This document shows positions 1 through 50,003 of a stretch of DNA of 50,003 bases, piece by piece. The DNA is taken from positions 1 to 50,003 of IMG/VR virus record IMGVR_UViG_3300005805_000127. One strand, written 5' to 3'. The notes beneath the pieces were generated by a model, which was not told the origin of the DNA, did no database searches, and worked only from the letters and a program-made list of their open reading frames with translations. The first letter of the stretch is position 1. Each line of letters starts with the position of its first letter. Made by a program: the position numbers and the translations under genes. The stretch comes from a virus (taxonomy: Duplodnaviria; Caudoviricetes).

Positions 1-165
1 GACTTCTTAAGAAACTGTGACAAGACTGTTTACATTAAAGTTAGGGACCATAGTGCCGAACTTAGAATGAAAACTGAAATGAAACCCTTAGATGTTAAGT
101 GTATCCATTGCAGTCACGAATATCAGCAACCCTTTACATTAAACCCAGCAGATTTTTTCGAATAA
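1..165 (+). CDS. 3' end of baseplate hub assembly protein (T4 gp26-like), partial
   Basis: Not in the ORF track. Frame 1 is open from base 1: DFLRNCDKTVYIKVRDHSAELRMKTEMKPLDVKCIHCSHEYQQPFTLNPADFFE*, with TAA at 163-165. A C-terminal CxxC knuckle and a 'DFF' ending are typical of gp26-like proteins of T4-like phages. Confidence 0.7.
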   Translation, partial: DFLRNCDKTVYIKVRDHSAELRMKTEMKPLDVKCIHCSHEYQQPFTLNPADFFE

Positions 166-206
166 GGCTTCTAAGTCTCGGCCCCGAGGGCATTCAGAAG
201 CTTATT
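153..206 (+). promoter_or_regulatory. Candidate -1 programmed ribosomal frameshift signal
   Basis: In-frame heptamer T TTT TTC (153-159), then a 5-nt spacer and a hairpin: AGGCTTCT(165-172)/AGAAGCTT(196-203) with inner stem CTCG(177-180)/CGAG(185-188). Confidence 0.6.
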
Positions 207-389
207 GAAAATTATGAGAAGGAAGTGGGGAACATTAAAAAGAGTGCCATTTCCTATGCCTGGTACCTAAGAGGTGGTATTTCATATGAGGATGTACTAA
301 ACATGTCGTATGAAGAAAGAAACTACCTAAGTGATTTAGTAGAAAACAATTTAGAAATCACTAAAAAATCTAATTTGCCTTTCTTCTAA
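153..389 (+). CDS. gp51-like baseplate hub assembly protein, probably expressed as a -1 frameshift extension of the upstream gene
   Basis: Frame-3 ORF (track 99..389) containing 'AWYLRGGISYEDVLNMSYEERNYL', resembling small gp51-like proteins. The GTG at 99 lies inside the upstream CDS, and the first ATG is at ~303. Confidence 0.6.
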   Translation, partial: FFRIRLLSLGPEGIQKLIENYEKEVGNIKKSAISYAWYLRGGISYEDVLNMSYEERNYLSDLVENNLEITKKSNLPFF

Positions 390-402
390 TCTATTCATTC
401 TA

Positions 403-467
403 AGTTGTCCTTCGGACAACTAATACCTTCACTAGTACTCGCTTCGCTCGTACTACGTTCGGTATTA
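403..467 (-). other. Two adjacent hairpins with GAA triloops and tandem G.A mismatches (ssDNA-type structure or bidirectional terminator)
   Basis: Stem 403-410/414-421 has loop GAA on the minus strand. A long hairpin pairs 421-427/461-467 and 433-438/450-455, with core GTAC-GA-GC-GAA-GC-GA-GTAC on the minus strand. Confidence 0.65.
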
Positions 468-487
468 TTTTATTTCATTGGATTTAT

Positions 488-840
488 ATTGCCGCCTTTG
501 AAGCCATGGTAGTGCTATTCAGCACTACCAATGGTTGGGGACATTGCCACGCCCTCTTGCCATTTGCCATCTATTCCCCGTTAAGTTAGCCCGTTTGCCA
601 CTTAACGCTACCGGTTGTCCTGTAAAGTTTATGGGACTGTAGTGAAATACTGTTACATATTTCGACAACGCATGTTACATATCCGCAAGATAGAGTTAGA
701 TATGTACTCATTGAGGGTTCGCAAACCTGTCGATTGCCCTCTCGGTGTTCCGTAGATTAATCTACGCTTACTCCAGAATCTGTCGGCACAGCACTACCTG
801 TACTTCCTCAAGGAGGGTCGAGCAACCCCGACCAAACGAA
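488..840 (-). ncRNA. Candidate large structured non-coding RNA, family not recognised
   Basis: No ORF of 60 aa or more; ~47% GC over 481-840 by hand count, higher than the flanking genes. Stems include 507-516/521-530, 579-586/600-607, 662-667/728-733, 676-684/698-706, 713-717/737-741, 751-756/761-766 and 816-820/829-833. Several G.U wobbles and AGUA-containing internal loops work on the minus strand. Confidence 0.65.
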
Positions 841-844
841 TTGT

Positions 845-1417
845 TTATAATTGATGTAAAGTTGATAAAACGTCAGTTGTAATTGTGTTTAATGGCTTTG
901 TGCCTGTTGTGCCTGATGAATAAGATTTAAGTACGTCTTTGTTGTGTTGAAAGAAGTGATCAAATTCGATGATGAGCCAATCCTTATATTTACTTGATGT
1001 ATAGTATAAAAATTGATCTGTTACCCAAGTCATTGTAGTTTGTACTACAACAAATTTACCTTTGCGGTTAAATTTCATGAACAATATGTTCAAGTCATCG
1101 GGTTCGGATACTGACATAAGTTGATCTAGCCAGCCGTCTAATACTTTACAGTTACCTGCAAGCACTAGATGAAACGGAAAGTCTGCATAAGATTTGCATT
1201 CTGCGTTGAATTTAGGGAAATTTTGTCCTGGAACAATGTCACCCTTAAAACTACGCACTTGCCCCTCATGCAGATATTGCTTACGTTCTTGGTTCTTACC
1301 ACCAACGTATGCACCGGATCCAGGAGCACGTATAAAACTTTCTCCGTATAGGTTACTAAGGAAGTTTGCAACTTCTCTTTCGAAACTTGATCCTTTTGCT
1401 TTCTGTGGACTAGGCAT
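845..1417 (-). CDS. Holliday junction resolvase, Hjc-like PD-(D/E)xK nuclease
   Basis: Motifs KGSSFEREVA, RAPGSG, GDIV and ECK; located in a recombination gene block. Confidence 0.8.
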   Translation of the reverse strand: MPSPQKAKGSSFEREVANFLSNLYGESFIRAPGSGAYVGGKNQERKQYLHEGQVRSFKGDIVPGQNFPKFNAECKSYADFPFHLVLAGNCKVLDGWLDQLMSVSEPDDLNILFMKFNRKGKFVVVQTTMTWVTDQFLYYTSSKYKDWLIIEFDHFFQHNKDVLKSYSSGTTGTKPLNTITTDVLSTLHQL

Positions 1418-1422
1418 ATATT

Positions 1423-1430
1423 AATTTATA
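1423..1430 (-). promoter_or_regulatory. T4 late-type promoter candidate (TATAAATT)
   Basis: One mismatch from TATAAATA, 5 nt upstream of the ATG at 1417. Confidence 0.4.
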
Positions 1431-1451
1431 CTTTTAAAACGTGTTTGAAAA

Positions 1452-2573
1452 TTAATTTGTCAGATACCCAACACTATAACTTTCGTCGGATACAGAACAT
1501 TTATTACACTTCTCTTCGCATTCTATGAATGCTTTATCGGGAGATTTGAAACTGTTAAACAGTTTATCCCAAATATCATCATTGACAATCTCTTCTAATG
1601 TACGTGATTTAATATTCATTAAGTCAGCATACTTACGAAATAAACTGTCTTGTCCTTTTATTTTCTTCCCTGTTATGAAACTTTCACGCTCATAATATGG
1701 AGCCGCTACCCAACTACATGGATAAATCTGTCCGTCAGCATTTAGATACAGACCGCGATTACCTATCATGCATAATGGAATCACGTAGTCATCTTTGTAT
1801 TCACTGACAATCTCTATCCATTTTTTCTTGTTCGTTTCAATGTAATCATGATTGTTTAATACTCTGTCGCTAAGTGGAATACTATAACGCTCATATCTAC
1901 CTGACTTACTGATAAACTCACTTCTAGGTTCTAAACTATCATAGTTGTCATCAGTATTGTAAGTACCAAATCTACTTCCAAATTTAATACTCTTAGTAAT
2001 TTGCAAACTATCACACCCATAAGCCTTAGCCATGTCTTGTATCTTTTGCAAATGATCCTGATTAAAACTGAATGCAATGGTAGCCCATGTAACATGAGCC
2101 TTTTTATTTGTAGTTACTGTAGTCAGTCCTTCTATGATACTGTCCCAATTACTGTTAACTCTGTATAAGTTATTGCTAGCGTTATCATAGCCGTCAATAC
2201 TGAAAGCAATTGTATCACGTTCATTTGATAACTCACGGAACTCTTCCCACCATTCTTTCTTTTTATAACTGCCGTTAGTAATTGTATAGATGTGAATATT
2301 GGGGTTAGTTTCTTTTACATATCTGCAAATCGCTAGATAGTCTTTGCAGTATATAGGATCACCTACATCACCGCACATTGTTAATCGTTGAACTTGTGTC
2401 TTTAGTAGTTCTTCACTAAAGCACTTTTTAAATAAATCTAGTGTTAATTCTTTTTGTAGCCACGGAATATCTTTTGGCATTTCTGTTCTAGGGCATCGAG
2501 GACATTTAACCGCACACTTACTGCTAGGTTCAATATGCCAATGATAAAACTGAAAACCATACTTATTTTTCAT
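1452..2573 (-). CDS. Radical SAM protein with C-terminal SPASM/Twitch-like domain
   Basis: CxxxCxxC (CAVKCPRC), 'CGDVGDP', 'ITNGS', 'FSIDG'; C-terminal Cys set 'PLC...GQIYPCSW...CEEKC'. Confidence 0.9.
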   Translation of the reverse strand: MKNKYGFQFYHWHIEPSSKCAVKCPRCPRTEMPKDIPWLQKELTLDLFKKCFSEELLKTQVQRLTMCGDVGDPIYCKDYLAICRYVKETNPNIHIYTITNGSYKKKEWWEEFRELSNERDTIAFSIDGYDNASNNLYRVNSNWDSIIEGLTTVTTNKKAHVTWATIAFSFNQDHLQKIQDMAKAYGCDSLQITKSIKFGSRFGTYNTDDNYDSLEPRSEFISKSGRYERYSIPLSDRVLNNHDYIETNKKKWIEIVSEYKDDYVIPLCMIGNRGLYLNADGQIYPCSWVAAPYYERESFITGKKIKGQDSLFRKYADLMNIKSRTLEEIVNDDIWDKLFNSFKSPDKAFIECEEKCNKCSVSDESYSVGYLTN

Positions 2574-3087
2574 ACACTGTTAATTCTTTCACAAAAGAAT
2601 TGTACATCACATATCTAACTGCCCTAGCAACTTCAACTGGATTCATTTTAGGTACATCTAAATGTTTAATCATCTCAGTATCAGTTGCACCGGGCACAAC
2701 AAGTGCTAGTCTACATCTATGGGGCTGTTTGACTAACTTTCTAAATGTATCACGTAATGCAGTTTTATGGTCACGATATGGCCAAGGCTGACTATCTAGT
2801 TCACGTTCTAGTCTAGGATAGTCTGTTACAATACTGCCTATGCTAATAATTGTTTTATTAGTATCTTTCCATTCATTGTAGAATGATTCTAATAAATCAC
2901 GCTGGTAGAATCCATCGTATGCATTGTTAATAAAGATATCTGCATCTTTACCTGCTTCTAATATCCTTTGAGTATCAGAAATTTCATATCCAACGGATCT
3001 ACTTAAGCCAATAATAGTATTGCCCTTAAGATTGTCAGCAATTGCTTTACCAATGCCGCGTGTGTGACCTGTTATGGCTATTATCAT
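2563..3087 (-). CDS. Short-chain dehydrogenase/reductase (minimal SDR)
   Basis: TGxxxGIG (TGHTRGIG), NNA, catalytic Ser region 'SIGS', YxxxK (YRDHK), 'PGATDTEM'. Confidence 0.9.
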   Translation of the reverse strand: MIIAITGHTRGIGKAIADNLKGNTIIGLSRSVGYEISDTQRILEAGKDADIFINNAYDGFYQRDLLESFYNEWKDTNKTIISIGSIVTDYPRLERELDSQPWPYRDHKTALRDTFRKLVKQPHRCRLALVVPGATDTEMIKHLDVPKMNPVEVARAVRYVMYNSFVKELTVYEK

Positions 3088-4847
3088 TCTATATCATGCG
3101 CTGTGTTATAACTTGTGAAGCCGTTTTCTTTGACGACCTTAAGCACACTAGGTACTCGTCCAGCAAGTTCTTCTCTATGGCTTACTAACCAAACACTCTT
3201 ACTACGTCTACGTGACATATCTTTAAGGATCGCCATACTATTCTCAACACCAATTGTGTCAAGACCGCTATCAATTAATTCGTCAATGAACAATGTGTTA
3301 ATAGGATAATAAAGATTTTCCCATACATCACGGAATGCAAAACTCAAACCTAGTATTAATCTGTTACGTTCACCGCGACTTAGATTGTCAAAGTCAAGTT
3401 CACGACCCAACTCCGTAATCTCAACTTGTAAATCATTTTGAAATACAACTTGATGTGGTAAACCAATCTTATCTAAGTAATGTGTTAATCTGCTATTGAG
3501 ATAACTTAAGTTTTGGTCAATGATTTTCTTACGTACAAAACTATCCTTGCTAGTTAATATATCAAGCAGGAACTTTTGATGCTCACCCAACTTAGTTAAT
3601 TGGTTGATAGTATCAAAACTAACTTCTTGTAACGCTTGATTTTCCATATCACTAATTTGTTCAGTATAAGGATTAATATCACGTTCTTTATTATCTATGT
3701 TAGTGATAAGGTTAGCAACCTTATTACGATGTTCAAATGCTTCTTCTTCAGTATCGTAGAATAGTTTTGGTTGTTTACCAATAGCACCAACTAATGTCTT
3801 AGCCTCATTTAGTTGAGTAAGCAGTTCATTAAATTCGGTTAGATTCTTTTTACTTTCTTTTAATGATTTTTCTTTTTCTTTTAGTACTGCTTTGTGTTTT
3901 GCATCATGGAAGTCATTACCACAAGTATGGCACTTATGTTCTTTTAATAACAATATTTCTTTTTCAAATTTGGTAATTTCTTTTTCTTCACGTGCAATAT
4001 CACTATTAGTGCGTGTAATGCTTTTATCTAAGTCAGCATGATCCTTCTTACGTTGATTATATGCAACTAGTTCTTTGTGTCCTAGTAACTCTTTATCAAT
4101 GTCTAGTTTCTGTAGCAGTGCCAAATCTTCTTTTAGTTTCTGAATATCTTCAGCCGTCTTTGCATCCCAAAGACGTTGGCGCTTTTTCAAACTTTCAATT
4201 TGTTCTAATATTCGTTTATTGGCTTCTTCAATTGCTTTGACTTTGAATTCTTCTAATTGAATCTGTTCTTTATTTTCTTTAATCAGATTCTTAATTGCAT
4301 CAGCCTTTTCACTTAGCAACGTAATGCCCAACAATTGTTCAATAATATTGCGTTGGTCATTTGTTTTCATGGCTAAGAACGGCTCACTATAAGTGTTCAA
4401 TGCAATGATTTGCTTGAACATGTCCGGACTCATTCCAATAGCACGTTCAATCTGTAGTTGTGTTTCTTTGTTTTCACCCTGCGCATCATCTTGTGTTTCT
4501 TGCAGGTTACTGTTTACATAAAACTTTAATACGTTTGGCTTGCGACCACGTTCAATCTTATAGTCAATGCCGTTAGCACTAAACTCTAATGTAACCATCA
4601 TACCCTTACCATTGGTACGATTAATAAGATTATCTTTTCTAATTTGATTGATTGGCGTACCAAACAATGCATAACTCAAGCCCTGTATCAACGTGGTTTT
4701 ACCGGTACCATTTCTAGCACCGTCACCGCCTAAGTCTAAGTTTTCACCTAGAATTAATGTTAACTCTTTGCTATCAAAATTGACTGCTTGTGTTACTTGA
4801 CCTATGCTTAAAAAGTTACGTAGTGTGATGTTCTTTAGTACAATCAT
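3084..4847 (-). CDS. Recombination endonuclease ATPase subunit (T4 gp46 / SbcC / Rad50-like)
   Basis: Walker A GARNGTGKTT, coiled coil, zinc hook CHTC, signature LSRGE, Walker B FIDE, H-loop VSH. Confidence 0.95.
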   Translation of the reverse strand: MIVLKNITLRNFLSIGQVTQAVNFDSKELTLILGENLDLGGDGARNGTGKTTLIQGLSYALFGTPINQIRKDNLINRTNGKGMMVTLEFSANGIDYKIERGRKPNVLKFYVNSNLQETQDDAQGENKETQLQIERAIGMSPDMFKQIIALNTYSEPFLAMKTNDQRNIIEQLLGITLLSEKADAIKNLIKENKEQIQLEEFKVKAIEEANKRILEQIESLKKRQRLWDAKTAEDIQKLKEDLALLQKLDIDKELLGHKELVAYNQRKKDHADLDKSITRTNSDIAREEKEITKFEKEILLLKEHKCHTCGNDFHDAKHKAVLKEKEKSLKESKKNLTEFNELLTQLNEAKTLVGAIGKQPKLFYDTEEEAFEHRNKVANLITNIDNKERDINPYTEQISDMENQALQEVSFDTINQLTKLGEHQKFLLDILTSKDSFVRKKIIDQNLSYLNSRLTHYLDKIGLPHQVVFQNDLQVEITELGRELDFDNLSRGERNRLILGLSFAFRDVWENLYYPINTLFIDELIDSGLDTIGVENSMAILKDMSRRRSKSVWLVSHREELAGRVPSVLKVVKENGFTSYNTAHDIE

Positions 4848-5860
4848 AAGTTCCTGTAGATATCTAACAGTAACTTTGGATCATAAAACTGACTCTCAAT
4901 GCTACTGATTTGATCTATTATTATCTGATCAACTGATTCAAATTTCAACTCTCCTGGGGCAAGATCCATTGCTACTTGATCCAGTTTCATTGGTATCAAT
5001 GCCATTTCACGTAATTCATGTTTAGGAATTAATGTTTCACGTATGAAATTGGCTTCCTCATAACTAATGTCAATGTCTAAATGAACACGGACATGACTGC
5101 GCGGCAATAACATACCGTCAGGGTTTTCTAATATTTCACTCAATTTATAAACTCTAAACAATGGCTGCTTAGGCCAACTATGAAACTCTGGATCCTTACC
5201 CCATTCTAATACCATCATGCCACGTGCATCATCACTAGCATCAGCATAGTTGTGTGGGAAGGCATTACCTATGTACCAAATGTTCTTACGTGCCTGTCGC
5301 TTATGAAAATGACCACTGAATACTTGTTCGAAATTAGAAACGTGGTTGTCGTTAATTTCGCCGTGATCGGGCATCTCTACCATTGCGTTCATATAGAAAT
5401 GAGGTAATTCTAAATGCGCAAATAAGTACTTGCCACTCATCTTCATCAATTTTTTGTAATCATCTTGGACTAGCCAGGGTGAGATTACTACATCACCTTC
5501 ACTAAACCAATCATTAACAATTGTTACATTAGGTAAATGCCTTGCCCACTCAACACTGTGAATATCTCTGCGGTCACGATAATATAAGTCGTGGTTGCCG
5601 GGGATAAAGTATACTTGGTCAAATGATTCACTTAGTCGTTCTAATGCACGTAATCCAAATTGTAGTGTGTGAATATTAATGCTTGCTCTATGGTGATTGT
5701 AATCACCCAAAAATAAACAAGTTTCACACCCTTCTTCTTTGGCTTTCGTAATGAACCACTCAACAAAGTCTGAACAGTCTAAGTTATGTTGTAGACTGTT
5801 GCTCTTCAGACCAAAGTGTATGTCGGTAAATACCGCTGCCTTCTTAAATAAATTCGCCAT
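4844..5860 (-). CDS. Recombination endonuclease nuclease subunit (T4 gp47 / SbcD / Mre11-like)
   Basis: Metallophosphoesterase motifs DIHFG, LGD, GNHD and SGHFH; overlaps the gp46-like gene by 4 nt. Confidence 0.95.
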   Translation of the reverse strand: MANLFKKAAVFTDIHFGLKSNSLQHNLDCSDFVEWFITKAKEEGCETCLFLGDYNHHRASINIHTLQFGLRALERLSESFDQVYFIPGNHDLYYRDRRDIHSVEWARHLPNVTIVNDWFSEGDVVISPWLVQDDYKKLMKMSGKYLFAHLELPHFYMNAMVEMPDHGEINDNHVSNFEQVFSGHFHKRQARKNIWYIGNAFPHNYADASDDARGMMVLEWGKDPEFHSWPKQPLFRVYKLSEILENPDGMLLPRSHVRVHLDIDISYEEANFIRETLIPKHELREMALIPMKLDQVAMDLAPGELKFESVDQIIIDQISSIESQFYDPKLLLDIYRNL

Positions 5861-5866
5861 ATGGGT

Positions 5867-5895
5867 AGTCTAAACTATTTTGTTAACGAAATCAA
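5867..5895 (-). promoter_or_regulatory. Sigma70-type promoter for the gp47-like gene, embedded in an inverted repeat
   Basis: TTGATT (5895-5890), 17 nt, TAGACT (5872-5867), 6 nt, ATG (5860). Inverted repeat CTAAACTATT 5870-5879 / AATAGTTTAG 5894-5903. Confidence 0.55.
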
Positions 5896-5909
5896 TAGTT
5901 TAGGTTACC

Positions 5910-6803
5910 TTACTCTTCGTACACCATTTTACTACCGCCACTCATTTGGCGTGAGTAACTTGGGTTCAAGCCATTCATTTCAAGAATGTCATCACGAATG
6001 TTTTGGTTACGCTTTTCAGTATTCAATACACGGCAGAAACTATTTGTTATAGCCGCTGTATAATATGCGAATGGATTAGCACTCTTTGCTTCGTTGAATC
6101 GCAATCCAACGTAAGTCAATTGAAGAATGGCACTATTACGCATTTCATCGTTATATGTATATCCGCGCCAATTATACTTCATAGCATACTTCTCACAAAG
6201 CATAATGAACATACGTGCTAACTTATTAGTAATTTGTCCGTGATCCTTGCTGAAATGTCCGGTCTTCACACCGCCCTTCCAATGACTCTTACCCACGCAA
6301 ACTGCTGATCCAGTGCTATCAATCTTGTAGTGCTGAAACGGCGGGAAGTTGACTTTGGTGTGAACCATATCATCAACTTCGTCTTTTGTTGAGGGATCCT
6401 CTAAATCTTCAAATACGCTATCATCATCGTCCAAAAACTCTATGATATCTTTAGCAGTTTTCTTTTGCACAACCTTACGTGGTTGTTTAGGACTTACCGG
6501 AATATGATCCCATGTCATAACTCTGAAAACTAAATCTGTATCATCGATATCTTTTGGTTCAACTGGCTTGCCAGTTTCTATTGTAAGTCTTGCGGCACGA
6601 TTTTCTTTTGCTTGTTTAATATTAGCAGTTTTAGTAATTTGTGCTAGACTTTTTTCTAAAGAGTCTTGAGGAGTATCAATAATCAAATCGTATCTGTTAT
6701 ATTCTCCTCTAGTGAACGAACAATAACTCGTTTTACTATCGTGTATCTCTTTTAGAATATCTTTATTGTTTAAATAATTTACTGGTTTTTTTGTGGTAGA
6801 CAT
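5910..6803 (-). CDS. Late-transcription sigma factor (T4 gp55-like) with a large insertion
   Basis: 'NYLNNKDIL', 'NWRGYTYNDEM', 'RFNEAKSANPFAYYT...NSFCRVLNTEK'; 55-47-46 gene order as in T4; RBS AAGGAAG upstream. Confidence 0.85.
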   Translation of the reverse strand: MSTTKKPVNYLNNKDILKEIHDSKTSYCSFTRGEYNRYDLIIDTPQDSLEKSLAQITKTANIKQAKENRAARLTIETGKPVEPKDIDDTDLVFRVMTWDHIPVSPKQPRKVVQKKTAKDIIEFLDDDDSVFEDLEDPSTKDEVDDMVHTKVNFPPFQHYKIDSTGSAVCVGKSHWKGGVKTGHFSKDHGQITNKLARMFIMLCEKYAMKYNWRGYTYNDEMRNSAILQLTYVGLRFNEAKSANPFAYYTAAITNSFCRVLNTEKRNQNIRDDILEMNGLNPSYSRQMSGGSKMVYEE

Positions 6804-6829
6804 AACTTCCTTATAGTTTATTTCATGCT

Positions 6830-6859
6830 ATGATAGCAAAATTACCCGCAACTATACAA
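6830..6859 (-). promoter_or_regulatory. Sigma70-type promoter for the gp55-like gene
   Basis: TTGTAT (6859-6854), 18 nt, TATCAT (6835-6830) with an extended -10 TG. Confidence 0.5.
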
Positions 6860-6892
6860 GTTAAACGGGTAAAATTTGGGGGTTTTCTGAGC

Positions 6893-6900
6893 GATAAATA
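6893..6900 (+). promoter_or_regulatory. Late promoter candidate GATAAATA
   Basis: T4 late consensus-like octamer upstream of the first structural gene; the same octamer recurs at 15071, 38266 and 39049. Confidence 0.65.
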
Positions 6901-6943
6901 CAAAGCAACAGTGTATTTAGCATAGCATGAAGGATCAGAATAA

Positions 6944-8446
6944 ATGGCCACAGTAACATATACAATAGGAAGGGCGACATTAATCGCTGGCCAAACGCCT
7001 TCCGGAACGTTTTACATTGAGTTGATACTGCCAAGTGGTAGAAAGTTCTTTGATATTTCTACTTGGACTAGACAAACGTTTAATAATTTAATTACTAATC
7101 CCAATACTACTGATGACGATGCTGCCGCATTGCAAGCAGTATCTTCGGGTTTTGCCGAAATTGTAACATATTTAAGAGGAGAAGTTGCTAAACTTGCAAC
7201 AACTGTACCCGATGAAGGTGGAAATCCACTTAGTGATCCAGCTGGATCGGGACAACAAGATCCTGCTCCGGTAACGGATCCCGGTACAATAGAAGATCCA
7301 GACGATGATGTTATAGAAAACGAAGATCCTGAAACTATTGATGCAGACGAGGATCCAGGGGTACTTGGGTTTGAAGCCGACGGCGATAACGAAGGCATAG
7401 ACTATAACGATCCAACCACAGTTGGTGATGATGAGGCAAGTCCATATGGTTCAGATTATAGTGCTAAAGGTGAACCTGTATTAGGTGAGGATGGCACGCC
7501 CTCAGGATTTTTAAGAAACCCCGAAACAGGAGATTTATATAGGGCAGACGGAGAGCAAGTGGGCGGTTCTACTGAACCAGACTCATCCCCGGACCCAAGT
7601 TCTAGAGGATTGTTTGGTGCGCAACAAAACGTAAGAACAGAAGCCACTGCACAAGATCAATCTAATTTTGCAATGAAAGAAGATTGGCGTGTAAGATTAA
7701 GTCTTGCACCAGGGGCAAACTATCTATACAAAGCGCCAAACGTACAAGGTATATTAGCACCATTAGCCGCAACAGATGGTGTAATTTTTCCATATACTCC
7801 AAACATACAAGTAGGATATTCGGCAGCATATGATACTACATCACCAACACATAGCAATTATAAAATATTTCAATATACAAACAGCAGTGTTGACAGTGTA
7901 AGTATCACATGTGACTTTACAGCACAAGACACGTTTGAAGCAAATTATTTACTTGCAGTAATTCATTTCTTTAAAACAATAACAAAAATGTTTTATGGAC
8001 AAGATCAAAATCCAAAACCAGGTACACCTCCACCATTAGTATTTTTATATGGGTTAGGTTCATTTCAGTTCAATGCACATCCACTAGTAATCACTAATTT
8101 TAATTATAACCTGCCAAACGATGTAGACTATATACGTGCTGCGGTTACAACTACATACGCAGGTGTAAACAAGTCAGTAGAAAATCCTCGAGGCACTGAT
8201 ACTAATACGAGTGGAAACAGATTGGGAAGTGGCATATTACCCGGTGGTATAGTACCATCAACAACATTTAATACAGTCCCTGGTGGCACAGTAGAGCCAA
8301 CATACGTACCTACAAAAATGCAAATACAAATTTCAGCATTACCTGTCGTTACTAGAAACCAAATCAGTAACGCATTTAGTATTAAAGATTATGCTACTGG
8401 CAAATTATTACAAGGCACTAAACGTGCAGGCGGAGGTATTTGGTAA
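6944..8446 (+). CDS. Baseplate/tail-tube junction protein (gp48/gp54-like) with an acidic N-terminal extension
   Basis: C-terminal tail-tube-fold-like signature 'GVIFPYTPNI...THSNY...ISITCDFTAQ-like...GTPPPLVFLYGLG'; lies immediately before the gp53-like gene. Confidence 0.55.
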   Translation: MATVTYTIGRATLIAGQTPSGTFYIELILPSGRKFFDISTWTRQTFNNLITNPNTTDDDAAALQAVSSGFAEIVTYLRGEVAKLATTVPDEGGNPLSDPAGSGQQDPAPVTDPGTIEDPDDDVIENEDPETIDADEDPGVLGFEADGDNEGIDYNDPTTVGDDEASPYGSDYSAKGEPVLGEDGTPSGFLRNPETGDLYRADGEQVGGSTEPDSSPDPSSRGLFGAQQNVRTEATAQDQSNFAMKEDWRVRLSLAPGANYLYKAPNVQGILAPLAATDGVIFPYTPNIQVGYSAAYDTTSPTHSNYKIFQYTNSSVDSVSITCDFTAQDTFEANYLLAVIHFFKTITKMFYGQDQNPKPGTPPPLVFLYGLGSFQFNAHPLVITNFNYNLPNDVDYIRAAVTTTYAGVNKSVENPRGTDTNTSGNRLGSGILPGGIVPSTTFNTVPGGTVEPTYVPTKMQIQISALPVVTRNQISNAFSIKDYATGKLLQGTKRAGGGIW

Positions 8447-8760
8447 TGAGTACTAATAGCATATACCCTGCAACTAGTCCGTATAACACTACAGATATTG
8501 TAGATACAAAATATTTGGACGTAATGAATTATCGTCCAATACCTAGAAAATCTAGTGATGTTTATTATACGATCCCTGCCGTATATCAATATAGACCTGA
8601 CTTATTAGCCTATGACTTATACGGCGATTCTAAATTGTGGTGGGTGTTTGCAGAGAGAAATCCAAATAGATTAGGTAAAGATCCATACTTTGACTTTGTG
8701 GCTGGGTTAGGAATCTATATACCTACTCAAGACACATTAAAACAAGTATTGGGTATCTAA
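8446..8760 (+). CDS. Baseplate wedge protein (T4 gp53-like, LysM-type)
   Basis: 'YQYRPDLLAYDLYGDSKLWWVFAERNP'. Start moved to the ATG at 8446 (TAATG overlap with the upstream stop). Confidence 0.8.
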   Translation: MSTNSIYPATSPYNTTDIVDTKYLDVMNYRPIPRKSSDVYYTIPAVYQYRPDLLAYDLYGDSKLWWVFAERNPNRLGKDPYFDFVAGLGIYIPTQDTLKQVLGI

Positions 8761-11439
8761 ATGGCAACAACAGCCGCAGAAATATTACAATATGTAAGCC
8801 AAGCCGAAGAACTGATCAACACTGTATCAGGGCAAATTAACGGCTTTGAAACTCAATTTAACGGATTATTATCTAATCCTAGCCAACCAAACGCACTCAA
8901 TACTTTTAATACTTTAGTTACTCAACGAACAGAAGTAGCGAAAACATGGAACAACAATACCGTGTATTCGCAAATGATACAATTATATAACACTGCTCCT
9001 CAAAGTGTTAAGGATGAAGTAGAAGCACGTGTACAGTCAACAAAATCAGCCGCAGAATCTTTAGTTAAAATAGGTAGAACACAAAAATTTGAAACTATCC
9101 CTCAAACTAAAGAAGCCATTGAAAACGCTATTAAAAATAACGAAAACCAAGATGAAGAAAATGAAGATCCTGGATCAAATGAACCTGGCACAAACGCAGA
9201 GAATTTAACAGGTGAAGCAGACGAAGATAGTAGTGAAGATAGTCAACCCGATGAAAATGACAGTTCAGGCTCTACTACAGGTGAAGGTGCAGGAGGAAAT
9301 GCTGCCCGAGTAAACGGTGTAGGCGCCGCAGACCCTGCGTCAAGCCCAGGAAGAAGAATTAAAAATCCATTAGGATATTTCTCAAGTAGCACATATCAAA
9401 TTACATTGTATATGGTTACACCTGACGCATATGATGCGTTTATATTATCTGGAAGAAGAAACATACAGGCATTGCAACAAGCAGGTGGCGGCAATCAGGG
9501 TGCAGGTGCATACATTATTGCTCAAAGTGGTGGCATCAATAATACCACATCAACTAGAGCGCCTGGATTTAATTTTGATTATTATATTGATAATTTAAAA
9601 ATTGTAACAAGCACTGGCGGAAAAGAAACAGGAACAGCAACAAACGTTACCGAAATGAGTTTTACTATTGTAGAACCATATGGATTTAGTTTTATTACTA
9701 AATTAAAAAATGCAAGCAACGCAGTACAACAATATAGTAAAAAGTTAAATGGCGTACAAAACCCAAGTAAACAATTCTTTATATTAGGTATAAGATTTTT
9801 AGGTTACGATGAAAATGGTAATCTTATGACTGGTAAAGAACAATATGAAGGATTGACATTAGATGATAAAGCAAGTCCAAATGGATTGTTTGAAAACTTC
9901 TATGACATATTATTAACTAGTATTAAATTTAAAATTGATGGTCGTGCTACAACGTACAATGTTAAGGCTGCAGCCATTGCGCCAACTGTATCATTTGGTA
10001 TTAAAAGAGGTTTCTTAAACACTAATGCAAAAATACAAGGTGCTACCGTAGAAGATGCATTAGAAGGTGAAAATGGATTTATAACAAAACTCAATGCAGA
10101 CCAAGAAAATTTGTTAGCGGCAGGAAAAATAAAAGAGAAAAATAACTATAAAGTTACTTGGATAGGCGGCGGAGAAGAAATTCGTGAATCATCTATTGTT
10201 TTGCCAGAAGATTTAGACAAGTCTAAGTGGGCAACAAGTAATGCAAAAAATACAACTGAATCAAACGACAAAGAAAGTGCAACAGCAACTCCAAACAATA
10301 CTGTAAGAAATATTCAGTTTAATAGAGATAGCCCCGCACTACAGGTAATATCACAAATTATTGCACAAAGTTCTTACTTGCGTGATGCTATGCGTGTGGT
10401 TTATACATCACAGGTAGAACCAAACCCTGAAAAGAATACAGATAATCAAAACGATCCAAATACAAAGAAAACTGTAAGTTGGTATAATCTAAGTTCTGAA
10501 GTAACCAATGCACGTTGGGATACTGTTACAGGAGATTTTGCATATGATATTAATTATCTAATACAACCATATGAAACGCCTGTAATTGATAGTGCTTATG
10601 CTAATCCAGGTGTTAAGTATTATGGACCTCATAAGCGTTATGATTATTGGTACACAGGTAAGAATAGTGAAATTTTAAGTTATGAACAAAACTTAGACAA
10701 TACATATTTTAATTCTATACTTGATCCTAGTGTCGGCGCATCTAGCGGTGTTGGTAATGCAGGACCTGTTGATGTTGCTGGAGTACCTAATAGACCAACA
10801 AGTCAGAATAGACAAGGCACATTAGATAAAGGGCGTGAAGCACAGAATAATTATCTAACCAGTTTGTTTGACCCAGGTGCATATGCTACAGCAAAAATTC
10901 AAATATTGGGAGATCCTGATTTCTTAATACAAGAAAGTGCAAGTAGCATTAACGCACTATACAGTAAATTTTATGGGACAAACGGATTTACAATTAATCC
11001 AAATGGCGGTCAAGTGTTTATTGAAATTGATTTTAAAGAAGCAGTTGACTATGACACACAAAAAGGTGTATTAAGTATTAACGATAGTATATTGTTTTGG
11101 AAATATCCTGAAGATATTAGCAAACTAGTTAAGGGTGTAAGTTATATGGTTTATAAAGTAACTAGTAGTTTTGCATCAGGAAAGTTTACACAAACACTAG
11201 AATGCACCATAAATACATTTGGTGATCCAGGAAGTAAGACACAAGAAAGTGCTAACCGTCAATCAACGGGACAATCAACAGGTACTGATGCTACAACTGG
11301 AAATACAGGATTGACTAAAGATAATCCACCTGCTGACAGTAAGACAACAACAAGTGATCCAACAACTAATAATGATAATGCGCCAAGCACTAGCACAGGC
11401 GGAAGTAGCGGTGGTGATGATGATGATAGGGGTGGCTAA
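8761..11439 (+). CDS. Baseplate hub protein (gp27/gpD-like)
   Basis: Position between gp53- and gp5-like genes; C-terminal 'AKIQILGDPDFL' and 'YMVYKVTSSFASGKFTQTLEC' typical of hub proteins. Confidence 0.6.
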   Translation: MATTAAEILQYVSQAEELINTVSGQINGFETQFNGLLSNPSQPNALNTFNTLVTQRTEVAKTWNNNTVYSQMIQLYNTAPQSVKDEVEARVQSTKSAAESLVKIGRTQKFETIPQTKEAIENAIKNNENQDEENEDPGSNEPGTNAENLTGEADEDSSEDSQPDENDSSGSTTGEGAGGNAARVNGVGAADPASSPGRRIKNPLGYFSSSTYQITLYMVTPDAYDAFILSGRRNIQALQQAGGGNQGAGAYIIAQSGGINNTTSTRAPGFNFDYYIDNLKIVTSTGGKETGTATNVTEMSFTIVEPYGFSFITKLKNASNAVQQYSKKLNGVQNPSKQFFILGIRFLGYDENGNLMTGKEQYEGLTLDDKASPNGLFENFYDILLTSIKFKIDGRATTYNVKAAAIAPTVSFGIKRGFLNTNAKIQGATVEDALEGENGFITKLNADQENLLAAGKIKEKNNYKVTWIGGGEEIRESSIVLPEDLDKSKWATSNAKNTTESNDKESATATPNNTVRNIQFNRDSPALQVISQIIAQSSYLRDAMRVVYTSQVEPNPEKNTDNQNDPNTKKTVSWYNLSSEVTNARWDTVTGDFAYDINYLIQPYETPVIDSAYANPGVKYYGPHKRYDYWYTGKNSEILSYEQNLDNTYFNSILDPSVGASSGVGNAGPVDVAGVPNRPTSQNRQGTLDKGREAQNNYLTSLFDPGAYATAKIQILGDPDFLIQESASSINALYSKFYGTNGFTINPNGGQVFIEIDFKEAVDYDTQKGVLSINDSILFWKYPEDISKLVKGVSYMVYKVTSSFASGKFTQTLECTINTFGDPGSKTQESANRQSTGQSTGTDATTGNTGLTKDNPPADSKTTTSDPTTNNDNAPSTSTGGSSGGDDDDRGG

Positions 11440-14400
11440 TGGCACAAGACGTATTCAAACCTAAAGGTGCAACTAAATCAAGTCAACCTGATGCCGGCGG
11501 TGCCAACGCACGTACAGTTCCAGTATTTGGTATTGTAAAAGATAATATTGATCCTACACGCAGTGGTAGGTTGCAAGTTTATATTAGTGACTTTGGTGGT
11601 GATGATCCAGATAACAGAGACAACTGGATATCAGTAAGTTATATGACTCCGTTCTTTGGATATACACAACCTGATGCTAACGAAACAGGATTTGGTACAT
11701 ACAAAGATAACCCAAGCAGTTATGGTATGTGGTTTGCTCAACCAGATATAGGTACGCAAGTCATATGTATATTCATCAACGGTGATGTTAATTATGGATT
11801 TTGGATAGGGTGTGTACCTAAACCAGATGCACTGACAATGGTTCCTGCCATTGGTGCAACAGACAATATCGTTCCTAATCAAGGTGAAGCACAAAGTTAC
11901 GGTGGCGCCGTAAGATTGCCGGTATCGAACATTAATACAAACAATGAAGAAATGGCAGACAGCAATGATTATATCAATGCTGCCAAACCTGTTCATAGTT
12001 ATGTTGCAGGCATAATGAGTCAACAAGGTATTATTCGTGATCCTGTACGCGGTCCTATATCAAGTAGTGCGCAACGTGAAACACCTAGTAGAGTTGGTTG
12101 GGGTGTAAGCACTCCGGGTAGACCTATATATGAAGGTGGCTTTGATGATGAAACATTAGCACAAAACTTAGAAGATGGCAACCCACAATCATTAAGAGTT
12201 GTTGCACGTAGAGGTGGACATAGCATCGTTATGGACGATGGCGACATTATTGGTCGTGATCAACTTATCCGAATTAGAACAGCACTTGGTCATCAAATAT
12301 TAATGAGTGATGATGGTCAAACATTAATGGTTCTTCATAGTAATGGACAGAGTTATATTGAATTAGGTAAAGAAGGTACTGTAGATATCTATAGCACTAA
12401 CTCAATTAATTTAAGAACACAGGGCGATTTAAATTTACACGCAGATAATAACGTTAATATTCATGCTACTAAAGATTTGAATATACAAGGTGAGAATATT
12501 AACATTAATACTGAAAAGGACATGAATGTACGTAATGGCGTAAACTACAAGCATTATACTTTAAGTGATTATACTGTTAAAGTTGATGCAGCCATGAGTA
12601 TGGAATCAGGTGGTGATAGTTCATTTGTAAGTAAGAATATAACTTACATTAATGGAGAAAAGATTAATCTGAACACAGGCGCAACATCAACTATACCAAA
12701 AGAAGTTGATCCTATACCAATCGTTGCCCATACTGATACATTGTTTGACGATGTAAAAGGTTTTGCCGCATGCCCTGGCAAGTTATTAAGCATTGTAACA
12801 CGTGCCCCTGCACATACACCTTGGGCAAACGCTGGACAGGGTGTTGATGTTAAAGCAGACTTAAGTGCAAAAGGCAACTTACCTGCAAATCCAAGTCCAG
12901 CACAAGCCGCAGTTAATCAATCTTCAGCCGCAGTTGCTGGAACACCAGTATCAGTGGCAACAACTGTGTCTATGCCGGCAACTACAGCAGTAAGTGGAGC
13001 GTTAGATAAGAATACTACTAGCGCAGTGTTAGGAACTATGGCAAAGAATGCAGCCACTGGACCATTAGCAGCCGCCGCCGCACAAGGAGCAGCCATTGTT
13101 CAACAGGGCGCAACTAAAGTGGCAGCAGTTGGTGCATTTGCTCAAACCCCAACACAGATGATGACCGCAGGCGTATTAAAGCCCGGTTCAGATAAACTTG
13201 TTCAAAGTTTAGTAAACAGTGGAGCAAACATAACACAGTCTATGCCAGCATCGTTGTTCACTGGACAAAAGGGCGCAGAGAATCTCTCAAACTATATTAA
13301 TAACACTACTGCACAAGCAACTGCGCAAGTAGCCAATTTACAAAAGGCTCAAAGTGCATTAACTGCATCAGGTGCTATAACTGGTAAGGAAAGTGCAGGA
13401 CAACTTGCAGGTCTAGTAATGGCAGGCGCAACAACGGGTGTAGCATCAACATTAAGTGCGTTAACGTCAGGTGGGACAGGACCATTGGGTTCTACAGGAT
13501 TAGCAACATTGCAATCAATCGGTGCAGGTAATCTTGCGGCAAGTGTAGCACAAAATGTGACAGGTGGTTTAGGTGGTATATCTAAAGCACTGGGTGCAAT
13601 GAGTTCTGCCCCAGGCTTGTCCGGATTACTAGATAGTGCTAAAGGTGTAGCCGGATCAGCATTCAGTGCCATTACAGGATCATTTAAGCCTATGACTGCT
13701 GGTATACCTCAAAACTTAACTGAGTTGGCTAAAAAATCCGCAGAACAGGTAGCAGGAGCATCTGGCTTAACCGGTACTTCCGCGGGAGCATTAGCAGGGG
13801 TATTAACTCAAGGTGCTAGTGCAGTAACAGGAGCCGCAAGTTCATTGACCGGCGCCGCATCAGCATTAACAAGTGGTGGAACAGGCGTAGCCGCCTTAGG
13901 AGCAGCAGCCAAATCATTAGCAGTAGGTGGGATAGCATCTAGTGCTTCATCGTTAGCAAGCGGTTTGAGTAATCTACCCGGCGGGCAAAAGACTGTTCAA
14001 GCAGTAGTAAACAATGCGGCTAATGCAGTAAATTCATTACCGGGTACTGATGCTATAGGCAGTTTGGCAAAGCAGGCTGCTACTGCGGCATTAAACAAAT
14101 TACCATTGCCTACACTGCCTAGCGGATTAAATGCTTTAACTAACTTAGCAACGTCTGGATTGGCAGCAGGAGCGGCTGCACAATTAACTTCAGCGATATC
14201 TGCATTAAGTTCAGGTGGTTCCGTATCAATCAAACTACCTACTGTGGGCTTTAACACTACAGACCGCACAGGATTAACAGCACAAATTGCTAGCGTGTTC
14301 GGCGATCCTAAGATTCCTAAACCAAACCTTGTCGGAGAAATTAGTGAAGGTGCCAAATCCGCTGCACAACAACAAATAGATAAGGCTAAGGAAGAAATAA

Positions 14401-14582
14401 AAACTGCACAAGAATTAAATGCCTTCCTTGATAGAATTAGAGCCGCTAGAGAAGAATTCTATGCTGCCAAACGTGATTTACCGCAGGGTGATCCCGGTAT
14501 TGCGGCAGCACGTGATAAATGGTTAGCATTGACAGAAGATGCGACCTACTTAGACCTTAGGAAGAAATTGGGGATTGCATAA
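11439..14582 (+). CDS. Baseplate central spike (gp5/VgrG-like OB-fold plus beta-helix) with a long Ala/Gly-rich C-terminus
   Basis: 'GIVKDNIDPTRSGRLQVYI', 'SYGMWFAQPDIGTQVICIF', 'RGGHSIVMDDG', 'RTALGHQILMSD', and beta-helix repeats 'GDLNLHADNNVNIHA'. Confidence 0.8.
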   Translation: MAQDVFKPKGATKSSQPDAGGANARTVPVFGIVKDNIDPTRSGRLQVYISDFGGDDPDNRDNWISVSYMTPFFGYTQPDANETGFGTYKDNPSSYGMWFAQPDIGTQVICIFINGDVNYGFWIGCVPKPDALTMVPAIGATDNIVPNQGEAQSYGGAVRLPVSNINTNNEEMADSNDYINAAKPVHSYVAGIMSQQGIIRDPVRGPISSSAQRETPSRVGWGVSTPGRPIYEGGFDDETLAQNLEDGNPQSLRVVARRGGHSIVMDDGDIIGRDQLIRIRTALGHQILMSDDGQTLMVLHSNGQSYIELGKEGTVDIYSTNSINLRTQGDLNLHADNNVNIHATKDLNIQGENININTEKDMNVRNGVNYKHYTLSDYTVKVDAAMSMESGGDSSFVSKNITYINGEKINLNTGATSTIPKEVDPIPIVAHTDTLFDDVKGFAACPGKLLSIVTRAPAHTPWANAGQGVDVKADLSAKGNLPANPSPAQAAVNQSSAAVAGTPVSVATTVSMPATTAVSGALDKNTTSAVLGTMAKNAATGPLAAAAAQGAAIVQQGATKVAAVGAFAQTPTQMMTAGVLKPGSDKLVQSLVNSGANITQSMPASLFTGQKGAENLSNYINNTTAQATAQVANLQKAQSALTASGAITGKESAGQLAGLVMAGATTGVASTLSALTSGGTGPLGSTGLATLQSIGAGNLAASVAQNVTGGLGGISKALGAMSSAPGLSGLLDSAKGVAGSAFSAITGSFKPMTAGIPQNLTELAKKSAEQVAGASGLTGTSAGALAGVLTQGASAVTGAASSLTGAASALTSGGTGVAALGAAAKSLAVGGIASSASSLASGLSNLPGGQKTVQAVVNNAANAVNSLPGTDAIGSLAKQAATAALNKLPLPTLPSGLNALTNLATSGLAAGAAAQLTSAISALSSGGSVSIKLPTVGFNTTDRTGLTAQIASVFGDPKIPKPNLVGEISEGAKSAAQQQIDKAKEEIKTAQELNAFLDRIRAAREEFYAAKRDLPQGDPGIAAARDKWLALTEDATYLDLRKKLGIA

Positions 14583-14585
14583 ATA
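14578..14585 (+). promoter_or_regulatory. Late promoter candidate CATAAATA
   Basis: Octamer 5 nt upstream of the ATG at 14591. Confidence 0.5.
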
Positions 14586-14590
14586 ATGTT

Positions 14591-15049
14591 ATGGCAAACT
14601 ATATCGGTTTCAGTACAATTAACGCAGATAAACCTAGAATCACCAACCCTATAAATAATTTGGGTCGTGACTATGGATCTGCCAGCATCACTCGTCCATA
14701 TGTATTTGGAAAAAAGTATAAGTTAACTGACAGTCAATTAGTGATTCAAGACTTTGTTAATGCACTGAACATACATCAAGGACAAAAAGTTGGACAACCT
14801 GCTTATGGAACCACTCTTTGGTCATTTGTTTTTGAGCCAAACACAGCCGACGTACAGTTTCAATTAGAAAATGAGATACGTAGAGTTGCTAGTTTAGACC
14901 CTAGAATAGAATTAAACTACGTTAAAGCGTTCCCACAAGAAAATGGAATACTATTAGAAGTAGAAATGGCTGTTAATCCATTCAATTCAGCAACCACATT
15001 AAGTCTGTTTTTCGACAACAGAACGAACACCGCCTCGCTTCAACAATAA
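14591..15049 (+). CDS. Baseplate wedge / sheath initiator (T4 gp25-like)
   Basis: 'LVIQDFVNALNIHQGQKVGQPAYGTTLWSFVFEP...IRRVASLDPRIEL' matches the GPW/gp25 pattern. Confidence 0.85.
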   Translation: MANYIGFSTINADKPRITNPINNLGRDYGSASITRPYVFGKKYKLTDSQLVIQDFVNALNIHQGQKVGQPAYGTTLWSFVFEPNTADVQFQLENEIRRVASLDPRIELNYVKAFPQENGILLEVEMAVNPFNSATTLSLFFDNRTNTASLQQ

Positions 15050-15070
15050 CAAATCCACTTTTTTAGGTAT

Positions 15071-15078
15071 GATAAATA
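15071..15078 (+). promoter_or_regulatory. Late promoter candidate GATAAATA
   Basis: Octamer in the short intergenic gap before the gp6-like gene. Confidence 0.65.
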
Positions 15079-15095
15079 CTTAAAAGAGATTAACT

Positions 15096-18000
15096 ATGGC
15101 GACAAGTTCAAGACAATCAGGATTGTTTGGCGTAAACGATTGGAAGGCCATCTACCAAACCTTTCGTGAAGCCGATTTTAGAAGTTACGATTATGAAACA
15201 TTACGTAAAAGTTTCATCGATTATCTACGACTCTACTATCCTGAGACCTTTAACGACTACATTGAGAGTTCAGAATTTATTGCCCTATTAGACGTTATGG
15301 CGTTTATGGGTCAAGGTCTTGCGTTCCGTAATGACTTAAACGCACGTGAAAACTTTATTGATACTGCTGAACGTAGAGATAGCGTTATTAAACTTGCAGA
15401 CTTAGTAAGTTATACCCCAAAGCGTAACCTTGCAGGACAGGGTTATCTTAAAGTAACAAGCATACAAACTTCACAGAATATTACCGATATCAATGGTGTA
15501 AACCTAAGTAATATTCCTATACTTTGGAACGATCCTGCTAACCCGAATTGGTTAGAACAGTTCAATACAATCATCAACGCTACACTTATTAATACGCAAC
15601 GTGTTGGTAAACCCGGTAACGTAGCAGATTTGTTGGGTGTAACTACAAGCGAATATACAATTCAGATTCCACAGGGCACATTGCCGATTGTACCATTCAA
15701 TAGTTCAGTTGATGGACAAAATATGAATTTTGAATTAGTTAGTGTAACCAGTGTAGATGAGGATTACATCTATGAGATTCCTCCTGCACCAAGTCAAAGA
15801 TTCAATATACTATATCGTAACGACAAATTAGGATATGGTAGCCCCGAAACAGGTTGGTTCTTCTACTTCAAGCAAGGCTCATTACAAGCCGCAGACTTTA
15901 AGTTAGAACAACAGATTGCTAACCAAACTGTAGATATAGATATTCAAGGTATTAACAATACTGATACATGGTTGTATCAATTAAACGAAAACAACGGTGA
16001 TAGATTATTATGGCGTAAAGTTGATAACGTTTACGCTGATGCGTATCTACAAACTGAAACATCATTCAAAAAGATTTTCAGTGTTAACTCACGTTTCAAT
16101 GACCAAGTAACATATGTATTTGGTGATGGCGTGTTTAGTGAAATCCCAGTTGGACAGTTCAGAGCATATGTACGTGCAGGTAATGCATTAACATATACGA
16201 TTGATCCTAGCGAAATGCAAGGAATTTCAGTAACATTTACATATATTAATCGTAATGGTAAAACAGAGAATTTAACTGTAGGATTAGAATTACCATTAGC
16301 AGTTTCAAACGCACAGCAAAGAGAGCCTATACAAGAAATTAAACAACGTGCTCCTACTCGCTATTATACACAGAATCGTATGGTTAATGGTGAAGATTAT
16401 AACAACTTCCCATATACATTATACAGTTCTATTATTAAGAGTAAGGCGATAAATCGTAGCAGTATAGGTGTTAGCAAGAACTTAGACTTACTTGATCCAA
16501 CAGGAAAGTACAGTAGCACTAATGTTTTTGGCGATGATGGTGCATTATATCAAAACAATACTGATAGTTATTTGACGTTGTTTATTACAAACGTTAACGA
16601 TATTCGTGCGTTCTTAACCTCATCATTAGCAAATGCGTTAACTAGCAATAAAGCCGCACAATATTACATACAAAATTATCCAAGATACAATGTCAATACA
16701 GCATCAGGTGATGGGGTCGTATATTGGCAAACAAGCACAGTAGATGCTAATAGTGAGTCTGGATACTTTTACAATGTAAGCGGTTCACAAAACGTACCTA
16801 TTCCATTAGGTATATATTCAAACAAGAATGCAAAGTATGTAACAACCGGCGCATTATGTAAATTTACTGCACCTACTGGTTACTACTTTGATGTTAACAA
16901 TCGTTTGGTGCCCGGCATTCCCGGCCCAACTGACAGAACATATATTTGGTCTACTGTATTGAACGTTGTGGGTGATGGTTATAATAATGGTGATGGCGCC
17001 TTCCCTAATGGTACAGGACCTGTAACATTAAATGGATATGTCCCAACAGGAGCAATATTAACACAGATTATACCAGTATTCGACAATTCCTTATCACAAG
17101 AAGTTATTGATGAATGTGTGGTAAGAATGGAATTAGCACAAGACTTTACGTTAGTGTTTAATAATTCATTACCTATTAATCAAGAACGTTGGACAATCAA
17201 TCCATACACAGAAACTAATTACTTTGTTAAGTTTACTAGCGTAGGTGCTAATAGATATACTGTAAGTTATCGCTCATTGACATATTATTTTGGTAGCGTG
17301 TCAGATACACGATTTACATTATCACCTAACGAATTAGTGTATGATCCATTCAGTGGTAAAATCTTACAAGATTTCGTAAGTGTACTTTCTACAAACAATC
17401 AACCTAATTCAAGTTATCCATTTGGAAGAGATATCAAAGTTAATATTTTAGGTCAAACTGTAGAGAGTGATGGATACATCAATGACTTCCAAGTTGAAGT
17501 TGCTGCCACAGACGTTAACAATAGAACACTAATCTTAAATCCTGATTTCTTTAATGAAGTTACAGGATATACTAACGGCGGCGCCAATATCGGAGTCTAT
17601 GTGTTCTTTGAGATTATAGAAGATGCTATTAACTTGACTAGAGAGCAGATTGTTCCTTCAAGTGATGTAGTTTATATCTACGCTAACAAAACACAGATTG
17701 AAGTTGTAAAATATGATTATCCCGAAGGACAATTGTTCTACGCATATAGCGACAACGTATTTTACAAATCATTACAAGATAACACAATCAATACACCATA
17801 TTATGTGTTGACTCCTCAACCACAATATAGTGTAAAGCCTGGTCGTCAAGGGTTAAGTTTCCAATATCGTCACAATAGCAACAATACAACTCGTATTGAC
17901 CCAACAACTACAAACATTATTGACTTGTATGTTGTAACACAAAGTTATTATACAGCATATCAAAATTGGATACAAGATACAACCAACACAGTAGTAGAGC

Positions 18001-18467
18001 CAGATAAACCTACTATCAATGAACTGAATCAAGAGTATGGACAAGTTAACGATTTCAAAATGTTGAGCGATTCAGTTATATTAAATAGTGTAGTGTTCAA
18101 GCCTTTATTTGGTGCTAAAGCAAATACAGCACTAAGAGGAACTGTCAAAGTTGTAAAGGCAAGTAACACTAACGCAAGTGATAGTGAAGTTAGAAGTGCT
18201 GTGCTTACTGCAATGAATAAGTATTTTAATATTAACAATTGGAATTTTGGCGACACATTTTTCTTCAGCGAATTAAGTGCTTTCTTACACTCTGAGTGTG
18301 GTGAGTTAATTAGTTCAGCCGTACTTGTTCCTAACGATCCAACAGAGAAGTTTGGAACATTATATGAAATTAAATGCATGCCATATGAGATTTTTGTAAA
18401 TGCTGCCACAGCAGAAGATGTATTAGTTGTGCCCGCACTTACACCGGCTGAATTACAAATAAGATAA
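15096..18467 (+). CDS. Baseplate wedge subunit (T4 gp6-like)
   Basis: 'YDYETLRKSFIDYL', 'DLNARENFIDTAERRDSVIKLA', 'FGDGVF', 'IKQRAP..YYTQNRMVNGEDY'. Confidence 0.9.
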   Translation: MATSSRQSGLFGVNDWKAIYQTFREADFRSYDYETLRKSFIDYLRLYYPETFNDYIESSEFIALLDVMAFMGQGLAFRNDLNARENFIDTAERRDSVIKLADLVSYTPKRNLAGQGYLKVTSIQTSQNITDINGVNLSNIPILWNDPANPNWLEQFNTIINATLINTQRVGKPGNVADLLGVTTSEYTIQIPQGTLPIVPFNSSVDGQNMNFELVSVTSVDEDYIYEIPPAPSQRFNILYRNDKLGYGSPETGWFFYFKQGSLQAADFKLEQQIANQTVDIDIQGINNTDTWLYQLNENNGDRLLWRKVDNVYADAYLQTETSFKKIFSVNSRFNDQVTYVFGDGVFSEIPVGQFRAYVRAGNALTYTIDPSEMQGISVTFTYINRNGKTENLTVGLELPLAVSNAQQREPIQEIKQRAPTRYYTQNRMVNGEDYNNFPYTLYSSIIKSKAINRSSIGVSKNLDLLDPTGKYSSTNVFGDDGALYQNNTDSYLTLFITNVNDIRAFLTSSLANALTSNKAAQYYIQNYPRYNVNTASGDGVVYWQTSTVDANSESGYFYNVSGSQNVPIPLGIYSNKNAKYVTTGALCKFTAPTGYYFDVNNRLVPGIPGPTDRTYIWSTVLNVVGDGYNNGDGAFPNGTGPVTLNGYVPTGAILTQIIPVFDNSLSQEVIDECVVRMELAQDFTLVFNNSLPINQERWTINPYTETNYFVKFTSVGANRYTVSYRSLTYYFGSVSDTRFTLSPNELVYDPFSGKILQDFVSVLSTNNQPNSSYPFGRDIKVNILGQTVESDGYINDFQVEVAATDVNNRTLILNPDFFNEVTGYTNGGANIGVYVFFEIIEDAINLTREQIVPSSDVVYIYANKTQIEVVKYDYPEGQLFYAYSDNVFYKSLQDNTINTPYYVLTPQPQYSVKPGRQGLSFQYRHNSNNTTRIDPTTTNIIDLYVVTQSYYTAYQNWIQDTTNTVVEPDKPTINELNQEYGQVNDFKMLSDSVILNSVVFKPLFGAKANTALRGTVKVVKASNTNASDSEVRSAVLTAMNKYFNINNWNFGDTFFFSELSAFLHSECGELISSAVLVPNDPTEKFGTLYEIKCMPYEIFVNAATAEDVLVVPALTPAELQIR

Positions 18468-18472
18468 AAGAA

Positions 18473-21400
18473 ATGGCTACAACAAGAATTAGAACACTTA
18501 ATTTCTTACCGGAAATATTCCAAACCCCAACTAACAGTCAGTTTTTGGGAGCAACGCTTGACCAACTGGTAAATCCACCAATTACAAAAAGAATTGAGGG
18601 ATATGTTGGTAGTAAATTAGGCTATGGTGTAAACGCCAAAGACTATTATGTAACAGAGCCTACTAAGGTAAGAACGGATTATCAATTAGATCCGGGCATT
18701 GTGTTCACTAAGAAAAATGAATCTACAGCACAAGATTTTATTACATATCCTGGCATCTTAGATTCATTAAGATTAGAAGGTGGTGTAACCAATAATAATG
18801 ATCGCATGTTTGAGAGTCAATTCTATTCATGGGATTCATTTACAAACTTAGATAAGATTATTAACTTTAATCAGTACTATTGGTTACCAGACGGCCCTCC
18901 CGCCGTTCAAGTTGCAGCCGCAACAGTATTTGCAACAAACGATTATATCGTTACAGACTTAGCAAATGGATATAACATCAGAACATTAGGTACTGGTGCA
19001 GGATCAATCAACCCCACATTAATATTATTACGTGGTGGTACATATAACTTCTATGTAAATCAGAGTTCACAGTTTTGGATTCAAACAGCACCAGGTACTA
19101 GTGGGTACAATCCAACACAACCTAACGTTTATACTAGAGATGTGTTTGGTGTATCTAACAACGGTGCAGAACAGGGCATAGTAACATTTACAGTGCCTGC
19201 AAAAGATGCACAAGATCAATATAATTTCCCAGGTAACAATCTAGTTGATGTTGTAAGTACATTACCATTCGCACAGATTAACGGACAACTATTATCAGCA
19301 GTTGGCAGCATTGATGGAGTAACGGCACTTAACGGATTAACCGTTATGTTCTATGACACAGGTGTGCCTAATGAGACTGGATATACATCACAGTATTTTG
19401 GTGAGGGAGAGTATGATACCAATATCGGTTTAGTAACTCCATTAACAATTACTATTTCTGCTACCGATGTATCAGGTGCAATTACATGTAATTCTACTGC
19501 AAACTTAGTAGCAGGACAAACAATAACATTTGATGGAACTCCATTTGGTGGATTAGATTCTTATGCTATATCTGGTACAATTTATTATGTTGATAGCATA
19601 CTAAGTTCAACTCAGTTTACAGTTACATCATATCAAGCAGGAAGTCCTGACCCACAACCAGTTACATTGTCAACAGCATTTGGTACAATGACAGGTAACA
19701 TCAATCAAGGTTTGTTAGAAGAAGGATACACTTCAATAGTAAGTCAAAACTTCTATCAAATTAGTTACATTGGAGAGCCTAGTGATCCTGTATTAAGATT
19801 AACTCCAGTTAGCATTATTCCAACTGACCAACGAATTACTCCAGTATACGGTTCATCTTGGATCAACAGAGGATTTTATAGAAACACAGCAGGTGTTATA
19901 TCATTGATTCCTGCTATCACAGCACCGTTGGATACATTATATTATCAAGACGGTACAAGCCCAACTAAAGTGGGCATGATTAAAATTATTGAAAGCAATA
20001 TCACTAATACATTAAATGTTGAAACTGATATTTTAGGTAAAAAGAATTTCACATCTACAAATGGTATTGCATTCACCAATGGATTAAAAGTTGAATTTGA
20101 CGGAGACGTAATACCTTCTAGTTATTTGCAAGGACAATATTATGTTGAAGGTGTAGGTACTGCAATTGAGTTAGTGCCTGTAAATTCATTAGTATGCCCT
20201 GAAGATTTTACAGAAGGTGACTACATCCCATATGATACTGCGCCATTCGATATAGGAAACTATGACAGTAACTTGTATGTTCCTGTATTGCAAGATTATA
20301 TCACAATAGCAAGAAATGCTATTAACAAAAATGCATGGTCACGCAGTAATCGTTGGTTCCATATTGATGTTATCAACTCTACAGCAGAGTACAACAATAA
20401 CCCTGACATTGTAAACGTATATGCTACTGCTGAAGCAAAAGCAAAGCGTCCTATTATAGAATTTTATCCTAACTTAAAACTATTTGAGTCTGGTATAGTA
20501 GGTAAGAGTGCAGTTGACTTTATTGATTTTAAAGCAACAGACGCACTTTCACAAGTATCAGGACAAACAGGATATTACCCAGATGTTGAAACATATACTG
20601 ATTTTACAGGCACATTAAACGGTGTAGTAAGTGGAACATCTACTACAGCAACAATTGCAACATCAGATATTGTTGGAACATTCCAAATAGGTCAGTATGT
20701 TACAGATTTACGTTTTAGCACAATAACTACCACTTACCCAAGTTTGTTGCCCTCAGACGCACAAATTACAGATATAGTCGAAGCATCAGGTACAACAACA
20801 TTGACAATTGGTTGGGGTGATACACTAACATTCTCAACTGTTAACAACGTGCAGTTTGTTGGGGACGACCAGCAGAATGACAACTATAAAGTGTTTGATG
20901 GTGCAAGAATTGTATTTGCCGCAGATACTAACGTAAATGTTAAGAATAAAATTTATATTGTTAATTTCTCAACAGTATCATCAAGTTTATTACCAGTCAT
21001 TACATTGACTGAAGCACCAAACGGAGATGTTTTACCACAAGATCAAACAGTTGTTCTTAGAGGTTTTAACTATCAAGGTGATACTTATTTCTATAACGGC
21101 ATTGAATGGATTAAAGCACAACAAAAGACTGATGTAAATCAGCCTCCATTATTCGATGTAGTAGATAGTAACAATATAAGTTTTGGTGACAAGACTGTGT
21201 ATAGAGGCACAACGTTTATTGGATCAAAACTATTTGCTTATGGTATTGGATCTGGTTTAGACGATACAATATTAGGTTTCCCAATACGTTATAGTTCTAT
21301 AGATAACGTAGGTGATATTTCATTTGACGTATCATTGAACGTTGATACATTTGACTATGTAAGTGGTACTGATCCTAAAACACAAAAAGTTAACACAGGT

Positions 21401-24400
21401 TACGTATTAAACTACAGCGACCGTGAAGTGTATGAACGTGAGTTGGGTTGGCAAACTGCTATTGGACCTAGCGTACAATATCAAGTTTTCAGTTTTGATT
21501 ATTTTGTAGAAAATCCACCAGCAGATTATGTTTGCGATATAGCCAAATTAGATGATGCTGATAGCGCATGGCCAACCATACAAGTTTATATCAATAACGT
21601 ATTGCAAACTTCAGATGCATATGCTGTTTCTGTTGGTGCTAATAGCACAACAGTTACATTGAACAATATTCTTAATGAAGATACTGTAGTTCAAATATTG
21701 TTGTTAAGTGATCAGGTAAGTCTAAAATCTTACTATACAGTACCAATTAACCTAAACAACAATCCATTAAACGAAGATTTAACCACTGCTAATATTGGTG
21801 ATATCCGCGCACACTATCAAACAATATATGCAAACAATCCTAACTTCCAAGGACCAATGTTTGGTTCTAACAACTATAGAGATTTGGGAGACTTAGTACC
21901 TTACGGCACAAAGATTATTCAGAACAGTGCGGCATTGGTATTGCCAGGTGCATTCTTACGTAAGCAAAATCATAATCTATTTGATTCGTTGTTATTCAAC
22001 AGCAGAGAATATATTAAATTTAAAACACTATTGGTAGATACTGTAAACAGTACAGATTATTCACAGAGATTCTCACCTTCATATATCTTAGATGATGCAT
22101 TGGATCAACTGTCTGCTGCCAAAAGTGAAAGTCAGGCCTTCTTTTGGTCTGATATGTTACCAAGCAAAGCACCGTACATAACCAATACGTATACGTTCAA
22201 TAATGATTTGGATACCAGTGTGTATCCATTGAGCAGAATCTATGATTTCTCAACTGCTAATTATTATGGTGTACTAGTATACTTGTCTAGAGTTATAGAA
22301 GGCACAGTTGTTGAGCGCCAGTTAATAAAAGGTGAAGAGTACACAGTCAGCGATGATAGTAAATCATTGACAGTTGTTATACCATTACAACCAGCAGATC
22401 AAATTATTGTAAAAGAATACAATCAGACATATGGATCATATATTCCTAACACACCAACTAAGTTGGGATTGTATCCTGCATTTATCCCTGCTGTAGTATT
22501 AGACAGCGACTATACACAACCAACATATTTTATTAAAGGTCATGATGGATCATACACTAAGTTGTATGGTGACTACAATCCTACATTAGGAGTGTTAATA
22601 GACTACAGAGACCAAGCATTGCTTGAGTTTGAAACAAGAATTTATAACAACTTGAAATTGAGTAACCCAATACCAATTCAAGCATATGAAGTTACACCTG
22701 GTTTCTTCAGAGACAGTGATTATTCATATGACGAATATCTTGAAATTTATGAAAAGAATTTCTTAAACTGGGTAGGACAAAACAGATTAAATTACAAGAG
22801 ACAGTATTACGATAAGAATAATCCGTTTACCTTTAACTATACTAACTCAGGTAATAAGTTAAACAATGAACCTATACAACAGGGATATTGGAGAGGTATA
22901 TACGAATATTACTTTGGAACAAGTACCCCAAATGAAACACCTTGGGAATTATTAGGTTTTGTAAATCAACCAAGTTGGTGGACAGATCGTTATGGTCCTG
23001 CTCCATACACAAGTGATAACTTAATACTATGGGGTGACTTAGAGCAAGGTATTAACTGGAATAACGGTAATCCTTATGTTATCCCAGAAGAAGTTAGACC
23101 TAACTTATTAAAAGTATTACCCGTAGACAGCAATGGAAATTTATTGTCACCATTAGATGCAATTGTTGGGAACTACAATTCTCAAACCTTCCAACAAGAG
23201 TGGGTAATAGGAGATGATGCTCCTGTAGAGTTAAGTTATCGTAGAAGTAGTACATGGCCATTTGATTTGATGAGAATAATGGCATTGACTAAACCTGCTA
23301 AATTCTTTAATTTGGGCGTAGACTTAGACAATTATAAGTACAGCACAGAGTTTAATCAATATCTTGTTAATGATAGAAGTCATTTAATTATTAGCAATAT
23401 TGAAATATATGGTACTGGTATACCAAAGACTTCATACATCAACTGGATCGTTGACTATGAAAAACAATTAGGTATTACTGCTACACAAAATATCAAAGAC
23501 TTGTTATTCAATATCGATGTAAGATTGATTTATAGACTAGCAGGCTTTAGTGATAAGACATTGCTTAAATTCTATGTTGAAAAGGGTACACCTAACAGTA
23601 GAAACTCTTCACTATTGATACCGGACGAGAGTTATCAAGTATTGTTATATGATAATCAACCGTTTGATAAAAACGTTTATAGTTCTATAATTATACAGAT
23701 TGATCCTGCAGGCTTTACGGTTTATGGAAACTCACAGTCAATGGCTTACTTTAGAACATTGACTCCTGCCAATAATGGTAACTATGATTACATTAAGGTA
23801 GATAATTCTAATGTTAAGATAACAAAAGATTATTCTCCTAAAGAAATTCTTGTCCCATATGGCACAACATTCTATAATGTACAAGACCTTTCACAGTTTA
23901 TCGCTAATTATGGCGCATGGTTAAACAGTAAAGGATTTATATTTGATCAAGTAGAGTTTGGTTTAGAAATCAATTGGGGTCAAATGATTGCAGAATTCCT
24001 ATACTGGGCACAGACTGGTTGGGGAGAAGGTGCAATATTGACGTTGAATCCAGGTGCTACAATACTGAAAGTAGATCAACCAAACAGTATCGTTCAACCA
24101 TTAACAGTTCAGCAAACTAACTTTGTACTGAATCAAAACTTATATCCAATACAGGCTGTAGATATGTCTGTATTCCGTGACGGTACATTGTTTACAGTTA
24201 AGCCGCTAAGTCAGGGTGATACAATTGCTTATGGTCAATTTAACATGAGCAACTTTGAACACGGTATAGTGTTTGATAACGTTACATTGTTCAATGATAT
24301 CATTTACAATCTTGTAACCGGATTGCGTCAAACACGTATCACAGTTCGTGGTACTAAGACCGCTGAATGGAACGGTACTGTTACTGCTAGTGGATTTATT

Positions 24401-27400
24401 CTCAACCAAGACAACATACAAGAATGGTCAAGAGAAATCAAGTACACTAAAGGTTCAATCGTATTGTACAAAAACAAATATTGGACAGCGTTGAGAATAG
24501 TTCAGCCTGCTAATGTGTTTAATGAAAACGATTGGAAAGAAACTGAGTACAACGAAATTCAAAAGGGCTTGCTACCAAACAGCAGTACACGCAGTTACGA
24601 AAGTACATTGTACTACGATGTGAACAGAGCCAATCTTGAACAAGACGCAGATTTATTAAGTTTCAGTTTGATTGGATATCGTCCACGTGACTATCTTGCA
24701 TTAGCAGACCTTACTGACATTACACAGATTAATGTCTATAAGAACATGATTAAGAACAAAGGTACACGTAATGCAGTTGAAGCATTCCGTGGCGCTAATT
24801 TGCCACAGGGCGGTATCGATTATGAAGTGTATGAAAACTGGGCAATCAAGTCAGGACAGTTTGGTAGCATAACAAATAATAACTTTATAGAATTCAAAGT
24901 TAACCAAGAATATATGACTGCTAACCCATCGTTAGTAAGTCTAATCAACGGTCCTTCAGTTGCTCTAGTACAGCAAGAAGTACCAGTATACAATTTATAT
25001 AACTATAGCACACCTGTACAAGACCCAAATATACTAGCAACTATTCCTAAGAATGCTCCTGCTAGAATTTATCCTGACGCAGGCTATGTGAACTTCAATG
25101 ACGTAAAGATGAGTTCATATTTCTATTCAGGATTGGCTAACGCAGTTAATAAGAACGGACAAGTTGTACCTATACAAGATTTCTATGTTAGAAATTATGT
25201 TTGGCTTGCAGACTATCTTGCAAAATGGCAAGTGTTTACCCCTGTACAGAACGGTAGAGTAGTTAGTGTTAGAGCAAATCCAAATGGTACTTCAACTGTA
25301 ACATTTGCAGAACCACATAATTTATCTAAGTTAGACCCATTTGCAATTATAAACTTTAATTCAAATGTTGATGGATATTATTTTGTAACAGAAGTAGTCA
25401 ATATATTTGAAGTATTGATTAATTTATCATTCCTTACTAATGAAGGTCAAATCAACGGTGAGGGTATCGTAGTAAGATTCCAATCACAAAGAGTTGATAA
25501 ACCAAGCGATATCAACAACTTACCATTACTAGACAGTGAGTTCATCAAGAACACTGTTTGGGTAGATGAAAATACTGATGGCAACTGGGCAGTATATCGT
25601 AAGAGCATTAATTATCAATTTGATAGAGAAGTAACAAAAGATAGTTCAAGTTCTTTTGGTAGCGCAGTAGCATATACTCCTAGAATAGGATACTTGTTTG
25701 CAGATGCGGGATTAGGCAAAGTCTATCGCTATGTGTTAAATGATTTAACTAAAGAATATGACAATATTCAAACATTAACACAGGGAACAAGTTTTGGTTC
25801 ACAAGTAATCATAGTTGATAATACAATATTCGTATCAGAACCAACTAGCGGAACACCTAAGATTTACGTCTATTATGTAAACAATAGCATATTGTCAGAC
25901 GATATCATTCCATATCAGAGTGCAATAACTGCACCCGGTGGGGTCACAAATTGGGGTAGTGCATTATCAGCATCACCTGATGGCAACTGGCTATATGTAT
26001 CAGATACAGACAACAACAAAGTTTATGTCTATAGACGCCAAAATTTTGAAGTAGACGCAGGATATTTAATTGCTGGAAAAACTTATGCAATTACTAATGT
26101 AGGAGACACAGACTTTGCTACAATTAGTACAACTCCAACAACTACATTAAATCAAATTGGTGAAGTGTTTATTGCTACTGGAGCGGGCACAGCAGGCGAA
26201 ACTGGTAGAGCAAGACAAATAAATTATGAACTAGTTAATATAATTGATGGTTCAGTATTAGGCTTGTCAGCAGGTGACAACTTTGGTCATTCAATATCTA
26301 CTGACTACAACGGCGACACAGTTTTAATTAGTGCTCCATATGTTGACTACAGCGGTTCAATATTGAATTGGGGTAAAGCATATGCTTATCATAGAAGCAC
26401 ACAAACATTTGAAGCACAATTAAACACAACAGGGCTTCAACTGTTTACATTAGCATGGACTGGTACAACGCTCAATTCTGCTACCACTCAGATTTACGCA
26501 TCAAATCAAATTGGTGTAAACGTAGACTTTACAGGATATGAAAATTATCCTATAGTGTTTGCTGGATCTAATTTTGGTACTACAGGATTACAGGCTAACA
26601 AAGTTTATTACATTGATACTGTAGTAAGTTCAACAAGAATTACAGTTAAAGAATCACGTTCAAGTGCTTCAGCAGTAACATTGGTTGCTGAAGCAGGGTT
26701 AACTATTAATGGATATCTACAGTTAGAACCATTATATGTAACAGTTAACGGAACATTAATCGCAGACAATAACTATAGTGTTATTGGGTCAACTCTCAAC
26801 TACACAGCACCGTTATTAGCAGGTGACATTGTTAATGTCAGTGGTGATAAGTTCACATTGATTCAATCATTTACAACTAACAGAGACCCAAGAGTTGGTG
26901 TTCAATATGGATTTAGTGTTGCAACTAACAATCCAGGAACTGATTTATTAGTTGGCGCGCCATTCGACTTATCAGACATTAATGAAGAGGGTGGCGTATA
27001 TCGTTATACTAACGGTGGTAGCAAGTATGGCGTTGTAATAGGTGTTGATGAAGTAAACGTCACAGCAAATAGAGTATTGTTAATTAATGGATATAGCGTA
27101 ACTATTCCTCCTGGCAATGCTACTGTAGCCGCAAATGCTATTGTATCAGAAAAGATTACAAACATAACAGCGGCTGCTACAGATGATAACAAGTTAATTA
27201 TACAGATTATCAATACTGATTTGACACAACCAAATGAAAAGTTATTGATTACTGCAATTGACACCAATACATTAACTGAGTTGGGCTTACAAGTTTATAC
27301 TGAAACACAAGTTATCAGATGCCCACACAAATCAGGTCCTACACAGTTTGGCTACAATATTAAATTCAATGAATTGAATTCTATCGTAGTCAGCGCACCA

Positions 27401-30400
27401 GTTGCAACTAGATTTGCAGGAACAAGGTTTGACTTCAGTGACGATGAAACTGTAGAAAACGATACTATATTTGACAACAATGCAACACAGTTTGTAGATA
27501 AGAGTCCAAACTGCGGTGCTGTTTACATGTATGATTATTTGGCTAACTTCAATGAAAATCTCAATGATCCTGGTCAATACATATATGCTCAGAGTGTCAA
27601 TAACTATAACTTAGATTATGGATTCAGTCCATTGTATGGACAAGCATTGTCATTCTCTAACAACAGAGTATTAGTAGGTTCACCAAACTTCTTACCTGAA
27701 GTTTATGATGGACAGATTGTTATCTATATTAATCCAACTGGAGAAGCAGATTGGTCAGTATATAGAGAGTCTGCACCTGTTGTAGATATCAATAAAATTA
27801 AAAACATACAGTTGTTTAGTGCTGAAACTAATAACACACTAGTCAATTTGGATTATATTGATCCATTGCAAGGCAAAATATTGGGTGCATGCAGAGAGAA
27901 TATTGATGTAGTATCTAATAATGATCCCGCAAGATATAACAGCACTGATGCTGATCAACCCGGCGTAGTATGGGGAGCAAGTCAAGTAGGTCAATTATGG
28001 TTCAATACTACTAACGTTCGTTTTGTAAACTATCACCAAAACAATGACGCAAATTACAATGCAAAATATTGGGGAACTGTTTTCCCAGGCAGTGATGTTG
28101 CTGTGTATAGTTGGATAACAAGCAATGTTCCACCAAATCAGTATATAGGACCAGGCACACCGTACGATATTACGTTGTATTCTACACAAAATATATTGAA
28201 TGCGTCTAACAACGTTACACCTGTATATTTCTTCTGGGTAAGAAATAGCAATATTATATTCAGAAAAGAAGGTAAAACATTATCTGATACTATCATAGAA
28301 ACTTACATCACAAATCCAAAGAATTCAGGTATCAGTTTCTTTGCACCATTACTACAAAATGTATACGCAATATACAATTCTGGTTCATACTATAATGCAA
28401 ATGATTCAGTATTACATATCGGTTACTCAAATGGTAGAGGGGATGATAGTGGACACGATGAATATACTCTTATCAGAGCAAATTATGCCGATGACTTCTT
28501 GCCAGGTTTACCAAACGAATTATTAACACATGGCTTTGATGCAAACATACACGGCAATACTCCTGCAGGCAACAATAGACCTGAATCATTATACGATAGA
28601 TTATTAGATAGTTTAGCAGGTGTCGATGAAGGCGGTGAAGTTGTTCCCAACCCATGGTTACCAAAAGCAGTACAAAGTGGTGTGCTTGCACGACCAAGAC
28701 AAAGTTTCTTCTTTGATAGATTTGAAGCATTAAAGAATTACTTGACATACGCTAACGAAGTATTAGCGCAGTATCCAATATCAGAAATTAGAAGAAATGC
28801 AAGTTTCTTGTTTGCTGAAGGAGAATTCTTTAATACTACAGATTACTGGGAATATGTAAATTGGTGGGCAACAGGATACGATAATAATACTAAATCTGCA
28901 ATACAAGTTGCAATCTATGCTGATTTGGCTACATTAACTGTCCCGGTTAATACAATCGTTACTGTTAATACTAACGGCGATGGCAAATTTGAAGTATATC
29001 GTTACGACGGTGACGGTGTATGGACACGTATTGGTTTGCAACAAGGTACAATCCAATTCAAATTGTATCTATGGGATTACGCAGCCGGCAAGACTGGCTT
29101 CGGTGATAACTTCTTTGATACAAGTTCATATGATGAGTTCCCAAGTGAGGAAACACGCTACATTGTACGTGCATTGAACGAACAGATTTATACAGATGAG
29201 TTATTAATCTACAGAAACAAGTCACTAGTATTGTTATTTGAATACATTCAAAGTGAGACTGACGAATCACAAAACTATCTACCATGGTTGAACAAAACCT
29301 CATTGGTTGATGTATCACATAAGATTCGTGAACTACGTCCCATCGAAGTATTCCAAAGTGATAATCAAGATTTCTTAGCCGGCTATATTAATGAAGTTAA
29401 GCCGTATCACGTTGTGGTTAAAGAATTCGTTTTCAAGTACACAGGAGAAGAAGTATTTGATGGTAACATCACTGACTTTGATTTACCTGCTACATATAAC
29501 ACAGCATTACAGCAATATATTACTCCTGAGTTAGTACAGTCTAATGTTTCATCAGACAGTCAGTACTTACCGACCAACCCAATATGGCAAACACAGCCAT
29601 ACAATCAATGGTTCCAAAACAGGGGCGTATCAATTGGTGGACAAACAGAGTTTGAAATTACTGTACTAGCATCGTATCTGACATTAAGAACATCATTTAT
29701 TCTTGTTGATAATGCTCAAGGATTCCCAATCAATGGTCTTATTAGAATTGGTCAAGAATTACTAAGTTACTCATACGTTGATAGAGCAACCAATATAATC
29801 AGCGGAATTATAAGAGGTGTAAACAATACTCCTATATCTGATCATATCCCAGGCGAAAAGATATTCATTGATTTGCCTCCTATCGTAGTATTGAATGGGG
29901 GTAGAGGATATATTGATCCTCCTAGAGTTATTGCTTATGTTGATGAGGCAGTTTACGGCCCACCGTTAAGAGCGGCAGTACTAGAAGCAGTAATGACATT
30001 GGATTCAGTATTACAAGTTAACGTGATAGATCCAGGTCAAGGTTATCCAGTACTACCTGAAATAAGAATTGATCCAGCAGTACAGATTATATTCTCAAGT
30101 GCTGATGTAAATTCATTTACTAATACAATTAGATTGTATGCTCCTAACTTACGTACCGGCGACTTAATACAATACAAGAAGGGCGAGATTGGTAGTGAAA
30201 TAGGTGGTCTAGTAGACAGACAATGGTACTATGTAAACTTGTTAGAAAGCGATCCAACAGCAGTTGTAGGATTGTATCAAAGTTACGGCGATGCTCTGAA
30301 TGATAGAGATAGAATACAGATTTATAACGATGGTAGTGGAAACGACCACGCATTGAATTTAGGTGCTAAAGCCAGTGCTATCACTACAGCAAGTCCGGTT

Positions 30401-33400
30401 CGTGAAAACAATATCAAGTTACGATTTGATAGAACAACATATACTTCACAAGTGCAAGACTGGGAAGCAGGACAATACTACGGTGCTTTCTTTGCAGGAA
30501 GTTATTCTAACAGCGAAAAAGTTTCAAGTTCCGCAGTTAAGTTGTATTCTTCACAACCTCCTATCGAAGAGATACTAGCATCGGCGCAGGGTGTTGCGTT
30601 TGAAATTGTTTCAGTAAACAATGATAGAAATCTATCTTGGTCAAGTTTTGTACGTACAGTTGATAGAACAGTATCTACTAACAATTTAATTAGATTAAAG
30701 CCATACGATGATGGCACGGGCGATCCTAACAGTTCAGGATCAACGATTGGTTTCTATGTTGGAATGCCAATTAAGTTTAGCGGTCAAATACCTAGCCCAT
30801 TGACTATAGATACAATATATTATGTTCATAGCATAGTTAATATCACAGACTTTACTGTATCTGCTACTGAGGGCGGACCTCAATTAACAGGATTCAGCAC
30901 AGTAATTATACCAGCAACGCCCGGTGCATATGCATATTCAGGTCAAGTTGTTGATAAGGCTGTGTTAACTGTGAATTACCCAGGTATACTAACAGCCACT
31001 GCTACTCAAACAGCAACTAATAGAGTTACTATACCATTAACTGAAATAGGTACAGGTGGAACAATTGGATTCTATGTTGGACTTCCATTATTCTTCACTG
31101 ACGGGGTGTTTGGTGGTGTAACACAAAACCAAGTTTACTACGTTACAACAATTGTTGATAACCAAACATTCACAATGTCAGAAACTACTGACCCATTGAT
31201 GTTAAGTGTTACTGCAACTACAGCAGGAACTAATATTATCACAATTGAAGCAAACGAAGATTTGTCTGTCAATGAACCTATAATATTCAATGAGATGCAA
31301 ATTGCGGGAGCGGATGTAACATCATTTGGTAACATCGTATCAGGTACTACTTACTACATCAATGAAATTGTAAGTACTACACAGATTAAGATATCTACAG
31401 CGATTAACGGCACTGTATTTGCATTGACTACTGTAGCGGCAGCAAGTAATACTGGTTGCACATTAACAAGTCAAGTTAATACATTACCATTAACTACTGC
31501 AACAGGCTCAATGACAGTCAACGTTTCATTACCAGTAAGTCCTGGTCAAGTTAACGGTCAACAATTTATATTGTACGAAACATCTGGTCAGTATGCAGAC
31601 ATTCAAGTTGTTGGCGCAGATATCACTAACCTAATTGAAAGAACACTAACTGCTACATTAGAAAATGATAAAGTTGGTATTAAGAATTCAACCGGTGGTG
31701 TAGACAATTTCTATTACAATTTACCAATCAGAGTAGAAACTCCACCCGCAGGATCAGGTTTGTCAGCAGGTACAACATACTATGTTGTAGAATATACAGG
31801 AATGGAAGATCCATTAAACCCTGGAGAATACTTCCCTAACCTAGAAACTGAAGTATACAACACATCTTCAAGTTACAACATTTTGACATGCGATTCTACT
31901 GATAATCTATATGTGGGCATGTCTATAGTCTTTACTGGACAAGCCTTAGGTGGTATTGTCATTAGTGATGAATACTTTGTAAGATATTTTGTTACTGATG
32001 CAGGTGATTTCGTAGTTGGAAAAACATACACAATTGAAGTACCAGGTACTACAAATTTCGTAGCAATCGGTGCAGCCGACAATAACCCAGGAACAACATT
32101 CGTTGCAACTGGAGTTGGAAGTGGAACTGGTACAGCATACGGTGAGTATCCTTCAGTAGGTGGAACTAAATTTAAGATTTCAGATGTTAAGGGCGGAAGC
32201 GTTAAGACTCTTACTACATCGAATGGATTAATGACTGGTACTGGAGATCCATATGTCAAACTATCGTTGAGTTCAAGTGGATCTCCTGAAGATTTGAACT
32301 ATACAAATACTGAATTTAATTTGGTGCAGTTCCCAAGTTCAAGCGAATCTCCACCAATACTCCCAACATTTGATGTAAGTTATATCTTAGGTGGTTACAG
32401 AGTATTAATTAGTAACGGTGGACATGGTTTCGCAATTGACAACCAGTTGGTTATACCAGGAAATCAATTAGGTGGTAGTACACCGACAAATGATTTGACA
32501 ATGATTGTTAATAGTATTGATAGCAATGGTGCAATAACTGATGTAATTTGCTCAGGGACAGTACCAGGTATCAATGCAAGATACTACCTAAAGGTAATAT
32601 CACCAAATCAATTTGAAGTATACTCCGATCCATTAATGCAAGTACCTGTAAGTGGTATCGATTTCCCATTCGTAGGATTTACAACAACTACTGCTACAGC
32701 GGTTACTGCATCAAATGACAGAGTAACAGTTACAAGTTCATCAGATTTTGATGTTAATGATCCTGTAGTGTTCACTGGTACTATGTTCTCATCAGAAATT
32801 AGTGTTGGACAAACATATTATATCTATGATAAGCCAACATCTACCACAGTTAGATTGACAACTGAGCCAGGCGGGTCGATTATTAACTTTACAAGCAATG
32901 CCAGTGGTTCTATGACAATGGCTAAGGCAGGTAGTTTTGCACTGTTACCAGAACCATTCTACTTCAATCAGAGTATTGTTAAGTTTAATAACAGAGTTTA
33001 TATCTGTGTGGTAAGTAACAATGACGATGAATTCATATTTGGTAAGTGGGAGTTATTAGATCCTGCTGACCGCAGATTGAACGCATTGGATAGAACAATT
33101 GGTTACTATCAACCAACTGATAACATGCCGGGTGTAGACTTAACTCAATTGTACACGGGTATTACATATCCAAATGCAACATATTTAGGCAATCCTTTTG
33201 CGCCAGCAGATCAATTCACATTAGACACTGAGTTGCAAGGTCAAGAATTCTATCCAACAGAAGTTGACGTTACATCAGTTATTTGGAACGGCACAAATTA
33301 TTTGGCTGCAGCCAATATACCAACATACTCAGCAGTATTGGGTAGTTCAACAGGTGATACATGGGCAATCGCTAAACTAGCAAACGTTGGCATTGGTGCA

Positions 33401-36400
33401 ACTGATATCATCTATGCAGGTGGATATTATATTATTACTTCTACAAATAGCGCAACACCTATCTATAGAAGCAATGATGGTATAACATGGACAACTAACG
33501 GCTACTTCACACCATATGGTTCTACACCATATGATGATATACCATATGATATGACTTCAATTAATATTGCGGCACTATCATTGTATTCTGTTGCATATAA
33601 GAACGGTTACTACATGGCAGTAGGCGAAAGTATTGTACGTAGTGACGATACTTACGTATGGAGACAAAGTTTTAATTTCAACACGGTATTGAACAATACA
33701 CTATATAGTGTTAACCCAATTACATTATTGTCAGGACCTGTAACAATATTTGACGGATTTATCGCAGTTGGTAAAGGTCAGCGTTATGACTATTCAACTG
33801 GATTGACACAGATAGTTGATACTAACATTATTGTTCAGACAACTGACGGGATAGCCTGGACTCAACTTCCTTCTGTAACTAAGAAAGGAATGTATGGAGT
33901 TACTTCTAACAGTTCTATTGCATTGATTGTCGGTGAAGATGGTATAATTTACTATTCACAAAACGGAACTGATTGGATCGGTGTTACTGAGACACAAGTA
34001 ACAGGTATCAATGGTTCTACTGACGTATTGGGTATTAGTTCAATCAGTGGATTAGCAGTAAATGATGCTGTTAGATTTACAGATTCATTTGACGTACTAA
34101 ACAGTGGCACAACATACTATGTACATACCGTAGTATCTTCTACACAGATTCAAATTACAGACGCAATTGGTAATCCTCCAATTGATTTGTCAGGTGCAGG
34201 TTCTATACCAGCACAAACAATTATGTACAAGTACCCAAGAACAGAAACATTACGTGACGTTCTTTGGGCTAACTCACAATTTATGGCAGTGGGTGATGCA
34301 GGTAGAATTACTACTAGCCCAGACGGTGTAACTTGGACAGAAAGAACATCAGGTACTATTCAGAAACTTAATGGATTAAATTATGTTTCAGGTAATACTT
34401 GGATAGTAGTTGGTGACAATAATACTATATTAAAGAGCGTAGACAACGGTGTAACGTGGGAAAGTTCATCATTGTTTGTTGTAGCACCTACTGTATACGA
34501 TGTAGTTGGAGATCCATTCCAAGCAGGTTACGGTCCAGAAGAATTAGTACCAGGTGTTGTTACGGACGACTTAACAATGACGGTAATTACTCGTCCTGGA
34601 ACAAACTGGCCAATTACAGAATATGCACACAGTGGATATAATGTTGTATCATATGAACTTGTACCGACAACAGTAACACAGACCATTTACTATTGGGGCG
34701 GTAACGTATTAGTTCCTGCGCAGGTAGCATGCTTTGTTATCGACGGTACAACTGGATTATCAACATCATTGTATGAATCATTAGATTATACCGTTGATTG
34801 GATTAATAACGCTATAATATTGAACACTCCAATTAATTATCTAAGCCCATCCACTGATACATTAAGAATAGATGTATATGAAATTGGCAACGGTGATCAA
34901 TTAGTAAAAGCAAATACTAAGACAGACCCAATTAGAAACAATAATACAACTGGTTTCAATGAAATATATTTGAATTGCAACTATTCGAATCTATATTTCC
35001 AAGGCAGCGGTGTAATTAGACCGGGCTCACATGCTATTGAAGTGACCGCAGTTGCAACGAACGGTATTAATAATACTATCGTTTGTGATGATGTAACTCA
35101 GTTCACAGTTAATGCTCCTATATATTTCCAAGGAATAACATTTGGAAATATATTGGAAGACACAGCGTATTATGTAAAATCAATTAGTACGGTTACAAGT
35201 AGTATTACAGTATCAGCAAGTTACAATGCAATAACAGGTACCGCAGGTCCTACACTAACATTGACTACTGCTACAGGGTTAATGACTGCTATTATACAAA
35301 CCGGTACTGGTAGTGTTTGGACAGACCCAATTGTATATCACAATGGTACACAATTGGTATTAGGTAAAACTAATTCAGTAACAAGAACTAAGTCATCAAA
35401 TAATGCTATTACTACAAATTCGACAGGTGGTTTAATTGTTAACACTCCGATCAAATTTAGTAATACAATGTTTGGTGGTGTAATTATCCCACAAACTGTT
35501 TATTACATTAAGACTATTGTAGACAGTAATGAATTTACAATATCAGCGACCCCTGGTGGCCCAGTTATATCATTAACAAATGCTACGGGCGGTGCTGAAT
35601 TTGTAACTAACGATTATGCGTTTGGTCCTCAACCAAACGGAGTGTCTGCTAAAATGATATTGGCAGCACAATATGATAACTCTGTAGATTATTTGGTATA
35701 CAGCGTCTTTGGTGAAACAGCCCCAGATCAATATGCATTCACAATACCGCAAGTACAAGTGTTTACTGGTGACGGATCAACGTCTTTATTTGCATTAGAT
35801 AATTATGTAGGAGATGATAATCCATATAACGCTATTGTAGAAATTAATGGTCTACGTATAACCAAAGCGTTGTACAATATAAGCAGTGTAACAAATTCAA
35901 TATTATTCAATAGTCCTCCACTGAACGGTAGCACTATTGCAGTTACTACATATAATTCAACGGATCGTCAGTACTTTAATTCACAATATGGAATTACAGG
36001 AACACCAGGCTCAGCATTCGTACAAGTAATTGTTGAAAGCACTAATCACAGTGAGTACCCATTTGATGCAGTAATAAATGCAGGTGATTTTGATATTGGC
36101 TATGAATATGTGATTGATACAGTTGGAACAACTGACTTTACATTAATTGGCGCAGCAAGTAATACACCAGGAGTATCGTTTATAGCAACAGGTCCTGGAA
36201 CAGGTACAGGTACTGCATTTGTAGGATATGATACTACTGCATACGATGAAGAGTTGAATTGGTTAACATGCGCACCTGGCTATGATACATCAGGATTGAC
36301 TGTGGGTAGTTCAATTGTGTTTAGTGCTCCTACACTAGACGGTATCGTTGCAGGTACAACATATTTCATAACAGAAATATGGAATAGCACACAATTCGTA

Positions 36401-38263
36401 GTAAGTACCGAACTTGCAGGTGATGCATTACCGTTGACTGATGACACAGGATCAATGATTGCTACCGTTAACGGATTAACTGTAGCAGACATTACAAATA
36501 TTGATAACAATATTACGCCTCCACTAGCAACAACTAATGCAACCGCAACAAACGTAACGTCAGTAAGTGCAGGCTCATTCGTAGTTGGTAGACCATATGT
36601 CATATCAACTATTGGTACTACAGACTTTACACTAATTGGCGCCGCAAGTAACACAGTAGGGGAAACATTTACTGCAACTGGTATTGGTAGTGGCACAGGC
36701 ACAGCAGATTACTATGATATAACAGTAGCATCATCTGCTAATTTTGTTCTTGGACAAACAATACAGTTTAAGGGCACTGCATTTGGAAATCTTAATACCA
36801 ATGGTCTTGTATACTTTGTGAAATACTTTACTGCAGGTTCTGTAGTTATTGCAGATGAAAACGGAAATGTAATTCAAGTATCCAATGATACTGGAAACGT
36901 GATTGTTATAGTTGGTGGAACTCCAGCAGTAAGAGTAACTACAGGTGTACCGCATAACTTAACAGAAAACACATTGGTAAGAATCGATGGAGTAAGTGGT
37001 AGTACACAATTAAACAACAATACATACTATGTGAAAATAATTACTACAAACGTAGTAGACTTATACTTGCAACCATATAACCCAGGACCTACAGTAACTA
37101 ATTATCCTGTTACAGAGGTAAGTACATATACTGGTGGCGGTTATATGTGGAGAGATGAGTTATTCACTATCACTACAACTACTGCAACTGCAACTACTGC
37201 GGTAAGCAATTTAATTACTGTAGCATCAAATACTAGTTTAGTAGTCGATACGCCGGTAATATTTACATCTCCAGGCATTAGTATCGGTAATGTAATTATG
37301 GGTAACATCGTAGCAGGTACAACTTACTACGTTAAATCTAAGTCTGGAATAAACTCATTTACAATATCTGAAACTAGAGGAGGATCCACATTCGTTCTGA
37401 CTACCGATACTCCTGCATCTAGTGTAAACGTATCACAGTGGGATCAATATAATGTGGATCGTCTATGGGTAACTGTTAACGGATACCGTGTCCCTTCAAG
37501 CAAGTTGAGATTGAATACATACAATAACCTTAGTATCTTGACAACAGTTGTTCCAGGCGATGAAGTTATTATTACTAGCATGATTATCAACTCAACACCT
37601 GATGAGGAAGTTTATCAGTTGCTTGTAAATCAAAGTAATGAGCCTACAGTTTACAGAGCAAATACACAAACAAGAACTTGGTTGACTGCACCTCTCTATG
37701 AGTTAGACGAATTTATTGAAGTTGATGATGTTACTAGATTAACAGACAGTATAATTCAAACTGTGACAACTCCTGCTGCGGTTAATGGTATCTATACAAT
37801 AGGATTGACCGCAGATAAGAACTTGATTTCCAATGTAACAATCTATAACAACAATCCTTCAAGATTGGGGTTAATACCACAAAGTGCTTATTCGATTGTG
37901 GTTGAAGCATTATCTCCATTAGTCAAGTTGACCGCAGGGTCATATGTCCAACCCGGAGACATATTGACAGTTACTACATTAGAAGGTAAAGTGATCTATA
38001 TCAACGGAGAACAAATTAAGTACGAAACGATAGACTTAATCAATAACACATTATCCGGACTACAGCGTGGATTTAACGGTACTGGAATACAAACATATAT
38101 TCCGGTTTATACAGAGGTTTACAGCAGATTGTCTAACAATTTATTGACTGAAGTTGACTATAACTTAACTTGGAACTCAAATACTTATAATCCTGTAGAG
38201 GGCGACCCATTACAGATTAGTACAACAGCGGCCGCAGAATTCTTATATACGGATGTAACCTAA
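18473..38263 (+). CDS. Giant (6,596 aa) modular baseplate wedge / virion structural protein (gp7-like position)
   Basis: Uninterrupted 19.8 kb ORF after the gp6-like gene. Contains 'YINEVKPYHV', FG-GAP-like and Asp-box propeller repeats, and many beta-rich repeat modules. Confidence 0.8.
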   Translation: MATTRIRTLNFLPEIFQTPTNSQFLGATLDQLVNPPITKRIEGYVGSKLGYGVNAKDYYVTEPTKVRTDYQLDPGIVFTKKNESTAQDFITYPGILDSLRLEGGVTNNNDRMFESQFYSWDSFTNLDKIINFNQYYWLPDGPPAVQVAAATVFATNDYIVTDLANGYNIRTLGTGAGSINPTLILLRGGTYNFYVNQSSQFWIQTAPGTSGYNPTQPNVYTRDVFGVSNNGAEQGIVTFTVPAKDAQDQYNFPGNNLVDVVSTLPFAQINGQLLSAVGSIDGVTALNGLTVMFYDTGVPNETGYTSQYFGEGEYDTNIGLVTPLTITISATDVSGAITCNSTANLVAGQTITFDGTPFGGLDSYAISGTIYYVDSILSSTQFTVTSYQAGSPDPQPVTLSTAFGTMTGNINQGLLEEGYTSIVSQNFYQISYIGEPSDPVLRLTPVSIIPTDQRITPVYGSSWINRGFYRNTAGVISLIPAITAPLDTLYYQDGTSPTKVGMIKIIESNITNTLNVETDILGKKNFTSTNGIAFTNGLKVEFDGDVIPSSYLQGQYYVEGVGTAIELVPVNSLVCPEDFTEGDYIPYDTAPFDIGNYDSNLYVPVLQDYITIARNAINKNAWSRSNRWFHIDVINSTAEYNNNPDIVNVYATAEAKAKRPIIEFYPNLKLFESGIVGKSAVDFIDFKATDALSQVSGQTGYYPDVETYTDFTGTLNGVVSGTSTTATIATSDIVGTFQIGQYVTDLRFSTITTTYPSLLPSDAQITDIVEASGTTTLTIGWGDTLTFSTVNNVQFVGDDQQNDNYKVFDGARIVFAADTNVNVKNKIYIVNFSTVSSSLLPVITLTEAPNGDVLPQDQTVVLRGFNYQGDTYFYNGIEWIKAQQKTDVNQPPLFDVVDSNNISFGDKTVYRGTTFIGSKLFAYGIGSGLDDTILGFPIRYSSIDNVGDISFDVSLNVDTFDYVSGTDPKTQKVNTGYVLNYSDREVYERELGWQTAIGPSVQYQVFSFDYFVENPPADYVCDIAKLDDADSAWPTIQVYINNVLQTSDAYAVSVGANSTTVTLNNILNEDTVVQILLLSDQVSLKSYYTVPINLNNNPLNEDLTTANIGDIRAHYQTIYANNPNFQGPMFGSNNYRDLGDLVPYGTKIIQNSAALVLPGAFLRKQNHNLFDSLLFNSREYIKFKTLLVDTVNSTDYSQRFSPSYILDDALDQLSAAKSESQAFFWSDMLPSKAPYITNTYTFNNDLDTSVYPLSRIYDFSTANYYGVLVYLSRVIEGTVVERQLIKGEEYTVSDDSKSLTVVIPLQPADQIIVKEYNQTYGSYIPNTPTKLGLYPAFIPAVVLDSDYTQPTYFIKGHDGSYTKLYGDYNPTLGVLIDYRDQALLEFETRIYNNLKLSNPIPIQAYEVTPGFFRDSDYSYDEYLEIYEKNFLNWVGQNRLNYKRQYYDKNNPFTFNYTNSGNKLNNEPIQQGYWRGIYEYYFGTSTPNETPWELLGFVNQPSWWTDRYGPAPYTSDNLILWGDLEQGINWNNGNPYVIPEEVRPNLLKVLPVDSNGNLLSPLDAIVGNYNSQTFQQEWVIGDDAPVELSYRRSSTWPFDLMRIMALTKPAKFFNLGVDLDNYKYSTEFNQYLVNDRSHLIISNIEIYGTGIPKTSYINWIVDYEKQLGITATQNIKDLLFNIDVRLIYRLAGFSDKTLLKFYVEKGTPNSRNSSLLIPDESYQVLLYDNQPFDKNVYSSIIIQIDPAGFTVYGNSQSMAYFRTLTPANNGNYDYIKVDNSNVKITKDYSPKEILVPYGTTFYNVQDLSQFIANYGAWLNSKGFIFDQVEFGLEINWGQMIAEFLYWAQTGWGEGAILTLNPGATILKVDQPNSIVQPLTVQQTNFVLNQNLYPIQAVDMSVFRDGTLFTVKPLSQGDTIAYGQFNMSNFEHGIVFDNVTLFNDIIYNLVTGLRQTRITVRGTKTAEWNGTVTASGFILNQDNIQEWSREIKYTKGSIVLYKNKYWTALRIVQPANVFNENDWKETEYNEIQKGLLPNSSTRSYESTLYYDVNRANLEQDADLLSFSLIGYRPRDYLALADLTDITQINVYKNMIKNKGTRNAVEAFRGANLPQGGIDYEVYENWAIKSGQFGSITNNNFIEFKVNQEYMTANPSLVSLINGPSVALVQQEVPVYNLYNYSTPVQDPNILATIPKNAPARIYPDAGYVNFNDVKMSSYFYSGLANAVNKNGQVVPIQDFYVRNYVWLADYLAKWQVFTPVQNGRVVSVRANPNGTSTVTFAEPHNLSKLDPFAIINFNSNVDGYYFVTEVVNIFEVLINLSFLTNEGQINGEGIVVRFQSQRVDKPSDINNLPLLDSEFIKNTVWVDENTDGNWAVYRKSINYQFDREVTKDSSSSFGSAVAYTPRIGYLFADAGLGKVYRYVLNDLTKEYDNIQTLTQGTSFGSQVIIVDNTIFVSEPTSGTPKIYVYYVNNSILSDDIIPYQSAITAPGGVTNWGSALSASPDGNWLYVSDTDNNKVYVYRRQNFEVDAGYLIAGKTYAITNVGDTDFATISTTPTTTLNQIGEVFIATGAGTAGETGRARQINYELVNIIDGSVLGLSAGDNFGHSISTDYNGDTVLISAPYVDYSGSILNWGKAYAYHRSTQTFEAQLNTTGLQLFTLAWTGTTLNSATTQIYASNQIGVNVDFTGYENYPIVFAGSNFGTTGLQANKVYYIDTVVSSTRITVKESRSSASAVTLVAEAGLTINGYLQLEPLYVTVNGTLIADNNYSVIGSTLNYTAPLLAGDIVNVSGDKFTLIQSFTTNRDPRVGVQYGFSVATNNPGTDLLVGAPFDLSDINEEGGVYRYTNGGSKYGVVIGVDEVNVTANRVLLINGYSVTIPPGNATVAANAIVSEKITNITAAATDDNKLIIQIINTDLTQPNEKLLITAIDTNTLTELGLQVYTETQVIRCPHKSGPTQFGYNIKFNELNSIVVSAPVATRFAGTRFDFSDDETVENDTIFDNNATQFVDKSPNCGAVYMYDYLANFNENLNDPGQYIYAQSVNNYNLDYGFSPLYGQALSFSNNRVLVGSPNFLPEVYDGQIVIYINPTGEADWSVYRESAPVVDINKIKNIQLFSAETNNTLVNLDYIDPLQGKILGACRENIDVVSNNDPARYNSTDADQPGVVWGASQVGQLWFNTTNVRFVNYHQNNDANYNAKYWGTVFPGSDVAVYSWITSNVPPNQYIGPGTPYDITLYSTQNILNASNNVTPVYFFWVRNSNIIFRKEGKTLSDTIIETYITNPKNSGISFFAPLLQNVYAIYNSGSYYNANDSVLHIGYSNGRGDDSGHDEYTLIRANYADDFLPGLPNELLTHGFDANIHGNTPAGNNRPESLYDRLLDSLAGVDEGGEVVPNPWLPKAVQSGVLARPRQSFFFDRFEALKNYLTYANEVLAQYPISEIRRNASFLFAEGEFFNTTDYWEYVNWWATGYDNNTKSAIQVAIYADLATLTVPVNTIVTVNTNGDGKFEVYRYDGDGVWTRIGLQQGTIQFKLYLWDYAAGKTGFGDNFFDTSSYDEFPSEETRYIVRALNEQIYTDELLIYRNKSLVLLFEYIQSETDESQNYLPWLNKTSLVDVSHKIRELRPIEVFQSDNQDFLAGYINEVKPYHVVVKEFVFKYTGEEVFDGNITDFDLPATYNTALQQYITPELVQSNVSSDSQYLPTNPIWQTQPYNQWFQNRGVSIGGQTEFEITVLASYLTLRTSFILVDNAQGFPINGLIRIGQELLSYSYVDRATNIISGIIRGVNNTPISDHIPGEKIFIDLPPIVVLNGGRGYIDPPRVIAYVDEAVYGPPLRAAVLEAVMTLDSVLQVNVIDPGQGYPVLPEIRIDPAVQIIFSSADVNSFTNTIRLYAPNLRTGDLIQYKKGEIGSEIGGLVDRQWYYVNLLESDPTAVVGLYQSYGDALNDRDRIQIYNDGSGNDHALNLGAKASAITTASPVRENNIKLRFDRTTYTSQVQDWEAGQYYGAFFAGSYSNSEKVSSSAVKLYSSQPPIEEILASAQGVAFEIVSVNNDRNLSWSSFVRTVDRTVSTNNLIRLKPYDDGTGDPNSSGSTIGFYVGMPIKFSGQIPSPLTIDTIYYVHSIVNITDFTVSATEGGPQLTGFSTVIIPATPGAYAYSGQVVDKAVLTVNYPGILTATATQTATNRVTIPLTEIGTGGTIGFYVGLPLFFTDGVFGGVTQNQVYYVTTIVDNQTFTMSETTDPLMLSVTATTAGTNIITIEANEDLSVNEPIIFNEMQIAGADVTSFGNIVSGTTYYINEIVSTTQIKISTAINGTVFALTTVAAASNTGCTLTSQVNTLPLTTATGSMTVNVSLPVSPGQVNGQQFILYETSGQYADIQVVGADITNLIERTLTATLENDKVGIKNSTGGVDNFYYNLPIRVETPPAGSGLSAGTTYYVVEYTGMEDPLNPGEYFPNLETEVYNTSSSYNILTCDSTDNLYVGMSIVFTGQALGGIVISDEYFVRYFVTDAGDFVVGKTYTIEVPGTTNFVAIGAADNNPGTTFVATGVGSGTGTAYGEYPSVGGTKFKISDVKGGSVKTLTTSNGLMTGTGDPYVKLSLSSSGSPEDLNYTNTEFNLVQFPSSSESPPILPTFDVSYILGGYRVLISNGGHGFAIDNQLVIPGNQLGGSTPTNDLTMIVNSIDSNGAITDVICSGTVPGINARYYLKVISPNQFEVYSDPLMQVPVSGIDFPFVGFTTTTATAVTASNDRVTVTSSSDFDVNDPVVFTGTMFSSEISVGQTYYIYDKPTSTTVRLTTEPGGSIINFTSNASGSMTMAKAGSFALLPEPFYFNQSIVKFNNRVYICVVSNNDDEFIFGKWELLDPADRRLNALDRTIGYYQPTDNMPGVDLTQLYTGITYPNATYLGNPFAPADQFTLDTELQGQEFYPTEVDVTSVIWNGTNYLAAANIPTYSAVLGSSTGDTWAIAKLANVGIGATDIIYAGGYYIITSTNSATPIYRSNDGITWTTNGYFTPYGSTPYDDIPYDMTSINIAALSLYSVAYKNGYYMAVGESIVRSDDTYVWRQSFNFNTVLNNTLYSVNPITLLSGPVTIFDGFIAVGKGQRYDYSTGLTQIVDTNIIVQTTDGIAWTQLPSVTKKGMYGVTSNSSIALIVGEDGIIYYSQNGTDWIGVTETQVTGINGSTDVLGISSISGLAVNDAVRFTDSFDVLNSGTTYYVHTVVSSTQIQITDAIGNPPIDLSGAGSIPAQTIMYKYPRTETLRDVLWANSQFMAVGDAGRITTSPDGVTWTERTSGTIQKLNGLNYVSGNTWIVVGDNNTILKSVDNGVTWESSSLFVVAPTVYDVVGDPFQAGYGPEELVPGVVTDDLTMTVITRPGTNWPITEYAHSGYNVVSYELVPTTVTQTIYYWGGNVLVPAQVACFVIDGTTGLSTSLYESLDYTVDWINNAIILNTPINYLSPSTDTLRIDVYEIGNGDQLVKANTKTDPIRNNNTTGFNEIYLNCNYSNLYFQGSGVIRPGSHAIEVTAVATNGINNTIVCDDVTQFTVNAPIYFQGITFGNILEDTAYYVKSISTVTSSITVSASYNAITGTAGPTLTLTTATGLMTAIIQTGTGSVWTDPIVYHNGTQLVLGKTNSVTRTKSSNNAITTNSTGGLIVNTPIKFSNTMFGGVIIPQTVYYIKTIVDSNEFTISATPGGPVISLTNATGGAEFVTNDYAFGPQPNGVSAKMILAAQYDNSVDYLVYSVFGETAPDQYAFTIPQVQVFTGDGSTSLFALDNYVGDDNPYNAIVEINGLRITKALYNISSVTNSILFNSPPLNGSTIAVTTYNSTDRQYFNSQYGITGTPGSAFVQVIVESTNHSEYPFDAVINAGDFDIGYEYVIDTVGTTDFTLIGAASNTPGVSFIATGPGTGTGTAFVGYDTTAYDEELNWLTCAPGYDTSGLTVGSSIVFSAPTLDGIVAGTTYFITEIWNSTQFVVSTELAGDALPLTDDTGSMIATVNGLTVADITNIDNNITPPLATTNATATNVTSVSAGSFVVGRPYVISTIGTTDFTLIGAASNTVGETFTATGIGSGTGTADYYDITVASSANFVLGQTIQFKGTAFGNLNTNGLVYFVKYFTAGSVVIADENGNVIQVSNDTGNVIVIVGGTPAVRVTTGVPHNLTENTLVRIDGVSGSTQLNNNTYYVKIITTNVVDLYLQPYNPGPTVTNYPVTEVSTYTGGGYMWRDELFTITTTTATATTAVSNLITVASNTSLVVDTPVIFTSPGISIGNVIMGNIVAGTTYYVKSKSGINSFTISETRGGSTFVLTTDTPASSVNVSQWDQYNVDRLWVTVNGYRVPSSKLRLNTYNNLSILTTVVPGDEVIITSMIINSTPDEEVYQLLVNQSNEPTVYRANTQTRTWLTAPLYELDEFIEVDDVTRLTDSIIQTVTTPAAVNGIYTIGLTADKNLISNVTIYNNNPSRLGLIPQSAYSIVVEALSPLVKLTAGSYVQPGDILTVTTLEGKVIYINGEQIKYETIDLINNTLSGLQRGFNGTGIQTYIPVYTEVYSRLSNNLLTEVDYNLTWNSNTYNPVEGDPLQISTTAAAEFLYTDVT

Positions 38264-38265
38264 AT

Positions 38266-38273
38266 GATAAATA
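38266..38273 (+). promoter_or_regulatory. Late promoter candidate GATAAATA
   Basis: Octamer 5 nt upstream of the ATG at 38279. Confidence 0.6.
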
Positions 38274-38278
38274 AAGAA

Positions 38279-38428
38279 ATGAACGAAAATAAGTCGAATA
38301 ATACTGATAAAAAGCCGGAACAAACCACAAAGCCAAATGAGCATGTGGGGTTCTACTTTTCTTCAAGTGTTAAAATTTTTGATCCAAATTCCAAAGAGGT
38401 TTTAGTTCAAAAGCGAGGGGATGATTAA
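38279..38428 (+). CDS. Small 49-aa protein missed by the ORF track
   Basis: MNENKSNNTDKKPEQTTKPNEHVGFYFSSSVKIFDPNSKEVLVQKRGDD*. It fills the gap exactly, overlaps the next gene by TAATG, and resembles that gene's N-terminus. Confidence 0.75.
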   Translation: MNENKSNNTDKKPEQTTKPNEHVGFYFSSSVKIFDPNSKEVLVQKRGDD

Positions 38429-39048
38429 TGTCTGTGATTACCTTGTCATATAAAGTTGAGGGCTTCCTCAAAATCTATGATCCAAATAATGGAGAAGTTT
38501 TTGTGGATAAGAAAAACGCCATCAACTACGAAAACATGAGCGAGGCTATCGCAGATACATTAAGTAGTAGAGGTTATGGTGAAATTTATCAAATGGCCTT
38601 TGGAAACGGTGGTGCTAGCGTAGATGAAACAGGTATTATTACATATCTGCCGCCCAATACAACTGGGCAAAATGCCGCTCTTTATAACGAAACCTACGCT
38701 AAAATCGTTGATGATACCAGCGTTTTTAACTTAGACCCAACTAGAAATAAAATGACGGTGTTTCACACTACAGGTCGTTTATATACAGATATTTTAGTTC
38801 AGTGTTTATTAGATTACGGCGAGCCAGCAGGGCAGGCTGCGTTTGATAACAGCACCCAAACTGACTCAAGTTATGTGTTTGACGAATTGGGATTATTGGC
38901 AAATTATGGTACGGATAGCAACGGAAATGTCATAACAAGACTGTTGACCCACGTGATTTTCCACCCTGTACAGAAGTCATTGAATCGACAGATTCAGATA
39001 GACTATACAGTGAGGATTCAGAGCCTAACTAATTTAGTAACTATTTAA
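38428..39048 (+). CDS. Virion structural protein (baseplate / tail-fibre attachment-like)
   Basis: 'MAFGNGG', 'FDELGL', 'LLTHVIFHPVQKSLNRQIQIDYTVRI' pattern, reminiscent of tail-collar/fibre attachment domains; structural gene context. Confidence 0.55.
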   Translation: MSVITLSYKVEGFLKIYDPNNGEVFVDKKNAINYENMSEAIADTLSSRGYGEIYQMAFGNGGASVDETGIITYLPPNTTGQNAALYNETYAKIVDDTSVFNLDPTRNKMTVFHTTGRLYTDILVQCLLDYGEPAGQAAFDNSTQTDSSYVFDELGLLANYGTDSNGNVITRLLTHVIFHPVQKSLNRQIQIDYTVRIQSLTNLVTI

Positions 39049-39056
39049 GATAAATA
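39049..39056 (+). promoter_or_regulatory. Late promoter candidate GATAAATA
   Basis: Octamer immediately after the stop codon and before a GGAG RBS (39065-39068). Confidence 0.6.
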
Positions 39057-39077
39057 AATTCATCGGAGTGATTGATT

Positions 39078-40313
39078 ATGGCATATACAATTGTTAAAAG
39101 TGATGGTACAGTTCTAACTACCATTGCTGACGGTACTATTAATACAACTAGTACCTCTTTAGGCTTACCCGGCCGAAATTATCCTGGGTATGGACAAACG
39201 TTGGATACCAACTTTGTACACATGGTGGAAAATTTCGCTGCCAATACTCCCCCTGCAAATCCTATCAGGGGCCAGTTGTGGTACAATATTAACAATAGTA
39301 CATTGTATGTTTGCCCAACTAACGGTGCTCCCAACGCAAACGTATGGTTAGCATTGACTGCTACATCAAGCGGTGGTAACACAACATTCGGTGCGGTAAC
39401 TGTTACAGGTAATTTGGCTGCTTCTAATTTATCAGCAACAAATGACATAACAGCAAGTAATTTAATATCATCACTCAATTTGACAATTACTGGTGCAGCA
39501 AATATTGGTAATGCCACAATATCAAATGCAAACATCGGTACACTAACAACTACAGCAATCACCTCAGGTTCACAGTCTACTAACGGAACACTAACTGGTG
39601 TTTGGACTGCAAACGGCGCCGGCACTGCAAACAGTGTAGCAGGCACTGCGATGTGGGTTACAGGTGGTAACCTCGTAGTAACTGGCGGTGGCGGTATTGG
39701 TATTAGAACAGATAACTTAATGTATGCTAACGGCGCTAACATTTTCGGTGGTGGCGCGGCATATAGCAACTCAAACGTTGCGGCATACTTACCAACTTAT
39801 ACAGGTAACGTAGGTACAGGCGCAACAATATTTGTAGGAACAACAGTAACAACCGGCGCTAACACAACTGCTGGTACAATTACAGGTAACTGGACATTGA
39901 GTTCAGGTTCACGTTTACAAGCAACATACGCTGACTTGGCAGAACGTTTTGAAGCAGACACAACATACGATCCCGGCACAGTAGTTCAATTAGGCGGTAC
40001 TAAAGAAATTACTGCTGTTAAACTTGAATTAAGTGAGGACGTATTCGGTGTTATATCTAATAGTGCTGCTTACTTGATGAATGCAGGTGCAGGTGATGAT
40101 CAAACTCATCCTCCTGTTGCTGTAAGTGGTCGAGTTCACGTTAAAGTTATGGGTAAAGTTGCTAAAGGTCAACGACTTGTGAGTGCTGGTAACGGTATTG
40201 CCCGTGCCGCTGATCAAGGTGAAGCAACAGCCTTTAATACTATCGGTAGAGCATTAACAGATAAAACAACAGAAGGTGTCGGTACTGTAGAAGCAATCGT
40301 CATCATAAGGTAA
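39078..40313 (+). CDS. Tail fibre/appendage protein with a C-terminal intramolecular chaperone (peptidase G2-like autocleavage domain)
   Basis: N-terminus 'MAYTI...DGTI...GRNYPGYG...ENFA...PIRGQLWY', T/G/N/A-rich shaft, C-terminus 'YADLAERFEAD..YDPGTVV..GG...GVIS...VAVSGRVHVKV'. Start set at ATG 39078. Confidence 0.7.
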   Translation: MAYTIVKSDGTVLTTIADGTINTTSTSLGLPGRNYPGYGQTLDTNFVHMVENFAANTPPANPIRGQLWYNINNSTLYVCPTNGAPNANVWLALTATSSGGNTTFGAVTVTGNLAASNLSATNDITASNLISSLNLTITGAANIGNATISNANIGTLTTTAITSGSQSTNGTLTGVWTANGAGTANSVAGTAMWVTGGNLVVTGGGGIGIRTDNLMYANGANIFGGGAAYSNSNVAAYLPTYTGNVGTGATIFVGTTVTTGANTTAGTITGNWTLSSGSRLQATYADLAERFEADTTYDPGTVVQLGGTKEITAVKLELSEDVFGVISNSAAYLMNAGAGDDQTHPPVAVSGRVHVKVMGKVAKGQRLVSAGNGIARAADQGEATAFNTIGRALTDKTTEGVGTVEAIVIIR

Positions 40314-40322
40314 GGGTAAGAC

Positions 40323-41276
40323 ATGAGTTACGCACAATTTGGATTAATACAGGCGACAGATTTCAACACGTTAGTAGGTGGAAACCCCACAACTACTGCT
40401 AACACATTGAACGCTGTCTGGGCTACAGGTGGTTCCACCGCAGGTTACGGACAGACGGCTGTTGCTAACGTATCCGCAGGAAACACTGTTGCGTCAACTG
40501 CTCAATGGACAGCGTTAGTTAATAATACTGCTAACGCCGCACTTCATCAAGCATCATCTATCACTAGCGTAACAGCACCTAGTGCAGGTGGTACAATTAC
40601 ATACTTGTCTGCTATTCCTACTAACTTACAAACAATTTATACAAGCAGACTTAATGCTACCTCACAAGGGTCAACATCAAGTAATACAGCAACATATGGG
40701 TCAACATGGAGCGCAGGCTTAACATTTACTCATACAGCAACATTTGCTAACGGTGACGCCGCACGTTACTTCTTTAACTCAGGTGGACAGTTAAAGATGA
40801 CTGTATCACACCCAAGTGGTACTGGTATTAATTTATTGTTCAATAACTTAGCAAGCAACGTTGGTACAGTAGTATTATCTGCTCCTAGTTCTGGTTCAGT
40901 AACTATCGGTGGTGTTTCATATAACGGCATTACTAAAGTTGGTGGCGGTGGTAATACCCCAACTATTTCTCAGAATACAGGTTACTATGCATTGACAACT
41001 TCAAACGCAACTGTATTCACTCAATTAGCGTCAACAGGTCCTTCAGGATATCTATCAACCTATATTAGATTTATTGTTAAGTCTAATGGTACACAAGGAT
41101 CAAATAGTGATGCTGGTTCAGTTATTACTGTTTATACTATTTGGGATGAAGTTCCAGATGGATTAACAGTTGCTACTGGCTCAGCAACAACAATGACACT
41201 AACACCTCCCGAAACTACATATCTTGCCAATTCATGGGGCGCCGTGACATTAGCAGGTTCTGTAACAGGCTCATAA
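40323..41276 (+). CDS. Putative virion structural / fibre-associated protein
   Basis: T/S/G/A-rich, beta-type composition, 'ARYFFNSGGQL'; follows the tail fibre gene. Confidence 0.55.
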   Translation: MSYAQFGLIQATDFNTLVGGNPTTTANTLNAVWATGGSTAGYGQTAVANVSAGNTVASTAQWTALVNNTANAALHQASSITSVTAPSAGGTITYLSAIPTNLQTIYTSRLNATSQGSTSSNTATYGSTWSAGLTFTHTATFANGDAARYFFNSGGQLKMTVSHPSGTGINLLFNNLASNVGTVVLSAPSSGSVTIGGVSYNGITKVGGGGNTPTISQNTGYYALTTSNATVFTQLASTGPSGYLSTYIRFIVKSNGTQGSNSDAGSVITVYTIWDEVPDGLTVATGSATTMTLTPPETTYLANSWGAVTLAGSVTGS

Positions 41277-41301
41277 TAATTTTATAGACTGTAAGTATCC
41301 A

Positions 41302-41309
41302 TCTAAATA
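41302..41309 (+). promoter_or_regulatory. Late promoter candidate TCTAAATA
   Basis: TAAATA core upstream of a strong AGGAG RBS for the gene at 41328. Confidence 0.5.
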
Positions 41310-41327
41310 ACTCGTAGGAGTGAATAG

Positions 41328-41633
41328 ATGGATACCAAAACCTTAATTGCAGAAGCCAAAGCACGATTTAATCATAATTCGGCTAAGGCCTATCTCAAAG
41401 AAAAATACAACAGTAAACTATTAATAGCAGAGCAAGGTGGACTTTGGCGAGCCGATGCTCAGACCATTTCGTTCCTAAATTCTTTTACCTCTAAAAAGGT
41501 CGTCTTATTAGACACTTTTGACAACCCTGTTGAGGTTGATAGAAAAGCACTACTCAACACATTAACTGAAGTTAACGAAACAGTAATGAAAGAATGGTAT
41601 AACGAATGGCAAGAACTAGAAACAAAAAGGTAA
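41328..41633 (+). CDS. Hypothetical protein (101 aa)
   Basis: AGGAG RBS, first gene of the tailoring cluster; no motif recognised. Confidence 0.75.
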   Translation: MDTKTLIAEAKARFNHNSAKAYLKEKYNSKLLIAEQGGLWRADAQTISFLNSFTSKKVVLLDTFDNPVEVDRKALLNTLTEVNETVMKEWYNEWQELETKR

Positions 41634-42433
41634 ATCGAGGCGTTATTCTATTTGCATTCAATTCGCCTAGATATAACTATTATAAAATGGCAGAGTATAC
41701 TGCCAAACGTGTCAATCATTTTTTAAATCTTCCTGTAACACTTGTTACGGACGAAGAATCTAAACCTGAGGGTGATCATCCGTTTGATAAGATAATCACT
41801 GTGGTTCCAGACAAAAACAACATACGTGAATATCAAGTTTGGATCAACAAAGGTAGATATCAAGCATATGAATTAAGTCCATATGATGAAACATTATTAT
41901 TGGACGTTGATTACATGGTCAACTCTGATAAGTTGTTAAAGACATTTGACACTGGGTTAGACTTTTGCTGTCACGACAATACTAGTTTTTTAATGCATCC
42001 TGGCGCCGCACAAGAAGTACTAAGTTCATACAGTTTTAAAACTCTTTGGGCTACAGTAGTCATGTTTAGAAAAACAGAACGTGCTAAACAAATATTTGAA
42101 TGCTTAAAAATGATACAAGAAAATTATAGTCATTACGCTGACATTCATAGTTTTGTAGCAGGCGTATATAGAAACGATTACGCACTTACACTTGCATTAC
42201 GCATAGCAAATGGACATAGTGTTGCACCAAACGATATAATCCCATGGGACTTAATACATGTGGGTAAGAATACCACTGTGTATAGAAATAGTGACGATCC
42301 ATACAATACAGAATTTGTAGTAATGTTTGATAATTGGCAACGTGGTAAAATTCGTAAAGAATATACAATCATTAAAGACTGCGATTTTCACGTGATGAAT
42401 AAAGATAATTTTGTGGAGTTGATTCGTGAATAA
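41606..42433 (+). CDS. GT-A fold glycosyltransferase-like protein
   Basis: 'RGVILFA', 'PVTLVTD', 'SPYDETLLLDVD' (DxD), 'RNDYAL', 'FHVMNK'. Confidence 0.7.
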   Translation: MARTRNKKVNRGVILFAFNSPRYNYYKMAEYTAKRVNHFLNLPVTLVTDEESKPEGDHPFDKIITVVPDKNNIREYQVWINKGRYQAYELSPYDETLLLDVDYMVNSDKLLKTFDTGLDFCCHDNTSFLMHPGAAQEVLSSYSFKTLWATVVMFRKTERAKQIFECLKMIQENYSHYADIHSFVAGVYRNDYALTLALRIANGHSVAPNDIIPWDLIHVGKNTTVYRNSDDPYNTEFVVMFDNWQRGKIRKEYTIIKDCDFHVMNKDNFVELIRE

Positions 42434-43220
42434 AGGATTTGTAATCTTAGCGCAGAACACTAATAAAGTTGACTATGTACAATGTGCAGAAGTCTTAGGA
42501 CGTAGCATTAAGCGTAACATGCCAAATAGCCATGTTACGTTAATCACCGATGAAAAAGTAAAGTCAAAGACATTTGATAATGTAGTTAAGTTACCATATG
42601 GAGATTTAGCACCTAATAGTGATTGGAAACTTGTCAATGACTGGCAAGTGTATGAAGCAAGTCCATATGAGTACACAATTAAACTAGAAGCCGATTTGTT
42701 TATTCCAACATCAATTGATTATTGGTGGGATGCATTATCAACTAGAGACCTTGTAATTTCTACTACTATTAGAAATTTTAAACAAGAGGTATCTGATATA
42801 CGTGCTTATAGAAAGTTTATAGATGATAATGGATTGCCTGATTGCTATAACGCTATCACGTACTTTAAAAAATCAGAATTAGCAGAGAAATTTTTTGCTA
42901 TTGTTAAAGATGTATTTGAGAATTGGAAATACTATATCAATACATTAAAGTGTAATGCTGATGAGCCAGTTACAACTGACTGGGCATATGCTATAGCATC
43001 ACACATACTAGGTAAAGAAAATACAACATTGCCAAACTTTGAATCGATGAGCATGGTCCACATGAAGCAATGGATCAATGGCATGCCAACAGAAAACTGG
43101 ACCGATACGTTAATCTATGAGATATTGCCACATACATTAAGAATTAATACTGTACCGCAACAATATCCATTTCACTATCAAATCAAGAGTTTTTCTGATA
43201 AACTAATGGTGTTAAAATGA
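42426..43220 (+). CDS. Glycosyltransferase-like paralog (DxD replaced by EAD)
   Basis: 'KGFVILA', 'HVTLITD', 'SPYEYTIKLEAD', 'TTDWAY', 'MVHMK' are colinear with the preceding gene. Confidence 0.65.
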   Translation: MNKGFVILAQNTNKVDYVQCAEVLGRSIKRNMPNSHVTLITDEKVKSKTFDNVVKLPYGDLAPNSDWKLVNDWQVYEASPYEYTIKLEADLFIPTSIDYWWDALSTRDLVISTTIRNFKQEVSDIRAYRKFIDDNGLPDCYNAITYFKKSELAEKFFAIVKDVFENWKYYINTLKCNADEPVTTDWAYAIASHILGKENTTLPNFESMSMVHMKQWINGMPTENWTDTLIYEILPHTLRINTVPQQYPFHYQIKSFSDKLMVLK

Positions 43221-43567
43221 GTGATACTAAAGAAGATTACATTATAATTTGGGAAGCACCCAAAATTGTTCCACCAGAGTTTCGTTTGTACTATGACGAT
43301 GCTGGTAGAGTAGTCACCTATACATCAGAAAAGTTAGAAGGTAATTATATTATCATTGACGCAATGACATATGCGGCAGCAAGACCTGATGTTAGAGTTA
43401 TAGATGGTAGAATCTCAACTGTTCAATCTAATGCAATTATATCTAAGTTAATGCCTGATAGCAAAGAAGGGCGTGATTGTGCGTTAGAAGATATTAGTAT
43501 AGTTGTAGAAAAGAAAGATAAAGTTAAAAAACAAAAGTGGAAATTGAACACATATGAACTCAGATGA
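43217..43567 (+). CDS. Hypothetical protein (116 aa)
   Basis: Overlaps the genes on both sides; no motif recognised. Confidence 0.7.
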   Translation: MSDTKEDYIIIWEAPKIVPPEFRLYYDDAGRVVTYTSEKLEGNYIIIDAMTYAAARPDVRVIDGRISTVQSNAIISKLMPDSKEGRDCALEDISIVVEKKDKVKKQKWKLNTYELR

Positions 43568-44507
43568 TATTGTTGACGTAGCAGATTTAGACTGCATTTA
43601 TCTTAGTTATGATGAGCCACAGAAAGAAGAATTTTGGCTCAAGATTAAAAACATGGTGCCTTGGGCAAAGCGTGTTGATGGTGTAAAGGGTAGCGATGCC
43701 GCACATAAAGCCGCAGGTGAAGCAAGTGATACTGAGCGATTTATTCTTATCGATGGTGACAACATGCCCGATGAAGAATTTTTCAATATTCAATTAGACT
43801 TTACTGGTAAGGATCCTAAATATAAAATAGCACAGTTCCGTTGGAAAGCAGTCAACGCTATTAATGGACTACGTTATGGCAACGGTGGCATGAGCAGTTG
43901 GACAAAGACTTATGTTGCTAATATGAAAACACATGAGAATCAAAAAGAAGGCGATGTTACACGCATTGCTGATTTTTGTTTAGACAGTAAAGACAATTTG
44001 TATTGGGCTATGTATGACTGTTATTCAACGACATATCCTAACTATACACCGTTTCAAGCATGGCGTGCTGGATTTAGAGAAGGCGTTAAGATGTGCTTGA
44101 ATAAAGGCGCTGTACCCACTGTAGATGAATTTAAAGAAACTGTAGCAAGCAGAAACCTTAATAACTTAACTATTTGGCAAAACGTTGGTACTGATGTAGA
44201 AAACGGAAATTGGGCTATTTACGGTGCTAGACTTGGCACATATATGACTATGCTTACTGACTGGGAGCATACTAATGTGCAATGGTTCGATAACTATATA
44301 GAACTATGGGAAAAGCATAAAGACTATGACCCACTAGATCAAGCAGAAGATATTGGATCTATGTTACATGCCAAATTAGGTCTACCCATATGTACATTAA
44401 GCCCAAAGCAAAGCAAATTTTTCAAACGACATGTTAATGCCGATAAGCATAACTTAGGTCCACTAGTTACGGAGATGGAAGTCATCAGAAGAATAGAAGG
44501 CTGGTAA
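43554..44507 (+). CDS. GT-A fold glycosyltransferase-like protein
   Basis: 'IYLSYDEP', 'RVDGVKGSDAAHKAA', 'FILIDGDN' (DxD), 'GLRYGNGG', 'QAWRAGFREGVK'. Confidence 0.65.
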   Translation: MNSDDIVDVADLDCIYLSYDEPQKEEFWLKIKNMVPWAKRVDGVKGSDAAHKAAGEASDTERFILIDGDNMPDEEFFNIQLDFTGKDPKYKIAQFRWKAVNAINGLRYGNGGMSSWTKTYVANMKTHENQKEGDVTRIADFCLDSKDNLYWAMYDCYSTTYPNYTPFQAWRAGFREGVKMCLNKGAVPTVDEFKETVASRNLNNLTIWQNVGTDVENGNWAIYGARLGTYMTMLTDWEHTNVQWFDNYIELWEKHKDYDPLDQAEDIGSMLHAKLGLPICTLSPKQSKFFKRHVNADKHNLGPLVTEMEVIRRIEGW

Positions 44508-45910
44508 TGTCATACGAAACAAATAGAATTAAAGACATTAAGGTAGTAGTAGAACGTGAAGCAGGATCAACATTTTGTTTAGCGAAATGGCATCACGTTA
44601 CTATGTACTTGCAATCAGGTGAGACACATAGTTGTTATCATCCACGACCACACAAGATTCCATTAAGTGAATTGGCAGATAACCCATCGGCATTACATAA
44701 TACACAAGAAAAGAAAATAGAACGTCAAATGATGCTTGAAGGCAAAAAGCCTGAAGGCTGTCAATATTGCTGGAACATTGAAGCAATGGGTCCTGACTAT
44801 ATTAGCGACCGTCATATACGTAATGCAAGTATTTTTACTGAAGAACGTTTTGAACAAACAGCAAAGGGACCCTGGGATCAAAACATTAATCCAGAATACA
44901 TTGAAATTAACTTTGGTAATGAATGTAACTTTAAGTGCGGATACTGTCATCCAAAATATAGCACAAGTTTCTACAAAGAGATTGAGAAGTTTGGACCTGT
45001 AACCAGTGTAAAGAATCATCGTTGTGATGTTGATTGGATGAAGTTATATCAACGTGAAGATGATAATCCATATGTAGATGCGTTTTGGGAATGGTGGCCA
45101 GAGATGCGTAAGACATTGAATATCTTGCGTGTAACAGGTGGTGAGCCTACATTACATAGTAGCACATGGAGATTGTTAGAACAGATTGACAAGGATCCCA
45201 TGCCATGGTTAGAACTAAACATTAATAGTAACTTTGGAACAAAGACTGTTCTTTATGAACGTCTTGCTGAAAAGGTAAAGAAACTTACAGATGAAGGTAA
45301 GATTCGTAGTTTCAAAATGTTCACTAGCATGGATACATGGGGACAACGTGCTGAATATATTCGCACTGGATTAGATTTAGAACTATGGGAAAAAAACTTT
45401 CATACTTATCTACAAGGTACAAACAGTCCAGTCACGTTTATGATTACGTTTAACATCTTCAGTGTTACAACATTTAAGAGTTTGTTAGAGAAGTTCCTAG
45501 AGTGGCGCAAGCAGTATGGTTGGTATGATGATAAGCCAAACGATAAACATCGTGTACGCTTTGACACACCGTATTTGCGTGAACCTATTCAGTATGATAT
45601 GAATATACTTCCTAAAGAGCAGTTCATGCCATACATGTATGAGTCATTGAAGTTTATGGAAGAAAACACTGATGACTCACGTCCTGACGCATTTACTACA
45701 ATTGAATATGAAAAGTTCAAACGTGTAGTAGATTACATGGCTGAGACACATTACAGCGAAGATAAATTAATAGAAGGACGCAGAGATTTCTATAACTGGT
45801 TCAACGAGTTAGATGACCGTAGAGAAACAGATATGCTTTCTGTGTTCCCCGAAATGATGGATTTTTATAGATTATGTCAGGAAACAAACAGGACAAACCC
45901 ACTTTCTTAA
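44507..45910 (+). CDS. Radical SAM protein with N-terminal Twitch-like domain (1)
   Basis: N-terminal 'FCLAKW...SCYH...CQYCW', CxxxCxxC (CNFKCGYC), 'TGGEP', 'AEYIRTG', C-terminal 'VFPE'. Confidence 0.9.
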   Translation: MSYETNRIKDIKVVVEREAGSTFCLAKWHHVTMYLQSGETHSCYHPRPHKIPLSELADNPSALHNTQEKKIERQMMLEGKKPEGCQYCWNIEAMGPDYISDRHIRNASIFTEERFEQTAKGPWDQNINPEYIEINFGNECNFKCGYCHPKYSTSFYKEIEKFGPVTSVKNHRCDVDWMKLYQREDDNPYVDAFWEWWPEMRKTLNILRVTGGEPTLHSSTWRLLEQIDKDPMPWLELNINSNFGTKTVLYERLAEKVKKLTDEGKIRSFKMFTSMDTWGQRAEYIRTGLDLELWEKNFHTYLQGTNSPVTFMITFNIFSVTTFKSLLEKFLEWRKQYGWYDDKPNDKHRVRFDTPYLREPIQYDMNILPKEQFMPYMYESLKFMEENTDDSRPDAFTTIEYEKFKRVVDYMAETHYSEDKLIEGRRDFYNWFNELDDRRETDMLSVFPEMMDFYRLCQETNRTNPLS

Positions 45911-47166
45911 GAAGGTTACTCTTAGAAAAGAGTGACACTTTTTGCATAGTGCCGTGGACGCACTTACATACAACACCTACGGGTATTGCCGCTCCTTGCT
46001 GTATTGCTGAGAGTTGTGCTACCGAAGACGGTGTTGGTGATGCTAAGAAACAGGGTTTGATAGAGTTAGTCAACAGTCCAAAGATGAATCAATTACGATT
46101 GGACATGTTAAAGGGTGTAAAGAATAACGAATGCAATAAATGCCATAAGCACGAAGAGCAGGGTATCAAAAGTTTCCGTCAAATGATTAATGACGAAATG
46201 GGTAATTATTTTGAGGAAGCCATTGAAACTACAAACTTAGATGATGGTTCATTGTCTGAGTTTAAGATGCGTTACTTTGATATACGATTCAGTAATATTT
46301 GTAATTTCAAATGTCGTACATGTGGATCAGCATTTAGTACTCAGTGGGAACAAGAAGATTTAAAGAACAACGTATGGTATGCTAAAGTTCACCCTAAGAA
46401 TGATAACAAAGCATTTTTGAATGATGTTATTGAACAGATTGACCATATGGAAACTGCATACTTTGCAGGTGGTGAGCCATTAATTACAGAAGAACATTAT
46501 ATCTTATTGGAAGAAATGATTAAACGTAAACGTACTAACATTAAGTTGCGTTACAATACCAATATGAGTAACTTAAAGTTTAAGGATAAGGATTTATTGT
46601 CATTATGGAAAAACTTTAAGAGTGGCGTAAACATCTATGCTAGTATCGATCATGTTGGTGAACGTGCAGAATATATCAGACATGGTACTGATTGGGGCGT
46701 AGTAGAAACTAATTTTCTAAACGCTAAGAAACAAAACTTCATTACAATTCAGATTAATACAGTATTAAGTGTGTTCAACTATCTTACTATATTTGATTTC
46801 TACAAGTATCTGATAGATAAGAAATTATATTCAGCAAAGGATAGCATTTACACTGTATATAACATGTCTACCCCTGAGCATTTAACATGCCACATACTAC
46901 CACCTGATTACAAAGAGCGTGGCAATGTGAGCATGCAACAAGCAATTCAATATATGCATTCACATGGGTTTGGTCAAGACAAGATTAAACAATTATCAGA
47001 TACTACGCAATGGGTATTCTCACAACATACATGGGAAGCACAAAAGGCTAAATTTAGAGAAGAGGTGTCACGTTTGGACAGAATTAGAAGTGAAGATTTC
47101 ACTAAGGTATTTCCTGAAATAGGTAATCTATTAAGACCAGATAGAGTAAAATTATGGCCGGTATAA
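45874..47166 (+). CDS. Radical SAM protein with N-terminal Twitch-like domain (2)
   Basis: 'FCIVPW...PCC...CNKC', 'RFSNICNFKCRTC', 'YFAGGEP', 'AEYIRHGTDW'. Confidence 0.9.
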   Translation: MSGNKQDKPTFLRRLLLEKSDTFCIVPWTHLHTTPTGIAAPCCIAESCATEDGVGDAKKQGLIELVNSPKMNQLRLDMLKGVKNNECNKCHKHEEQGIKSFRQMINDEMGNYFEEAIETTNLDDGSLSEFKMRYFDIRFSNICNFKCRTCGSAFSTQWEQEDLKNNVWYAKVHPKNDNKAFLNDVIEQIDHMETAYFAGGEPLITEEHYILLEEMIKRKRTNIKLRYNTNMSNLKFKDKDLLSLWKNFKSGVNIYASIDHVGERAEYIRHGTDWGVVETNFLNAKKQNFITIQINTVLSVFNYLTIFDFYKYLIDKKLYSAKDSIYTVYNMSTPEHLTCHILPPDYKERGNVSMQQAIQYMHSHGFGQDKIKQLSDTTQWVFSQHTWEAQKAKFREEVSRLDRIRSEDFTKVFPEIGNLLRPDRVKLWPV

Positions 47167-48380
47167 AAGATAAAGACTACTACTTAAAAGAAAGTAAAAC
47201 ATTCTGTATGTTCCCGTGGATGCATTTATATGCAAGTCCTCGCGGAGATGTATATCCTTGCTGTACAACGACACAAACGCAAAAGTTGGGTAACGCAAAA
47301 GAAAATACGTTACAAGAAATATTCAACTCTGAAGAAACTAAAAAACTACGTTTGGATATGTTGAGCGACACACCAAACGAAATGTGCAAGACTTGCTATA
47401 AGATGGAAGAAAACTCTCCAAACAGTTATAGAAATTACAGCAAAGACATGTTTGGTAAATACTTTGATGATGTTGTTACGCAGACATGGAGTGACGGATC
47501 AGTAGATGAATTTAAAATGCGTATGATTGACATACGCTTTAGTAATATCTGTAACTTTGCGTGTCGTACATGTGGTAGCGAATGTAGCAGTCAATTTGCA
47601 GCCGAAGAACGTAAATTAGGCAAGCATGATTTTATCGTATTGCATGTTGACGACGGTAAGGGTAAAGTACTTGAAGAAGTATTAGAGCATTTGGATCATG
47701 CTGACATGGTTTACTTTGCAGGCGGCGAGCCATTGATCACCGATGAACATTATATTATACTAGAAGAAATAATTAAGCGTGGTAGAACAGATATCAAGTT
47801 ACGTTATAATACCAACGCTAGTAATATACATTTCAAAGGCAGAAACTTAATTGACTTATGGAATAAGTTTAGTCACATTGAAGTAGCATGTAGTATAGAT
47901 CATTTTGGTGAACGTGCAGAACTTATACGTCACGGCACTGATTGGGGAGTAGTAGAAAGCAACCTATTACAGTTTAGAAAAATGCGTCAAGTATTGTTTA
48001 GTGTAAGCACTGTATTGAGTGTGTTTAACTACTTAACTATACATGACTTCTATAACTATCTGATACAAAAGAATATTATATTTAAAGAAGATACAAATCA
48101 TTATCTTTGTTTGACAGCCAATCCTAGTTTCTATTGTGCAACTACATTACCTAAATCATTAAAAGAAGGTATGCAGCCAAACATAGAGCAGTTCTGCGAT
48201 AACTGGAGACATTTTGAATTGATTACAAGACAAGTAAAATATGCTATCAACTTTGCAAACAGCGCACATACTTGGGAAGAAAACAAATATGACTTTATCA
48301 AGTACAGTTGGCTACGTGATAGATTACGTGGAGAAGATATACTAAAGGTATTTCCTGAATTGGCATTATTAATTATATGA
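47154..48380 (+). CDS. Radical SAM protein with N-terminal Twitch-like domain (3)
   Basis: 'FCMFPW...PCC...CKTC', 'RFSNICNFACRTC', 'YFAGGEP'. Confidence 0.9.
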   Translation: MAGIKDKDYYLKESKTFCMFPWMHLYASPRGDVYPCCTTTQTQKLGNAKENTLQEIFNSEETKKLRLDMLSDTPNEMCKTCYKMEENSPNSYRNYSKDMFGKYFDDVVTQTWSDGSVDEFKMRMIDIRFSNICNFACRTCGSECSSQFAAEERKLGKHDFIVLHVDDGKGKVLEEVLEHLDHADMVYFAGGEPLITDEHYIILEEIIKRGRTDIKLRYNTNASNIHFKGRNLIDLWNKFSHIEVACSIDHFGERAELIRHGTDWGVVESNLLQFRKMRQVLFSVSTVLSVFNYLTIHDFYNYLIQKNIIFKEDTNHYLCLTANPSFYCATTLPKSLKEGMQPNIEQFCDNWRHFELITRQVKYAINFANSAHTWEENKYDFIKYSWLRDRLRGEDILKVFPELALLII

Positions 48381-49606
48381 ACAAAGACTACTTATTAAAC
48401 GAAAGTAAAACATTTTGCATGTTTCCCTGGGTGCATTTAAACGCTACCCCTAAGGGTGATGTGTACCCTTGCTGTAGTAATGATTATACAACTCCAGTGG
48501 GTAATACTAAAGAGCATACATTAAAGCAAATCTTTAACAGTCCAAAGATGAAAGAACTACGTTTGGACATGTTGAATGAACGTAAGAATAAGATTTGTGA
48601 TTTCTGTTACAAGCACGAAGAAGCAGGCCCGCATAGTTTTAGAAACTATAGTAAAGAGCATTTTGCAAAGTACTTTGATGAAGTTGTTCCAACTACAAAA
48701 GAAGATGGAACAGTAGACGAATTCAAAATGCGGTACTTTGATATTCGTTTTAGCAATATCTGTAACTTTAAATGTCGTACATGTGGTAGCGAGTTCAGCA
48801 GTCAATGGGGTGCTGAGATGCAAAAGAACTTTGATCCAAAGCATCCAGTAGTCATTCACGTAGACGATGGACACGGTAAGGTGTTGGAAGAAGTACTAAC
48901 ACATATTGAACATATTGATTTGGCATACTTTGCAGGTGGTGAGCCACTTATTACAGACGAACATTATACTATGCTTGAAGAGATGATTCGTTTGGGCAGA
49001 ACTGATATCACATTGCGATATAATACAAACGCAAGCAATATCAAATATAAAAAGCATGACATATTAGACTTATGGAAGCATTTTAAAAAGATTGAACTAA
49101 GTTGCAGTATTGACCATTACGGCGAACGTGCTGAATGGTTGCGTAAGGGAACTGATTGGGGTAAAGTAGAAAGTAACTTACTTACTTTTAGAGAACTTGA
49201 CTATATTAGTTTCCAAATGAATACTGTGTTTAGTATTTTTAACTACCCCACAATAGGAGAATTTTATCAGTACCTTAAAGAGAAAAATATCGTTCGTAGA
49301 GAAGATTGGTATCATTCACTGTACTTGGCTGTTCATCCTTCTTATTATTGCGCTAAGTCATTACCTAAAGAATTAAAGGGCCCTGCTGCCGAAAGTGCAT
49401 TAAAATGGGCTGATAATAATGACGGTGATGGAACTAGCCTCTCACGACTAGTGCGTGATGCTGTAAACTTTGCTAGTGATAGGGATCAATGGAGCGAGGT
49501 GCGTGAAAATTTCTTAATGCATACCGGTTCAATCGATAGAATACGTGAAGAAAACTTCTGGGAAGTGTTCCCCGAATTAAATAAATTACAAGACTTGTTG
49601 GAGTGA
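48377..49606 (+). CDS. Radical SAM protein with N-terminal Twitch-like domain (4)
   Basis: 'FCMFPW...PCC...CDFC', 'RFSNICNFKCRTC', 'YFAGGEP'. Confidence 0.9.
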   Translation: MNKDYLLNESKTFCMFPWVHLNATPKGDVYPCCSNDYTTPVGNTKEHTLKQIFNSPKMKELRLDMLNERKNKICDFCYKHEEAGPHSFRNYSKEHFAKYFDEVVPTTKEDGTVDEFKMRYFDIRFSNICNFKCRTCGSEFSSQWGAEMQKNFDPKHPVVIHVDDGHGKVLEEVLTHIEHIDLAYFAGGEPLITDEHYTMLEEMIRLGRTDITLRYNTNASNIKYKKHDILDLWKHFKKIELSCSIDHYGERAEWLRKGTDWGKVESNLLTFRELDYISFQMNTVFSIFNYPTIGEFYQYLKEKNIVRREDWYHSLYLAVHPSYYCAKSLPKELKGPAAESALKWADNNDGDGTSLSRLVRDAVNFASDRDQWSEVRENFLMHTGSIDRIREENFWEVFPELNKLQDLLE

Positions 49607-49608
49607 CA

Positions 49609-50003
49609 ATGGAAAAGGAAGTTGTAAAAAATCTAGTAGAAAATGGCAAGCATTTCTGTGTATTGCCCTGGGTGCATTTTCATGCATGGCCAGATAAACG
49701 TGTATTACCCTGCTGTGTAGCAGATAGTAATATGCCTGTAGCAGAAATCAAGTCAGACGAATCAATTATTCAGATGATGAATAGTGAAGAATACAAAAAG
49801 ATGCGTTTGGCTATGATGAACGATGAACATGTTGAGGCATGCAAACGTTGCTATGACTTAGAACTTATGGGTACTTGGACTATGCGCCAAAGTCACAATA
49901 AGCGTAAAGGTCTAGACTATGTGGATTATATCGTTGACAATACTAACGATGATGGTAGTCTCAAAGAGTTTGAGATGAAGTACATGGATATACGTTTCAG
50001 TAA
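49609..50003 (+). CDS. Radical SAM protein with N-terminal Twitch-like domain (5), truncated by the window edge
   Basis: Not in the ORF track. GGAG RBS, ATG 49609: MEKEVVKNLVENGKHFCVLPWVHFHAWPDKRVLPCC...CKRC...FEMKYMDIRFS, colinear with paralogs 2-4. Confidence 0.85.
   Translation, partial: MEKEVVKNLVENGKHFCVLPWVHFHAWPDKRVLPCCVADSNMPVAEIKSDESIIQMMNSEEYKKMRLAMMNDEHVEACKRCYDLELMGTWTMRQSHNKRKGLDYVDYIVDNTNDDGSLKEFEMKYMDIRFS

Follow-up and report, generated by a model that had tools for sequence, protein, structure and literature searches.

A Conserved, Covarying RNA of Jumbo Phages with a Self-Matching Word around Its Terminal Hairpin: A Possible ColE1-Like Replication Primer

The gap behind a PD-(D/E)xK nuclease gene in a T4-like jumbo phage contains a minus-strand RNA gene, at ~845-488, which is a real, conserved and covarying phage noncoding RNA. 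The gene lies in a 50-kb linear virus record, hereafter called the window (the whole stretch of DNA that was analyzed), and its product appears to represent a new class outside every catalogued family tested. Its nearest working analogy is RNA II of ColE1, a likeness that is one of analogy and not of family membership. What is new is a 6-10 nt self-matching word placed around the terminal hairpin. We propose that the RNA would act in cis as an R-loop replication primer working like ColE1 RNA II, a reading to which we assign a probability of roughly 0.45; ribozyme and scaffold roles may also be considered.

Genomic Setting and Reality of the RNA Gene

The RNA is flanked on one side by a plus-strand gp26/gp51-like gene and on the other by the minus-strand nuclease gene (table 1). 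The gap between them (389-845) is the longest between open reading frames (ORFs) of at least 100 amino acids in the list for the window, as the initial annotation had stated in calling it the only long noncoding stretch; its description as a GC-rich element in an AT-rich genome is equally borne out by a GC content of 0.476 at 488-840 versus 0.371 for the window. Past the gap, the minus-strand genes are those of the nuclease, a radical SAM protein, a short dehydrogenase-like protein, SbcC, SbcD and a late sigma factor. By blastn, 79 of 80 related loci have the RNA following the nuclease gene; the remaining one is a sequence that ends 20 nt past the stop codon. A 21-nt pattern retrieved another 119 stretches, and each of them scores against the profile of what we call family A. 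This family comprises 181 full-length copies, reduced to 93 nonredundant sequences with a mean identity of 67%. The gp51-like gene adjoins the RNA in 78 of the 80 pattern-found loci having flanks (tblastn), the two misses being due to short sequence.

Both strands of the region fold better than shuffled sequences (z = -2.8 for the minus and -3.4 for the plus strand), so that folding alone cannot assign the strand. The pairs 821/828, 684/698 and 588/599, which had been taken to work on the minus strand only, are indeed G.U on that strand and A.C on the other. Over nine helices (two of them slightly out of register) in the 93 homologues, G.U cells number 319 versus 81 A.C cells, which favors the minus strand. 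A protein-coding gene was rejected: only 137 of 1192 indels relative to the window are multiples of three and the median longest ORF is 40 amino acids, the indel lengths thus ruling out a conserved reading frame.

The earlier proposal of a large phage noncoding RNA is upheld, for the minus strand, by conservation and covariation among the homologues, in which 19 column pairs, 15 being canonical, reach significance under a tree-based null (93 sequences). Over the window, Rfam models give no match at gathering threshold and, at relaxed E-value, weak chance matches to miRNA or sRNA outside the core. Likewise, no Rfam model of RNase P, tmRNA or a group I or II intron matches the RNA, which interrupts no gene, and neither do the Rfam covariance models of small ribozymes, GOLLD, ROOL, OLE, raiA or ARRPOF. 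Comparison of the window RNA with annotated phages by blastn returned two 29-nt chance matches. We found no description of the family in the literature searched, which lies mostly outside subscription journals. Six motifs are absent from six supplementary files of PMC10690425; files 1, 2 and 4 of that paper lie beyond these six and may hold the family.

Elsewhere in the window, a TTTTTTC run (153-160, plus strand) lies at the end of the gp26-like frame and is followed by a start-less gp51-like frame reaching 389, while an ORF of 6,596 amino acids is found among the structural genes (18473-38263, plus strand). The radical SAM/SPASM and short dehydrogenase-like genes are inserted between SbcC and the resolvase (1452-3087, minus strand); in several relatives, unlike the window, SbcC directly precedes the resolvase.

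Table 1. Features of the RNA locus in window coordinates
Feature	Position	Strand	Evidence and remarks
End of gp26/gp51-like tail-chaperone gene	153..389	+	Most constant neighbor of the RNA; named via annotation of cultured relatives
Two hairpins with G-A-A triloops (421-467, 402-420)	402..467	-	Candidate single-stranded-DNA loading site
A/T-rich spacer, A-rich on the RNA-like strand	468..487	-	47% A, 31% T over 90 family-A copies
Structured RNA body	488..845	-	blastn in 79/80 loci, family profile match 844-482, covariation; ends approximate
Site 2	488..495	-	Same bases as site 1 without bulge, word 493-488; proposed DNA target (opposite strand)
Terminal hairpin	507..530	-	Two-sided changes in 3/10 pairs, support mostly from invariance
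Site 1	543..552	-	Bases 552-551, 2-nt bulge, GGCAAU 548-543; proposed template-strand guide
Helix between core and pseudoknot partners	580..606	-	Two-sided changes in 7/7 pairs
Core helix 669-664:613-619, one bulged C (614)	613..669	-	Covariation
Helix; its loop 693-689 pairs with 567-571 (pseudoknot 1)	673..710	-	Two-sided changes in 7/7 helix and 5/5 pseudoknot pairs
Helix with conserved internal and apical loops	713..741	-	741/713 and 739/715 significant against tree-based null
Helix 815-812:771-774 around variable hairpin	771..815	-	1/4 pairs varies
5' hairpin	816..833	-	Two-sided changes in 7/7 pairs, 78% of cells paired
PD-(D/E)xK nuclease	845..1417	-	PF24608, phrog_244 RusA-like resolvase; neighbor, no obligate partner
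Two AGGCAC words	900..914	-	In unconserved last nuclease codons; 5' leader may begin here

Secondary Structure

The proposed secondary structure of family A comprises 65 pairs, for which 94% of the cells are paired in 45 lake-phage homologues and two-sided changes occur in 48 of the 65 pairs, those of two pseudoknots included. Its covariation score is 0.48, whereas shuffles reach 0.18 and slid partners no more than 0.10; the slid control leans toward the structure, which was built from the same family. Among the stems originally drawn from the window sequence, covariation sustains those at 507-530, 579-607, 676-706, 713/741, 751-766 and 816-833, but not those at 617-637 and 662/733; in place of the latter two the homologues have the long-range pairings 669-664:613-619, 636-633:575-578 and 693-689:567-571. 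The stem proposed at 644-663 falls in a variable hairpin. The family-A consensus shows sequence conservation of the loop-E-like AGUA/GAA motifs.

The core helix (613..669) is the most conserved element in all subfamilies, and the segment 636-633 inside it forms pseudoknot 2 with 575-578; the same geometry, with compensatory changes, is present in the cultured phages PA5oct, 121Q, GAP32 and XaC1. The helix at 713..741 is the counterpart of a GGCUCUG...CAAC module in PA5oct and in the families that we call B and C, here treated together as B-C. The 5' module at 771..815 ties family A to B-C, since the A profile matches 6 of 81 B-C sequences there (E <= 0.01). Two pairings recognized by eye, ACCG/CGGU and GGUAG/CUACC, are invariant in family A and unconfirmed.

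A strand-exchange switch noticed by eye, in which the interior of the core helix would pair alternatively with the terminal hairpin or site 2, was considered and found to be unsupported (cognate rank 0.46-0.62).

Distribution in Lake, Marine and Cultured Phages

Divergent copies were recognized by eye beside distant homologues of the nuclease, and pattern searches yielded 43 viral loci and 118 metagenome stretches. For families B-C, 141 candidates had enough flanking sequence; an iterative profile accepted 119 of them and excluded 22, leaving 81 nonredundant sequences. These copies have the bulged-C core helix, the preceding helix-loop module, the terminal hairpin and the tail. In PA5oct, 121Q, GAP32 and XaC1, the gp51-like gene and a resolvase are separated by an ORF-poor gap in which the same core is found, with compensatory changes. 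A descriptor combining the core helix, the preceding motif, the terminal hairpin and the duplicated word finds 60/93 family-A, 57/81 B-C and 35/37 enterobacterial-phage sequences, as well as both PA5oct copies, over a background of 29 matches in 2.39 Mb.

None of our sequence profiles joins the enterobacterial-phage family to A or B-C, and the family-A profile leaves PA5oct, SCTP-2 and Phosso undetected; a covariance model of the B-C core gives E = 1.8-2.6 for the window, 0.04 for PA5oct and 0.7-1.9 for 121Q and XaC1. The enterobacterial family is thus assigned to the same RNA as A and B-C by synteny, orientation and one descriptor, and not by a sequence profile. Rak2-like phages have multiple copies on one strand, with four in 121Q, five each in GAP32 and XaC1 and three to five in five more genomes, spaced 34-102 kb apart; this common orientation also follows that of the flanking genes. 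Each of four long lake and marine records has one detectable copy, and three profiles revealed no second copy in those designated G002, G003, G006 and G007.

The RNA is not universal at this place, since RaK2, Vibrio 2.275.O, SCTP-2 and Atu_ph07 are without the gap. The syntenic gaps of Phosso and XacN1 fold, yet they give only background-level descriptor matches and no recognizable core. These hairpin-rich gaps of 0.7-1 kb (Phosso and a relative, L083 2987-3990 and L203 2062-2981; XacN1, L485 6829-7514) possibly hold a different or very divergent RNA; that of Phosso adjoins RNase HI. The core motif also occurs below the profile cut in L361 (901-964) and L362 (182-243), the former passing the descriptor, and further subfamilies may therefore exist.

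Among bacteria, 2 of 5,426 Escherichia coli genomes contain a copy, and that of LR-29-1 lies on an integrase island (L520 4958-14857) next to ffs. No Rep protein was recognized among the six proteins scanned from this island, which also has a broken integrase and DUF4326, DUF488 and dual-OB genes alongside the RNA. In GTDB genomes the B pattern gave no match and the A pattern ten short matches extending at most ~35 nt.

Some gene calls in these phages deserve comment. Four tiny annotated hypothetical proteins inside the syntenic PA5oct copy and its promoter (L081 3142-3954, ~75.7-76.5 kb) are probably not genes, and similar calls occur in 7t3, Kaldavass and Yen9-04. G003, G007, 121Q, GAP32 and PA5oct each contain, within a frame of <300 amino acids, a match of ~80 amino acids to the DNA polymerase III alpha domain, and the gene may be split. 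The 524-kb record G005 has two 5'-3' exonuclease genes (41479-41955 and 488686-489159) and may be a joined assembly.

A Self-Matching Word around the Terminal Hairpin

In all subfamilies a word of 6-10 nt lying ahead of the last hairpin (site 1) recurs identically just behind it (site 2). Two or three matching bases are followed by a bulge of 1-2 bases in site 1 and then by six to eight matches. The word, which is not G-rich and amounts to only 8-10 bp with the bulge, differs among lineages and among sister copies of one genome, even if such sisters have most of it in common; in 121Q, 7t3 and EJP2 one position is mismatched. Family A, in which most copies have one same word, provides a single pair of positions (552 and 495) that covary as identical bases, and 42 of its 90 copies have at least six matching bases versus 24% of noncognate pairs. 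In B-C (81 sequences), identity between a base of site 1 and one of site 2 accounts for five of the nine column pairs that reach significance, and at least six bases match in 68 of 77 parsed copies versus 25% of noncognate pairs. For the 37 enterobacterial-phage copies, the columns of each site have their best partner in the other one (UU20/CC17 and GG21/AA14/GA2). When copies of the same genome are compared, site 1 agrees more closely with its own site 2 than with that of a sister in 48 of 52 comparisons (worse in one, tied in three; 33 of 39 copies parsed); the comparisons are not independent, and shared ancestry inflates the count.

No complementary partner of the word was found within the RNA of the 37 enterobacterial-phage copies, and a complementary third copy is no more frequent than in shuffled sequences (0.645 observed versus 0.671, 110 sequences). 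Copy-by-copy identity together with the lack of an RNA partner is what would be expected if the RNA paired with the template DNA strand, and we consider it probable, judging from the pattern of substitutions, that the RNA in its folded state pairs with the template strand of its own gene. Guides are recognized by such a feature, a stretch of RNA with the same sequence as one strand of a DNA site, as in the RNAs of mobile nucleases and recombinases (omega RNAs or HEARO, TnpB reRNA and the bridge RNA of IS110); unlike these, the phage RNA has no fixed cognate protein gene, its target would be its own gene and no transposon context is seen.

The same signature would suit a ribozyme or RNA-guided machine, in which site 1 would find the site-2 template and cut, nick or open it, or the RNA would cut its own 3' end. 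Such an activity could serve a recombination hot spot, nick-primed replication or the start of packaging, or cleavage of its own 3' end could leave a primer. The invariant unpaired nucleotides and conserved bulged C of the core fit this idea, as does the junction-resolving enzyme, of two unrelated folds, that adjoins the syntenic copy. Nonetheless, no Rfam ribozyme matches and most Rak2-like copies have no resolvase beside them, and we regard a catalytic or guided role of this kind as unlikely.

Leader, 3' End and DNA-Type Tail

Upstream of the RNA body, other subfamilies have two to four words of the AGGCAC type just behind their own promoter; at least two AGGCA/AGGCT words are present in 61 of 73 marine and lake B-C copies versus 5 of 77 family-A copies. 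A sigma70-like promoter site occurs in 25 of 64 B-C copies and promoter-like sites are found in PA5oct, while none was detected in the window between 380 and 1500. The terminal hairpin was examined as an intrinsic terminator and rejected, as no run of five T follows it in any of 164 copies and a terminator scan was empty. Behind site 2 lies the DNA-type tail. GNA triloops are especially stable in single-stranded DNA, and in family A hairpins of the form cGNAg occur on the RNA-like strand in 86 of 90 copies versus 2/90 on the other strand and 6/90 in the RNA body, a bias that is weaker in B-C (34 versus 20 of 74).

Relationship with the Adjacent Nuclease

The RNA had originally been described as starting right behind the nuclease stop codon and as a possible partner of the nuclease; the position is correct for the window but not general in the family, and the partnership finds no support. 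In favor of a guide or partner of the adjacent PD-(D/E)xK enzyme, the RNA lies directly behind the gene in close relatives (79/80) and also in 71 of 80 pattern-found loci (eight are short sequences, one is without it). Yet of the 43 B-type loci, 15 have the RNA upstream of the nuclease, 13 in divergent orientation and two downstream, and in 13 no nuclease match was found in the flank retrieved; about two dozen distant homologues of the nuclease have no gap beside them. Moreover, in 121Q, GAP32 and XaC1 the neighbor is a nonhomologous endonuclease VII, which takes the place of the nuclease and cannot be aligned to the window protein (E 0.19), and most copies in these three phages lie far from it. 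There is no fixed linkage to one cognate nuclease family, and we hold a guide or partner function to be most improbable. No solved structure of the nuclease was found.

Expression and ncRNA004 of PA5oct

Parts of the RNA are covered at low depth by contigs from four RNA runs, each of a different study; in three of these runs contigs extend across the nuclease stop codon into the RNA. The runs containing the window stretch are mostly labelled aquatic or freshwater. The neighboring nuclease and radical SAM genes are also under low-depth contigs, which do not reveal strand or ends, do not allow expression to be ranked and may be of DNA origin; no weight is given to their absence over 400-600.

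The bridging contigs, together with the location of the window RNA at operon convergence without its own promoter, would agree with a transcription attenuator or a structured 3' trailer terminating and stabilizing the mRNA of the recombination genes. Stand-alone copies with their own promoter (PA5oct, and the 25/64 sigma70-like sites of B-C), the 13 of 43 copies divergent from the nuclease and the lack of a U tract in 164/164 copies speak against this role, which we judge very improbable; even taken together, the trailer and nuclease-partner readings account for a small part of the likely explanations.

A transcript is known for a cultured relative. Lood et al. (2020; PMC7318152) list ncRNA004 of PA5oct (246116-246734, plus strand) as an ORF-less transcribed region with 0.08, 0.03 and 0.02% of phage reads, highest early (Table 1 of that paper); the published passages on it give no structure, family or function. 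Compared with the syntenic PA5oct copy, ncRNA004 has identical blocks of 34 and 20 nt and passes the descriptor, and on these sequence grounds it is a member of the present RNA family. A promoter-like site precedes it at 246069, and its published 3' end, approximate because it derives from read cover, is the last base of its site-2 word. No gene-level counts for PA5oct were found in the supplements. Another transcript of this phage, ncRNA003 (L518 ~1060-1370), fails the descriptor and looks like a structured RNA of another kind, of the size of bacterial 6S RNA or tmRNA.

These data bear also on a trans-acting ornate RNA, i.e. a scaffold like GOLLD or ROOL, a decoy or a protein sponge, for which sites 1 and 2 would be twin binding sites or a parallel tertiary contact. 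The size and pseudoknot density resemble those of ornate RNAs, site 2 is inside the PA5oct transcript as published, sister copies are alike over most of the word and the E. coli island copy has no recognized Rep among the six proteins scanned. However, a shared protein would leave unexplained the changes that track each copy's own site 2 (48/52), ncRNA004 is rare rather than abundant in the published table, over the RNA and its neighbors the contigs of the four metatranscriptomes reach only low depth, and a trans-acting RNA does not account for the strand-specific DNA-type tail. We therefore consider this reading rather doubtful. GOLLD, ROOL and OLE are comparable in being large, pseudoknotted and phage-borne and of unknown function (as far as PMC12286853 covers them), but the present RNA has no Rfam match, its measured member is rare and its duplicated word and DNA-type tail suggest action in cis.

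A Proposed Transcription-Primed Origin Similar to ColE1

The modules follow one another in the order of promoter or read-through, folded RNA, self-matching site, absence of a U run, A-rich spacer and hairpins on the strand that would be displaced. In the mechanism that we favor, the RNA polymerase would pass site 2 while the already folded RNA presents site 1, which, being complementary to the template strand at site 2, would nucleate a persistent RNA-DNA hybrid. The transcript 3' end, left by the polymerase or trimmed by host RNase H or a phage nuclease, would then prime leading-strand synthesis, and the displaced strand would fold its GNA hairpins and load helicase or primase. In the window, the sigma-SbcD-SbcC-resolvase transcript would carry the RNA as its tail, and in most other subfamilies the RNA would be transcribed from its own sigma70-like promoter.

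Known origins provide the comparison. ColE1 requires pairing between an rG stretch of its primer RNA and a dC stretch in the template strand (PMC4412123; PMC5043065), and oriF and oriG of T4 combine a promoter with an unwinding element and form a priming R-loop (PMC4412123). The phage RNA resembles ColE1 RNA II, as described in those papers, in being a long structured transcript that runs into a site where RNA pairs with the template (as proposed here) and in having candidate loading sites on the strand that would be displaced. A stretch of RNA complementary to the template near the origin, as in ColE1, is indicated here by the identity covariation of sites 1 and 2, the pairing itself being predicted. 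The phage word differs in being of mixed sequence, lineage-specific and bulged, not rG:dC, and its RNA has two pseudoknots; the 121Q copy has no blastn match in 72,556 plasmids. Likewise, T4 oriF and oriG consist of a promoter and a downstream A/T-rich stretch, with several origins per genome in a T4-like genome, but the description in PMC4412123 mentions no conserved folded RNA, and T4-type phages gave no blastn match.

The primer reading is favored by the several same-strand copies of Rak2-like phages, 34-102 kb apart as expected of dispersed cis sites, and by ncRNA004 being, in the published data, a low-level early transcript that ends at its site-2 word; action in cis is further supported by site 1 tracking the site 2 of its own copy (48/52). 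Against it, strand-corrected GC skew has no switch at the RNA in three of four long genomes, two of them complete, and only G006 has a skew break, at 8-14 kb from the RNA. GC and TA skew thus give no consistent switch and no support for an origin, the skew being dominated by the coding strand. Three of the four nevertheless have the RNA within ~10 kb of the main gene-strand divergence. A search of five records revealed no phage RNase HI, although four of them have a 5'-3' exonuclease domain. The absence of a window promoter, the short, bulged and non-G-rich word, the relatives without the gap and the same-strand orientation that also follows flanking genes count against it too. Should site 2 belong to the mature RNA, two binding sites or a parallel-strand contact could account for the identity, and the fold is more ornate than primer function needs.

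We tentatively extend the primer proposal, at lower confidence, to a clade-wide, self-addressed and protein-independent replication initiator RNA with an internal template guide, found in jumbo phages of lakes and seas and in cultured ones, possibly catalytic and captured by bacterial islands. In the catalytic version the RNA would make its own primer end or nick the DNA.

Significance

The self-matching word offers a sharp handle for compensatory mutation on a large orphan RNA, one that GOLLD-like RNAs do not have, and with cultured hosts at hand the family can be tested now. If the primer proposal is true, these RNAs would mark where replication may start in an entire group of giant phages, among them the cultured therapy candidates PA5oct and, to judge by its near-identical flanking proteins, Paride. 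The family would then represent a second way of initiating replication from an RNA primer, unrelated to the first and carrying its own sequence address.
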